A stretch of DNA of 64,000 bases, taken from positions 18,290,001 through 18,354,000 of the forward strand of contig OZ059897.1 in the NCBI GenBank assembly GCA_964057225.1, written 5' to 3'. Of this stretch, positions 1-64,000 are shown piece by piece (position 1 is the first letter of the stretch; each line of letters begins with the position of its first letter). The notes under the pieces are model-generated. The model was given only the letters and a program-made list of their open reading frames with translations. It was not told the DNA's origin and searched no databases. The translations under genes and the position numbers were made by a program. Source of the DNA: Auanema rhodensis. Its lineage: Eukaryota > Animalia > Nematoda.

Positions 1-3000
1 GGACAATGTTATTCAACGAAAAAATTAATTCTTCAGGGTGAAAATCGAGGATATAAGTGTGAACTTATATCAGTTGATATCTCGGTGCATTTTTAAGCTA
101 GCGCAAATCTGATAACACAGATCGACGCAGCTTAAAAATCCGCATCGAATGCACTATACTACATTGAGAAACGCTTAATACAAAAATTAGTTATGATCGT
201 TTGAAAAATGATGCATTAGTGTATGTTGAGTTTCCATGTACACTCAATATTGCTTCCAAAAACATTTTGACAAAAATGTTTTCGAAAAATTTCAAAATAA
301 TTTAGCAAAAAGTAGATGTTTTTAGATTTCTTTTTTCAAGGCAAAGACGATGGACAATGTTATTCAACGAAAAAATCATTTCTTCAGGGTGAAAATCGAG
401 GATATAAGTGTGAACTTATATCAGTTGATATCTGGGTGCATTTTTAAGCTAGCGCAAATCTGATAACACAGATCGACGCAGCTTAAAAATCCGCATCGAA
501 TGCACTATACTACATTGAGAAAGGCTTAATACATAAATTAGTTATGATCGTTTGAAAAATGATGCATTAGTGTATGTTGAGTTTCCATGTACACTCAACA
601 TTGCTTCCAAAAACATTTTGACAAAAATTTTTTCGAAAAATTTCGAAATAATTTAGCAAAAAGTAGATGTTTTTAGATTCCATTTTTCAAGGCAAAGACG
701 ATAGACAATGTTATTCAACGAAAAAATTAATTCTTCAGGGTGAAAATCGAGGATATAAGTGTGAACTTATATCAGTTGATATCTCGGTGCATTTTTAAGC
801 TAGCGCAAATCTGATAACACAGATCGACGCAGCTTAAGAATCCGCATCGAATGCACTATACTACATTGAGAAACGCTTAATACAAAAATTAGTTATGATC
901 GTTTGAAAAATGATGCATTAGTGTATGTTGAGTTTCCATGTACACTCAACATTGCTTCCAAAAACATTTTGACAAAAATTTTTTCGAAAAATTTCAAAAT
1001 AATTTAGCAAAAAGTAGATGTTTTTAGATTCCATTTTTCAAGGCAAAGACGATAGACAATGTTATTCAACGAAAAAATTAATTCTTCAGGGTGAAAATCG
1101 AGGATATAAGTGTGAACTTATATCAGTTGATATCTCGGTGCATTTTTAAGCTAGCGCAAATCTGATAACACAGATCGACGCAGCTTAAGAATCCGCATCG
1201 AATGCACTATACTACATTGAGAAACGCTTATTACAAAAATTAGTTATGATCGTTTGAAAAATGATGCATTAGTGTATGTTGAGTTTCCATGTACACTTAA
1301 CATTGCTTCCAAAAACATTTTGACAAAAATTTTTTCGAAAAATTTCAAAATAGTTTACCAAAAAGTAGATGTTTTTAGATTCCATTTTTCAAGGCAAAGA
1401 CGATGGACAATGTTATTCAACGAAAAAATTAATTCTTCAGGGTGAAAATCGAGGATATAAGTGTGAACTTATATCAGTTGATATCTCGGTGCATTTTTAA
1501 GCTAGCGCAAATCTGATAACACAGATCGACGCAGCTTAAAAATCCGCATCGAATGCACTATACTACATCGAGAAACGCTCAATACAAAAATTAGTTATAA
1601 TCGTTTGAAAAATGATGCATTAGTGTATGTTGAGTTTCCATGTACACTCAACATTGCTTCCAAAAACATTTTGACAAAAATTTTTTCGAAAAATTTCAAA
1701 ATAATTTAGCAAAAAGTAGATGTTTTTAGATTCCATTTTTCAAGGCAAAGACGATGGACAATGTTATTCAACGAAAAAATTAATTCTTCAGGGTGAAAAT
1801 CGAGGATATAAGTGTGAACTTATATCAGTTGATATCTCGGTGCATTTTTAAGCTAGCGCAAATCTGATAACACAGATCGACGCAGCTTAAAAATCCGCAT
1901 CGAATGCACTATACTACATCGAGAAACGCTCAATACAAAAATTAGTTATAATCGTTTGAAAAATGATGCATTAGTGTATGTTGAGTTTCCATGTACACTC
2001 AACATTGCTTCCAAAACCATTTTGACAAAAATTTTTTCGAAAAATTTCAAAATAATTTAGCAAAAAGTAGATGTTTTTAGATTCCATTTTTCAAGGCACA
2101 GACGATGGACAATGTTATTCAACGAAAAAATTAATTCTTCAGGGTGAAAATCGAAGATATAAGTGTGAACTTATATCAGTTGATATCTCGGTGCATTTTT
2201 AAGCTAGCGCAAATCTGATAACACAGATCGACGCAGCTTAAAAATCCGCATCGAATGCACTATACTACATTGAGAAAGGCTTAATACATAAATTAGTTAT
2301 GATCGTTTGAAAAATGATGCATTAGTGTATGTTGAGTTTCCATGTACACTCAACATTGCTTCCAAAACCATTTTGACAAAAATTTTTTCGAAAAATTTCA
2401 AAATAATTTAGCAAAAAGTAGATGTTTTTAGATTCCATTTTTCAAGGCACAGACGATGGACAATGTTATTCAACGAAAAAATCATTTCTTCAGGGTGAAA
2501 ATCGAGGATATAAGTGTGAACTTATATCAGTTGATATCTGGGTGCATTTTTAAGCTAGCGCAAATCTGATAACACAGATCGACGCAGCTTAAAAATCCGC
2601 ATCGAATGCACTATACTACATTGAGAAAGGCTTAATACATAAATTAGTTATGATCGTTTGAAAAATGATGCATTAGTGTATGTTGAGTTTCCATGTACAC
2701 TCAACATTGCTTCCAAAACCATTTTGACAAAAATTTTTTCGAAAAATTTCAAAATAATTTAGCAAAAAGTAGATGTTTTTAGATTCCATTTTTCAAGGCA
2801 CAGACGATGGACAATGTTATTCAACGAAAAAATCATTTCTTCAGGGTGAAAATCGAGGATATAAGTGTGAACTTATATCAGTTGATATCTGGGTGCATTT
2901 TTAAGCTAGCGCAAATCTGATAACACAGATCGACGCAGCTTAAAAATCCGCATCGAATGCACTATACTACATTGAGAAAGGCTTAATACATAAATTAGTT

Positions 3001-6000
3001 ATGATCGTTTGAAAAATGATGCATTAGTGTATGTTGAGTTTCCATGTACACTCAACATTGCTTCCAAAAACATTTTGACAAAAATTTTTTCGAAAAATTT
3101 CGAAATAATTTAGCAAAAAGTAGATGTTTTTAGATTCCATTTTTCAAGGCAAAGACGATAGACAATGTTATTCAACGAAAAAATTAATTCTTCAGGGTGA
3201 AAATCGAGGATATAAGTGTGAACTTATATCAGTTGATATCTCGGTGCATTTTTAAGCTAGCGCAAATCTGATAACACAGATCGACGCAGCTTAAGAATCC
3301 GCATCGAATGCACTATACTACATTGAGAAACGCTTAATACAAAAATTAGTTATGATCGTTTGAAAAATGATGCATTAGTGTATGTTGAGTTTCCATGTAC
3401 ACTCAACATTGCTTCCAAAAACATTTTGACAAAAATTTTTTCGAAAAATTTCAAAATAATTTAGCAAAAAGTAGATGTTTTTAGATTCCATTTTTCAAGG
3501 CAAAGACGATAGACAATGTTATTCAACGAAAAAATTAATTCTTCAGGGTGAAAATCGAGGATATAAGTGTGAACTTATATCAGTTGATATCTCGGTGCAT
3601 TTTTAAGCTAGCGCAAATCTGATAACACAGATCGACGCAGCTTAAGAATCCGCATCGAATGCACTATACTACATTGAGAAACGCTTATTACAAAAATTAG
3701 TTATGATCGTTTGAAAAATGATGCATTAGTGTATGTTGAGTTTCCATGTACACTTAACATTGCTTCCAAAAACATTTTGACAAAAATTTTTTCGAAAAAT
3801 TTCAAAATAGTTTACCAAAAAGTAGATGTTTTTAGATTCCATTTTTCAAGGCAAAGACGATGGACAATGTTATTCAACGAAAAAATTAATTCTTCAGGGT
3901 GAAAATCGAGGATATAAGTGTGAACTTATATCAGTTGATATCTCGGTGCATTTTTAAGCTAGCGCAAATCTGATAACACAGATCGACGCAGCTTAAAAAT
4001 CCGCATCGAATGCACTATACTACATCGAGAAACGCTCAATACAAAAATTAGTTATAATCGTTTGAAAAATGATGCATTAGTGTATGTTGAGTTTCCATGT
4101 ACACTCAACATTGCTTCCAAAAACATTTTGACAAAAATTTTTTCGAAAAATTTCAAAATAATTTAGCAAAAAGTAGATGTTTTTAGATTCCATTTTTCAA
4201 GGCAAAGACGATGGACAATGTTATTCAACGAAAAAATTAATTCTTCAGGGTGAAAATCGAGGATATAAGTGTGAACTTATATCAGTTGATATCTCGGTGC
4301 ATTTTTAAGCTAGCGCAAATCTGATAACACAGATCGACGCAGCTTAAAAATCCGCATCGAATGCACTATACTACATCGAGAAACGCTCAATACAAAAATT
4401 AGTTATAATCGTTTGAAAAATGATGCATTAGTGTATGTTGAGTTTCCATGTACACTCAACATTGCTTCCAAAACCATTTTGACAAAAATTTTTTCGAAAA
4501 ATTTCAAAATAATTTAGCAAAAAGTAGATGTTTTTAGATTCCATTTTTCAAGGCACAGACGATGGACAATGTTATTCAACGAAAAAATTAATTCTTCAGG
4601 GTGAAAATCGAAGATATAAGTGTGAACTTATATCAGTTGATATCTCGGTGCATTTTCGAGCTAGCGCAAATCTGATAACACAGATCGACGCAGCTTAAAA
4701 ATCCGCATCGAATGCACTATACTACATTGAGAAACGCTTAATACAAAAATTAGTTATAATCGTTTGAAAAATGATGCATTAGTGTATGTTGAGTTTCCAT
4801 GTACACTCAACATTGCTTCCAAAAACATTTTGACAAAAATTTTTTCGAAAAATTTCAAAATAATTTAGCAAAAAGTAGATGTTTTTAGATTCCATTTTTC
4901 AAGGCAAAGACGATGGACAATGTTATTCAACGAAAAAATTAATTCTTCAGGGTGAAAATCGAGGATATAAGTGTGAACTTATATCAGTTGATATCTCGGT
5001 GCATTTTTAAGCTAGCGCAAATCTGATAACACAGATCGACGCAGCTTAAAAATCCGGATCGAATGCACTATACTACATTGAGAAACGCTTAATACAAAAA
5101 TTAGTTATGATCGTTTGAAAAATGATGCATTAGTGTATGTTGAGTTTCCATGTACACTCAACATTGCTTCCAAAAACATTTTGACAAAAATTTTTTCGAA
5201 AAATTTCAAAATAATTTAGCAAAAAGTAGATGTTTTTAGATTCCATTTTTCAAGGCAAAGACGATGGACAATGTTATTCAACGAAAAAATTAATTCTTCA
5301 GGGTGAAAATTGAGGATATAAGTGTGAACTTATATCAGTTGATATCTCGGTGCATTTTTAAGCTAGCGCAAATCTGATAACACAGATCGACGCAGCTTAA
5401 AAATCCGCATCGAATGCACTATACTACATTGAGAAACATTTGATACAAAAATTAGTTATGATCGTTTGAAAAATGATGCATTAGTGTATGTTGAGTTTCC
5501 ATGTACACTCAACATTGCTTCCAAAAACATTTTGACAAAAATTTTTTCGAAAAATTTCGAAATAATTTAGCAAAAAGTAGATGTTTTTAGATTTCATTTT
5601 TCAAGGCAAAGACGATGGACAATGTTATTCAACGAAAAAATTAATTCTTCAGGGTGAAAATCGAGGATATAAGTGTGAACTTATATCAGTTGATATCTCG
5701 GTGCATTTTTAAGCTAGCGCAAATCTGATAACACAGATCGACGCAGCTTAAAAATCCGCATCGAATGCACTATACTACATTGAGAAACGCTTAATACAAA
5801 AATTAGTTATGATCGTTTGAAAAATGATGCATTAGTGTATGTTGAGTTTCCATGTACACTCAATATTGCTTCCAAAAACATTTTGACAAAAATGTTTTCG
5901 GAAAATTTCAAAATAATTTAGCAAAAAGTAGATGTTTTTAGATTTCTTTTTTCAAGGCAAAGACGATGGACAATGTTATTCAACGAAAAAATCATTTCTT

Positions 6001-9000
6001 CAGGGTGAAAATCGAGGATATAAGTGTGAACTTATATCAGTTGATATCTCGGTGCATTTTTAAGCTAGCGCAAATCTGATAACACAGATCGACGCAGCTT
6101 AAAAATCCGCATCGAATGCACTATACTACATTGAGAAACGCTTAATACAAAAATTAGTTATAATCGTTTGAAAAATGATGCATTAGTGTATGTTGAGTTT
6201 CCATGTACACTCAACATTGCTTCCAAAAACATTTTGACAAAAATTTTTTCGAAAAATTTCAAAATAATTTAGCAAAAAGTAGATGTTTTTAGATTCCATT
6301 TTTCAAGGCAAAGACGATGGACAATGTTATTCAACGAAAAAATTAATTCTTCAGGGTGAAAATCGAGGATATAAGTGTGAACTTATATCAGTTGATATCT
6401 CGGTGCATTTTTAAGCTAGCGCAAATCTGATAACACAGATCGACGCAGCTTAAAAATCCGCATCGAATGCACTATACTACATTGAGAAACGCTTAATACA
6501 AAAATTAGTTATGATCGTTTGAAAAATGATGCATTAGTGTATGTTGAGTTTCCATGTACACTCAATATTGCTTCCAAAAACATTTTGACAAAAATGTTTT
6601 CGAAAAATTTCAAAATAATTTAGCAAAAAGTAGATGTTTTTAGATTTCTTTTTTCAAGGCAAAGACGATGGACAATGTTATTCAACGAAAAAATCATTTC
6701 TTCAGGGTGAAAATCGAGGATATAAGTGTGAACTTATATCAGTTGATATCTGGGTGCATTTTTAAGCTAGCGCAAATCTGATAACACAGATCGACGCAGC
6801 TTAAAAATCCGCATCGAATGCACTATACTACATTGAGAAAGGCTTAATACATAAATTAGTTATGATCGTTTGAAAAATGATGCATTAGTGTATGTTGAGT
6901 TTCCATGTACACTCAACATTGCTTCCAAAAACATTTTGACAAAAATTTTTTCGAAAAATTTCGAAATAATTTAGCAAAAAGTAGATGTTTTTAGATTCCA
7001 TTTTTCAAGGCAAAGACGATAGACAATGTTATTCAACGAAAAAATTAATTCTTCAGGGTGAAAATCGAGGATATAAGTGTGAACTTATATCAGTTGATAT
7101 CTCGGTGCATTTTTAAGCTAGCGCAAATCTGATAACACAGATCGACGCAGCTTAAGAATCCGCATCGAATGCACTATACTACATTGAGAAACGCTTAATA
7201 CAAAAATTAGTTATGATCGTTTGAAAAATGATGCATTAGTGTATGTTGAGTTTCCATGTACACTCAACATTGCTTCCAAAAACATTTTGACAAAAATTTT
7301 TTCGAAAAATTTCAAAATAATTTAGCAAAAAGTAGATGTTTTTAGATTCCATTTTTCAAGGCAAAGACGATAGACAATGTTATTCAACGAAAAAATTAAT
7401 TCTTCAGGGTGAAAATCGAGGATATAAGTGTGAACTTATATCAGTTGATATCTCGGTGCATTTTTAAGCTAGCGCAAATCTGATAACACAGATCGACGCA
7501 GCTTAAGAATCCGCATCGAATGCACTATACTACATTGAGAAACGCTTATTACAAAAATTAGTTATGATCGTTTGAAAAATGATGCATTAGTGTATGTTGA
7601 GTTTCCATGTACACTCAACATTGCTTCCAAAAACATTTTGACAAAAATTTTTTCGAAAAATTTCAAAATAATTTAGCAAAAAGTAGATGTTTTTAGATTC
7701 CATTTTTCAAGGCAAAGACGATGGACAATGTTATTCAACGAAAAAATTAATTCTTCAGGGTGAAAATCGAGGATATAAGTGTGAACTTATATCAGTTGAT
7801 ATCTCGGTGCATTTTTAAGCTAGCGCAAATCTGATAACACAGATCGACGCAGCTTAAAAATCCGGATCGAATGCACTATACTACATTGAGAAACGCTTAA
7901 TACAAAAATTAGTTATGATCGTTTGAAAAATGATGCATTAGTGTATGTTGAGTTTCCATGTACACTCAACATTGCTTCCAAAAACATTTTGACAAAAATT
8001 TTTTCGAAAAATTTCAAAATAATTTAGCAAAAAGTAGATGTTTTTAGATTCCATTTTTCAAGGCAAAGACGATGGACAATGTTATTCAACGAAAAAATTA
8101 ATTCTTCAGGGTGAAAATTGAGGATATAAGTGTGAACTTATATCAGTTGATATCTCGGTGCATTTTTAAGCTAGCGCAAATCTGATAACACAGATCGACG
8201 CAGCTTAAAAATCCGCATCGAATGCACTATACTACATTGAGAAACGCTTAATACAAAAATTAGTTATGATCGTTTGAAAAATGATGCATTAGTGTATGTT
8301 GAGTTTCCATGTACACTCAACATTGCTTCCAAAAACATTTTGACAAAAATTTTTTCGAAAAATTTCAAAATAATTTAGCAAAAAGTAGATGTTTTTAGAT
8401 TTCATTTTTCAAGGCAAAGACGATGGACAATGTTATTCAACGAAAAAATTAATTCTTCAGGGTGAAAATCGAGGATATAAGTGTGAACTTATATCAGTTG
8501 ATATCTCGGTGCATTTTTAAGCTAGCGCAAATCTGATAACACAGATCGACGCAGCTTAAAAATCCGCATCGAATGCACTATACTACATTGAGAAACGCTT
8601 AATACAAAAATTAGTTATGATCGTTTGAAAAATGATGCATTAGTGTATGTTGAGTTTCCATGTACACTCAATATTGCTTCCAAAAACATTTTGACAAAAA
8701 TGTTTTCGGAAAATTTCAAAATAATTTAGCAAAAAGTAGATGTTTTTAGATTTCTTTTTTCAAGGCAAAGACGATGGACAATGTTATTCAACGAAAAAAT
8801 CATTTCTTCAGGGTGAAAATCGAGGATATAAGTGTGAACTTATATCAGTTGATATCTGGGTGCATTTTTAAGCTAGGGCAAATCTGATAACACAGATCGA
8901 CGCAGCTTAAAAATCCGCATCGAATGCACTATACTACATTGAGAAACGCTTAATACATAAATTAGTTATGATCGTTTGAAAAATGATGCATTAGTGTATG

Positions 9001-12000
9001 TTGAGTTTCCATATACACTCAACATTGCTTCCAAAAACATTTTGACAAAAATTTTTTCGAAAAATTTCAAAATAATTTAGCAAAAAGTAGATGTTTTTAG
9101 ATTCCATTTTTCAAGGCAAAGACGATGGACAATGTTATTCAACGAAAAAATTAATTCTTCAGGGTGAAAATCGAGGATATAAGTGTGAACTTATATCAGT
9201 TGATATCTCGGTGCATATTTAAGCTAGCGCAAATCTGATAACACAGATCGACGCAGCTTAAAAATCCGCATCGAATGCACTATACTACATTGAGAAACGC
9301 TTAATACAAAAATTAGTTATGATCGTTTGAAAAATGATGCATTAGTGTATGTTGAGTTTCCATGTACACTCAACATTGCTTCCAAAAACATTTTGACAAA
9401 AATTTTTTCGAAAAATTTCAAAATAATTTAGCAAAAAGTAGATGTTTTTAGATTCCATTTTTCAAGGCAAAGACGATAGACAATGTTATTCAACGAAAAA
9501 ATTAATTCTTTAGGGTGAAAATCGAGGATATAAGTGTGAACTTATATCAGTTGATATCTCGGTGCATTTTTAAGCTAGCGCAAATCTGATAACACAGATC
9601 GACGCAGCTTAAAAATCCGCATCGAATGCTTTATACTACATTGAGAAACGCTTAATACAAAAATTAGTTATGATCGTTTGAAAAATGATGCATTAGTGTA
9701 TGTTGAGTTTCCATGTACACTCAACATTGCTTCCAAAAACATTTTGACAAAAACTTTTTCGAAAAATTTCAAAATAATTTAGCAAAAAGTAGATGTTTTT
9801 AGATTCCATTTTTCAAGGCAAAGACGATGGACAATGTTATTCAACGAAAAAATTAATTCTTCAGGGTGAAAATCGAGGATATAAGTGTGAACTTATATCA
9901 GTTGATATCTCGGTGCATTTTTAAGCTAGCGCAAATCTGATAACACAGATCGACGCAGCTTAAAAATCCGCATCGAATGCACTATACTACATTGAGAAAC
10001 GCTTAATACATAAATTAGTTATGATCGTTTGAAAAATGATGCATTAGTGTATGTTGAGTTTCCATGTACACTCAATATTGCTTCCAAAAACATTTTGACA
10101 AAAATGTTTTCGAAAAATTTCAGAATAATTTAGCAAAAAGTAGATGTTTTTAGATTTCTTTTTTCAAGGCAAAGACGATGGACAATGTTATTCAACGAAA
10201 AAATCATTTCTTCAGGGTGAAAATCGAGGATATAAGTGTGAACTTATATCAGTTGATATCTGGGTGCATTTTTAAGCTAGCGCAAATCTGATAACACAGA
10301 TCGACGCAGCTTAAAAATCCGCATCGAATGCACTATACTACATTGAGAAAAGCTTAATACAAAAATTAGTTATAATCGTTTGAAAAATGATGCATTAGTG
10401 TATGTTGAGTTTCCATGTACACTTAACATTGCTTCCAAAAACATTTTGACAAAAATTTTTTCGAAAAATTTCAAAATAGTTTACCAAAAAGTAGATGTTT
10501 TTAGATTCCATTTTTCAAGGCAAAGACGATGGACAATGTTATTCAACGAAAAAATTAATTCTTCAGGGTGAAAATCGAGGATATAAGTGTGAACTTATAT
10601 CAGTTGATATCTGGGTGCATTTTTAAGCTAGGGCAAATCTGATAACACAGATCGACGCAGCTTAAAAATCCGCATCGAATGCACTATACTACATTGAGAA
10701 ACGCTTAATACATAAATTAGTTATGATCGTTTGAAAAATGATGCATTAGTGTATGTTGAGTTTCCATATACACTCAACATTGCTTCCAAAAACATTTTGA
10801 CAAAAATTTTTTCGAAAAATTTCAAAATAATTTAGCAAAAAGTAGATGTTTTTAGATTCCATTTTTCAAGGCAAAGACGATGGACAATGTTATTCAACGA
10901 AAAAATTAATTCTTCAGGGTGAAAATCGAGGATATAAGTGTGAACTTATATCAGTTGATATCTGGGTGCATTTTTAAGCTAGCGCAAATCTGATAACACA
11001 GATCGACGCAGCTTAAAAATCCGCATCGAATGCACTATACTACATTGAGAAAGGCTTAATACATAAATTAGTTATGATCGTTTGAAAAATGATGCATTAG
11101 TGTATGTTGAGTTTCCATGTACACTCAATATTGCTTCCAAAAACATTTTGACAAAAATTTTTTCGAAAAATTTCAAAATAATTTAGCAAAAAGTAGATGT
11201 TTTTAGATTTCTTTTTTCAAGGCAAAGACGATGGACAATGTTATTCAACGAAAAAATCATTTCTTCAGGGTGAAAATCGAGGATATAAGTGTGAACTTAT
11301 ATCAGTTGATATCTGGGTGCATTTTTAAGCTAGCGCAAATCTGATAACACAGATCGACGCAGCTTAAAAATCCGCATCGAATGCACTATACTACATTGAG
11401 AAAGGCTTAATACATAAATTAGTTATGATCGTTTGAAAAATGATGCATTAGTGTATGTTGAGTTTCCATGTACACTCAACATTGCTTCCAAAAACATTTT
11501 GACAAAAATTTTTTCGAAAAATTTCGAAATAATTTAGCAAAAAGTAGATGTTTTTAGATTCCATTTTTCAAGGCAAAGACGATAGACAATGTTATTCAAC
11601 GAAAAAATTAATTCTTCAGGGTGAAAATCGAGGATATAAGTGTGAACTTATATCAGTTGATATCTCGGTGCATTTTTAAGCTAGCGCAAATCTGATAACA
11701 CAGATCGACGCAGCTTAAAAATCCGCATCGAATGCACTATACTACATTGAGAAACGCTTAATACAAAAATTAGTTATGATCGTTTGAAAAATGATGCATT
11801 AGTGTATGTTGAGTTTCCATGTACACTCAACATTGCTTCCAAAAACATTTTGACAAAAATTTTTTCGAAAAATTTCAAAATAATTTAGCAAAAAGTAGAT
11901 GTTTTTAGATTCCATTTTTCAAGGCAAAGACGATAGACAATGTTATTCAACGAAAAAATTAATTCTTTAGGGTGAAAATCGAGGATATAAGTGTGAACTT

Positions 12001-15000
12001 ATATCAGTTGATATCTCGGTGCATTTTTAAGCTAGCGCAAATCTGATAACACAGATCGACGCAGCTTAAAAATCCGCATCGAATGCTTTATACTACATTG
12101 AGAAACGCTTAATACAAAAATTAGTTATGATCGTTTGAAAAATGATGCATTAGTGTATGTTGAGTTTCCATGTACACTCAACATTGCTTCCAAAAACATT
12201 TTGACAAAAACTTTTTCGAAAAATTTCAAAATAATTTAGCAAAAAGTAGATGTTTTTAGATTCCATTTTTCAAGGCAAAGACGATGGACAATGTTATTCA
12301 ACGAAAAAATTAATTCTTCAGGGTGAAAATCGAGGATATAAGTGTGAACTTATATCAGTTGATATCTCGGTGCATTTTTAAGCTAGCGCAAATCTGATAA
12401 CACAGATCGACGCAGCTTAAAAATCCGCATCGAATGCACTATACTACATTGAGAAACGCTTAATACAAAAATTAGTTATGATCGTTTGAAAAATGATGCA
12501 TTAGTGTATGTTGAGTTTCCATGTACACTCAACATTGCTTCCAAAAACATTTTGACAAAAACTTTTTCGAAAAATTTCAAAATAATTTAGCAAAAAGTAG
12601 ATGTTTTTAGATTCCATTTTTCAAGGCAAAGACGATGGACAATGTTATTCAACGAAAAAATTAATTCTTCAGGGTGAAAATCGAGGATATAAGTGTGAAC
12701 TTATATCAGTTGATATCTCGGTGCATTTTTAAGCTAGCGCAAATCTGATAACACAGATCGACGCAGCTTAAAAATCCGCATCGAATGCACTATACTACAT
12801 TGAGAAACGCTTAATACAACAATTAGTTATAATCGTTTGAAAAATGATGCATTAGTGTATGTTGAGTTTCCATGTACACTCAACATTGCTTCCAAAAACA
12901 TTTTGACAAAAACTTTTTCGAAAAATTTCAAAATAATTTAGCAAAAAGTAGATGTTTTTAGATTCCATTTTTCAAGGCAAAGACGATAGACAATGTTATT
13001 CAACGAAAAAATTAATTCTTCAGGGTGAAAATCGAGGATATAAGTGTGAACTTATATCAGTTGATATCTCGGTGCATTTTTAAGCTAGCGCAAATCTGAT
13101 AACACAGATCGACGCAGCTTAAAAATCCGCATCGAATGCACTATACTACATTGAGAAACGCTTAATACAAAAATTAGTTATGATCGTTTGAAAAATGATG
13201 CATTAGTGTATGTTGAGTTTCCATGTACACTCAACATTGCTTCCAAAAACATTTTGACAAAAATTTTTTCGAAAAATTTCAAAATAATTTAGCAAAAAGT
13301 AGATGTTTTTAGATTCCATTTTTCAAGGCAAAGACGATAGACAATGTTATTCAACGAAAAAATTAATTCTTTAGGGTGAAAATCGAGGATATAAGTGTGA
13401 ACTTATATCAGTTGATATCTCGGTGCATTTTTAAGCTAGCGCAAATCTGATAACACAGATCGACGCAGCTTAAAAATCCGCATCGAATGCTTTATACTAC
13501 ATTGAGAAACGCTTAATACAAAAATTAGTTATGATCGTTTGAAAAATGATGCATTAGTGTATGTTGAGTTTCCATGTACACTCAACATTGCTTCCAAAAA
13601 CATTTTGACAAAAACTTTTTCGAAAAATTTCAAAATAATTTAGCAAAAAGTAGATGTTTTTAGATTCCATTTTTCAAGGCAAAGACGATGGACAATGTTA
13701 TTCAACGAAAAAATTAATTCTTCAGGGTGAAAATCGAGGATATAAGTGTGAACTTATATCAGTTGATATCTCGGTGCATTTTTAAGCTAGCGCAAATCTG
13801 ATAACACAGATCGACGCAGCTTAAAAATCCGCATCGAATGCACTTTACTACATTGAGAAACGCTTAATACAAAAATTAGTTATGATCGTTTGAAAAATGA
13901 TGCATTAGTGTATGTTGAGTTTCCATGTACACTCAACATTGCTTCCAAAAACATTTTGACAAAAACTTTTTCGAAAAATTTCAAAATAATTTAGCAAAAA
14001 GTAGATGTTTTTAGATTCCATTTTTCAAGGCAAAGACGATGGACAATGTTATTCAACGAAAAAATTAATTCTTCAGGGTGAAAATCGAGGATATAAGTGT
14101 GAACTTATATCAGTTGATATCTCGGTGCATTTTTAAGCTAGCGCAAATCTGATAACACAGATCGACGCAGCTTAAAAATCCGCATCGAATGCTTTATACT
14201 ACATTGAGAAACGCTTAATACAAAAATTAGTTATGATCGTTTGAAAAATGATGCATTAGTGTATGTTGAGTTTCCATGTACACTCAACATTGCTTCCAAA
14301 AACATTTTGACAAAAATTTTTTCGAAAAATTTCAAAATAATTTAGCAAAAAGTAGATGTTTTTAGATTCCATTTTTCAAGGCAAAGACGATAGACAATGT
14401 TATTCAACGAAAAAATTAATTCTTTAGGGTGAAAATCGAGGATATAAGTGTGAACTTATATCAGTTGATATCTCGGTGCATTTTTAAGCTAGCGCAAATC
14501 TGATAACACAGATCGACGCAGCTTAAAAATCCGCATCGAATGCTTTATACTACATTGAGAAACGCTTAATACAAAAATTAGTTATGATCGTTTGAAAAAT
14601 GATGCATTAGTGTATGTTGAGTTTCCATGTACACTCAACATTGCTTCCAAAAACATTTTGACAAAAACTTTTTCGAAAAATTTCAAAATAATTTAGCAAA
14701 AAGTAGATGTTTTTAGATTCCATTTTTCAAGGCAAAGACGATGGACAATGTTATTCAACGAAAAAATTAATTCTTCAGGGTGAAAATCGAGGATATAAGT
14801 GTGAACTTATATCAGTTGATATCTCGGTGCATTTTTAAGCTAGCGCAAATCTGATAACACAGATCGACGCAGCTTAAAAATCCGCATCGAATGCACTTTA
14901 CTACATTGAGAAACGCTTAATACAAAAATTAGTTATGATCGTTTGAAAAATGATGCATTAGTGTATGTTGAGTTTCCATGTACACTCAACATTGCTTCCA

Positions 15001-18000
15001 AAAACATTTTGACAAAAACTTTTTCGAAAAATTTCAAAATAATTTAGCAAAAAGTAGATGTTTTTAGATTCCATTTTTCAAGGCAAAGACGATGGACAAT
15101 GTTATTCAACGAAAAAATTAATTCTTCAGGGTGAAAATCGAGGATATAAGTGTGAACTTATATCAGTTGATATCTCGGTGCATTTTTAAGCTAGCGCAAA
15201 TCTGATAACACAGATCGACGCAGCTTAAAAATCCGCATCGAATGCTTTATACTACATTGAGAAACGCTTAATACAAAAATTAGTTATGATCGTTTGAAAA
15301 ATGATGCATTAGTGTATGTTGAGTTTCCATGTACACTCAACATTGCTTCCAAAAACATTTTGACAAAAACTTTTTCGAAAAATTTCAAAATAATTTAGCA
15401 AAAAGTAGATGTTTTTAGATTCCATTTTTCAAAACAAAGACGATGGACAATGTTATTCAACGAAAAAATTAATTCTTCAGGGTGAAAATCGAGGATATAA
15501 GTGTGAACTTATATCAGTTGATATCTCGGTGCATTTTTAAGCTAGCGCAAATCTGATAACACAGATCGACGCAGCTTAAAAATCCGCATCGAATGCTTTA
15601 TACTACATTGAGAAACGCTTAATACAAAAATTAGTTATGATCGTTTGAAAAATGATGCATTAGTGTATGTTGAGTTTCCATGTACACTCAACATTGCTTC
15701 CAAAAACATTTTGACAAAAACTTTTTCGAAAAATTTCAAAATAATTTAGCAAAAAGTAGATGTTTTTAGATTCCATTTTTCAAGGCAAAGACGATGGACA
15801 ATGTTATTCAACGAAAATATTAATTCTTCAGGGTGAAAATCGAGGATATAAGTGTGAACTTATATCAGTTGATATCTCGGTGCATTTTTAAGCTAGCGCA
15901 AATCTGATAACACAGATCGACGCAGCTTAAAAATCCGCATCGAATGCACTATACTACATCGAGAAACGCTCAATACAAAAATTAGTTATAATCGTTTGAA
16001 AAATGATGCATTAGTGTATGTTGAGTTTCCATGTACACTCAACATTGCTTCCAAAAACATTTTGACAAAAATTTTTTCGAAAAATTTCAAAATAATTTAG
16101 CAAAAAGTAGATGTTTTTAGATTTCATTTCTCAAGGCAAAGACGATGGACAATGTTATTCAACGAAAAAATTAATTCTTCAGGGTGAAAATCGAGGATAT
16201 AAGTGTGAACTTATATCAGTTGATATCTCGGTGCATTTTTAAGCTAGCGCAAATCTGATAACACAGATCGACGCAGCTTAAAAATCCGCACCGAATGCAC
16301 TATACTACATTGAGAAACGCTTAATACAAAAATTAGTTATGATCGTTTGAAAAATGATGCATTAGTGTATGTTGAGTTTCCATGTACACTCAATATTGCT
16401 TCCAAAAACATTTTGACAAAAATGTTTTCGAAAAATTTCAAAATAATTTAGCAAAAAGTAGATGTTTTTAGATTTCTTTTTTCAAGGCAAAGACGATGGA
16501 CAATGTTATTCAACGAAAAAATCAATTCTTCAGGGTGAAAATCGAGGATATAAGTGTGAACTTATATCAGTTGATATCTGGGTGCATTTTTAAGCTAGCG
16601 CAAATCTGATAACACAGATCGACGCAGCTTAAAAATCCGCATCGAATGCACTATACTACATTGAGAAACGCTTAATACATAAATTAGTTATGATCGTTTG
16701 AAAAATGATGCATTAGTGTATGTTGAGTTTCCATGTACACTCAACATTGCTTCCAAAAACATTTTGACAAAAACTTTTTCGAAAAATTTCAAAATAATTT
16801 AGCAAAAAGTAGATGTTTTTAGATTCCATTTTTCAAGGCAAAGACGATGGACAATGTTATTCAACGAAAAAATTAATTCTTCAGGGTGAAAATCGAGGAT
16901 ATAAGTGTGAACTTATATCAGTTGATATCTCGGTGCATTTTTAAGCTAGCGCAAATCTGATAACACAGATCGACGCAGCTTAAAAATCCGCACCGAATGC
17001 ACTATACTACATTGAGAAACGCTTAATACAAAAATTAGTTATGATCGTTTGAAAAATGATGCATTAGTGTATGTTGAGTTTCCATGTACACTCAATATTG
17101 CTTCCAAAAACATTTTGACAAAAATGTTTTCGAAAAATTTCAAAATAATTTAGCAAAAAGTAGATGTTTTTAGATTTCTTTTTTCAAGGCAAAGACGATG
17201 GACAATGTTATTCAACGAAAAAATCAATTCTTCAGGGTGAAAATCGAGGATATAAGTGTGAACTTATATCAGTTGATATCTGGGTGCATTTTTAAGCTAG
17301 CGCAAATCTGATAACACAGATCGACGCAGCTTAAAAATCCGCATCGAATGCACTATACTACATTGAGAAACGCTTAATACATAAATTAGTTATGATCGTT
17401 TGAAAAATGATGCATTAGTGTATGTTGAGTTTCCATGTACACTCAACATTGCTTCCAAAAACATTTTGACAAAAACTTTTTCGAAAAATTTCAAAATAAT
17501 TTAGCAAAAAGTAGATGTTTTTAGATTCCATTTTTCAAGGCAAAGACGATGGACAATGTTATTCAACGAAAAAATTAATTCTTCAGGGTGAAAATCGAGG
17601 ATATAAGTGTGAACTTATATCAGTTGATATCTCGGTGCATTTTTAAGCTAGCGCAAATCTGATAACACAGATCGACGCAGCTTAAAAATCCGCATCGAAT
17701 GCACTATACTACATTGAGAAACGCTTAATACAAAAATTAGTTATAATCGTTTGAAAAATGATGCATTAGTGTATGTTGAGTTTCCATGTACACTCAACAT
17801 TGCTTCCAAAAACATTTTGACAAAAATTTTTTCGAAAAATTTCAAAATAATTTAGCAAAAAGTAGATGTTTTTAAATTCCATTTTTCAAGGCAAAGACGA
17901 TGGACAATGTTATTCAACGAAAAAATTAATTCTTCAGGGTGAAAATCGAGGATATAAGTGTGAACTTATATCAGTTGATATCTCGGTGCATTTTTAAGCT

Positions 18001-21000
18001 AGCGCAAATCTGATAACACAGATCGACGCAGCTTAAAAATCCGCATCGAATGCACTATACTACATTGAGAAACGCTTAATACAAAAATTAGTTATAATCG
18101 TTTGAAAAATGATGCATTAGTGCATGTTGAGTTTCCATGTACACTCAACATTGCTTCCAAAAACATTTTGACAAAAATTTTTTCGAAAAATTTCGAAATA
18201 ATTTAGCAAAAAGTAGATGTTTTTAGATTCCATTTTTCAAGGCAAAGACGATGGACAATGTTATTCAACGAAAATATTAATTCTTCAGGGTGAAAATCGA
18301 GGATATAAGTGTGAACTTATATCAGTTGATATCTCGGTGCATTTTTAAGCTAGCGCAAATCTGATAACACAGATCGACGCAGCTTAAAAATCCGCATCGA
18401 ATGCACTATACTACATCGAGAAACGCTCAATACAAAAATTAGTTATAATCGTTTGAAAAATGATGCATTAGTGTATGTTGAGTTTCCATGTACACTCAAC
18501 ATTGCTTCCAAAAACATTTTGACAAAAATTTTTTCGAAAAATTTCAAAATATTTTAGCAAAAAGTAGATGTTTTTAGATTTCATTTTTCAAGGCAAAGAC
18601 GATGGACAATGTTATTCAACGAAAAAATTAATTCTTCAGGGTGAAAATCGAGGATATAAGTGTGAACTTATATCAGTTGATATCTGGGTGCATTTTTAAG
18701 CTAGCGCAAATCTGATAACACAGATCGACGCAGCTTAAAAATCCGCATCGAATGCACTATACTACATTGAGAAACGCTTAATACATAAATTAGTTATGAT
18801 CGTTTGAAAAATGATGCATTAGTGTATGTTGAGTTTCCATGTACACTCAATATTGCTTCCAAAAACATTTTGACAAAAATGTTTTCGAAAAATTTCAAAA
18901 TAATTTAGCAAAAAGTAGATGTTTTTAGATTTCTTTTTTCAAGGCAAAGACGATGGACAATGTTATTCAACGAAAAAATCAATTCTTCAGGGTGAAAATC
19001 GAGGATATAAGTGTGAACTTATATCAGTTGATATCTGGGTGCATTTTTAAGCTAGCGCAAATCTGATAACACAGATCGACGCAGCTTAAAAATCCGCATC
19101 GAATGCACTATACTACATTGAGAAACGCTTAATACATAAATTAGTTATGATCGTTTGAAAAATGATGCATTAGTGTATGTTGAGTTTCCATGTACACTCA
19201 ACATTGCTTCCAAAAACATTTTGACAAAAACTTTTTCGAAAAATTTCAAAATAATTTAGCAAAAAGTAGATGTTTTTAGATTCCATTTTTCAAGGCAAAG
19301 ACGATGGACAATGTTATTCAACGAAAAAATTAATTCTTCAGGGTGAAAATCGAGGATATAAGTGTGAACTTATATCAGTTGATATCTCGGTGCATTTTTA
19401 AGCTAGCGCAAATCTGATAACACAGATCGACGCAGCTTAAAAATCCGCATCGAATGCTTTATACTACATTGAGAAACGCTTAATACATAAATTAGTTATG
19501 ATCGTTTGAAAAATGATGCATTAGTGTATGTTGAGTTTCCATGTACACTCAATATTGCTTCCAAAAACATTTTGACAAAAATGTTTTCGAAAAATTTCAA
19601 AATAATTTAGCAAAAAGTAGATGTTTTTAGATTCCATTTTTCAAGGCAAAGACGATGGACAATGTTATTCAACGAAAATATTAATTCTTCAGGGTGAAAA
19701 TCGAGGATATAAGTGTGAACTTATATCAGTTGATATCTCGGTGCATTTTTAAGCTAGCGCAAATCTGATAACACAGATCGACGCAGCTTAAAAATCCGCA
19801 TCGAATGCACTATACTACATCGAGAAACGCTCAATACAAAAATTAGTTATAATCGTTTGAAAAATGATGCATTAGTGTATGTTGAGTTTCCATGTACACT
19901 CAACATTGCTTCCAAAAACATTTTGACAAAAATTTTTTCGAAAAATTTCAAAATAATTTAGCAAAAAGTAGATGTTTTTAGATTTCATTTCTCAAGGCAA
20001 AGACGATGGACAATGTTATTCAACGAAAAAATTAATTCTTCAGGGTGAAAATCGAGGATATAAGTGTGAACTTATATCAGTTGATATCTCGGTGCATTTT
20101 TAAGCTAGCGCAAATCTGATAACACAGATCGACGCAGCTTAAAAATCCGCACCGAATGCACTATACTACATTGAGAAACGCTTAATACAAAAATTAGTTA
20201 TGATCGTTTGAAAAATGATGCATTAGTGTATGTTGAGTTTCCATGTACACTCAATATTGCTTCCAAAAACATTTTGACAAAAATGTTTTCGAAAAATTTC
20301 AAAATAATTTAGCAAAAAGTAGATGTTTTTAGATTTCTTTTTTCAAGGCAAAGACGATGGACAATGTTATTCAACGAAAAAATCAATTCTTCAGGGTGAA
20401 AATCGAGGATATAAGTGTGAACTTATATCAGTTGATATCTGGGTGCATTTTTAAGCTAGCGCAAATCTGATAACACAGATCGACGCAGCTTAAAAATCCG
20501 CATCGAATGCACTATACTACATTGAGAAACGCTTAATACATAAATTAGTTATGATCGTTTGAAAAATGATGCATTAGTGTATGTTGAGTTTCCATGTACA
20601 CTCAACATTGCTTCCAAAAACATTTTGACAAAAACTTTTTCGAAAAATTTCAAAATAATTTAGCAAAAAGTAGATGTTTTTAGATTCCATTTTTCAAGGC
20701 AAAGACGATGGACAATGTTATTCAACGAAAAAATTAATTCTTCAGGGTGAAAATCGAGGATATAAGTGTGAACTTATATCAGTTGATATCTCGGTGCATT
20801 TTTAAGCTAGCGCAAATCTGATAACACAGATCGACGCAGCTTAAAAATCCGCATCGAATGCACTATACTACATTGAGAAACGCTTAATACAAAAATTAGT
20901 TATAATCGTTTGAAAAATGATGCATTAGTGTATGTTGAGTTTCCATGTACACTCAACATTGCTTCCAAAAACATTTTGACAAAAATTTTTTCGAAAAATT

Positions 21001-24000
21001 TCAAAATAATTTAGCAAAAAGTAGATGTTTTTAAATTCCATTTTTCAAGGCAAAGACGATGGACAATGTTATTCAACGAAAAAATTAATTCTTCAGGGTG
21101 AAAATCGAGGATATAAGTGTGAACTTATATCAGTTGATATCTCGGTGCATTTTTAAGCTAGCGCAAATCTGATAACACAGATCGACGCAGCTTAAAAATC
21201 CGCATCGAATGCACTATACTACATTGAGAAACGCTTAATACAAAAATTAGTTATAATCGTTTGAAAAATGATGCATTAGTGTATGTTGAGTTTCCATGTA
21301 CACTCAACATTGCTTCCAAAAACATTTTGACAAAAATTTTTTCGAAAAATTTCGAAATAATTTAGCAAAAAGTAGATGTTTTTAGATTCCATTTTTCAAG
21401 GCAAAGACGATGGACAATGTTATTCAACGAAAATATTAATTCTTCAGGGTGAAAATCGAGGATATAAGTGTGAACTTATATCAGTTGATATCTCGGTGCA
21501 TTTTTAAGCTAGCGCAAATCTGATAACACAGATCGACGCAGCTTAAAAATCCGCATCGAATGCACTATACTACATCGAGAAACGCTCAATACAAAAATTA
21601 GTTATAATCGTTTGAAAAATGATGCATTAGTGTATGTTGAGTTTCCATGTACACTCAACATTGCTTCCAAAAACATTTTGACAAAAATTTTTTCGAAAAA
21701 TTTCAAAATATTTTAGCAAAAAGTAGATGTTTTTAGATTTCATTTTTCAAGGCAAAGACGATGGACAATGTTATTCAACGAAAAAATTAATTCTTCAGGG
21801 TGAAAATCGAGGATATAAGTGTGAACTTATATCAGTTGATATCTGGGTGCATTTTTAAGCTAGCGCAAATCTGATAACACAGATCGACGCAGCTTAAAAA
21901 TCCGCATCGAATGCACTATACTACATTGAGAAACGCTTAATACATAAATTAGTTATGATCGTTTGAAAAATGATGCATTAGTGTATGTTGAGTTTCCATG
22001 TACACTCAACATTGCTTCCAAAAACATTTTGACAAAAATTTTTTCGAATAATTTCGAAATAATTTAGCAAAAAGTAGATGTTTTTAGATTCCATTTTTCA
22101 AGGCAAAGACGATGGACAATGTTATTCAACGAAAAAATTAATTCTTCAGGGTGAAAATCGAGGATATAAGTGTGAACTTATATCAGTTGATATCTCGGTG
22201 CATTTTTAAGCTAGCGCAAATCTGATAACACAGATCGACGCAGCTTAAAAATCCGCATCGAATGCACTATACTACATTGAGAAACGCTTAATACAAAAAT
22301 TAGTTATGATCGTTTGAAAAATGATGCATTAGTGTATGTTGAGTTTCCATGTACACTCAACATTGCTTCCAAAAACATTTTGACAAAAACTTTTTCGAAA
22401 AATTTCAAAATAATTTAGCAAAAAGTAGATGTTTTTAGATTCCATTTTTCAAGGCAAAGACGATGGACAATGTTATTCAACGAAAAAATTAATTCTTCAG
22501 GGTGAAAATCGAGGATATAAGTGTGAACTTATATCTGTTGATATCTCGGTGCATTTTTAAGCTAGCGCAAATCTGATAACACAGATCGACGCAGCTTAAA
22601 AATCCGCATCGAATGCACTATACTACATTGAGAAACGCTTAATACAAAAATTAGTTATAATCGTTTGAAAAATGATGCATTAGTGTATGTTGAGTTTCCA
22701 TGTACACTCAACATTGCTTCCAAAAACATTTTGACAAAAATTTTTTCGAAAAATTTCAAAATAATTTAGCAAAAAGTAGATGTTTTTAGATTCCATTTTT
22801 CAAGGCAAAGACGATGGACAATGTTATTCAACGAAAAAATTAATTCTTCAGGGTGAAAATCGAGGATATAAGTGTGAACTTATATCAGTTGATATCTCGG
22901 TGCATTTTTAAGCTAGCGCAAATCTGATAACACAGATCGACGCAGCTTAAAAATCCGCATCGAATGCACTATACTACATTGAGAAACGCTTAATACAAAA
23001 ATTAGTTATAATCGTTTGAAAAATGATGCATTAGTGTATGTTGAGTTTCCATGTACACTTAACATTGCTTCCAAAAACATTTTGACAAAAATTTTTTCGA
23101 AAAATTTCAAAATAGTTTACCAAAAAGTAGATGTTTTTAGATTCCATTTTTCAAGGCAAAGACGATAGACAATGTTATTCAACGAAAAAATTAATTCTTC
23201 AGGGTGAAAATCGAGGATATAAGTGTGAACATATATCAGTTGATATCTCGGTGCATTTTTAAGCTAGCGCAAATCTGATAACACAGATCGACGCAGCTTA
23301 AAAATCCGCATCGAATGCACTATACTACATTGAGAAACGCTTAATACAAAAATTAGTTATAATCGTTTGAAAAATGATGCATTAGTGTATGTTGAGTTTC
23401 CATGTACACTCAACATTGCTTCCAAAAACATTTTGACAAAAATTTTTTCGAAAAATTTCGAAATAATTTAGCAAAAAGTAGATGTTTTTAGATTCCATTT
23501 TTCAAGGCAAAGACGATGGACAATGTTATTCAACGAAAATATTAATTCTTCAGGGTGAAAATCGAGGATATAAGTGTGAACTTATATCAGTTGATATCTC
23601 GGTGCATTTTTAAGCTAGCGCAAATCTGATAACACAGATCGACGCAGCTTAAAAATCCGCATCGAATGCACTATACTACATTGAGAAACGCTTAATACAA
23701 AAATTAGTTATAATCGTTTGAAAAATGATGCATTAGTGTATGTTGAGTTTCCATGTACACTCAACATTGCTTCCAAAAACATTTTGACAAAAATTTTTTC
23801 GAAAAATTTCAAAATAATTTAGCAAAAAGTAGATGTTTTTAGATTTCATTTTTCAAGGCAAAGACGATGGACAATGTTATTCAACGAAAAAATTAATTCT
23901 TCAGGGTGAAAATCGAGGATATAAGTGTGAACTTATATCAGTTGATATCTCGGTGCATTTTTAAGCTAGCGCAAATCTGATAACACAGATCGACGCAGCT

Positions 24001-27000
24001 TAAAAATCCGCACCGAATGCACTATACTACATTGAGAAACGCTTAATACAAAAATTAGTTATGATCGTTTGAAAAATGATGCATTAGTGTATGTTGAGTT
24101 TCCATGTACACTCAATATTGCTTCCAAAAACATTTTGACAAAAACTTTTTCGAAAAAATTCAAAATAATTTAGCAAAAAGTAGATGTTTTTAGATTCCAT
24201 TTTTCAAGGCAAAGACGATGGACAATGTTATTCAACGAAAAAATTAATTCTTCAATGTGAAAATCGAGGATATAAGTGTGAACTTATATCAGTTGATATC
24301 TCGGTGCATTTTTAAGCTAGCGCAAATCTGATAACACAGATCGACGCAGCTTAAAAATCCGCATCGAATGCACTATACTACATTGAGAAACGCTTAATAC
24401 AAAAATTAGTTATGATCGTTTGAAAAATGATGCATTAGTGTATGTTGAGTTTCCATGTACACTCAACATTGCTTCCAAAAACATTTTGACAAAAACTTTT
24501 TCGAAAAATTTCAAAATAATTTAGCAAAAAGTAGATGTTTTTAGATTCCATTTTTCAAGGCAAAGACGATGGACAATGTTATTCAACGAAAAAATTAATT
24601 CTTCAGGGTGAAAATCGAGGATATAAGTGTGAACTTATATCAGTTGATATCTCGGTGCATTTTTAAGCTAGCGCAAATCTGATAACACAGATCGACGCAG
24701 CTTAAAAATCCGCATCGAATGCACTATACTACATTGAGAAACGCTCAATACAAAAATTAGTTATAATCGTTTGAAAAATGATGCATTAGTGTATGTTGAG
24801 TTTCCATGTACACTCAACATTGCTTCCAAAAACATTTTGACAAAAATTTTTTCGAAAAATTTCAAAATAATTTAGCAAAAAGTAGATGTTTTTAGATTCC
24901 ATTTTTCAAGGCAAAGTTGATGGACAATGTTATTCAACGAAAAAATTAATTCTTCAGGGTGAAAATCGAGGATATAAGTGTGAACTTATATCAGTTGATA
25001 TCTCGGTGCATTTTTAAGCTAGCGCAAATCTGATAACACAGATCGACGCAGCTTAAAAATCCGCATCGAATGCACTATACTACATTGAGAAACGCTTAAT
25101 ACAAAAATTAGTTATAATCGTTTGAAAAATGATGCATTAGTGTATGTTGAGTTTCCATGTACACTTAACATTGCTTCCAAAAACATTTTGACAAAAATTT
25201 TTTCGAAAAATTTCAAAATAGTTTACCAAAAAGTAGATGTTTTTAGATTCCATTTTTCAAGGCAAAGACGATAGACAATGTTATTCAACGAAAAAATTAA
25301 TTCTTCAGGGTGAAAATCGAGGATATAAGTGTGAACATATATCAGTTGATATCTCGGTGCATTTTCAAGCTAGCGCAAATCTGATAACACAGATCGACGC
25401 AGCTTAAAAATCCGCATCGAATGCACTATACTACATTGAGAAATGCTTAATACAAAAATTAGTTATAATCGTTTGAAAAATGATGCATTAGTGTATGTTG
25501 AGTTTCCATGTACACTTAACATTGCTTCCAAAAACATTTTGACAAAAATTTTTTCGAAAAATTTCAAAATAGTTTACCAAAAAGTAGATGTTTTTAGATT
25601 CCATTTTTCAAGGCAAAGACGATAGACAATGTTATTCAACGAAAAAATTAATTCTTCAGGGTGAAAATCGAGGATATAAGTGTGAACTTATATCAGTTGA
25701 TATCTCGGTGCATTTTTAAGCTAGCGCAAATCTGATAACACAGATCGACGCAGCTTAAAAATCCGCATCGAATGCACTATACTACATTGAGAAACGCTTA
25801 ATACAAAAATTAGTTATAATCGTTTGAAAAATGATGCATTAGTGTATGTTGAGTTTCCATGTACACTTAACATTGCTTCCAAAAACATTTTGACAAAAAT
25901 TTTTTCGAAAAATTTCAAAATAGTTTACCAAAAAGTAGATGTTTTTAGATTCCATTTTTCAAGGCAAAGACGATAGACAATGTTATTCAACGAAAAAATT
26001 AATTCTTCAGGGTGAAAATCGAGGATATAAGTGTGAACTTATATCAGTTGATATCTCGGTGCATTTTTAAGCTAGCGCAAATCTGATAACACAGATCGAC
26101 GCAGCTTAAAAATCCGCATCGAATGCACTATACTACATTGAGAAAGGCTTAATACATAAATTAGTTATGATCGTTTGAAAAATGATGCATTAGTGTATGT
26201 TGAGTTTCCATGTACACTCAACATTGCTTCCAAAAACATTTTGACAAAAATTTTTTCGAAAAATTTCGAAATAATTTAGCAAAAAGTAGATGTTTTTAGA
26301 TTCCATTTTTCAAGGCAAAGACGATAGACAATGTTATTCAACGAAAAAATTAATTCTTCAGGGTGAAAATCGAGGATATAAGTGTGAACTTATATCAGTT
26401 GATATCTCGGTGCATTTTTAAGCTAGCGCAAATCTGATAACACAGATCGACGCAGCTTAAAAATCCGCATCGAATGCACTATACTACATTGAGAAACGCT
26501 TAATACAAAAATTAGTTATAATCGTTTGAAAAATGATGCATTAGTGTATGTTGAGTTTCCATGTACACTCAACATTGCTTCCAAAAACATTTTGACAAAA
26601 ATTTTTTCGAAAAATTTCAAAATAATTTAGCAAAAAGTAGATGTTTTTAGATTCCATTTTTCAAGGCAAAGACGATGGACAATGTTATTCAACGAAAAAA
26701 TTAATTCTTCAGGGTGAAAATCGAAGATATAAGTGTGAACTTATATCAGTTGATATCTCGGTGCATTTTTAAGCTAGCGCAAATCTGATAACACAGATCG
26801 ACGCAGCTTAAAAATCCGCATCGAATGCACTATACTACATTGAGAAACGCTTAATACAAAAATTAGTTATAATCGTTTGGAAAATGATGCATTAGTGTAT
26901 GTTGAGTTTCCATGTACACTCAACATTGCTTCCAAAAACATTTTGACAAAAATTTTTTCGAAAAATTTCAAAATAATTTAGCAAAAAGTAGATGTTTTTA

Positions 27001-30000
27001 GATTCCATTTTTCAAGGCAAAGACGATGGACAATGTTATTCAACGAAAAAATTAATTCTTCAGGGTGAAAATTGAGGATATAAGTGTGAACTTATATCAG
27101 TTGATATCTCGGTGCATTTTTAAGCTAGCGCAAATCTGATAACACAGATCGACGCAGCTTAAAAATCCGCATCGAATGCACTATACTACATTGAGAAACA
27201 CTTGATACAAAAATTAGTTATGATCGTTTGAAAAATGATGCATTAGTGTATGTTGAGTTTCCATGTACACTCAACATTGCTTCCAAAAACATTTTGACAA
27301 AAATTTTTTCGAAAAATTTCAAAATAATTTAGCAAAAAGTAGATGTTTTTAGATTTCATTTTTCAAGGCAAAGACGATGGACAATGTTATTCAACGAAAA
27401 AATTAATTCTTCAGGGTGAAAATCGAGGATATAAGTGTGAACTTATATCAGTTGATATCTCGGTGCATTTTTAAGCTAGCGCAAATCTGATAACACAGAT
27501 CGACGCAGCTTAAAAATCCGCACCGAATGCACTATACTACATTGAGAAACGCTTAATACAAAAATTAGTTATGATCGTTTGAAAAATGATGCATTAGTGT
27601 ATGTTGAGTTTCCATGTACACTCAATATTGCTTCCAAAAACATTTTGACAAAAACTTTTTCGAAAAATTTCAAAATAATTTAGCAAAAAGTAGATGTTTT
27701 TAGATTCCATTTTTCAAGGCAAAGACGATGGACAATGTTATTCAACGAAAAAATTAATTCTTCAATGTGAAAATCGAGGATATAAGTGTGAACATATATC
27801 AGTTGATATCTCGGTGCATTTTTAAGCTAGCGCAAATCTGATAACACAGATCGACGCAGCTTAAAAATCCGCACCGAATGCACTATACTACATTGAGAAA
27901 TGCTTAATACAAAAATTAGTTATAATCGTTTGAAAAATGATGCATTAGTGTATGTTGAGTTTCCATGTACACTTAACATTGCTTCCAAAAACATTTTGAC
28001 AAAAACTTTTTCGAAAAATTTCAAAATAGTTTACCAAAAAGTAGATGTTTTTAGATTCCATTTTTCAAGGCAAAGACGATAGACAATGTTATTCAACGAA
28101 AAAATTAATTCTTCAGGGTGAAAATCGAGGATATAAGTGTGAACTTATATCAGTTGATATCTCGGTGCATTTTTAAGCTAGCGCAAATCTGATAACACAG
28201 ATCGACGCAGCTTAAAAATCCGCATCGAATGCACTATACTACATTGAGAAACGCTTAATACAAAAATTAGTTATAATCGTTTGAAAAATGATGCATTAGT
28301 GTATGTTGAGTTTCCATGTACACTTAACATTGCTTCCAAAAACATTTTGACAAAAATTTTTTCGAAAAATTTCAAAATAGTTTACCAAAAAGTAGATGTT
28401 TTTAGATTCCATTTTTCAAGGCAAAGACGATAGACAATGTTATTCAACGAAAAAATTAATTCTTCAGGGTGAAAATCGAGGATATAAGTGTGAACTTATA
28501 TCAGTTGATATCTCGGTGCATTTTTAAGCTAGCGCAAATCTGATAACACAGATCGACGCAGCTTAAAAATCCGCATCGAATGCACTATACTACATTGAGA
28601 AAGGCTTAATACATAAATTAGTTATGATCGTTTGAAAAATGATGCATTAGTGTATGTTGAGTTTCCATGTACACTCAACATTGCTTCCAAAAACATTTTG
28701 ACAAAAATTTTTTCGAAAAATTTCGAAATAATTTAGCAAAAAGTAGATGTTTTTAGATTCCATTTTTCAAGGCAAAGACGATAGACAATGTTATTCAACG
28801 AAAAAATTAATTCTTCAGGGTGAAAATCGAGGATATATGTGTGAACTTATATCAGTTGATATCTCGGTGCATTTTTAAGCTAGCGCAAATCTGATAACAC
28901 AGATCGACGCAGCTTAAAAATCCGCATCGAATGCACTATACTACATTGAGAAACGCTTAATACAAAAATTAGTTATAATCGTTTGAAAAATGATGCATTA
29001 GTGTATGTTGAGTTTCCATGTACACTCAACATTGCTTCCAAAAACATTTTGACAAAAATTTTTTCGAAAAATTTCAAAATAATTTAGCAAAAAGTAGATG
29101 TTTTTAGATTCCATTTTTCAAGGCAAAGACGATGGACAATGTTATTCAACGAAAAAATTAATTCTTCAGGGTGAAAATCGAAGATATAAGTGTGAACTTA
29201 TATCAGTTGATATCTCGGTGCATTTTTAAGCTAGCGCAAATATGATAACACAGATCGACGCAGCTTAAAAATCCGCATCGAATGCACTATACTACATTGA
29301 GAAACGCTTAATACAAAAATTAGTTATAATCGTTTGAAAAATGATGCATTAGTGTATGTTGAGTTTCCATGTACACTCAACATTGCTTCCAAAAACATTT
29401 TGACAAAAATTTTTTCGAAAAATTTCAAAATAATTTAGCAAAAAGTAGATGTTTTTAGATTCCATTTTTCAAGGCAAAGACGATGGACAATGTTATTCAA
29501 CGAAAAAATTAATTCTTCAGGGTGAAAATTGAGGATATAAGTGTGAACTTATATCAGTTGATATCTCGGTGCATTTTTAAGCTAGCGCAAATCTGATAAC
29601 ACAGATCGACGCAGCTTAAAAATCCGCATCGAATGCACTATACTACATTGAGAAACGCTTAATACAAAAATTAGTTATGATCGTTTGAAAAATGATGCAT
29701 TAGTGTATGTTGAGTTTCCATGTACACTCAATATTGCTTCCAAAAACATTTTGACAAAAATGTTTTCGGAAAATTTCAAAATAATTTAGCAAAAAGTAGA
29801 TGTTTTTAGATTTCTTTTTTCAAGGCAAAGACGATGGACAATGTTATTCAACGAAAAAATCATTTCTTCAGGGTGAAAATCGAGGATATAAGTGTGAACT
29901 TATATCAGTTGATATCTCGGTGCATTTTTAAGCTAGCGCAAATCTGATAACACAGATCGACGCAGCTTAAAAATCCGCATCGAATGCACTATACTACATT

Positions 30001-33000
30001 GAGAAACGCTTAATACAAAAATTAGTTATAATCGTTTGAAAAATGATGCATTAGTGTATGTTGAGTTTCCATGTACACTCAACATTGCTTCCAAAAACAT
30101 TTTGACAAAAATTTTTTCGAAAAATTTCAAAATAATTTAGCAAAAAGTAGATGTTTTTAGATTCCATTTTTCAAGGCAAAGACGATGGACAATGTTATTC
30201 AACGAAAAAATTAATTCTTCAGGGTGAAAATCGAGGATATAAGTGTGAACTTATATCAGTTGATATCTCGGTGCATTTTTAAGCTAGCGCAAATCTGATA
30301 ACACAGATCGACGCAGCTTAAAAATCCGCACCGAATGCACTATACTACATTGAGAAACGCTTAATACAAAAATTAGTTATGATCGTTTGAAAAATGATGC
30401 ATTAGTGTATGTTGAGTTTCCATGTACACTCAATATTGCTTCCAAAAACATTTTGACAAAAACTTTTTCGAAAAATTTCAAAATAATTTAGCAAAAAGTA
30501 GATGTTTTTAGATTCCATTTTTCAAGGCAAAGACGATGGACAATGTTATTCAACGAAAAAATTAATTCTTCAATGTGAAAATCGAGGATATAAGTGTGAA
30601 CTTATATCAGTTGATATCTCGGTGCATTTTTAAGCTAGCGCAAATCTGATAACACAGATCGACGCAGCTTAAAAATCCGCATCGAATGCACTATACTACA
30701 TTGAGAAACGCTTAATACAAAAATTAGTTATGATCGTTTGAAAAATGATGCATTAGTGTATGTTGAGTTTCCATGTACACTCAACATTGCTTCCAAAAAC
30801 ATTTTGACAAAAACTTTTTCGAAAAATTTCAAAATAATTTAGCAAAAAGTAGATGTTTTTAGATTCCATTTTTCAAGGCAAAGACGATGGACAATGTTAT
30901 TCAACGAAAAAATTAATTCTTCAGGGTGAAAATCGAGGATATAAGTGTGAACTTATATCAGTTGATATCTCGGTGCATTTTTAAGCTAGCGCAAATCTGA
31001 TAACACAGATCGACGCAGCTTAAAAATCCGCATCGAATGCACTATACTACATTGAGAAACGCTTAATACAAAAATTAGTTATAATCGTTTGAAAAATGAT
31101 GCATTAGTGTATGTTGAGTTTCCATGTACACTCAACATTGCTTCCAAAAACATTTTGACAAAAATTTTTTCGAAAAATTTCAAAATAATTTAGCAAAAAG
31201 TAGATGTTTTTAGATTCCATTTTTCAAGGCAAAGTTGATGGACAATGTTATTCAACGAAAAAATTAATTCTTCAGGGTGAAAATCGAGGATATAAGTGTG
31301 AACATATATCAGTTGATATCTCGGTGCATTTTCAAGCTAGCGCAAATCTGATAACACAGATCGACGCAGCTTAAAAATCCGCATCGAATGCACTATACTA
31401 CATTGAGAAATGCTTAATACAAAAATTAGTTATAATCGTTTGAAAAATGATGCATTAGTGTATGTTGAGTTTCCATGTACACTTAACATTGCTTCCAAAA
31501 ACATTTTGACAAAAATTTTTTCGAAAAATTTCAAAATAGTTTACCAAAAAGTAGATGTTTTTAGATTCCATTTTTCAAGGCAAAGACGATAGACAATGTT
31601 ATTCAACGAAAAAATTAATTCTTCAGGGTGAAAATCGAGGATATAAGTGTGAACTTATATCAGTTGATATCTCGGTGCATTTTTAAGCTAGCGCAAATCT
31701 GATAACACAGATCGACGCAGCTTAAAAATCCGCATCGAATGCACTATACTACATTGAGAAACGCTTAATACAAAAATTAGTTATAATCGTTTGAAAAATG
31801 ATGCATTAGTGTATGTTGAGTTTCCATGTACACTCAACATTGCTTCCAAAAACATTTTGACAAAAATTTTTTCGAAAAATTTCAAAATAATTTAGCAAAA
31901 AGTAGATGTTTTTAGATTCCATTTTTCAAGGCAAAGACGATGGACAATGTTATTCAACGAAAAAATTAATTCTTCAGGGTGAAAATCGAAGATATAAGTG
32001 TGAACTTATATCAGTTGATATCTCGGTGCATTTTTAAGCTAGCGCAAATCTGATAACACAGATCGACGCAGCTTAAAAATCCGCATCGAATGCACTATAC
32101 TACATTGAGAAACGCTTAATACAAAAATTAGTTATAATCGTTTGAAAAATGATGCATTAGTGTATGTTGAGTTTCCATGTACACTCAACATTGCTTCCAA
32201 AAACATTTTGACAAAAATTTTTTCGAAAAATTTCAAAATAATTTAGCAAAAAGTAGATGTTTTTAGATTCCATTTTTCAAGGCAAAGACGATGGACAATG
32301 TTATTCAACGAAAAAATTAATTCTTCAGGGTGAAAATTGAGGATATAAGTGTGAACTTATATCAGTTGATATCTCGGTGCATTTTTAAGCTAGCGCAAAT
32401 CTGATAACACAGATCGACGCAGCTTAAAAATCCGCATCGAATGCACTATACTACATTGAGAAACACTTGATACAAAAATTAGTTATGATCGTTTGAAAAA
32501 TGATGCATTAGTGTATGTTGAGTTTCCATGTACACTCAACATTGCTTCCAAAAACATTTTGACAAAAATTTTTTCGAAAAATTTCAAAATAATTTAGCAA
32601 AAAGTAGATGTTTTTAGATTTCATTTTTCAAGGCAAAGACGATGGACAATGTTATTCAACGAAAAAATTAATTCTTCAGGGTGAAAATCGAGGATATAAG
32701 TGTGAACTTATATCAGTTGATATCTCGGTGCATTTTTAAGCTAGCGCAAATCTGATAACACAGATCGACGCAGCTTAAAAATCCGCACCGAATGCACTAT
32801 ACTACATTGAGAAACGCTTAATACAAAAATTAGTTATGATCGTTTGAAAAATGATGCATTAGTGTATGTTGAGTTTCCATGTACACTCAATATTGCTTCC
32901 AAAAACATTTTGACAAAAATGTTTTCGAAAAATTTCAAAATAATTTAGCAAAAAGTAGATGTTTTTAGATTTCTTTTTTCAAGGCAAAGACGATGGACAA

Positions 33001-36000
33001 TGTTATTCAACGAAAAAATCATTTCTTCAGGGTGAAAATCGAGGATATAAGTGTGAACTTATATCAGTTGATATCTGGGTGCATTTTTAAGCTAGCGCAA
33101 ATCTGATAACACAGATCGACGCAGCTTAAAAATCCGCATCGAATGCACTATACTACATTGAGAAACGCTTAATACATAAATTAGTTATGATCGTTTGAAA
33201 AATGATGCATTAGTGTATGTTGAGTTTCCATGTACACTCAACATTGCTTCCAAAAACATTTTGACAAAAATTTTTTCGAAAAATTTCGAAATAATTTAGC
33301 AAAAAGTAGATGTTTTTAGATTCCATTTTTCAAGGCAAAGACGATAGACAATGTTATTCAACGAAAAAATTAATTCTTCAGGGTGAAAATCGAGGATATA
33401 AGTGTGAACATATATCAGTTGATATCTCGGTGCATTTTCAAGCTAGCGCAAATCTGATAACACAGATCGACGCAGCTTAAAAATCCGCATCGAATGCACT
33501 ATACTACATTGAGAAATGCTTAATACAAAAATTAGTTATAATCGTTTGAAAAATGATGCATTAGTGTATGTTGAGTTTCCATGTACACTTAACATTGCTT
33601 CCAAAAACATTTTGACAAAAATTTTTTCGAAAAATTTCAAAATAGTTTACCAAAAAGTAGATGTTTTTAGATTCCATTTTTCAAGGCAAAGACGATAGAC
33701 AATGTTATTCAACGAAAAAATTAATTCTTCAGGGTGAAAATCGAGGATATAAGTGTGAACTTATATCAGTTGATATCTCGGTGCATTTTTAAGCTAGCGC
33801 AAATCTGATAACACAGATCGACGCAGCTTAAAAATCCGCATCGAATGCACTATACTACATTGAGAAACGCTTAATACAAAAATTAGTTATAATCGTTTGA
33901 AAAATGATGCATTAGTGTATGTTGAGTTTCCATGTACACTTAACATTGCTTCCAAAAACATTTTGACAAAAATTTTTTCGAAAAATTTCAAAATAGTTTA
34001 CCAAAAAGTAGATGTTTTTAGATTCCATTTTTCAAGGCAAAGACGATAGACAATGTTATTCAACGAAAAAATTAATTCTTCAGGGTGAAAATCGAGGATA
34101 TAAGTGTGAACTTATATCAGTTGATATCTCGGTGCATTTTTAAGCTAGCGCAAATCTGATAACACAGATCGACGCAGCTTAAAAATCCGCATCGAATGCA
34201 CTATACTACATTGAGAAAGGCTTAATACATAAATTAGTTATGATCGTTTGAAAAATGATGCATTAGTGTATGTTGAGTTTCCATGTACACTCAACATTGC
34301 TTCCAAAAACATTTTGACAAAAATTTTTTCGAAAAATTTCGAAATAATTTAGCAAAAAGTAGATGTTTTTAGATTCCATTTTTCAAGGCAAAGACGATAG
34401 ACAATGTTATTCAACGAAAAAATTAATTCTTCAGGGTGAAAATCGAGGATATAAGTGTGAACTTATATCAGTTGATATCTCGGTGCATTTTTAAGCTAGC
34501 GCAAATCTGATAACACAGATCGACGCAGCTTAAAAATCCGCATCGAATGCACTATACTACATTGAGAAACGCTTAATACAAAAATTAGTTATAATCGTTT
34601 GAAAAATGATGCATTAGTGTATGTTGAGTTTCCATGTACACTCAACATTGCTTCCAAAAACATTTTGACAAAAATTTTTTCGAAAAATTTCAAAATAATT
34701 TAGCAAAAAGTAGATGTTTTTAGATTCCATTTTTCAAGGCAAAGACGATGGACAATGTTATTCAACGAAAAAATTAATTCTTCAGGGTGAAAATCGAAGA
34801 TATAAGTGTGAACTTATATCAGTTGATATCTCGGTGCATTTTTAAGCTAGCGCAAATCTGATAACACAGATCGACGCAGCTTAAAAATCCGCATCGAATG
34901 CACTATACTACATTGAGAAACGCTTAATACAAAAATTAGTTATAATCGTTTGAAAAATGATGCATTAGTGTATGTTGAGTTTCCATGTACACTCAACATT
35001 GCTTCCAAAAACATTTTGACAAAAATTTTTTCGAAAAATTTCAAAATAATTTAGCAAAAAGTAGATGTTTTTAGATTCCATTTTTCAAGGCAAAGACGAT
35101 GGACAATGTTATTCAACGAAAAAATTAATTCTTCAGGGTGAAAATCGAGGATATAAGTGTGAACTTATATCAGTTGATATCTCGGTGCATTTTTAAGCTA
35201 GCGCAAATCTGATAACACAGATCGACGCAGCTTAAAAATCCGCACCGAATGCACTATACTACATTGAGAAACGCTTAATACAAAAATTAGTTATGATCGT
35301 TTGAAAAATGATGCATTAGTGTATGTTGAGTTTCCATGTACACTCAATATTGCTTCCAAAAACATTTTGACAAAAACTTTTTCGAAAAATTTCAAAATAA
35401 TTTAGCAAAAAGTAGATGTTTTTAGATTCCATTTTTCAAGGCAAAGACGATGGACAATGTTATTCAACGAAAAAATTAATTCTTCAGGGTGAAAATTGAG
35501 GATATAAGTGTGAACATATATCAGTTGATATCTCGGTGCATTTTCAAGCTAGCGCAAATCTGATAACACAGATCGACGCAGCTTAAAAATCCGCATCGAA
35601 TGCACTATACTACATTGAGAAATGCTTAATACAAAAATTAGTTATAATCGTTTGAAAAATGATGCATTAGTGTATGTTGAGTTTCCATGTACACTTAACA
35701 TTGCTTCCAAAAACATTTTGACAAAAATTTTTTCGAAAAATTTCAAAATAGTTTACCAAAAAGTAGATGTTTTTAGATTCCATTTTTCAAGGCAAAGACG
35801 ATAGACAATGTTATTCAACGAAAAAATTAATTCTTCAGGGTGAAAATCGAGGATATAAGTGTGAACTTATATCAGTTGATATCTCGGTGCATTTTTAAGC
35901 TAGCGCAAATCTGATAACACAGATCGACGCAGCTTAAAAATCCGCATCGAATGCACTATACTACATTGAGAAACGCTTAATACAAAAATTAGTTATAATC

Positions 36001-39000
36001 GTTTGAAAAATGATGCATTAGTGTATGTTGAGTTTCCATGTACACTTAACATTGCTTCCAAAAACATTTTGACAAAAATTTTTTCGAAAAATTTCAAAAT
36101 AGTTTACCAAAAAGTAGATGTTTTTAGATTCCATTTTTCAAGGCAAAGACGATAGACAATGTTATTCAACGAAAAAATTAATTCTTCAGGGTGAAAATCG
36201 AGGATATAAGTGTGAACTTATATCAGTTGATATCTCGGTGCATTTTTAAGCTAGCGCAAATCTGATAACACAGATCGACGCAGCTTAAAAATCCGCATCG
36301 AATGCACTATACTACATTGAGAAAGGCTTAATACATAAATTAGTTATGATCGTTTGAAAAATGATGCATTAGTGTATGTTGAGTTTCCATGTACACTCAA
36401 CATTGCTTCCAAAAACATTTTGACAAAAATTTTTTCGAAAAATTTCGAAATAATTTAGCAAAAAGTAGATGTTTTTAGATTCCATTTTTCAAGGCAAAGA
36501 CGATAGACAATGTTATTCAACGAAAAAATTAATTCTTCAGGGTGAAAATCGAGGATATAAGTGTGAACTTATATCAGTTGATATCTCGGTGCATTTTTAA
36601 GCTAGCGCAAATCTGATAACACAGATCGACGCAGCTTAAAAATCCGCATCGAATGCACTATACTACATTGAGAAACGCTTAATACAAAAATTAGTTATAA
36701 TCGTTTGAAAAATGATGCATTAGTGTATGTTGAGTTTCCATGTACACTCAACATTGCTTCCAAAAACATTTTGACAAAAATTTTTTCGAAAAATTTCAAA
36801 ATAATTTAGCAAAAAGTAGATGTTTTTAGATTCCATTTTTCAAGGCAAAGACGATGGACAATGTTATTCAACGAAAAAATTAATTCTTCAGGGTGAAAAT
36901 CGAAGATATAAGTGTGAACTTATATCAGTTGATATCTCGGTGCATTTTTAAGCTAGCGCAAATCTGATAACACAGATCGACGCAGCTTAAAAATCCGCAT
37001 CGAATGCACTATACTACATTGAGAAACGCTTAATACAAAAATTAGTTATAATCGTTTGAAAAATGATGCATTAGTGTATGTTGAGTTTCCATGTACACTC
37101 AACATTGCTTCCAAAAACATTTTGACAAAAATTTTTTCGAAAAATTTCAAAATAATTTAGCAAAAAGTAGATGTTTTTAGATTCCATTTTTCAAGGCAAA
37201 GACGATGGACAATGTTATTCAACGAAAAAATTAATTCTTCAGGGTGAAAATTGAGGATATAAGTGTGAACTTATATCAGTTGATATCTCGGTGCATTTTT
37301 AAGCTAGCGCAAATCTGATAACACAGATCGACGCAGCTTAAAAATCCGCATCGAATGCACTATACTACATTGAGAAACGCTTAATACAAAAATTAGTTAT
37401 GATCGTTTGAAAAATGATGCATTAGTGTATGTTGAGTTTCCATGTACACTCAATATTGCTTCCAAAAACATTTTGACAAAAATGTTTTCGGAAAATTTCA
37501 AAATAATTTAGCAAAAAGTAGATGTTTTTAGATTTCTTTTTTCAAGGCAAAGACGATGGACAATGTTATTCAACGAAAAAATCATTTCTTCAGGGTGAAA
37601 ATCGAGGATATAAGTGTGAACTTATATCAGTTGATATCTCGGTGCATTTTTAAGCTAGCGCAAATCTGATAACACAGATCGACGCAGCTTAAAAATCCGC
37701 ATCGAATGCACTATACTACATTGAGAAACGCTTAATACAAAAATTAGTTATAATCGTTTGAAAAATGATGCATTAGTGTATGTTGAGTTTCCATGTACAC
37801 TCAACATTGCTTCCAAAAACATTTTGACAAAAATTTTTTCGAAAAATTTCAAAATAATTTAGCAAAAAGTAGATGTTTTTAGATTCCATTTTTCAAGGCA
37901 AAGACGATGGACAATGTTATTCAACGAAAAAATTAATTCTTCAGGGTGAAAATCGAGGATATAAGTGTGAACTTATATCAGTTGATATCTCGGTGCATTT
38001 TTAAGCTAGCGCAAATCTGATAACACAGATCGACGCAGCTTAAAAATCCGCACCGAATGCACTATACTACATTGAGAAACGCTTAATACAAAAATTAGTT
38101 ATGATCGTTTGAAAAATGATGCATTAGTGTATGTTGAGTTTCCATGTACACTCAATATTGCTTCCAAAAACATTTTGACAAAAACTTTTTCGAAAAATTT
38201 CAAAATAATTTAGCAAAAAGTAGATGTTTTTAGATTCCATTTTTCAAGGCAAAGACGATGGACAATGTTATTCAACGAAAAAATTAATTCTTCAATGTGA
38301 AAATCGAGGATATAAGTGTGAACTTATATCAGTTGATATCTCGGTGCATTTTTAAGCTAGCGCAAATCTGATAACACAGATCGACGCAGCTTAAAAATCC
38401 GCATCGAATGCACTATACTACATTGAGAAACGCTTAATACAAAAATTAGTTATGATCGTTTGAAAAATGATGCATTAGTGTATGTTGAGTTTCCATGTAC
38501 ACTCAACATTGCTTCCAAAAACATTTTGACAAAAACTTTTTCGAAAAATTTCAAAATAATTTAGCAAAAAGTAGATGTTTTTAGATTCCATTTTTCAAGG
38601 CAAAGACGATGGACAATGTTATTCAACGAAAAAATTAATTCTTCAGGGTGAAAATCGAGGATATAAGTGTGAACTTATATCAGTTGATATCTCGGTGCAT
38701 TTTTAAGCTAGCGCAAATCTGATAACACAGATCGACGCAGCTTAAAAATCCGCATCGAATGCACTATACTACATTGAGAAACGCTTAATACAAAAATTAG
38801 TTATAATCGTTTGAAAAATGATGCATTAGTGTATGTTGAGTTTCCATGTACACTCAACATTGCTTCCAAAAACATTTTGACAAAAATTTTTTCGAAAAAT
38901 TTCAAAATAATTTAGCAAAAAGTAGATGTTTTTAGATTCCATTTTTCAAGGCAAAGTTGATGGACAATGTTATTCAACGAAAAAATTAATTCTTCAGGGT

Positions 39001-42000
39001 GAAAATCGAGGATATAAGTGTGAACATATATCAGTTGATATCTCGGTGCATTTTCAAGCTAGCGCAAATCTGATAACACAGATCGACGCAGCTTAAAAAT
39101 CCGCATCGAATGCACTATACTACATTGAGAAATGCTTAATACAAAAATTAGTTATAATCGTTTGAAAAATGATGCATTAGTGTATGTTGAGTTTCCATGT
39201 ACACTTAACATTGCTTCCAAAAACATTTTGACAAAAATTTTTTCGAAAAATTTCAAAATAGTTTACCAAAAAGTAGATGTTTTTAGATTCCATTTTTCAA
39301 GGCAAAGACGATAGACAATGTTATTCAACGAAAAAATTAATTCTTCAGGGTGAAAATCGAGGATATAAGTGTGAACTTATATCAGTTGATATCTCGGTGC
39401 ATTTTTAAGCTAGCGCAAATCTGATAACACAGATCGACGCAGCTTAAAAATCCGCATCGAATGCACTATACTACATTGAGAAACGCTTAATACAAAAATT
39501 AGTTATAATCGTTTGAAAAATGATGCATTAGTGTATGTTGAGTTTCCATGTACACTCAACATTGCTTCCAAAAACATTTTGACAAAAATTTTTTCGAAAA
39601 ATTTCAAAATAATTTAGCAAAAAGTAGATGTTTTTAGATTCCATTTTTCAAGGCAAAGACGATGGACAATGTTATTCAACGAAAAAATTAATTCTTCAGG
39701 GTGAAAATCGAAGATATAAGTGTGAACTTATATCAGTTGATATCTCGGTGCATTTTTAAGCTAGCGCAAATCTGATAACACAGATCGACGCAGCTTAAAA
39801 ATCCGCATCGAATGCACTATACTACATTGAGAAACGCTTAATACAAAAATTAGTTATAATCGTTTGAAAAATGATGCATTAGTGTATGTTGAGTTTCCAT
39901 GTACACTCAACATTGCTTCCAAAAACATTTTGACAAAAATTTTTTCGAAAAATTTCAAAATAATTTAGCAAAAAGTAGATGTTTTTAGATTCCATTTTTC
40001 AAGGCAAAGACGATGGACAATGTTATTCAACGAAAAAATTAATTCTTCAGGGTGAAAATTGAGGATATAAGTGTGAACTTATATCAGTTGATATCTCGGT
40101 GCATTTTTAAGCTAGCGCAAATCTGATAACACAGATCGACGCAGCTTAAAAATCCGCATCGAATGCACTATACTACATTGAGAAACACTTGATACAAAAA
40201 TTAGTTATGATCGTTTGAAAAATGATGCATTAGTGTATGTTGAGTTTCCATGTACACTCAACATTGCTTCCAAAAACATTTTGACAAAAATTTTTTCGAA
40301 AAATTTCAAAATAATTTAGCAAAAAGTAGATGTTTTTAGATTTCATTTTTCAAGGCAAAGACGATGGACAATGTTATTCAACGAAAAAATTAATTCTTCA
40401 GGGTGAAAATCGAGGATATAAGTGTGAACTTATATCAGTTGATATCTCGGTGCATTTTTAAGCTAGCGCAAATCTGATAACACAGATCGACGCAGCTTAA
40501 AAATCCGCACCGAATGCACTATACTACATTGAGAAACGCTTAATACAAAAATTAGTTATGATCGTTTGAAAAATGATGCATTAGTGTATGTTGAGTTTCC
40601 ATGTACACTCAATATTGCTTCCAAAAACATTTTGACAAAAATGTTTTCGAAAAATTTCAAAATAATTTAGCAAAAAGTAGATGTTTTTAGATTTCTTTTT
40701 TCAAGGCAAAGACGATGGACAATGTTATTCAACGAAAAAATCATTTCTTCAGGGTGAAAATCGAGGATATAAGTGTGAACTTATATCAGTTGATATCTGG
40801 GTGCATTTTTAAGCTAGCGCAAATCTGATAACACAGATCGACGCAGCTTAAAAATCCGCATCGAATGCACTATACTACATTGAGAAACGCTTAATACATA
40901 AATTAGTTATGATCGTTTGAAAAATGATGCATTAGTGTATGTTGAGTTTCCATGTACACTCAACATTGCTTCCAAAAACATTTTGACAAAAATTTTTTCG
41001 AAAAATTTCGAAATAATTTAGCAAAAAGTAGATGTTTTTAGATTCCATTTTTCAAGGCAAAGACGATAGACAATGTTATTCAACGAAAAAATTAATTCTT
41101 CAGGGTGAAAATCGAGGATATAAGTGTGAACATATATCAGTTGATATCTCGGTGCATTTTCAAGCTAGCGCAAATCTGATAACACAGATCGACGCAGCTT
41201 AAAAATCCGCATCGAATGCACTATACTACATTGAGAAATGCTTAATACAAAAATTAGTTATAATCGTTTGAAAAATGATGCATTAGTGTATGTTGAGTTT
41301 CCATGTACACTTAACATTGCTTCCAAAAACATTTTGACAAAAATTTTTTCGAAAAATTTCAAAATAGTTTACCAAAAAGTAGATGTTTTTAGATTCCATT
41401 TTTCAAGGCAAAGACGATAGACAATGTTATTCAACGAAAAAATTAATTCTTCAGGGTGAAAATCGAGGATATAAGTGTGAACTTATATCAGTTGATATCT
41501 CGGTGCATTTTTAAGCTAGCGCAAATCTGATAACACAGATCGACGCAGCTTAAAAATCCGCATCGAATGCACTATACTACATTGAGAAACGCTTAATACA
41601 AAAATTAGTTATAATCGTTTGAAAAATGATGCATTAGTGTATGTTGAGTTTCCATGTACACTTAACATTGCTTCCAAAAACATTTTGACAAAAATTTTTT
41701 CGAAAAATTTCAAAATAGTTTACCAAAAAGTAGATGTTTTTAGATTCCATTTTTCAAGGCAAAGACGATAGACAATGTTATTCAACGAAAAAATTAATTC
41801 TTCAGGGTGAAAATCGAGGATATAAGTGTGAACTTATATCAGTTGATATCTCGGTGCATTTTTAAGCTAGCGCAAATCTGATAACACAGATCGACGCAGC
41901 TTAAAAATCCGCATCGAATGCACTATACTACATTGAGAAAGGCTTAATACATAAATTAGTTATGATCGTTTGAAAAATGATGCATTAGTGTATGTTGAGT

Positions 42001-45000
42001 TTCCATGTACACTCAACATTGCTTCCAAAAACATTTTGACAAAAATTTTTTCGAAAAATTTCGAAATAATTTAGCAAAAAGTAGATGTTTTTAGATTCCA
42101 TTTTTCAAGGCAAAGACGATAGACAATGTTATTCAACGAAAAAATTAATTCTTCAGGGTGAAAATCGAGGATATAAGTGTGAACTTATATCAGTTGATAT
42201 CTCGGTGCATTTTTAAGCTAGCGCAAATCTGATAACACAGATCGACGCAGCTTAAAAATCCGCATCGAATGCACTATACTACATTGAGAAACGCTTAATA
42301 CAAAAATTAGTTATAATCGTTTGAAAAATGATGCATTAGTGTATGTTGAGTTTCCATGTACACTCAACATTGCTTCCAAAAACATTTTGACAAAAATTTT
42401 TTCGAAAAATTTCAAAATAATTTAGCAAAAAGTAGATGTTTTTAGATTCCATTTTTCAAGGCAAAGACGATGGACAATGTTATTCAACGAAAAAATTAAT
42501 TCTTCAGGGTGAAAATCGAAGATATAAGTGTGAACTTATATCAGTTGATATCTCGGTGCATTTTTAAGCTAGCGCAAATCTGATAACACAGATCGACGCA
42601 GCTTAAAAATCCGCATCGAATGCACTATACTACATTGAGAAACGCTTAATACAAAAATTAGTTATAATCGTTTGAAAAATGATGCATTAGTGTATGTTGA
42701 GTTTCCATGTACACTCAACATTGCTTCCAAAAACATTTTGACAAAAATTTTTTCGAAAAATTTCAAAATAATTTAGCAAAAAGTAGATGTTTTTAGATTC
42801 CATTTTTCAAGGCAAAGACGATGGACAATGTTATTCAACGAAAAAATTAATTCTTCAGGGTGAAAATTGAGGATATAAGTGTGAACTTATATCAGTTGAT
42901 ATCTCGGTGCATTTTTAAGCTAGCGCAAATCTGATAACACAGATCGACGCAGCTTAAAAATCCGCATCGAATGCACTATACTACATTGAGAAACACTTGA
43001 TACAAAAATTAGTTATGATCGTTTGAAAAATGATGCATTAGTGTATGTTGAGTTTCCATGTACACTCAACATTGCTTCCAAAAACATTTTGACAAAAATT
43101 TTTTCGAAAAATTTCAAAATAATTTAGCAAAAAGTAGATGTTTTTAGATTTCATTTTTCAAGGCAAAGACGATGGACAATGTTATTCAACGAAAAAATTA
43201 ATTCTTCAGGGTGAAAATCGAGGATATAAGTGTGAACTTATATCAGTTGATATCTCGGTGCATTTTTAAGCTAGCGCAAATCTGATAACACAGATCGACG
43301 CAGCTTAAAAATCCGCACCGAATGCACTATACTACATTGAGAAACGCTTAATACAAAAATTAGTTATGATCGTTTGAAAAATGATGCATTAGTGTATGTT
43401 GAGTTTCCATGTACACTCAATATTGCTTCCAAAAACATTTTGACAAAAATGTTTTCGAAAAATTTCAAAATAATTTAGCAAAAAGTAGATGTTTTTAGAT
43501 TTCTTTTTTCAAGGCAAAGACGATGGACAATGTTATTCAACGAAAAAATCATTTCTTCAGGGTGAAAATCGAGGATATAAGTGTGAACTTATATCAGTTG
43601 ATATCTGGGTGCATTTTTAAGCTAGCGCAAATCTGATAACACAGATCGACGCAGCTTAAAAATCCGCATCGAATGCACTATACTACATTGAGAAACGCTT
43701 AATACATAAATTAGTTATGATCGTTTGAAAAATGATGCATTAGTGTATGTTGAGTTTCCATGTACACTCAACATTGCTTCCAAAAACATTTTGACAAAAA
43801 TTTTTTCGAAAAATTTCGAAATAATTTAGCAAAAAGTAGATGTTTTTAGATTCCATTTTTCAAGGCAAAGACGATAGACAATGTTATTCAACGAAAAAAT
43901 TAATTCTTCAGGGTGAAAATCGAGGATATAAGTGTGAACTTATATCAGTTGATATCTCGGTGCATTTTTAAGCTAGCGCAAATCTGATAACACAGATCGA
44001 CGCAGCTTAAAAATCCGCATCGAATGCACTATACTACATTGAGAAACGCTTAATACAAGAATTAGTTATAATCGTTTGAAAAATGATGCATTAGTGTATG
44101 TTGAGTTTCCATGTACACTCAACATTGCTTCCAAAAACATTTTGACAAAAATTTTTTCGAAAAATTTCAAAATAATTTAGCAAAAAGTAGATGTTTTTAG
44201 ATTCCATTTTTCAAGGCAAAGACGATAGACAATGTTATTCAACGAAAAAATTAATTCTTTAGGGTGAAAATCGAGGATATAAGTGTGAACTTATATCAGT
44301 TGATATCTCGGTGCATTTTTAAGCTAGCGCAAATCTGATAACACAGATCGACGCAGCTTAAAAATCCGCATCGAATGCTTTATACTACATTGAGAAACGC
44401 TTAATACAAAAATTAGTTATGATCGTTTGAAAAATGATGCATTAGTGTATGTTGAGTTTCCATGTACACTCAACATTGCTTCCAAAAACATTTTGACAAA
44501 AATTTTTTCGAAAAATTTCAAAATAATTTAGCAAAAAGTAGATGTTTTTAGATTCCATTTTTCAAGGCAAAGACGATGGACAATGTTATTCAACGAAAAA
44601 ATTAATTCTTCAGGGTGAAAATCGAGGATATAAGTGTGAACTTATATCAGTTGATATCTCGGTGCATTTTTAAGCTAGCGCAAATCTGATAACACAGATC
44701 GACGCAGCTTAAAAATCCGCATCGAATGCACTATACTACATTGAGAAACGCTTAATACAACAATTAGTTATAATCGTTTGAAAAATGATGCATTAGTGTA
44801 TGTTGAGTTTCCATGTACACTCAACATTGCTTCCAAAAACATTTTGACAAAAATTTTTGCGAAAAATTTCAAAATAATTTAGCAAAAAGTAGATGTTTTT
44901 AGATTCCATTTTTCAAGGCAAAGACGATGGACAATGTTATTCAACGAAAAAATTAATTCTTCAGGGTGAAAATCGAGGATATAAGTGTGAACTTATATCA

Positions 45001-48000
45001 GTTGATATCTCGGTGCATTTTTAAGCTAGCGCAAATCTGATAACACAGATCGACGCAGCTTAAAAATCCGCATCGAATGCACTATACTACATTGAGAAAC
45101 GCTTAATACAAAAATTAGTTATGATCGTTTGAAAAATGATGCATTAGTGTATGTTGAGTTTCCATGTACACTCAATATTGCTTCCAAAAACATTTTGACA
45201 AAAATGTTTTCGAAAAATTTCAAAATAATTTAGCAAAAAGTAGATGTTTTTAGATTTCTTTTTTCAAGGCAAAGACGATGGACAATGTTATTCAACGAAA
45301 AAATCATTTCTTCAGGGTGAAAATCGAGGATATAAGTGTGAACTTATATCAGTTGATATCTGGGTGCATTTTTAAGCTAGCGCAAATCTGATAACACAGA
45401 TCGACGCAGCTTAAAAATCCGCATCGAATGCACTATACTACATTGAGAAACGCTTAATACATAAATTAGTTATGATCGTTTGAAAAATGATGCATTAGTG
45501 TATGTTGAGTTTCCATGTACACTCAACATTGCTTCCAAAAACATTTTGACAAAAATTTTTTCGAAAAATTTCAAAATAATTTAGCAAAAAGTAGATGTTT
45601 TTAGATTCCATTTTTCAAGGCAAAGACGATAGACAATGTTATTCAACGAAAAAATTAATTCTTCAGGGTGAAAATCGAGGATATAAGTGTGAACTTATAT
45701 CAGTTGATATCTCGGTGCATTTTTAAGCTAGCGCAAATCTGATAACACAGATCGACGCAGCTTAAAAATCCGCATCGAATGCACTATACTACATTGAGAA
45801 ACGCTTAATACAAAAATTAGTTATAATCGTTTGAAAAATGATGCATTAGTGTATGTTGAGTTTCCATGTACACTTAACATTGCTTCCAAAAACATTTTGA
45901 CAAAAATTTTTTCGAAAAATTTCAAAATAGTTTACCAAAAAGTAGATGTTTTTAGATTCCATTTTTCAAGGCAAAGACGATAGACAATGTTATTCAACGA
46001 AAAAATTAATTCTTCAGGGTGAAAATCGAGGATATAAGTGTGAACTTATATCAGTTGATATCTCGGTGCATTTTTAAGCTAGCGCAAATCTGATAACACA
46101 GATCGACGCAGCTTAAAAATCCGCATCGAATGCACTATACTACATTGAGAAACGCTTAATACAAAAATTAGTTATAATCGTTTGAAAAATGATGCATTAG
46201 TGTATGTTGAGTTTCCATGTACACTCAACATTGCTTCCAAAAACATTTTGACAAAAATTTTTTCGAAAAATTTCAAAATAATTTAGCAAAAAGTAGATGT
46301 TTTTAGATTCCATTTTTCAAGGCAAAGACGATGGACAATGTTATTCAACGAAAAAATTAATTCTTCAGGGTGAAAATCGAAGATATAAGTGTGAACTTAT
46401 ATCAGTTGATATCTCGGTGCATTTTTAAGCTAGCGCAAATCTGATAACACAGATCGACGCAGCTTAAAAATCCGCATCGAATGCACTATACTACATTGAG
46501 AAACGCTTAATACAAAAATTAGTTATAATCGTTTGAAAAATGATGCATTAGTGTATGTTGAGTTTCCATGTACACTCAACATTGCTTCCAAAAACATTTT
46601 GACAAAAATTTTTTCGAAAAATTTCAAAATAATTTAGCAAAAAGTAGATGTTTTTAGATTCCATTTTTCAAGGCAAAGACGATGGACAATGTTATTCAAC
46701 GAAAAAATTAATTCTTCAGGGTGAAAATTGAGGATATAAGTGTGAACTTATATCAGTTGATATCTCGGTGCATTTTTAAGCTAGCGCAAATCTGATAACA
46801 CAGATCGACGCAGCTTAAAAATCCGCATCGAATGCACTATACTACATTGAGAAACACTTAATACAAAAATTAGTTATAATCGTTTGAAAAATGATGCATT
46901 AGTGTATGTTGAGTTTCCATGTACACTCAACATTGCTTCCAAAAACATTTTGACAAAAATTTTTTCGAAAAATTTCAAAATAATTTAGCAAAAAGTAGAT
47001 GTTTTTAGATTCCATTTTTCAAGGCAAAGACGATGGACAATGTTATTCAACGAAAAAATTAATTCTTCAGGGTGAAAATTGAGGATATAAGTGTGAACTT
47101 ATATCAGTTGATATCTCGGTGCATTTTTAAGCTAGCGCAAATCTGATAACACAGATCGACGCAGCTTAAAAATCCGCATCGAATGCACTATACTACATTG
47201 AGAAACACTTGATACAAAAATTAGTTATGATCGTTTGAAAAATGATGCATTAGTGTATGTTGAGTTTCCATGTACACTCAACATTGCTTCCAAAAACATT
47301 TTGACAAAAATTTTTTCGAAAAATTTCAAAATAATTTAGCAAAAAGTAGATGTTTTTAGATTTCATTTTTCAAGGCAAAGACGATGGACAATGTTATTCA
47401 ACGAAAAAATTAATTCTTCAGGGTGAAAATCGAGGATATAAGTGTGAACTTATATCAGTTGATATCTCGGTGCATTTTTAAGCTAGCGCAAATCTGATAA
47501 CACAGATCGACGCAGCTAAAAAATCCGCACCGAATGCACTATACTACATTGAGAAACGCTTAATACAAAAATTAGTTATGATCGTTTGAAAAATGATGCA
47601 TTAGTGTATGTTGAGTTTCCATGTACACTCAATATTGCTTCCAAAAACATTTTGACAAAAATGTTTTCGAAAAATTTCAAAATAATTTAGCAAAAAGTAG
47701 ATGTTTTTAGATTTCTTTTTTCAAGGCAAAGACGATGGACAATGTTATTCAACGAAAAAATCATTTCTTCAGGGTGAAAATCGAGGATATAAGTGTGAAC
47801 TTATATCAGTTGATATCTGGGTGCATTTTTAAGCTAGCGCAAATCTGATAACACAGATCGACGCAGCTTAAAAATCCGCATCGAATGCACTATACTACAT
47901 TGAGAAACGCTTAATACATAAATTAGTTATGATCGTTTGAAAAATGATGCATTAGTGTATGTTGAGTTTCCATGTACACTCAACATTGCTTCCAAAAACA

Positions 48001-51000
48001 TTTTGACAAAAATTTTTTCGAAAAATTTCGAAATAATTTAGCAAAAAGTAGATGTTTTTAGATTCCATTTTTCAAGGCAAAGACGATAGACAATGTTATT
48101 CAACGAAAAAATTAATTCTTCAGGGTGAAAATCGAGGATATAAGTGTGAACTTATATCAGTTGATATCTCGGTGCATTTTTAAGCTAGCGCAAATCTGAT
48201 AACACAGATCGACGCAGCTTAAAAATCCGCATCGAATGCTTTATACTACATTGAGAAACGCTTAATACAAAAATTAGTTATGATCGTTTGAAAAATGATG
48301 CATTAGTGTATGTTGAGTTTCCATGTACACTCAACATTGCTTCCAAAAACATTTTGACAAAAATTTTTTCGAAAAATTTCAAAATAATTTAGCAAAAAGT
48401 AGATGTTTTTAGATTCCATTTTTCAAGGCAAAGACGATGGACAATGTTATTCAACGAAAAAATTAATTCTTCAGGGTGAAAATCGAGGATATAAGTGTGA
48501 ACTTATATCAGTTGATATCTCGGTGCATTTTTAAGCTAGCGCAAATCTGATAACACAGATCGACGCAGCTTAAAAATCCGCATCGAATGCACTATACTAC
48601 ATTGAGAAACGCTTAATACAACAATTAGTTATAATCGTTTGAAAAATGATGCATTAGTGTATGTTGAGTTTCCATGTACACTCAACATTGCTTCCAAAAA
48701 CATTTTGACAAAAATTTTTGCGAAAAATTTCAAAATAATTTAGCAAAAAGTAGATGTTTTTAGATTCCATTTTTCAAGGCAAAGACGATGGACAATGTTA
48801 TTCAACGAAAAAATTAATTCTTCAGGGTGAAAATCGAGGATATATGTGTGAACTTATATCAGTTGATATCTCGGTGCATTTTTAAGCTAGCGCAAATCTG
48901 ATAACACAGATCGACGCAGCTTAAAAATCCGCATCGAATGCACTATACTACATTGAGAAACGCTTAATACAAAAATTAGTTATAATCGTTTGAAAAATGA
49001 TGCATTAGTGTATGTTGAGTTTCCATGTACACTCAACATTGCTTCCAAAAACATTTTGACAAAAATGTTTTCGAAAAATTTCAAAATAATTTAGCAAAAA
49101 GTAGATGTTTTTAGATTCCATTTTTCAAGGCAAAGACGATAGACAATGTTATTCAACGAAAAAATTAATTCTTTAGGGTGAAAATCGAGGATATAAGTGT
49201 GAACTTATATCAGTTGATATCTCGGTGCATTTTTAAGCTAGCGCAAATCTGATAACACAGATCGACGCAGCTTAAAAATCCGCATCGAATGCTTTATACT
49301 ACATTGAGAAACGCTTAATACAAAAATTAGTTATGATCGTTTGAAAAATGATGCATTAGTGTATGTTGAGTTTCCATGTACACTCAACATTGCTTCCAAA
49401 AACATTTTGACAAAAATTTTTTCGAAAAATTTCAAAATAATTTAGCAAAAAGTAGATGTTTTTAGATTCCATTTTTCAAGGCAAAGACGATAGACAATGT
49501 TATTCAACGAAAAAATTAATTCTTCAGGGTGAAAATCGAGGATATAAGTGTGAACTTATATCAGTTGATATCTCGGTGCATTTTTAAGCTAGCGCAAATC
49601 TGATAACACAGATCGACGCAGCTTAAAAATCCGCATCGAATGCACTATACTACATTGAGAAACGCTTAATACAAAAATTAGTTATAATCGTTTGAAAAAT
49701 GATGCATTAGTGTATGTTGAGTTTCCATGTACACTCAACATTGCTTCCAAAAACATTTTGACAAAAATTTTTGCGAAAAATTTCAAAATAATTTAGCAAA
49801 AAGTAGATGTTTTTAGATTCCATTTTTCAAGGCAAAGACGATGGACAATGTTATTCAACGAAAAAATTAATTCTTCAGGGTGAAAATCGAGGATATATGT
49901 GTGAACTTATATCAGTTGATATCTCGGTGCATTTTTAAGCTAGCGCAAATCTGATAACACAGATCGACGCAGCTTAAAAATCCGCATCGAATGCACTATA
50001 CTACATTGATAAACGCTTAATACAAAAATTAGTTATGATCGTTTGAAAAATGATGCATTAGTGTATGTTGAGTTTCCATGTACACTCAATATTGCTTCCA
50101 AAAACATTTTGACAAAAATGTTTTCGAAAAATTTCAAAATAATTTAGCAAAAAGTAGATGTTTTTAGATTTCTTTTTTCAAGGCAAAGACGATGGACAAT
50201 GTTATTCAACGAAAAAATCATTTCTTCAGGGTGAAAATCGAGGATATAAGTGTGAACTTATATCAGTTGATATCTGGGTGCATTTTTAAGCTAGCGCAAA
50301 TCTGATAACACAGATCGACGCAGCTTAAAAATCCGCATCGAATGCACTATACTACATTGAGAAACGCTTAATACATAAATTAGTTATGATCGTTTGAAAA
50401 ATGATGCATTAGTGTATGTTGAGTTTCCATGTACACTCAACATTGCTTCCAAAAACATTTTGACAAAAATTTTTTCGAAAAATTTCGAAATAATTTAGCA
50501 AAAAGTAGATGTTTTTAGATTCCATTTTTCAAGGCAAAGACGATAGACAATGTTATTCAACGAAAAAATTAATTCTTCAGGGTGAAAATCGAGGATATAA
50601 GTGTGAACTTATATCAGTTGATATCTCGGTGCATTTTTAAGCTAGCGCAAATCTGATAACACAGATCGACGCAGCTTAAAAATCCGCATCGAATGCACTA
50701 TACTACATTGAGAAACGCTTAATACAAAAATTAGTTATAATCGTTTGAAAAATGATGCATTAGTGTATGTTGAGTTTCCATGTACACTCAACATTGCTTC
50801 CAAAAACATTTTGACAAAAATTTTTTCGAAAAATTTCAAAATAATTTAGCAAAAAGTAGATGTTTTTAGATTCCATTTTTCAAGGCAAAGACGATAGACA
50901 ATGTTATTCAACGAAAAAATTAATTCTTCAGGGTGAAAATCGAGGATATAAGTGTGAACTTATATCAGTTGATATCTCGGTGCATTTTTAAGCTAGCGCA

Positions 51001-54000
51001 AATCTGATAACACAGATCGACGCAGCTTAAAAATCCGCATCGAATGCTTTATACTACATTGAGAAACGCTTAATACAAAAATTAGTTATGATCGTTTGAA
51101 AAATGATGCATTAGTGTATGTTGAGTTTCCATGTACACTCAACATTGCTTCCAAAAACATTTTGACAAAAATTTTTTCGAAAAATTTCAAAATAATTTAG
51201 CAAAAAGTAGATGTTTTTAGATTCCATTTTTCAAGGCAAAGACGATGGACAATGTTATTCAACGAAAAAATTAATTCTTCAGGGTGAAAATCGAGGATAT
51301 AAGTGTGAACTTATATCAGTTGATATCTCGGTGCATTTTTAAGCTAGCGCAAATCTGATAACACAGATCGACGCAGCTTAAAAATCCGCATCGAATGCAC
51401 TATATTACATTGAGAAACGCTTAATACAAAAATTAGTTATGATCGTTTGAAAAATGATGCATTAGTGTATGTTGAGTTTCCATGTACACTCAACATTGCT
51501 TCCAAAAACATTTTGACAAAAATTTTTGCGAAAAATTTCAAAATAATTTAGCAAAAAGTAGATGTTTTTAGATTCCATTTTTCAAGGCAAAGACGATGGA
51601 CAATGTTATTCAACGAAAAAATTAATTCTTCAGGGTGAAAATCGAGGATATAAGTGTGAACTTATATCAGTTGATATCTCGGTGCATTTTTAAGCTAGCG
51701 CAAATCTGATAACACAGATCGACGCAGCTTAAAAATCCGCATCGAATGCACTATACTACATCGAGAAACGCTCAATACAAAAATTAGTTATAATCGTTTG
51801 AAAAATGATGCATTAGTGTATGTTGAGTTTCCATGTACACTCAACATTGCTTCCAAAAACATTTTGACAAAAATTTTTTCGAAAAATTTCAAAATAATTT
51901 AGCAAAAAGTAGATGTTTTTAGATTTCATTTTTCAAGGCAAAGACGATGGACAATGTTATTCAACGAAAAAATTAATTCTTCAGGGTGAAAATCGAGGAT
52001 ATAAGTGTGAACTTATATCAGTTGATATCTCGGTGCATTTTTAAGCTAGCGCAAATCTGATAACACAGATCGACGCAGCTTAAAAATCCGCATCGAATGC
52101 ACTATACTACATTGAGAAACGCTTAATACAAAAATTAGTTATGATCGTTTGAAAAATGATGCATTAGTGTATGTTGAGTTTCCATGTACACTCAATATTG
52201 CTTCCAAAAACATTTTGACAAAAATGTTTTCGAAAAATTTCAAAATAATTTAGCAAAAAGTAGATGTTTTTAGATTTCTTTTTTCAAGGCAAAGACGATG
52301 GACAATGTTATTCAACGAAAAAATCATTTCTTCAGGGTGAAAATCGAGGATATAAGTGTGAACTTATATCAGTTGATATCTGGGTGCATTTTTAAGCTAG
52401 CGCAAATCTGATAACACAGATCGACGCAGCTTAAAAATCCGCATCGAATGCACTATACTACATTGAGAAACGCTTAATACATAAATTAGTTATGATCGTT
52501 TGAAAAATGATGCATTAGTGTATGTTGAGTTTCCATGTACACTCAACATTGCTTCCAAAAACATTTTGACAAAAATTTTTTCGAAAAATTTCGAAATAAT
52601 TTAGCAAAAAGTAGATGTTTTTAGATTCCATTTTTCAAGGCAAAGACGATAGACAATGTTATTCAACGAAAAAATTAATTCTTCAGGGTGAAAATCGAGG
52701 ATATAAGTGTGAACTTATATCAGTTGATATCTCGGTGCATTTTTAAGCTAGCGCAAATCTGATAACACAGATCGACGCAGCTTAAAAATCCGCATCGAAT
52801 GCACTATACTACATTGAGAAACGCTTAATACAAAAATTAGTTATAATCGTTTGAAAAATGATGCATTAGTGTATGTTGAGTTTCCATGTACACTCAACAT
52901 TGCTTCCAAAAACATTTTGACAAAAATTTTTTCGAAAAATTTCAAAATAATTTAGCAAAAAGTAGATGTGTTTAGATTCCATTTTTCAAGGCAAAGACGA
53001 TAGACAATGTTATTCAACGAAAAAATTAATTCTTTAGGGTGAAAATCGAGGATATAAGTGTGAACTTATATCAGTTGATATCTCGGTGCATTTTTAAGCT
53101 AGCGCAAATCTGATAACACAGATCGACGCAGCTTAAAAATCCGCATCGAATGCTTTATACTACATTGAGAAACGCTTAATACAAAAATTAGTTATGATCG
53201 TTTGAAAAATGATGCATTAGTGTATGTTGAGTTTCCATGTACACTCAACATTGCTTCCAAAAACATTTTGACAAAAATTTTTTCGAAAAATTTCAAAATA
53301 ATTTAGCAAAAAGTAGATGTTTTTAGATTCCATTTTTCAAGGCAAAGACGATGGACAATGTTATTCAACGAAAAAATTAATTCTTCAGGGTGAAAATCGA
53401 GGATATAAGTGTGAACTTATATCAGTTGATATCTCGGTGCATTTTTAAGCTAGCGCAAATCTGATAACACAGATCGACGCAGCTTAAAAATCCGCATCGA
53501 ATGCACTATACTACATTGAGAAACGCTTAATACAAAAATTAGTTATGATCGTTTGAAAAATGATGCATTAGTGTATGTTGAGTTTCCATGTACACTCAAC
53601 ATTGCTTCCAAAAACATTTTGACAAAAATTTTTGCGAAAAATTTCAAAATAATTTAGCAAAAAGTAGATGTTTTTAGATTCCATTTTTCAAGGCAAAGAC
53701 GATGGACAATGTTATTCAACGAAAAAATTAATTCTTCAGGGTGAAAATCGAGGATATAAGTGTGAACTTATATCAGTTGATATCTCGGTGCATTTTTAAG
53801 CTAGCGCAAATCTGATAACACAGATCGACGCAGCTTAAAAATCCGCATCGAATGCACTATACTACATCGAGAAACGCTCAATACAAAAATTAGTTATAAT
53901 CGTTTGAAAAATGATGCATTAGTGTATGTTGAGTTTCCATGTACACTCAACATTGCTTCCAAAAACATTTTGACAAAAATTTTTTCGAAAAATTTCAAAA

Positions 54001-54056
54001 TAATTTAGCAAAAAGTAGATGTTTTTAGATTTCATTTTTCAAGGCAAAGACGATGG
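1..54056. repeat. Tandem satellite DNA array, 351-bp monomer, 154 copies (+2 bp), continuing off the left edge
   Basis: (G/A)GACAATGTTATTCAACG recurs at 1, 352, ... 7021, 14041, 21061, 28081, 35101, 42121, 49141 (every 20 monomers = 7020 bp). Monomer 155 starts at 54055 (1+154x351) and is cut after GG. Copies differ only by a few recurrent substitutions. Confidence 0.99.
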
Positions 54057-54080
54057 CGTTCCATTCGGAGACTCTATATA

Positions 54081-54741
54081 TGTAACTGCAGGGTTAGAGC
54101 CAGACCGACTAGAGGAATGAGGAATGGCACCGCCTTCCCTCATGCCCCTATTCGGGAGTTCGCCCCTTTGCAAGCCCATGGACGGTTTGCATCTAACTTA
54201 GTTAATCTTATATATTAGTCTTTGTCTTGTAAATGTAGTTTACTTTATCCTTGTGTTAATGTATTGTAATGATATTGTATTGTGTATAATAAACCTATAT
54301 ATTTCCTTATCTTATGTAATCCTTATGCTCTGTTTCCATACCGCTACACTTATGGAATACTATACGCGTAGTTGAGCAGACTACAATGGTCTGTTCAATA
54401 TACGTAGGAGCATAATGGAACGTGGAGGTTCCACCTCGAACTCATTTTTGTCGCAAAAACTCGCATAAAAAGTCCATATTTTGATATCTAAATTAAAACT
54501 TCCTCCACGGTTAGCAACATAATGAGGGCGCCAACTTGTATAAGGTGCAGGTACAAGGGATCTCTCTTTTAGAGAGCTAGGACTACATAATTTTGAAATT
54601 TCACCCGCTGTCCCCACTCATAAAACCGTCTGAGTGTCCACCCTTATAATACCGTATCCTGCACCGCTTCTCTTGCATTTTTTTTTGAGGACGTTTGGAT
54701 CGAAATAGGGGACAATTTCACCAAACGAAATTTTGATTACA
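54081..54741 (+). repeat. 5' LTR (661 bp by TGTAA...TTACA termini; shared sequence actually starts at 54057)
   Basis: Starts TGTAAC and ends ATTACA (5-bp terminal inverted repeat). AATAAA at 54288-54293. No difference seen by eye from 63094-63754. Exact termini uncertain (see findings). Confidence 0.75.
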
Positions 54742-54749
54742 TTATTATT

Positions 54750-54761
54750 TGGCAACGAGGA
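54750..54761 (+). promoter_or_regulatory. Primer binding site, tRNA-Ser(GCT)-like
   Basis: TGGCAACGAGGA, 8 nt after TTACA. One mismatch to TGGCGACGAGGA, the complement of the metazoan tRNA-Ser(GCT) 3' end as I recall it. The host tRNA is not available to check. Confidence 0.65.
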
Positions 54762-55383
54762 GTTAGAATGAAATTTTGAAAGCGCACAAAGTTTAATATT
54801 TTATTGTGGTCAGGACTAGAGATTTGAAAGTTAAATTCAGGCGTAAAAGAGCATGCTAACTAAATATTTTTGCGGGAGCCGTTATTCGGTTTTTATTTTT
54901 TTTTTGATTGTGAGAATAGACCACACTAGTCCGAAAAATCCTGGCACAAATTTTATTGCCTGTCAGGTCATTTTGGCGAAAGCACATGGGCTACGGATGT
55001 TTTCTTCTCCGTAGAATGTGTCACCTTCCTCAGCTCATTTTTGTTGCTAACATCATAAGATATTCCCACACACCTACCGTAGTATTCATATTGTAATATT
55101 CTATAAATTAGTAGAATGGTTTAAAGAAAAAAATTGCGTTTTATAAACGAGCTTTGGTCTCAGTCCATTAGTAAAATGAGCAATCTTTTTAAATATTCTC
55201 GGAATCTCATTAGCATGCCAAAATCATTCCGAAAAAGAATCGCCCACGGCTTTTAATAATAACGTGCACATGAGCCATTTTCCCAAGGCGCACGCACTCC
55301 TTCTTTATTAATAAGCTCGACCAAAGTTTGTGTTATGGAAAAAAAAAAAAAAGAGAGAGAGAACAAATGAGTGAAATTAAGTA

Positions 55384-55389
55384 TTTATT
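55384..55389 (-). terminator. Polyadenylation signal of the antisense gene
   Basis: AATAAA on the minus strand (TTTATT on plus), 16 nt after the TAA stop, followed by a U/CU-rich tract (plus-strand A-run and AG repeats, ~55339-55362). Confidence 0.6.
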
Positions 55390-55405
55390 ATATATGAAAC
55401 AATTG

Positions 55406-55774
55406 TTAAAAGCCCCATTTAAAATGCAACTGTCTCACAAATTCTATAGGCTGTGAGATGGGCTCATCGCTAGGCTCTAAATACTGCGAATACACCGAAT
55501 CCGCAGAGGTCCTTAGCAATAAGCCCATAGGAGACTGTTCATAAAATAAATAAATTTTAAACAAAATTTTAGACATATAATCATAAAAATCATGAGACTT
55601 ATGCTCATACCAATTCCAAGGGGATGCGACCAGATTTGGGTTTTCATACCAATGCGCGCACAAGTCGGTGAGGCACCATCGCCGGATAGCTGCAACCTCA
55701 TCCGCTATTTCCTGCATTAGGGAGAAGTTTACTAATCCCCTTCCCAGATAATGCATCTTTAAATCCTCAATAAA
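55406..55774 (-). CDS. Antisense accessory gene, exon 2 (FIEDLKMHYLGRG...HFKWGF*); unknown function
   Basis: The 116-aa ORF in the track extends 6 codons upstream to an AATTTTTAG acceptor (AG at 55776-55775) in phase 0. Protein-like composition. Confidence 0.7.
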   Translation of the reverse strand, partial: FIEDLKMHYLGRGLVNFSLMQEIADEVAAIRRWCLTDLCAHWYENPNLVASPWNWYEHKSHDFYDYMSKILFKIYLFYEQSPMGLLLRTSADSVYSQYLEPSDEPISQPIEFVRQLHFKWGF

Positions 55775-55819
55775 CTAAAAATTCTTATTAAGATAACATG
55801 TTTCTTTGTTTTAACCAAC

Positions 55820-55939
55820 CATCTTAATTATGTCTGGGTGCGGCCTATAAGCTAACACTTCGTCTTGATCATACAAGACGAGGTCAGCGTACAGCTTCCT
55901 CAAGACAAAAGTCATTCCCGATAGACCTTCATAAGCCAT
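55820..55939 (-). CDS. Antisense accessory gene, exon 1 (MAYEGLSGMTFVLRKLYADLVLYDQDEVLAYRPHPDIIKM)
   Basis: ATG in an A-rich context (AAATCAAAGA ATG G), 40 open codons ending ATG|GTTGGT. The 45-nt intron 55819-55775 joins it in frame to exon 2, giving 162 aa. Confidence 0.65.
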
Positions 55940-56352
55940 TCTTTGATTTATTTTTTTTTTTCAGCTCTACAAATATAAAGATTCTTATGCATAAAAAGGG
56001 GACATAAAACGACTGAAAATCTCTCTCATACTTTCAAGAATTCAATTAGAGTAAAGTATTAAGATTGAGGCTAGAAAGAGCGAAGACCAAAAAAAATTTA
56101 TAATTGATGAACATCTGTGAAATAGAATAAAGAAAAGAGAATACGGTAGATAGGCGGAGCCAGATCTCAGGCCAAGATTTTAAAACTCTTTCTCATCTAA
56201 TAACGATTCTCGGCGAAAGACGCCACGTCTCAATCTTCAAACGTTTCTTACTTTTCCTATAACCGACCCGAATTTCTTGTCACTCATTCAACGTCAACAT
56301 CCCCCATATAACGAAACACTCGCGGTTTTTCCGAACCAAGAGTGATTCCAAA

Positions 56353-59300
56353 GTGGCACGAAGATACTCTTCGGCCGTCCCTGCTCTATACCCTTCTGAG
56401 TCCAGTGACGACATCGCAGTCGCCAGTCGAACCAGAAGCCGCACTCGACTCCTCAGTGTTCAGATTGAAGAGCCTGAACAAGAGGTAAAACCCAAAGTCG
56501 AGAAAACCTTCATTCCTCGAGAAGGCACGTATTCACCTCCGGACAACACCGAGGAGGACCCTGATTTCTATATTCAGGACTACAATATTCAAACTTCAGC
56601 TTCAACTCCAAAGATAATACCGCTTATAAAGGCCAGACGAGCTGTCAACCCTTCATATTCAATTATTGACTGGGTTTCAGCACATCCCGAGAAGTTTTAT
56701 TTCTTCTTAAGAAGTCCCGTATCTGATAAATCCATACAACGTTTCCTTCAAACATACGAAATACACGACCCTGAGGAAGCAATACTTTATTTTCTTGCGC
56801 AAAAGGAACTGGCAGCAACCACTCGCGGCGCTATACGGTATTTAACCTCACAACAATTATTAGAACAGATAGGTGACAGATTAACAGCACACGAATTTGA
56901 CGAAAAACTGCTAGAAAAAGACGGATCCTACCGTGAAAGAGCCGAAAGCATAGCGATGGAGTTAGCTTATACACCGGTAATATTTGAAAACAATCTGTCG
57001 GTACCATCAAGGCAAGAGGTTTTAAAATCCTTTGTGAACATGCCGCCGATCCGACCAACTCTAACAACTGACAATGCTGATGAGCGTATAGTACTTAGAA
57101 ACACTCTTTACTTATACCATAACTTGATGACATTGCGAGTAATAAGGCCAAATAAAACAGCAGCAGCCGTAGATGATGAAAAGTTCCGACAATTAACAAT
57201 CAATGTGCCAGATACCAACAAATTATATCGAGATAAAGATTCTAACTACGGTATATCGATAGGGCCCCACCCTCGCATTCAAAACCCAAGCGCAGATACA
57301 CGCCAGCTACTTATAAAAACATTTTTACCACTGTTAGAGGATATTGAAACACCGCCTTATCTGACTAGAAGACTGTCATTAACGACAACAACGGACAAAC
57401 CCGCTTCACTAGTTCAGGAGACAACTAAAAGCCATACGACTCGGATTCCGACGACAACCACAGTTGAGACGACAACAGCCGCGATAACTACGACTCTCTC
57501 GCCAACAACATTAGCAACAGTCACTGACACGGCGTCACGAATCTTAAGGAAACAAAGAACATCATCTCCACCCGTAGAAACCAGAGAAATTCAGGCTCAG
57601 GCAACGTATACAGCGTCAAAAGTGAACAACGAAATACAATTCAACCTCAACGTATCTCGCAGAATAGCTCAAGATCATCTACAATATACAACAACACTCA
57701 TACAAGAAGAGCTACAGAAACATTTCATGGAATCTTATGAATCCATATGTGAGATTCAAAATAGATACCTCGAGCTATGGCGTTCTATTTTACACATAGA
57801 ACCTACAATAGCAATGAGGACTATTTTAGGAAGAGAGGATATTGCAGCCCGTTTCGTAGGCAGCGATATAGTTCATGTTCATATATGCCTACCTCTTCAA
57901 CCTAAAGCTGTTTATCATAATCATAAGATCAATGATACATGCTATTTGGAAACACCAGTAATAACAGAAGATGAGAGATTATATTTTGCTGCTCCAGGAT
58001 CAAGAGACTTATTAACACATGGAAAAGAGATAGATTGCGAACATGTACCCACAGATGTATACTATCAAAATGGAGAATGGATAAATATAAATGGATCGGT
58101 TGAAGTAAAACCAATATCACTCTTTGATAAAGCGCAATACCACCAATTAACACCTTTAAAGTTCACAGGCGCTAACTTATACACCAATTTATCATTGAGA
58201 GTTTACTCAATGTCAACAGCTATTGCATATGGAGCAAGTTTAGCATCCATACGACAGAACCATGTTTTACATACTATTCACAACGATCCAAAAATTACGT
58301 CCGCCTTTAATCTTTTGAAAAAGGGCAGTGACTATATCTCTAAAGCAGCTGAGTTCACAACTTCCGCCTGGACTAGCGTAAAGCAATTTCTAATAGGATC
58401 AATTGAGAGAACACTCATCTTCATAGGATCAATGGTTACGATTGCCGCAGTATTAATAATTCTTTTCGTTGTTGCTAAATTTTGGTTCTTCAGAGCCACT
58501 CCACTAACCGTAATGCATGTCCACGAAATAGATAATGAGCCCCCAAGCTATGAAGAAACATTGGAACTTGTAAGCCGCCCAGACCAACAGATGCCAGATA
58601 ACATCATGAAGCAATACTATCCTGCTTTAGTAACATTTATTCCAATCGCAATACCATTTGTTGCTTCTATTGTATCAGCGGAAACAAAGTTACCATTAAT
58701 ATATATATCAGTTGAAGATAAACTGATTTTAGCTTTATGGGATTCAGGCTCATCAGTGTCATATGTTAGGCTCTCCACCCTCAAATATCTGAACATGGCC
58801 GAAAATGTCAAGAAGAGACATTTAGTAGCGATGGCAGCCAACAAGTCCACTTTCACATTTTATGGAAAGATAAATCTTGTAATTGAAATTGCCGGTTACG
58901 AGATCGAACACACCTTTTTGGTCTCAAACGATCATGACTGTCCTGCTCCCGCTTTAATTGGACTAGATTTCATGAAAGCGCTTGACAGCGAAAACATCGA
59001 CGTCAGCCTTAAACCATCCAAGAAGAGGTTGGAGATTGGAAACAATGCCATCCCATTAATAGGAAACGAATCTATTAAGCATACGGAGATAACTGTGAAT
59101 ATCATTAATTTAAGAACAAAAACATTAAAGCCTGATGAAGAGGCACCTATCCCAATAAAGACAGATAAACCACTAGAATCTAACGAAGTGGTTGTCTTAG
59201 GGGATAGTGGAAGCGCATTAAAATCATTATATCCAACTGCGTTTCGTGATACCAGTGGAGTATATGTTATGTTCCGTAACAATACCGATGAAACAATAGC

Positions 59301-62300
59301 TATGGAAGCTAATTCAGTCATCGGACAGGCAATAATTGGAGAAATTCCGGCTTGTGAACCCTTTAAGCATAAGCCAATTCTACCATATGTTCCGCCAGAG
59401 GCCGATTGGGAGAGTAAACTACCATATTTTCCAAGAGACTTCATAAAAGATCTTGATCTAGAGAATGCTGATCTCACGAAAGAAGAAAAACATGAGCTTA
59501 CAAAAATAATTGAAAGCCATCGTGAGGCATTTCTTAACGAGGACAGGAAAATAGGCTTATTTAAAGGTCCTATAGAGCATACCATACCATTGAGAACAGA
59601 TATGGATATGCCAAAGCCGAGAATAACACGTATTCCCTTAGGAAAACAGGAAGAAATTGAAAAACAAGTCAAAGAAATGCTTGAGCAAGGCATAATAGAG
59701 CCTTCTACATCTCTATTTAATAGCCCTGTAGTACTAGTTAAGAAGAAAGATGACACGTATAGGTTTGTGACAGATTTTCGAGCTTTAAATAATGTCACAC
59801 GCAAGCAAACTTATGTCATTCCAAGCATTTCTGACATAGTTGATTTGGCAGCAGGCGCCCAATTTTTCTCAAACTTCGATTTAGTGTCAGGATTTTTTCA
59901 AATATCCTTGAGAAAATCAGATCGACCACTAACAGCATTTACGACCACATCCGGCACATACCAGTACAAACGGATGCCGATGGGCCTTTGTGGAGCCCCT
60001 CATACCTTTCAAACAGCAGTAAGGTATTTGCAAAGTAAATGTTCTTGTAAACTATTTGTTTATTTGGACGATCTATTAGTTATATCTGATACAAGAGAAC
60101 AACATCTCAAAGATATCGATGATTTACTGCAAGCAGTAGAAGAATTGGGAATGAAGATAAAGCTTAAGAAATGCGCTTTTGCTCAACCAGAAGTGAAATT
60201 TCTAGGACTTATTGTAGGACGTCAAGGTATAAAACCTGACCCTCAAAAAGTCGCCGCCATACAAGATTATCCGGCACCAAAGAATGCAACAGGTGTACGA
60301 GCATTCTTGGGAATGGTTGGATTCTTTCGCAAATTCATGAAAGATTTTGCACGTATCGCAAGCCCTTTATACGATCTGACAAAGGCAGATACTGAATTCA
60401 AATGGGAAAACAAACATCAAGAAGCTTTAGACCTCCTTAAAAGAAGTTTAATACAGGCACCCGTTTTAAGCCCACCTAAATCGGACCGCTTGTTTATAGT
60501 TGAAAGCGACGGTAGTAACATCGCCATAGGTGCTGTATTATTACAACCGGAAGATCCAAAACAACCTCTGAAAAATCTACACCCTATCGCATTTGCAAGC
60601 AGAAAACTAGTTAAAGCCGAACGTAACTACGCACCAATCGAGATAGAAGCATTAGGCCTTGTATATGCATTAAATCAATTCCGTACATACATTCTTGGAA
60701 CTCATACTATATGTATTACGGACCATCGACCTCTTACCAGCTTAATGACACGCAGAGACTTATTTGGTCGTCTTGCGAAGTTCCAGCTGGTCATCCAAGA
60801 ATATGATATTGAAATAAAATATCGCGCAGGCCAATTAAATAAAGTATGCGATGCTCTATCTCGATATATAGGTGAAGAAGCTAACGATGCTAAGCCGGAA
60901 ACAAAGAAGAAGAAAATGGAAGAAATTCACATTAACGCCATAAATACACCAACAATAAAGGAAATTCAACTAAGCACCCCTTGGATTAAACGGACGATAG
61001 CGGAGATTGAATATAGAGCACAAAAGAACATGACAGCTAATGACAGATATTGTGTCATAAATGACTTGCTCTATACAAAACCAACAGACAAAAAGCCACA
61101 ACCCGCTATCGTAATACCACAAGAACACCCCATAATTGAGGAAATAATCAAAGTTTTTCATGAGGATCCTACAATTGCAGCACATCAAGGAATTATTAAA
61201 ACAAAAGAAGCAATTCTAAGAAGATTCTATTGGACAAATATGCAGAACGACATTACTATATTCATCAAGAACTGCATTAAATGTGCTCAAAGAAAAAAAG
61301 ATCCACATTCCATGACGGTACAACCAATAGGTCATTTTGAGATACCAAGCAAGCCATTTGAACGAGTCCACATGGACGTAATGGGACCATTTCCCCCTTC
61401 AAAAAGAAACTGTACCTACGTCATTACCATGCAAGACGCATTTACAAAATGGTCAACAACAATTGCTGTACCACAAATAACAACGGAAATCACAATTGAT
61501 CGATTTCTAAGACATTTCGTTTACATTTTTGGACCACCCCATCGCTTGATCACCGATAGAGGTTCAAACTTTGTATCTAAAAAGTTCGAAGAAATGTGTA
61601 CTAAACTTGGAATCAAACATGAACCAACACTACCACACCAAAAGAACTCAAATGGACAAGTGGAAAGACTTCACCGAACCCTCGAAGAAGGATTAACCCA
61701 CTACTTAAAAGAGGACCTTAGTGACTGGGATACTGTATTACCAAAAATCACTTTTGCTATTAACAATATTCAGCACGCGACTACAGGGATTGCGCCATAC
61801 ATTGCATTATTCGGTAAAGAATGCAGAATGTCAATGGACGCTGAATTACCAGAAACGATCACCAAAATTCAAGAAATTTCTGAAGAATTACTCCAAAGAA
61901 GACCAGATATGGACAAGAGAGACGAAATAATAAAGAACCGCATAGCTAAAAATCAAGAAAATGCGAAAAAGAAGAAAGATAGAACGCAAAGAGCACACCA
62001 TAGAGACATTCAACCGGGCGACATGGTGATGACGACTATAAAATCACACCAAATCGGCCAAAAGCTTCGGAAAAGCTATGATGGACCATGCGAAGTCATC
62101 AACGTAGAAGGATCAAAAGTTCAAATCAGAAATTCATCAGGAAAACTACAAGATATCCACAAAGATAACTTGAAAATCTTCTCTCCTGCTTCACAAAACA
62201 TCTCTTACAACACTCGCGCAAGGTTTCGAGAAAGTCAAGCAGAAGAAGATAGCGACATCGAAATAATAGAAGTGATCAACAGGAACAACAAGGATAGCAT

Positions 62301-62364
62301 AGATACAGAGCCAGAAGATGAAAATGAAGACGAAATATGGCTTCCGAGGAATGAAGAAGAATAA
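56353..62364 (+). CDS. pol: Retroelement polyprotein: unknown N-terminal domain + gB-like envelope half + protease + RT + RNase H + integrase
   Basis: Uninterrupted frame (open from 56263). The track start is GTG and the first in-frame ATG is at 56956, so the true start is uncertain. Catalytic motifs are intact. Confidence 0.93.
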   Translation: MARRYSSAVPALYPSESSDDIAVASRTRSRTRLLSVQIEEPEQEVKPKVEKTFIPREGTYSPPDNTEEDPDFYIQDYNIQTSASTPKIIPLIKARRAVNPSYSIIDWVSAHPEKFYFFLRSPVSDKSIQRFLQTYEIHDPEEAILYFLAQKELAATTRGAIRYLTSQQLLEQIGDRLTAHEFDEKLLEKDGSYRERAESIAMELAYTPVIFENNLSVPSRQEVLKSFVNMPPIRPTLTTDNADERIVLRNTLYLYHNLMTLRVIRPNKTAAAVDDEKFRQLTINVPDTNKLYRDKDSNYGISIGPHPRIQNPSADTRQLLIKTFLPLLEDIETPPYLTRRLSLTTTTDKPASLVQETTKSHTTRIPTTTTVETTTAAITTTLSPTTLATVTDTASRILRKQRTSSPPVETREIQAQATYTASKVNNEIQFNLNVSRRIAQDHLQYTTTLIQEELQKHFMESYESICEIQNRYLELWRSILHIEPTIAMRTILGREDIAARFVGSDIVHVHICLPLQPKAVYHNHKINDTCYLETPVITEDERLYFAAPGSRDLLTHGKEIDCEHVPTDVYYQNGEWININGSVEVKPISLFDKAQYHQLTPLKFTGANLYTNLSLRVYSMSTAIAYGASLASIRQNHVLHTIHNDPKITSAFNLLKKGSDYISKAAEFTTSAWTSVKQFLIGSIERTLIFIGSMVTIAAVLIILFVVAKFWFFRATPLTVMHVHEIDNEPPSYEETLELVSRPDQQMPDNIMKQYYPALVTFIPIAIPFVASIVSAETKLPLIYISVEDKLILALWDSGSSVSYVRLSTLKYLNMAENVKKRHLVAMAANKSTFTFYGKINLVIEIAGYEIEHTFLVSNDHDCPAPALIGLDFMKALDSENIDVSLKPSKKRLEIGNNAIPLIGNESIKHTEITVNIINLRTKTLKPDEEAPIPIKTDKPLESNEVVVLGDSGSALKSLYPTAFRDTSGVYVMFRNNTDETIAMEANSVIGQAIIGEIPACEPFKHKPILPYVPPEADWESKLPYFPRDFIKDLDLENADLTKEEKHELTKIIESHREAFLNEDRKIGLFKGPIEHTIPLRTDMDMPKPRITRIPLGKQEEIEKQVKEMLEQGIIEPSTSLFNSPVVLVKKKDDTYRFVTDFRALNNVTRKQTYVIPSISDIVDLAAGAQFFSNFDLVSGFFQISLRKSDRPLTAFTTTSGTYQYKRMPMGLCGAPHTFQTAVRYLQSKCSCKLFVYLDDLLVISDTREQHLKDIDDLLQAVEELGMKIKLKKCAFAQPEVKFLGLIVGRQGIKPDPQKVAAIQDYPAPKNATGVRAFLGMVGFFRKFMKDFARIASPLYDLTKADTEFKWENKHQEALDLLKRSLIQAPVLSPPKSDRLFIVESDGSNIAIGAVLLQPEDPKQPLKNLHPIAFASRKLVKAERNYAPIEIEALGLVYALNQFRTYILGTHTICITDHRPLTSLMTRRDLFGRLAKFQLVIQEYDIEIKYRAGQLNKVCDALSRYIGEEANDAKPETKKKKMEEIHINAINTPTIKEIQLSTPWIKRTIAEIEYRAQKNMTANDRYCVINDLLYTKPTDKKPQPAIVIPQEHPIIEEIIKVFHEDPTIAAHQGIIKTKEAILRRFYWTNMQNDITIFIKNCIKCAQRKKDPHSMTVQPIGHFEIPSKPFERVHMDVMGPFPPSKRNCTYVITMQDAFTKWSTTIAVPQITTEITIDRFLRHFVYIFGPPHRLITDRGSNFVSKKFEEMCTKLGIKHEPTLPHQKNSNGQVERLHRTLEEGLTHYLKEDLSDWDTVLPKITFAINNIQHATTGIAPYIALFGKECRMSMDAELPETITKIQEISEELLQRRPDMDKRDEIIKNRIAKNQENAKKKKDRTQRAHHRDIQPGDMVMTTIKSHQIGQKLRKSYDGPCEVINVEGSKVQIRNSSGKLQDIHKDNLKIFSPASQNISYNTRARFRESQAEEDSDIEIIEVINRNNKDSIDTEPEDENEDEIWLPRNEEE
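57559..58491 (+). other. env: Envelope-like domain: herpesvirus gB / class III fusogen C-terminal half with TM anchor
   Basis: ICEIQNRYLELWRSILHIEPTIAMRTILGREDIAARFVGSDIVHVHIC...DTCYLETPV parallels HSV gB WCELQNHELTLW...LNP...GRRVSARMLGDVMAVSTC...CYSRPLV. N-glycosylation sequons NVS, NDT, NGS, NLS. Hydrophobic helix at 58411-58491. Confidence 0.8.
58690..59060 (+). other. Retropepsin aspartic protease domain
   Basis: ALWDSGSSVSYV (Asp codon at 58741) and downstream ALIGLDFM. Boundaries approximate. Confidence 0.92.
59620..60220 (+). other. Reverse transcriptase domain
   Basis: SPVVLVKKKDDTYRFVTDFRALN, FDLVSGFFQI, MPMGLCGAP, YLDD at 60061-60072. Boundaries approximate. Confidence 0.97.
60490..60870 (+). 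other. RNase H domain
   Basis: ESDGSNIAIGAVL, IAFASRKL, ERNYAPIEIEAL, TDHRPL, NKVCDALSR. Confidence 0.95.
61050..62180 (+). other. Integrase (HHCC zinc finger, DDE core, GPY/F-like module; no chromodomain, acidic tail)
   Basis: FHEDPTIAAHQG...CIKC; HMDVMGP, TDRGSNF, VERLHRTL; YDGPCEV. Confidence 0.95.
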
Positions 62365-63058
62365 CAACAAGATAATGCTACGTTATTTAAATTATTGTAA
62401 CAAAATAACGATGAATTAAAAAAAAAAAAAAAAAATTAATGCTAAATAACATTCAAAATAAAAATAGCATTTAATAGAGATTGAGAAAGGAAAAATAAGG
62501 CAAATTCTAAACGAGGAGATGTTATGACTAATGGTTCCAAGTTACCGTAATCCTATGCGGACTAGAGGACATTTTGACAACCATCCGAGCTCCATGTGCC
62601 TCTCCAAATAAGATGAGATGAACACTGGTAGGCGTATCAACCACAATTTCATCTTAAGTGGTAGTCTCCATTAGTAATCAAGGATTCACTCTGGGAGACA
62701 TATGGAGACACATTATTAAATCATAATCTCGGTTCAATTTAGAAATGAGTACTTCTTGAGACCATTAGTCAAAATAATAACATATTCCCATTCATTACTA
62801 GCCCCTTTATTCTACAATCTCTATTAGGAAATGCTTGAATATTAAGATAATTAATTTATGAAATTAATAATATTCTAATTCATCGTCCCTTCATATTATA
62901 TTGAACCCTTCTTATAAATTATTGTAATTTTGTTTGTATACTAACTAAAACTCTATCATACTATAGTTATTGTGAAGCTAAAACAATTGAACTCTAAAAC
63001 TCAGTTACATATAAGCCCAAATTTTTGTTTAAAATATCGCGAGGTCGCGACAATCTTT

Positions 63059-63067
63059 GAAAAAGGG
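63059..63067 (+). promoter_or_regulatory. Polypurine tract
   Basis: GAAAAAGGG ends 2 nt before the start of the duplicated sequence (63070) and 26 nt before TGTAAC. Confidence 0.55.
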
Positions 63068-63093
63068 CACGTTCCATTCGGAGACTCTATATA

Positions 63094-63754
63094 TGTAACT
63101 GCAGGGTTAGAGCCAGACCGACTAGAGGAATGAGGAATGGCACCGCCTTCCCTCATGCCCCTATTCGGGAGTTCGCCCCTTTGCAAGCCCATGGACGGTT
63201 TGCATCTAACTTAGTTAATCTTATATATTAGTCTTTGTCTTGTAAATGTAGTTTACTTTATCCTTGTGTTAATGTATTGTAATGATATTGTATTGTGTAT
63301 AATAAACCTATATATTTCCTTATCTTATGTAATCCTTATGCTCTGTTTCCATACCGCTACACTTATGGAATACTATACGCGTAGTTGAGCAGACTACAAT
63401 GGTCTGTTCAATATACGTAGGAGCATAATGGAACGTGGAGGTTCCACCTCGAACTCATTTTTGTCGCAAAAACTCGCATAAAAAGTCCATATTTTGATAT
63501 CTAAATTAAAACTTCCTCCACGGTTAGCAACATAATGAGGGCGCCAACTTGTATAAGGTGCAGGTACAAGGGATCTCTCTTTTAGAGAGCTAGGACTACA
63601 TAATTTTGAAATTTCACCCGCTGTCCCCACTCATAAAACCGTCTGAGTGTCCACCCTTATAATACCGTATCCTGCACCGCTTCTCTTGCATTTTTTTTTG
63701 AGGACGTTTGGATCGAAATAGGGGACAATTTCACCAAACGAAATTTTGATTACA
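63094..63754 (+). repeat. Second LTR (shared between tandem units)
   Basis: Copy of 54081-54741 at offset 9013. The same 78-aa shadow ORF and the same 9-T run occur in both. Confidence 0.8.
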
Positions 63755-64000
63755 TTATTATTTGGCAACGAGGAGTTAGAATGAAATTTTGAAAGCGCAC
63801 AAAGTTTAATATTTTATTGTGGTCAGGACTAGAGATTTGAAAGTTAAATTCAGGCGTAAAAGAGCATGCTAACTAAATATTTTTGCGGGAGCCGTTATTC
63901 GGTTTTTATTTTTTTTTTGATTGTGAGAATAGACCACACTAGTCCGAAAAATCCTGGCACAAATTTTATTGCCTGTCAGGTCATTTTGGCGAAAGCACAT
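63755..64000 (+). mobile_element. Start of a second tandem unit (PBS at 63763-63774 + leader), truncated by the window end
   Basis: 63755-64000 repeats 54742-54987 instead of returning to satellite. Confidence 0.7.

Follow-up and report, generated by a model that had tools for sequence, protein, structure and literature searches.

Does the leader of a nematode retroelement conceal, on the strand opposite to its own polyprotein, an intron-containing gene, and what could the product of such a gene do? The question is raised by a stretch of Auanema rhodensis DNA of 64,000 nucleotides (assembly GCA_964057225.1, contig OZ059897.1, positions 18,290,001 to 18,354,000), here called the window, in which an initial annotation, made from the letters alone, had proposed an antisense gene of this kind. 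Accessory genes are means by which retroelements get past host control. To our knowledge, very few of them are known in animals outside the vertebrate retroviruses, and those studied so far in nematodes are CERV and SDG-1.

The candidate gene sits in an LTR element that adjoins a satellite array, with the following layout:

1-54056, no strand: array of a 351-bp satellite, 154 copies at a spacing of 351, ending at the junction 54056/54057
54057-54422, plus strand: 5' LTR, 366 bp, identical to 63070-63435
54423-54434, plus strand: primer-binding site for tRNA-Gln, 12 nt, next to the LTR
56263-62364, plus strand: env-pol frame, 2033 codons, comprising 117 unassigned codons, the C-terminal half of Env, TM, PR, RT, RNase H and integrase
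63056-63069, plus strand: predicted PPT, a purine-rich sequence before the second LTR
63070-63435, plus strand: second LTR, identical to the first
63436-64000, plus strand: second primer site and leader of a tandem second unit, by repeat identity to the window's end

The 30 satellite copies listed, of the 154, share 97-100% identity. Each LTR has a 9-nt perfect terminal inverted repeat, and AATAAA is found at 54288. Both LTRs have CG..CG ends, inside this inverted repeat, instead of the usual TG..CA. From 54057 and from 63070 the sequence is identical for 931 nt, up to the window's end and hence past the second LTR, which shows that a tandem second unit follows. A tandem array of LTR, internal part, LTR and internal part adjoins the satellite, and its end lies beyond the window. 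Public contigs from four probable-RNA runs cover the stretch; all four belong to one study, and the RNA label is the tool's guess. A contig of one run (X4) departs from the window sequence exactly at 63435. An alternative layout, with the LTR starting at 62521 and a primer site at 54750, was overruled by the 9-nt repeat, the tRNA-Gln site and this loose end at 63435.

As further observations on these contigs, they fork exactly at the LTR start, 63070, and long contigs in runs X2 and X3 span 59932-63099, that is, the 3' part of pol and the 3' non-coding part up to the LTR. The latter (62365-63055, from the polyprotein stop to the PPT) is a 0.7-kb A+T-rich stretch with no ORF above 66 codons. 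Contigs of other sequence match only 54408-54441, the LTR end and the primer site, which suggests that the organism harbours another, related element family.

The affiliation of the element is clear. In its env-pol frame Pfam recognises Monjiviricetes_fusion at residues 473-613 (E 4e-15), followed in order by protease, RT, RH and rve, and Glycoprotein_B at 470-556, below its curated cut-off. A weak dUTPase-like match (E 0.084, below cut-off) lies between protease and RT at 59122-59343 (P0001 residues 954-1027). The best relatives of the frame are polyproteins of rhabditid nematodes with 34-50% identity. In a quick IQ-TREE analysis of RT/RH with 42 rows (the window and 41 of 120 listed hits; P0004 was left out since it lacks RT), the window falls into a set of 12 rows with an SH-aLRT of 100, together with 10 named nematode proteins and one other. 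The reverse complement of the primer site equals the 12-nt tRNA-Gln end of two Caenorhabditis elements, and tRNA-Gln is the primer in 8 of the 30 nematode rows shown, of 36, in the same table (PMC13524379, supplement file 2). With a gB-type Env upstream of PR-RT-RH-IN, the RT/RH clade, the LTR pair and the tRNA primer, the element belongs to the GAG-ENV-POL Ty3/gypsy group of that report, the nematode errantiviruses with an Env of the HSV gB type (PMC13524379, there citing Sacco et al. 2022).

In the leader of this element, between the primer site and the env-pol frame, the minus strand reads as follows:

55940-56262, minus strand: predicted promoter and 5' leader of the antisense gene, with TATAAA at 56102
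55820-55939, minus strand: exon 1, 120 nt, ATG and 39 codons, known from the sequence and from its joint to exon 2 in contigs
55775-55819, minus strand: intron, 45 nt, GT..AG, phase 0, skipped in contigs of three of the four runs
55406-55774, minus strand: exon 2, 122 codons and TAA (at 55406), with the homologue P0125
55384-55389, minus strand: AATAAA, predicted poly(A) signal, from the sequence
55339-55352, minus strand: U tract downstream of the poly(A) signal

On re-check every coordinate that the initial annotation had given (ATG, exons, intron, TAA, AATAAA) proved correct. The ATG at 55939-55937 follows an A-rich run, the intron holds two in-frame stops, and the spliced product has 40 + 122 = 162 amino acids, among them 5 W, 13 Y and 9 F. 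The G+C content (0.44 in exon 1, 0.22 in the intron, 0.40 in exon 2 and 0.21 in the 3' flank) is the pattern of a gene, and the spliced model shows a codon-position composition bias. No sense ORF of more than 59 codons overlaps it. Exon 2 alone is within chance: when the 1.84-kb leader was shuffled 1000 times with its dinucleotides kept, 71 of the shuffles contained an ORF of at least 122 codons. ATG-to-stop models that reach 162 or more codons by splicing were found in only 3 of 1000 such shuffles, and in none of 1000 shuffles of the local stretch 55300-56262. A second antisense frame, 292 codons at 58932-59810, was rejected as a gene, being a shadow of pol without Pfam match. On the sense strand the leader holds 24 ATGs, and three AATAAA (55545, 55769, 56126) through which the genomic RNA must read.

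The contigs argue directly for splicing. In three of the four runs they join 55774 to 55820 and skip the 45 nt between, which have CT..AC ends; the joint is flanked by 78, 229 and 57 letters in the three contigs, at a depth of 3.9-6.2, and is not covered among the pieces listed for the fourth run. It is the only joint among those listed for 54000-64000. The contigs themselves carry no strand or level information; because CT..AC is GT..AG on the minus strand, the transcript must come from there. The junction on which the initial annotation had staked its gene, naming a lack of spliced minus-strand reads as the sign against it, is hence present. Upstream of the ATG, acceptor-like sites end at 55967, 56013 and 56115. 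Near these there is no loose end among those listed, and two contigs continue without splicing from 55820, one to 56170 and the other to 56368, so that no SL leader is seen, though contigs leave room for one. At the other end, the bins 54668-55335 have zero depth in all four runs, and part of this stretch also fits the second copy; the hole would fit a transcript end near AATAAA but by itself proves nothing.

As an aORF, the gene lies between the LTRs and outside gag, pol and env (55406-55939), and the minus-strand splice joint, in three of the four probable-RNA runs of one study, indicates transcription from its own strand. Splice joint, shuffle statistics, homologue and position between the primer site at 54423 and the ORF at 56263 together bear out the central proposal of the initial annotation, an intron-containing antisense gene in a retroelement leader. 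The gene is real and spliced, and it probably codes for a protein.

A HMMER scan with exon 2 as query against the full set of 1.84 billion representatives returned one match (E 4e-38), with 59% identity over all 122 residues. This homologue, P0125, is a singleton of 125 amino acids on a Logan contig of 1035 nt. In the alignment 72 of 125 positions are identical, gaps are of one residue only, and both proteins stop at the same C-terminal residue. The three extra N-terminal residues of P0125, M-F-Q, fall at the acceptor of the window gene. The consensus of nematode splice acceptors is TTTCAG, and M-F-Q fits an ORF call that starts at an ATG within an intron with this end; the intron position is therefore probably common to both genes, as far as protein letters can tell.

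The protein itself appears to be under constraint. In a neutral-decay null run to the identity of P0125, 132 of 5000 sequences stayed free of stops, a test biased by P0125 having itself been found as an ORF, and 253 of 5000 were as conservative. W/C/F/Y/H were kept equally well by 338 of the 5000 neutral sequences, and their retention is not unusual. The signal is modest, and selection on the antisense protein is likely but not proven. The family around it seems small. A profile of exon 2 and P0125 retrieved one of 248 candidates, P0125 itself, among near lengths only, and none of 92 stretches in metagenome contigs. Searches for related loci gave none in 453 stretches of metagenome contigs, nor in viral contigs (0 of 21, 0 of 2 and 0 of 38). 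A word-indexed protein search, again of near lengths only, gave no candidate, the 121 compared proteins held no match, and the database searches showed no homologue of exon 1. Named proteins of any host did not match either, as is expected if the gene is restricted to elements. By these searches the antisense protein would represent an unnamed two-member family.

What kind of protein is it? Pfam assigned no family to exon 1, exon 2, the read-through or P0125. The single PHROGs match (E 0.34) and the best matches among PDB sequences (E 0.98 in one search, and E 0.14 in another with pertussis toxin S3 chains and others) are not significant. The top ESM Atlas hits, Peptidase S28 (0.76) and DUF3800 (0.81), were discarded, since they disagree with each other and both lie within the range of shuffled proteins. 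A displaced piece of Gag or Env was likewise considered as its identity and gave no match. The AlphaFold2 models are all helical and of low confidence (pLDDT 41.5 and 53.5); with them Foldseek, run on the viral and PDB libraries, gave no match at E 0.001, and the best VIA fold search hit had a Z of 5.3 at an rmsd of 5.8. Blank fold searches with such models do not show a new fold, and nothing in the fold points to silencing, given the low confidence. Profile search and structure prediction, which the initial annotation had named as checks, hence yielded one homologue but neither a family nor a fold. With 22 D+E against 14 K+R the protein is acidic and has no basic cluster, and its maximal 19-residue hydropathy is 0.9, with no hydrophobic, TM or signal segment. 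For a soluble, acidic and aromatic protein of this type, protein binding is likelier than direct RNA binding. At the RNA level Rfam gave no match in 53000-64000, and a tRNA gene scan found none.

The element that carries the gene, with its identical LTRs, is young but gag-less. No Pfam family for Gag is found in the env-pol frame, while Retrotrans_gag is present in two relatives, P0007 and P0010. The match to P0004, the closest relative, starts only at residue 487 of that protein, at window position 56602, and a comparison with 12 relatives in six frames gave nothing significant to the left of this position. The first Met of the frame is codon 232. Between 56263 and 56613, 117 codons are open in frame with env-pol, as in 113 of 20000 shuffles; they contain no ATG in any sense frame, and no homology was found for them. 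The copy thus holds neither an intact Gag nor a full Env: it is a defective derivative without Gag and without the N-terminal half of Env. The loss may have come about via deletion or via spliced RNA. The distance from LTR to LTR is 9013, and of eight tRNA-Gln relatives (PMC13524379) seven exceed this by 1.0-4.2 kb and one falls below it. At 56613, where the Env homology begins, contigs in three of the four runs depart from the window sequence, and a second form with a different continuation must therefore exist in the same organism. By eye, the gene models P0006 and P0008 also appear to start mid-Env without Gag, which may be an annotation effect or recurrent truncation.

How, then, can the gene be understood? 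With a confidence somewhat better than even, we consider it a dedicated accessory gene, borne by the element and having its own transcript. An internal antisense promoter (TATAAA at 56102) would produce a separate polyadenylated mRNA that ends near 55370, about 0.9 kb before it would reach the primer site. Placed antisense, the gene would add no sense reading frame before the polyprotein. Its intron would not be read as such on the genomic RNA and, not being removed, would be copied with the element, so that the gene could travel intact in each cycle. Retrotransposition reporters follow the same logic: in them an intron is lost only if it lies in sense to the element RNA (PMC12786077). The idea of the initial annotation that antisense orientation protects the intron from loss during reverse transcription stands insofar as the orientation permits it; that the orientation was selected for this purpose does not follow. 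Several points speak against the accessory-gene reading: there is but one homologue, on a contig of 1035 nt, so that its linkage to related elements is at most presumed; the copy is defective; the selection signal is modest; and the departures at 56613 would also be expected if the left part came from a host locus.

As to function, we tentatively suggest, by analogy to SDG-1 and as a minority view within the accessory-gene reading, a counter-silencing adaptor. The soluble, acidic and aromatic protein might be a small, helical adaptor that works in trans to weaken host silencing of the element. SDG-1, encoded in Cer9, is located close to germ granules and lowers RNAi slightly (PMC11793870, PMC13277809), and VANC of plants offers a further analogy (PMC13547354). 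The loss of sdg-1 has a weak effect on RNAi (PMC13277809), which counts against the counter-silencing function.

The main rival, which we hold to be rather unlikely, is that a host gene or pre-mRNA was captured by template switching in antisense, beside gag or in its place, and is now a passenger of a defective lineage; the spliced contigs may then stem from the host original. The lack of Gag and of half the Env keeps this reading alive, the more so as the missing parts are right beside the antisense gene, and it would also account for the loose end at 56613 in three of the four runs and for the host-like intron and poly(A) signal. LTR-mediated capture is moreover known to replace internal element sequence (PMC5131818). 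Yet the captured copies described there stem from mRNAs, no named host protein matches, and the 117 open codons to the left of 56613 look like element coding sequence. The longer LTR-to-LTR distance in seven of the eight relatives fits a simple loss of gag and env, with the long leader already present.

Next after the counter-silencing adaptor we place a role on the RNA or particle of the element (export, splicing control or assembly) similar to CERV or Rev, a doubtful variant whose weight is contained in that of the accessory gene. A dedicated export protein, CERV, is needed by a nematode Ty3/gypsy element (PMC10309623), and the sense ATGs and AATAAA signals of the leader mean that the genomic RNA needs handling. 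CERV, however, is large, sense-encoded and nuclear (PMC10309623), whereas the antisense protein is acidic, has no basic cluster and matches no family or fold.

It is improbable that the antisense RNA is itself the functional product, pairing with the leader of the genomic RNA to regulate it while the frame is incidental or decaying. The transcript is indeed the complement of the leader, antisense RNAs that do not code for protein are known from LTR elements such as micropia and Ty1 (PMC12786077, PMC7264820), and exon 2 alone is of a length that shuffles reach. The conservation at the protein level, with frame-keeping gaps and the same stop in P0125, the rarity of the spliced model in shuffles, the codon-position bias and the blank Rfam search all speak for a protein. 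It is very improbable, lastly, that the protein forms half of a drive or toxin-antidote system favouring hosts that keep the element: nematode toxin-antidote pairs are orphan genes, and a small orphan on an element that is defective, in tandem and newly inserted would suit this, but the element has no second extra gene, only short ORFs, and the protein has no TM segment and no enzyme match.

In summary, the dedicated accessory gene remains our preferred reading. ORF-only annotation would miss this antisense gene, which has splice support and a conserved relative and belongs to no known family. That it is the first of a new counter-silencing family, hidden with its intron on the antisense leader strand of nematode GAG-ENV-POL retroviruses, is unlikely when taken as a whole. 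If it were true, the roughly 3 kb beyond the polyprotein in such elements would harbour accessory genes that annotation has passed over, and copies without gag would spread as satellites that deliver genes. The finding raises the question of whether antisense leader genes are the rule in nematode elements with a gB-type Env, and what the targets of their proteins are.

HTLV-1 HBZ, a spliced gene whose product contains a bZIP domain, is likewise an antisense protein-coding gene in a provirus. The initial annotation had called the two analogous in position, which is incorrect: genes of the HBZ type lie at the 3' end, whereas about 7.1 kb separate the window gene, which is part of the 5' leader and has no bZIP match, from the second LTR. 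HBZ is driven from the 3' LTR (PMC7264820). Antisense extra ORFs inside LTR elements, some with their own promoter as is predicted here, are also described as aORFs in plants and fungi (Grande gene23, RIRE2, Retand, PvRetro13, Boty brtn), but they lie mostly 3' of pol (PMC7264820). Rotifer LTR elements carry enzyme ORFs (PMC5408684), and Cer19-ORF2 is an extra gene in a nematode LTR element (PMC7084138). Extra genes in retroelements are thus a known kind; no published account of this protein family, or of an antisense gene with an intron within the 5' leader of a nematode gB-Env element, came to light, as far as the excerpted literature reaches. The word "antisense" is absent from the main text of PMC13524379, and the excerpts of that report describe no extra leader gene. 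With its errantiviruses the element shares Env before Pol in one frame, the tRNA-Gln site, the LTR of about 370 bp and the RT clade; unlike them, the window copy is without Gag and half the Env.

CERV of Cer1 compares with the candidate protein as an accessory protein that a nematode Ty3/gypsy element makes from spliced RNA, but it is large, encoded in sense by five exons, shares exons with gag and uses an ORF 3' of pol (PMC10309623). The database searches, with P0125 as the only sequence match, and Pfam, which assigned no family, gave no sign of kinship between the antisense protein and SDG-1, CERV or HBZ, and its models are too weak for a call on the fold. The element group also differs from that of sdg-1 and its paralogues, since Cer8 and Cer9 are BEL/Pao elements. 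SDG-1 is a protein of about 35 kDa, against about 19 kDa here, and database searches gave no sequence match between the two. Beyond these differences, the window gene resembles sdg-1, ZK262.8 and C03A7.2, which with others are extra genes of Cer8/Cer9 (PMC13277809): like them it is an orphan coding gene that lies within an LTR element of a nematode and yields spliced transcripts, with a low-confidence AlphaFold model and a separate protein product (PMC11793870, PMC13277809).

Follow-up and report, generated by a model that had tools for sequence, protein, structure and literature searches.

The window analysed here, a stretch of 64,000 nucleotides from contig OZ059897.1 of the nematode Auanema rhodensis, contains an LTR element with identical LTRs and one long uninterrupted frame, in which Pol and half of a gB-type envelope can be recognised and Gag cannot. 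This raises the question of what occupies the place of Gag and of the missing envelope half. The original prediction placed there, at 56263-57378, a single orphan domain that replaces both Gag and the fusion-loop half of gB, and offered three options for its nature: a highly diverged Gag, a novel surface subunit, or an internally deleted element mobilised in trans. The last of these three is the one favoured by our analysis, since sister copies of the element are longer at 56613/56614.

The element adjoins the end of a homogeneous satellite array that makes up the first ~54 kb of the window (positions 1-54056; 351-bp unit, 154 copies, with 97-100% identity to the reference among the 30 copies listed). 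Both LTRs have CG...CG termini (6-bp inverted ends), not TG...CA, and one contig of sequencing run X1 departs from the window sequence past 54422. The 3' LTR, with the primer-binding site and leader repeated directly after it at 63436-64000, shows 0 mismatches in 931 compared bases, so that a second unit begins there in a head-to-tail tandem running off the window. The direct LTRs, primer-binding site and polypurine tract, together with the order protease, RT, RNase H and integrase, are those of Ty3/gypsy elements (Metaviridae). As expected of a gB-type errantivirus, and as in relatives that have Gag, the C-terminal half of gB and a transmembrane segment lie directly ahead of the protease. The match to PF24664 spans profile positions 315-448 of 653 and gB-type Pfam families are found only from aa 470 onward; the parts that would complete the ectodomain (signal peptide, domains I-II and fusion loops) are present in relatives and absent from the window copy. 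Pfam detected 0 Gag families in the window copy, which therefore does not have the capsid gene expected of an autonomous element. Two minor features lie in the same frame. The dUTPase-like Pfam match at 59122-59343 (aa 954-1027), between protease and RT, is weak (E 0.084). The other is a second hydrophobic segment at ~58624-58674 (aa ~788-804), between the envelope transmembrane segment and the protease, which is found in 6 of 10 proteins scanned and may be a membrane tether for Pol.

Features of the element, in window coordinates
Feature	Position	Strand	Remarks
5' LTR	54057..54422	+	366 bp; identical to 3' LTR; next to 351-bp satellite array
Primer-binding site, tRNA-Gln type	54423..54434	+	12-mer as in Clat_errantivirus_4 and Ctro_errantivirus_1 (PMC13524379, supplementary file 1)
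Antisense two-exon ORF, 162 codons	55406..55939	-	exons 55939-55820 and 55774-55406; 45-nt phase-0 GT..AG intron 55819-55775
Long open frame	56263-62364	+	2033 codons, single frame
Codons 1-117 of long frame	56263..56613	+	low-complexity, ATG-less
Junction	56612..56614	+	2,694 nt of sister copies absent; in frame; 2-nt AG fits both sides
Envelope linker module, aa 118-375	56614..57387	+	Cys-free; predicted mainly helical and well folded
Thr-rich mucin-like linker	57388..57624	+	ends near R-x-x-R motif (RKQR, aa 429-432)
C-terminal half of gB-type (class III) envelope ectodomain	57625..58401	+	PF24664, E 3.7e-15; PF00606, E 5.3e-9
Envelope transmembrane segment	58423..58482	+	hydrophobic stretch
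Pol: protease, dUTPase-like (weak), RT, RNase H, integrase	58708..62364	+	Ty3/gypsy order; without stop or frameshift
Polypurine tract	63059..63067	+	from sequence
3' LTR	63070..63435	+	followed by primer-binding site and leader, up to window end

Several characters of the N-terminal region were as originally described. The CCHC knuckle (C-x2-C-x3..5-H-x3..5-C) occurs nowhere in the whole frame 56263-62364, Pfam found 0 families in 56263-57378, and the peptides described as helical-looking, which lie at aa 157-207 counted from 56263, are helical in the confident structural model considered below. The claim that aa 1-465 contain no Cys holds if the count begins at the GTG at 56353, in which case the first Cys is aa 466; it fails from 56263, from which Cys residues are found at aa 6, 496, 542, 560, 592 and 893. 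This GTG lies in the context AAA-GTG-G, with no other letter there in the runs compared, and no in-frame ATG occurs for 231 codons (56263-56955). A non-AUG start of Gag is possible in the family of the window element, the relatives also being Met-poor ahead of the capsid. What was not borne out is the unity of the region, which is made of two pieces joined at 56613/56614.

Relatives were collected by a search with the Pol region, which yielded 24 among 5,400 candidates. In an RT-RNase H tree of 24 rows, from which the Auanema protein P0002 was left out for having no full RT, the window element is sister to Auanema P0003 (98/95) in a group of 12 rows, the remainder of which bear nematode names. 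We conclude that the element belongs to the Ty3/gypsy retrotransposons, with nematode GAG-ENV(gB)-POL elements as its closest relatives. Its nearest relatives, P0002 and P0003, are from Auanema sp. JU1783, and the gB C-half/protease region of P0002 is 49% identical to that of the window element. P0002 displays, in order, a Gag tail, an R/N-rich region without a knuckle, an internal signal peptide, a gB N-half with 10 Cys, the furin site RTKR, the stretch corresponding to the module, an S/T-rich linker, the gB C-half, a transmembrane segment and protease; the Gag tail, signal peptide, gB N-half and RTKR site are kept in P0002 but missing from the window copy. The Cys-rich gB N-half of a relative matches 11 of the 24 other proteins (11 besides P0002) and not the window frame, in agreement with the original statement that the disulfide-rich half of gB is absent. 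The Gag family PF03732 (Retrotrans_gag) was found in 4 of 5 relatives scanned. Of 25 proteins, a single one has a CCHC knuckle, and it belongs to a non-nematode outgroup; C-x2-C occurs upstream of env in 2 of 9 proteins inspected, neither of them a knuckle. Absence of the knuckle is a family trait and, because Gag-bearing relatives lack it too, it is uninformative about Gag.

We looked for other copies of the element in public sequencing runs, where it is present in 15 runs from 4 studies; contigs of 6 of these 15, again from 4 studies, were compared. Record 5 of run X1 lies on 55820-56613 (record 9958-9165) and on 56612-63081 (record 6472-1), and record 5 of run X2 on 55650-56613 (1258-2221) and on 56612-56846 (4914-5148). 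In both, the extra length between the two pieces is 2,694 nt (898 codons), so that the short copy remains in frame. Record 14 of run X3 extends 2,750 letters past 56613, and loose ends are seen at both sides of the junction in X8 and on the left in X12 and X13. The long form is thus supported in 6/6 runs, or in 5/5 from the same 4 studies if X1, a possible source of the window DNA, is omitted. Its LTR-to-LTR spacing is ~11.7 kb. The short junction was bridged by no contig among the pieces listed for the 6 runs, which, as contigs drop rare forms, is evidence neither way. Longer sibling copies, which the original prediction had itself named as counting against a replacement, therefore do exist.

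The two pieces on either side of the junction have different affinities. Codons 1-117 gave no sequence match in the 24 relatives and 0 Pfam families. Met-poor, low-complexity stretches are similarly found in relatives ahead of PF03732, and from their position codons 1-117 are likely to be an N-terminal extension ahead of the Gag capsid. The second piece, aa 118-375, is 37% identical to aa 487-782 of Auanema P0002, past RTKR and the 10-Cys gB N-half. A profile search of 1.84 billion representatives returned 7 module hits. Two of them, P0029 and P0033, continue into the gB C-half (Pfam); in P0030 and P0033 the alignment shows R-x-K-R and sequence resembling the gB N-half ahead of the module; and 4 hits are fragments, 67-157 aa in length. 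Word-index protein searches found P0002 alone. Reciprocal profiles gave a weak link to the Caenorhabditis linkers of P0004, P0006 and P0013 (4-9 bits, with 0-1 of 300 shuffles as high), and the comparison with the linker of P0010 was not significant (19 of 300 shuffles as high). Among the 12 proteins with both gB halves, the stretch between the halves varies in length between about 50 and 459 aa, the proteins P0005, P0007, P0009 and P0012 having short ones. Mapped on the tree, the module label needs 3 changes, the starred branches being compatible with one origin. On these alignments, aa 118-375 is a conserved envelope module, located inside gB past the furin site in intact relatives.

Several other searches with the module gave null results or candidates that were rejected. 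Pfam assigned 0 families to aa 118-375; a weak match to Peptidase_A2B (E 0.11) in 1 of the 7 module rows was not accepted. A PDB sequence search with a 2-row profile matched HDA1 at E 0.01 over 33 residues, and 0 matches were left with the 7-row profile. A motif seen by eye in the linkers of P0016-P0019 was backed by profile only for P0016 (0 of 200 shuffles as high; 13-31 of 200 for the others). A metagenome scan gave 411 pattern matches, 0 of them confirmed, and the ESM Atlas gave no usable match for the window piece and none at >=0.9 for the P0002 module.

The context of the module in relatives bears directly on its proposed nature. In P0002 and P0006 it comes after a signal peptide and a furin site, which is not the position of a capsid (cytosolic, ahead of the nucleocapsid), and P0006 has its own Retrotrans_gag domain upstream in addition to the module and the gB N-half. 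The helical stretch thus lies within Env in relatives that also have the gB N-half, contrary to the reading as a diverged Gag, and it is added to a complete gB, so that nothing is replaced. The proposal of a novel surface subunit holds insofar as the module is part of an envelope ectodomain for which no family assignment was found; as a substitute for the fusion-loop half it does not hold. The 'orphan' protein is instead chimeric: aa 1-117 are a likely pre-capsid extension, and aa 118-375 are an envelope module whose first ~45 residues are lost in the window copy. Judging from the relatives, the missing piece likely comprises, on the Gag side, the capsid and a nucleocapsid region that is R/N/G/Q-rich and has no knuckle and, on the envelope side, the internal signal peptide, domains I-II of gB including the fusion loops, the furin site and the beginning of the module. 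The capsid and the fusion half would then be missing because of the deletion, and the knuckle because its absence is a family trait. The window copy is, with near certainty, derived from a known kind of element by a deletion that made it non-autonomous.

The structure of the module was modelled with AlphaFold2 from an alignment of 14 rows, giving a mostly helical prediction with a pLDDT of 84.5 and a pTM of 0.80. A whole-protein alignment misaligned the module and was not used for folding. With the confident model, Foldseek gave 0 of 235 PDB matches and 0 of 224 BFVD matches at E<=0.001, and VIA-align gave 0 of 48,161 chains at Z>=5, the best being a death domain at Z 4.6 (rmsd 4.4, 65 aligned); residues 193-258 were barely covered. 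No capsid appeared among the 50 VIA-align matches shown; a comparison with Ty3 and Arc capsid folds had been suggested with the original prediction. The fold searches name no fold for the modelled module, and the fold is not thereby shown to be new. A first model, built from 2 rows, had a pLDDT of 43.9 and was unusable, and we distrust its matches to death domains (Z 6.3 and 6.2) and to the Arc2 N-lobe (Z 4.5).

In herpesvirus gB, a cleavable linker ahead of the central helix occupies the position of the module. On the particles of intact relatives the module would face outward, with the furin site on one side of it and, on the other, a Thr-rich stalk leading into the gB central helix. It would most likely serve as an accessory domain for capping or attachment, which some lineages keep and others shorten or lose. 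The module may be released where a second R-x-x-R comes after it, as does RKQR in the window; P0014 also has two R-x-x-R-type sites, on either side of its linker. In the window copy the module is predicted to be a non-functional passenger, because this copy lacks a signal peptide and any in-frame ATG upstream of aa 232.

We next consider how the short copy arose. The two sides of the junction share only AG, and in 1 of the 3 registers this allows, the missing piece reads GT..AG. Of 400,000 simulated random deletions in the element, 0.31% were readable as GT..AG and 0.056% as GTR..YAG. The acceptor agrees with 5/6 positions of the nematode consensus, equalled by 5 of 522 AG sites in the element, and the donor with 3/5 positions, equalled by 32 of 243 GT sites; for both, the consensus is that of C. 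elegans, which may differ from the host's, and the scoring was devised after the ends had been seen. The normally strong positions missed are donor +4/+5 and acceptor -5, and since both sites miss a strong position they fit a cryptic, seldom used splice. That the join is in frame does not count as separate support, the finding having been selected for its single long ORF. From the ends of the missing piece we infer, at a probability of about 0.8, that the short copy derives from a reverse-transcribed spliced sense RNA. Such an RNA would have formed with primer-binding site, polypurine tract and LTRs intact, would have been packaged in trans by the Gag of long copies, and would then have been reverse-transcribed and inserted as the short copy. 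The tandem arrangement would also fit cDNA recombination as the route of entry. An intron on the minus strand of the leader is kept in the short copy, as expected of a sense RNA template.

The shared AG also fits template switching at a 2-nt microhomology, and the main competitor of a spliced origin is an ordinary internal deletion of this kind, by reverse transcriptase or by DNA repair, with GT..AG arising by chance. Internal deletions are commonplace, being the usual fate of LTR elements; a 2-nt microhomology is itself frequent (11.6% of the simulated deletions), and both splice sites are imperfect. GT..AG is, however, found in only 0.42% of simulated deletions with a 2-nt microhomology, and the acceptor is among the best 5 of 522 AG sites, which leaves ordinary deletion a minority explanation, roughly one of seven in our estimate. 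It would leave unchanged the chimera, the module and the dependence on helper Gag.

A short form produced by an assembly or consensus error in the source record of the window is much less probable still. The short junction is seen in the window only, and the tandem unit that holds it adjoins a satellite array, a setting prone to assembly errors; yet a mis-join has no cause to land on GT..AG in a splice-like context, and the rest of the unit is letter-identical to run contigs over long pieces (0 other letters and 2 gaps over 56612-63081 in X1 record 5). We give least credence of all to the original reading of an autonomous element in which a diverged Gag or a stand-alone surface subunit replaces Gag and the fusion-loop half. 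The open frame and the identical LTRs agree with it, as does the Drosophila Arc2 N-lobe at rank 17 (rmsd 3.4, 64 aligned) among matches of the low-confidence first model, but it is contradicted by sister copies with 2,694 nt more at the junction, and by two relatives: in P0002 the module is accompanied by the gB N-half, and in P0006 by Gag as well. A reverse-transcribed spliced RNA thus remains our preferred origin for the short copy.

The minus-strand intron kept in the window copy belongs to an antisense ORF of two exons in the leader. Contigs of runs X1, X12 and X13 skip the intron and those of X2, X3 and X8 keep it; the first three were classed as RNA-like solely by this skipped intron, with X1 also showing little satellite depth. 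Its absence from three RNA-like runs and presence in three DNA-like runs indicate that the ORF is likely transcribed and spliced, and it is a possible accessory gene. Pfam found 0 families in either exon, and a PDB sequence search with exon 2 gave one match, not significant at E 0.74.

The element can be placed among known systems. GAG-ENV-POL errantiviruses with an HSV/gB-type ENV have been described in nematodes (Chary and Hayashi 2026, PMC13524379; earlier Sacco et al. 2022, as cited there). These share with the window element an Env upstream of Pol, a gB-type ectodomain, a Ty3/gypsy Pol and the tRNA-Gln primer-binding 12-mer, and published nematode elements with spacings of, for example, 11.2, 11.0 and 10.2 kb fit the LTR-to-LTR spacing of the long form; the window copy differs from them by the 2,694 nt, likely Gag and the gB N-half. 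The sections of PMC13524379 consulted describe five gB domains and mention neither an extra module past the furin site nor splicing. In the literature searched, neither the module nor a spliced copy of an element of this kind is described, although Sacco 2022 or the figure supplements of PMC13524379 may show the module.

Spliced proviruses have precedents in Mtv with a rem-intron deletion and in spliced HERV-H, which are called rare in PMC11998498. Like the window copy, these have an in-frame internal deletion, ends that fit an intron, and normal LTRs. Their intron belongs to a known mRNA, whereas the splice in the window is deduced from sequence ends; moreover, the window element is an invertebrate Ty3/gypsy element, and the cut likely removes the capsid and half of the envelope. 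A parallel within nematodes is Cer1 of C. elegans, whose RNA is spliced at strong and weak sites (PMC3315495, PMC10309623). Cer1 is a nematode Ty3/gypsy element with a single Gag-Pol frame; usable splice sites persist in its genomic RNA, and in a spliced RNA the exons for the N-terminus of Gag are linked to a frame further downstream. It is unlike the window family in that its Gag has three CCHC fingers, it has no gB envelope, and its spliced product CERV is a functional export protein.

A broader reading in two parts can be envisaged, in which gB-type nematode errantiviruses would carry past the furin site, on a mucin-like stalk, a helical cap domain of new fold for attachment or shielding, swapped, shrunk or lost by lineage, and in which a regulated in-frame splice would skip the capsid and fusion loops to give a Pol-bearing RNA, the window copy being its fossil. 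We consider this combination unlikely.

These results remove an apparent 'Gag-less autonomous element', and are a warning that identical LTRs and a long open frame may also mark a deletion chimera. The GAG-ENV(gB)-POL layout was already known in nematodes (PMC13524379); what is added to it here is a probable origin by splicing, together with an envelope module that appears not to have been described. Retro-copies of spliced RNA, as the Ty3/gypsy copy of the window likely is, are called rare among ERVs (PMC11998498) and record which RNAs get packaged. The module is a conserved, confidently predicted extra domain inside a class III fusogen, and since the elements have no separate attachment protein beside these envelopes, this variable module is a candidate for how nematode errantiviruses choose cells.

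What the first reader, a model, noticed from the sequence alone, without database searches (positions are those of the whole stretch)
57379..62364. gB-like envelope fused in-frame upstream of Pol (env-pol order) in a Ty3/gypsy element
Seen: one frame runs Thr-rich linker, RKQR, Cys-containing ectodomain, TM helix, ~60-aa tail, then PR-RT-RH-IN with no stop or frameshift. Known: env in retroviruses and errantiviruses normally lies 3' of pol as a separate ORF; gB-like env is known in some invertebrate LTR elements (e.g. Ascaris Tas, a BEL/Pao element). Inference: Pol would be made as the cytoplasmic extension of a membrane glycoprotein, so it could be tethered to budding membranes by Env rather than by a Gag-Pol fusion, then released by its own protease. 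I cannot tell from here whether this architecture has already been described.
Basis: partly seen in the sequence, partly recalled or inferred. Interest (0 to 1): 0.9.

Follow-up and report, generated by a model that had tools for sequence, protein, structure and literature searches.

The report
Shortened nematode gag-env-pol retroelement copy
This is a copy of an already described kind of retrovirus-like element, likely from a nematode, whose herpes-gB-like envelope gene is read in one frame ahead of its enzymes; this copy lacks 2.7 kb (no capsid gene, only half of the envelope), likely because it was copied from a spliced RNA.

Summary
The fusion is real. One 2,033-codon frame (56263-62364) runs gB-like ectodomain half, TM, tail, PR, RT, RH, IN, and the ectodomain model matches herpes gB. 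The order is not new: GAG-ENV-POL Ty3/gypsy elements are published for nematodes (Chary & Hayashi 2026, citing Sacco 2022), and this scan met the order before on other DNA. Among 151 relatives, 62 have env before PR/RT in one chain, none after; 17 run gag-env-pol. Contigs of two runs hold 2,694 more bases between 56613 and 56614. That stretch begins GT, ends AG and is a whole number of codons, so the copy is likely a reverse-transcribed spliced RNA; a DNA deletion is the main rival. No listed contig shows the junction. Env tethering of Pol is likely for full-length relatives, but Gag is in the same chain. Also found: 366-bp identical LTRs with CG...CG ends, a tRNA-Gln primer site, a tandem second copy, and a spliced antisense gene of unknown function. 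Verdict: new, defective member of a known kind.

The parts
1..54056 (.). 351-bp tandem satellite, 154 copies, flanking the element on the left
   Evidence: (54056/351 = 154.0)
54057..54422 (+). 5' LTR, 366 bp, 9-bp perfect terminal inverted repeat, CG...CG ends, AATAAA at 54288
   Evidence: Contigs from about 54415 onward are at internal-region depth in X3 and X5. An RNA? contig of X12 ends at 54326
54423..54434 (+). primer-binding site, tRNA-Gln type
   Evidence: reverse complement equals the tRNA-Gln 12-mer listed for Clat_errantivirus_4 and Ctro_errantivirus_1 in PMC13524379 supplement 1
55406..55939 (-). spliced antisense gene: exon 55939-55820 (ATG, 40 codons), 45-nt GT-AG intron 55819-55775, exon 55774-55406 (122 codons and stop); 162 aa; function unknown
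   Evidence: an RNA? contig of X12 skips exactly 55775-55819; exons in phase, 8 of 11 listed differences synonymous; no homologue for the larger exon
56263..56613 (+). 117 open codons without ATG ahead of the junction; likely the N-terminal leader of the polyprotein
   Evidence: chance of 117 open codons about 6e-4; no match in 151 fetched proteins
56613..56614 (+). junction at which other copies hold 2,694 more bases (ends GT...AG, between codons); gag, internal signal peptide and gB N-half are absent from this copy
   Evidence: single contigs of X1 and X3 map to both sides 2,694 nt apart, X8 has loose ends on both sides, X13 on the donor side; X12 on the donor side; phase; absence
56614..57372 (+). 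all-helical insert of the Env cleavage-loop region (aa 118-370), shared only with Auanema elements
   Evidence: 37% identity to P0001 aa 487-782; 5 of 151 proteins match, all labelled Auanema sp. JU1783; model pLDDT 74.7, pTM 0.69
57379..57558 (+). Thr-rich mucin-like linker (aa 373-427) and RKQR (aa 429-432, minimal R-X-X-R)
   Evidence: 6 of the 8 non-synonymous differences lie in the linker
57580..58410 (+). C-terminal half of a gB-type (class III) ectodomain: long central helix and beta crown domain
   Evidence: (pLDDT about 87-98 over model residues 1-180)
58417..58473 (+). transmembrane helix (aa 719-737)
58474..58674 (+). tail, ending in a Pro-rich hydrophobic stretch (aa 788-806) at the likely protease site
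58708..58977 (+). aspartic protease (DSG, D827)
59122..59370 (+). likely degenerate dUTPase-like domain between PR and RT
   Evidence: PF00692 E 0.0022 on the isolated stretch, below cut-off; weak in 2 of 9 relatives scanned
59737..60804 (+). reverse transcriptase (YLDD) and RNase H
   Evidence: (best PDB match Ty3 Gag-Pol, E 2.9e-106)
61132..62364 (+). integrase (HHCC, DDE core), C-terminal tail and stop
63059..63069 (+). polypurine tract
63070..63435 (+). second LTR, identical to the first
63436..64000 (+). primer site and leader again: start of a tandem second copy sharing the LTR, cut by the window end
   Evidence: 565 of 565 bases identical to 54423-54987

Best explanation
This is an internally shortened copy of a Ty3/gypsy LTR element of the published GAG-ENV-POL kind, likely from a rhabditid nematode: its gB-like env half is in frame with PR-RT-RH-IN, it lacks 2,694 bases that other copies hold, and it likely arose by reverse transcription of a spliced RNA. 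Shown: relatives encode one chain, Gag - internal hydrophobic signal - gB N-half - furin site - insert - gB C-half - TM - tail - PR - RT - RH - IN. Inferred: the internal signal threads Env into the ER, the TM stops transfer and returns Pol to the cytosol, so Gag and Pol both face the cytosol on an Env membrane; signal peptidase, furin and the element's protease would then separate the parts. Inferred for this copy: an in-frame GT-AG splice removed the stretch that in relatives encodes gag, the signal and the gB N-half. The RNA kept both LTR ends, the primer site and the PPT, and would have been packaged and copied by proteins of full-length copies. It would be non-autonomous: no capsid, no fusion-loop domain.
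For: Order and family. Env before PR/RT in 62 of 151 proteins, after in 0; gag<envN<envC<pol in 17 of 151. Published order; primer site identical to two published Caenorhabditis elements and LTR length inside their range. RT groups 100/100 with proteins labelled C. japonica, C. nigoni, C. brenneri, Heterorhabditis and one unnamed; env-PR-RT start is 49% identical to an Auanema protein. Shortening: no gag or envN match in the element; 2,694 extra nt in one contig each of X1 (possible source) and X3 (another study). Splice: ends GT...AG with exonic AG, between codons; about 0.2-0.7% expected by base composition. Precedent: C. elegans Cer1 splices in-frame N-terminal gag-frame exons to a distant acceptor (PMC3315495, PMC10309623). 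Identical LTRs fit a recent reverse-transcription product.
Against: No listed contig in 6 runs laid bridges the window's junction (262 and 21 pieces were not shown, and contigs drop rare forms). The RNA? contigs of X12 and X13 read through the donor unspliced, at low depth. The acceptor departs by one base from the TTTCAG consensus quoted in PMC10309623 and the donor is only a partial match. A 2-nt AG overlap also fits a microhomology deletion. Only the 30 letters at each end of the missing stretch were seen, so its gag/env content is inferred from relatives. Many relatives are gene models, which may bridge frameshifts. Topology and cleavage are untested.
Confidence: 0.62

Rival explanations
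1. Same family and same defective copy, but the 2,694 bases were lost at the DNA level or by a template jump during reverse transcription at a 2-nt AG microhomology; the GT-AG ends are chance.
For: 2-nt overlap at 56612-56613; imperfect splice signals; no spliced contig in X12 or X13. The in-frame length is partly selected, since the copy was noticed for its open frame.
Against: GT...AG ends are expected in about 0.2-0.7% of random deletions; the exon-side AG and a T-rich acceptor fit splicing; Cer1 precedent.
Confidence: 0.25
2. The junction is an assembly error: all real copies are full length and the window dropped 2,694 bases.
For: Contigs of X1, X3 and X8 pass both junction points unbroken, and no listed piece bridges it.
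Against: An assembler has no reason to cut at GT...AG between codons. The 154 satellite units are individually distinct (97-100%), which suggests a long-read assembly (inference). Contigs drop rare variants.
Confidence: 0.07
3. One reading: a natural gag-less env-pol element in which an intact Env replaces Gag as the carrier that brings Pol to budding membranes.
For: The window frame does run env-TM-tail-Pol with no gag.
Against: The majority form in X1, X3 and X8 is longer. 31 of 32 relatives with a gag match also carry envC, with gag first in all 31. This copy has no signal peptide or gB N-half.
Confidence: 0.03

Closest known systems
Nematode GAG-ENV-POL 'errantiviruses' with HSV/gB-type ENV (Chary & Hayashi, eLife 2026, PMC13524379), e.g. 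Clat_errantivirus_4, Ctro_errantivirus_1, Cbre_errantivirus_2
   Same: Env before pol, gB-type env, Ty3/gypsy pol, tRNA-Gln primer site (same 12-mer as 2 of the 30 nematode rows seen), LTR 366 bp (173-424 bp in the 8 Gln rows). P0153 (C. brenneri, 12,007-nt contig, same species and contig length as Cbre_errantivirus_2; link inferred) is one chain gag-env-PR-RT-RH-IN, RT 46% identical.
   Different: This copy lacks gag and the env N-half and would have failed that paper's intactness filter. 'Auanema' does not occur in supplement 1. The main text has no hit for 'splic', 'dUTPase', 'antisense' or 'single ORF'.
NERVs (Sacco et al. 2022, J Gen Virol 103:1739)
   Same: Cited in PMC13524379 as nematode ERVs with ENV and POL flipped. 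Recalled, not read: one continuous gag-env-pro-pol ORF, env like chu/nyami-type viral glycoproteins, extra small ORFs.
   Different: Paper not held, so clade membership and any match of the antisense gene to its small ORF could not be checked.
C. elegans Cer1 (PMC3315495, PMC10309623)
   Same: Nematode Ty3/gypsy with no stop between gag and pol; an in-frame spliced mRNA joins N-terminal gag-frame exons to a distant 3' region.
   Different: Cer1 has no gB env, and its splice removes pol and yields the export protein CERV; here the GT-AG stretch lies before pol.
Herpesvirus gB and chuvirus-like G (class III fusogens)
   Same: Central helix and crown domain fold: every PDB row listed is a herpes gB, best E 2.3e-5; BFVD best E 4.9e-9.
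   Different: Only the C-half is present; TM-scores over the query are low (0.3-0.4, large rmsd, inter-domain angle differs); a long non-gB insert precedes it.

Membership tests
Ty3/gypsy (Metaviridae) | pol order PR-RT-RH-IN with gypsy-type RT | tested here: met
   (RVT_1, RT_RNaseH_2, Integrase_H2C2, rve in that order); best PDB match Ty3 Gag-Pol E 2.9e-106. The tree had no BEL/Pao or copia outgroup
Ty3/gypsy (Metaviridae) | LTRs, primer-binding site, polypurine tract | tested here: met
Ty3/gypsy (Metaviridae) | TG...CA termini (usual feature, recalled) | tested here: not met
   the inverted repeat begins and ends CG; left end fixed by the satellite junction, right end by the primer site
Ty3/gypsy (Metaviridae) | target-site duplication | not testable with these tools
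   the right end of the insertion is outside the window and no genome is held
GAG-ENV-POL HSV/gB-type errantivirus / NERV | gB-type env upstream of pol | tested here: met
GAG-ENV-POL HSV/gB-type errantivirus / NERV | gag upstream of env | tested here: not met
   absent from this copy; present in relatives (17 of 151); sister copies are 2,694 nt longer exactly there, their sequence not read
GAG-ENV-POL HSV/gB-type errantivirus / NERV | complete ectodomain (domains I-V, fusion loops) behind a signal peptide or first TM | tested here: not met
   only the C-half; no hydrophobic segment before aa 700 above 1.35. The copy is therefore filed as a defective derivative of this lineage, not as an intact member
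GAG-ENV-POL HSV/gB-type errantivirus / NERV | RT inside the nematode env-pol lineage | tested here: inconclusive
   100/100 clade with nematode-labelled env-pol proteins, but all 32 rows were env-pol relatives and no published NERV reference sequence was included
BEL/Pao env elements (Tas, Atlas, Anakin) | BEL-type pol with env 3' of integrase | tested here: not met
   gypsy-type Pfam set, env 5' of PR
retrocopy of a spliced transcript | missing stretch bounded by GT...AG | tested here: met
retrocopy of a spliced transcript | the same junction seen in RNA | tested here: inconclusive
   two RNA? runs of one study, low-depth contigs, read through the donor; no junction listed

The most novel reading that the evidence does not exclude
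Single-chain gag-env-pol elements use a programmed in-frame splice that removes gag, the Env signal and the fusion-loop half, giving a Gag-independent Pol mRNA (foamy-virus-like, recalled). Without the signal, the Env TM plus the second hydrophobic stretch (aa 788-806) could form a hairpin that keeps Pol cytosolic on membranes. This copy would be the DNA record of that mRNA, and the spliced antisense gene could be its Rev/CERV-like regulator.
Probability: 0.15. Interest if true: 0.65.

Novelty: new member of a known kind. Interest (0 to 1): 0.3.

Why it matters
The gene order needs no new explanation. What stays open, and was not found in the text read, is how a one-chain Gag-Env-Pol is threaded through a membrane, cut, and balanced in amount. 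A copy with an exact GT-AG, in-frame loss names two sites where splicing can be tested directly in host RNA. The spliced, conserved antisense gene and the CG...CG ends are two further concrete handles. If the loss is a plain deletion, this is an ordinary defective insertion beside a satellite.

Tried and rejected
One-off rearrangement of gag-pol-env: rejected, 0 of the 62 proteins with env and PR/RT have env after (the query itself favours env-PR neighbours). Degenerate or inverted gag/envN in 54057-56700 or 62300-63100: none, best E 0.33. LTR of 931 bp or more: rejected in favour of 366 bp plus a tandem copy. Fold of the helical insert: no match (Foldseek best E 0.85; VIA best Z 4.0 over 58 residues), which shows neither a new nor a different fold. 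Antisense exon: no Pfam hit, no homologue among proteins of 66-212 aa; longer proteins and the 40-codon exon were not searched; the ESM Atlas did not answer. No RNA holder is on record as RNA. No genome held. No tRNA gene in the window. Second hydrophobic stretch as a family-wide TM: it reaches 1.9 or more in the window and 2 of 16 relatives with a scorable protease motif (2 of 18 unscored), so it is more likely a protease site. Literature: Sacco 2022 not held; two searches returned only PMC13524379; searches added nothing on the order; two searches gave no citable case of spliced LTR copies; one search gave nothing on CG termini. Searching supplements by short element names gave 0 hits. Figures and the paper's GitHub sequences could not be seen and may bear on the single-ORF, insert and dUTPase points. 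Earlier notes by place: none.
Full report
Observation. A single stop-free frame covers 56263-62364, 2,033 codons. Pfam places a class III fusion-protein match at aa 473-613 (PF24664, E 3.7e-15) and gB at aa 470-556 (PF00606, E 5.3e-9, below cut-off), then protease, RT, RNase H and integrase. A TM lies at aa 719-737, and the catalytic motifs are intact. An AlphaFold model of aa 440-716 built on 24 sequences is confident over its first 180 residues and poor beyond. Every PDB row listed is a herpes gB, best E 2.3e-5, and BFVD gives chu-like, nyami-like and herpes glycoproteins, best E 4.9e-9; whole-query TM-scores are only 0.3-0.4. The fusion is real. RKQR is only a minimal furin motif, the first ATG is codon 232, and there is no signal peptide.

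The element. The 5' LTR is 54057-54422 and the second 63070-63435, identical, with a 9-bp terminal inverted repeat that begins and ends CG. The 12 bases after the LTR match the tRNA-Gln 12-mer listed for two Caenorhabditis elements in supplement 1 of PMC13524379. A purine tract precedes the second LTR. After it the primer site and leader recur, 565 of 565 bases identical, so this is a tandem insertion. To the left lie 154 copies of a 351-bp satellite. The right end is outside the window and no genome is held.

Relatives. The closest protein is labelled Auanema sp. JU1783, 49% identical over 777 residues from the linker into RT. A search of 1.84 billion representatives gave 344 hits at E up to 0.001, of which 150 were listed. 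Of 151 stored proteins, 121 match the env C-half; 62 have it before PR or RT in one chain and none after. 32 match a gag probe, 31 of these also envC with gag first, and 17 run gag, envN, envC, pol in order; 5 have gag and envC without a detected envN. The query favours env-PR neighbours and many hits are gene models. In an RT tree of 32 rows the window falls in a 100/100 clade with proteins labelled C. japonica, C. nigoni, C. brenneri, Heterorhabditis and one unnamed; rows with under 170 aligned RT residues were left out, including the Auanema protein, and there was no outgroup. A rhabditid nematode host is inferred. Of 27 differences that one search listed inside the frame, 19 are synonymous against 27% expected (p 4e-6), and 6 of the 8 others lie in the Thr-rich linker; 7 rows of that table were not shown and linked changes are not independent.

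What is known. Chary & Hayashi (PMC13524379; I read the abstract, sections 6 and 14 whole, the first parts of sections 5 and 9, passages, and 30 of 36 nematode rows of supplement 1; preprint passages) state that elements of Nematoda, Bryozoa and Platyhelminthes carry gB-type ENV arranged GAG-ENV-POL, and cite Sacco et al. 2022 for the flipped order. Sacco is not held; that it describes one continuous gag-env-pro-pol ORF is my recall. P0153, from a 12,007-nt C. brenneri contig like their Cbre_errantivirus_2, is one chain with gag, gB, PR, RT, RH and IN. Two earlier notes of this scan report the same order on other DNA.

In P0001 and P0002 the env begins with an internal hydrophobic signal after gag, then a Cys-rich N-half and a canonical furin site. 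None of this matches the window element; similarity to P0001 starts at about aa 114-118. Fifteen public runs from 4 studies hold the stretch or part of it; I laid 6 of them. One contig each of X1 (10,394 nt, possibly the source) and X3 (3,564 nt, another study) maps to both sides of 56613/56614 with 2,694 bases between. X8 has loose ends on both sides, X12 and X13 on the 5' side; X5 was not shown there. The missing stretch begins GT, ends AG, follows an exonic AG, falls between codons and equals 898 codons; GT...AG ends are expected in about 0.2-0.7% of random deletions. Read by eye, its last 30 letters resemble the Auanema env just upstream of the aligned block. Against splicing: no listed piece bridges the junction (262 and 21 pieces not shown), the two RNA? 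runs read through the donor, and both signals are imperfect. Cer1 of C. elegans, a single gag-pol chain, makes an in-frame spliced mRNA from gag-frame exons (PMC3315495, PMC10309623, passages), so the host machinery and the habit have precedent.

How it likely works. For full-length copies (inferred): Gag is made in the cytosol, the internal signal opens Env into the ER, the TM returns the chain, and Pol hangs on the cytosolic side until the protease frees it. Similar short hydrophobic motifs at the tail/PR, PR/dUTPase-like and RH/IN borders may be its sites. For this copy (inferred): a spliced RNA that kept the LTR ends, primer site and PPT was copied with the help of full-length elements. 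It could not build a capsid or a fusogen alone. Odds: spliced retrocopy 0.62, DNA deletion 0.25, assembly error 0.07, natural gag-less design 0.03.

Extras. An RNA? contig of X12 skips 55775-55819, a GT-AG intron on the minus strand. This defines a two-exon, 162-codon antisense gene in phase, with 8 of 11 listed differences synonymous, 10 of the 11 from one contig, and no homologue found. A weak dUTPase match lies between PR and RT. The 250-aa helical insert is shared only with five Auanema proteins and has no fold match.

Verdict. Observation confirmed; interpretation partly supported; architecture already described. This is a new, defective member of a known lineage, interest 0.3. The boldest reading left is a programmed splice giving a Gag-independent Pol mRNA (probability 0.15, interest 0.65).

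Noticed in passing
window 55406-55939 (-): Spliced antisense gene (45-nt intron seen in an RNA? contig), 162 codons, mostly synonymous differences, no homologue found.
   Followed up: partly
window 54057-54065, 54414-54422: LTR ends are CG...CG in a 9-bp inverted repeat, not TG...CA; the repeat extends by 2 nt into the PPT side and the primer site.
   Followed up: partly
window 63070-64000: Head-to-tail tandem copy sharing the LTR, beside a 351-bp satellite.
   Followed up: partly
window 1-54056: 154 copies of a 351-bp, 31% GC satellite at 97-100% identity; the element starts at a unit boundary of the register counted from base 1.
   Followed up: no
window 59122-59370: Weak dUTPase-like match between PR and RT, also weak in P0124 and P0040.
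   Followed up: partly
window 56614-57372: Helical insert in Env; the gap between env N- and C-halves ranges from 19 to 507 aa among 57 relatives, so this loop tolerates large lineage-specific inserts.
   Followed up: partly
window 54402-54449, 54683-55040: Other contigs share the LTR end and primer site or parts of the leader, then diverge: related families or non-autonomous derivatives in the same genomes.
   Followed up: no
P0151 (2,681 aa), P0141 (3,316 aa): P0151 has a gB-type env at its C-terminal end behind 2,000 aa with no gag or pol match; P0141 has about 850 aa and three hydrophobic segments ahead of env.
   Followed up: no
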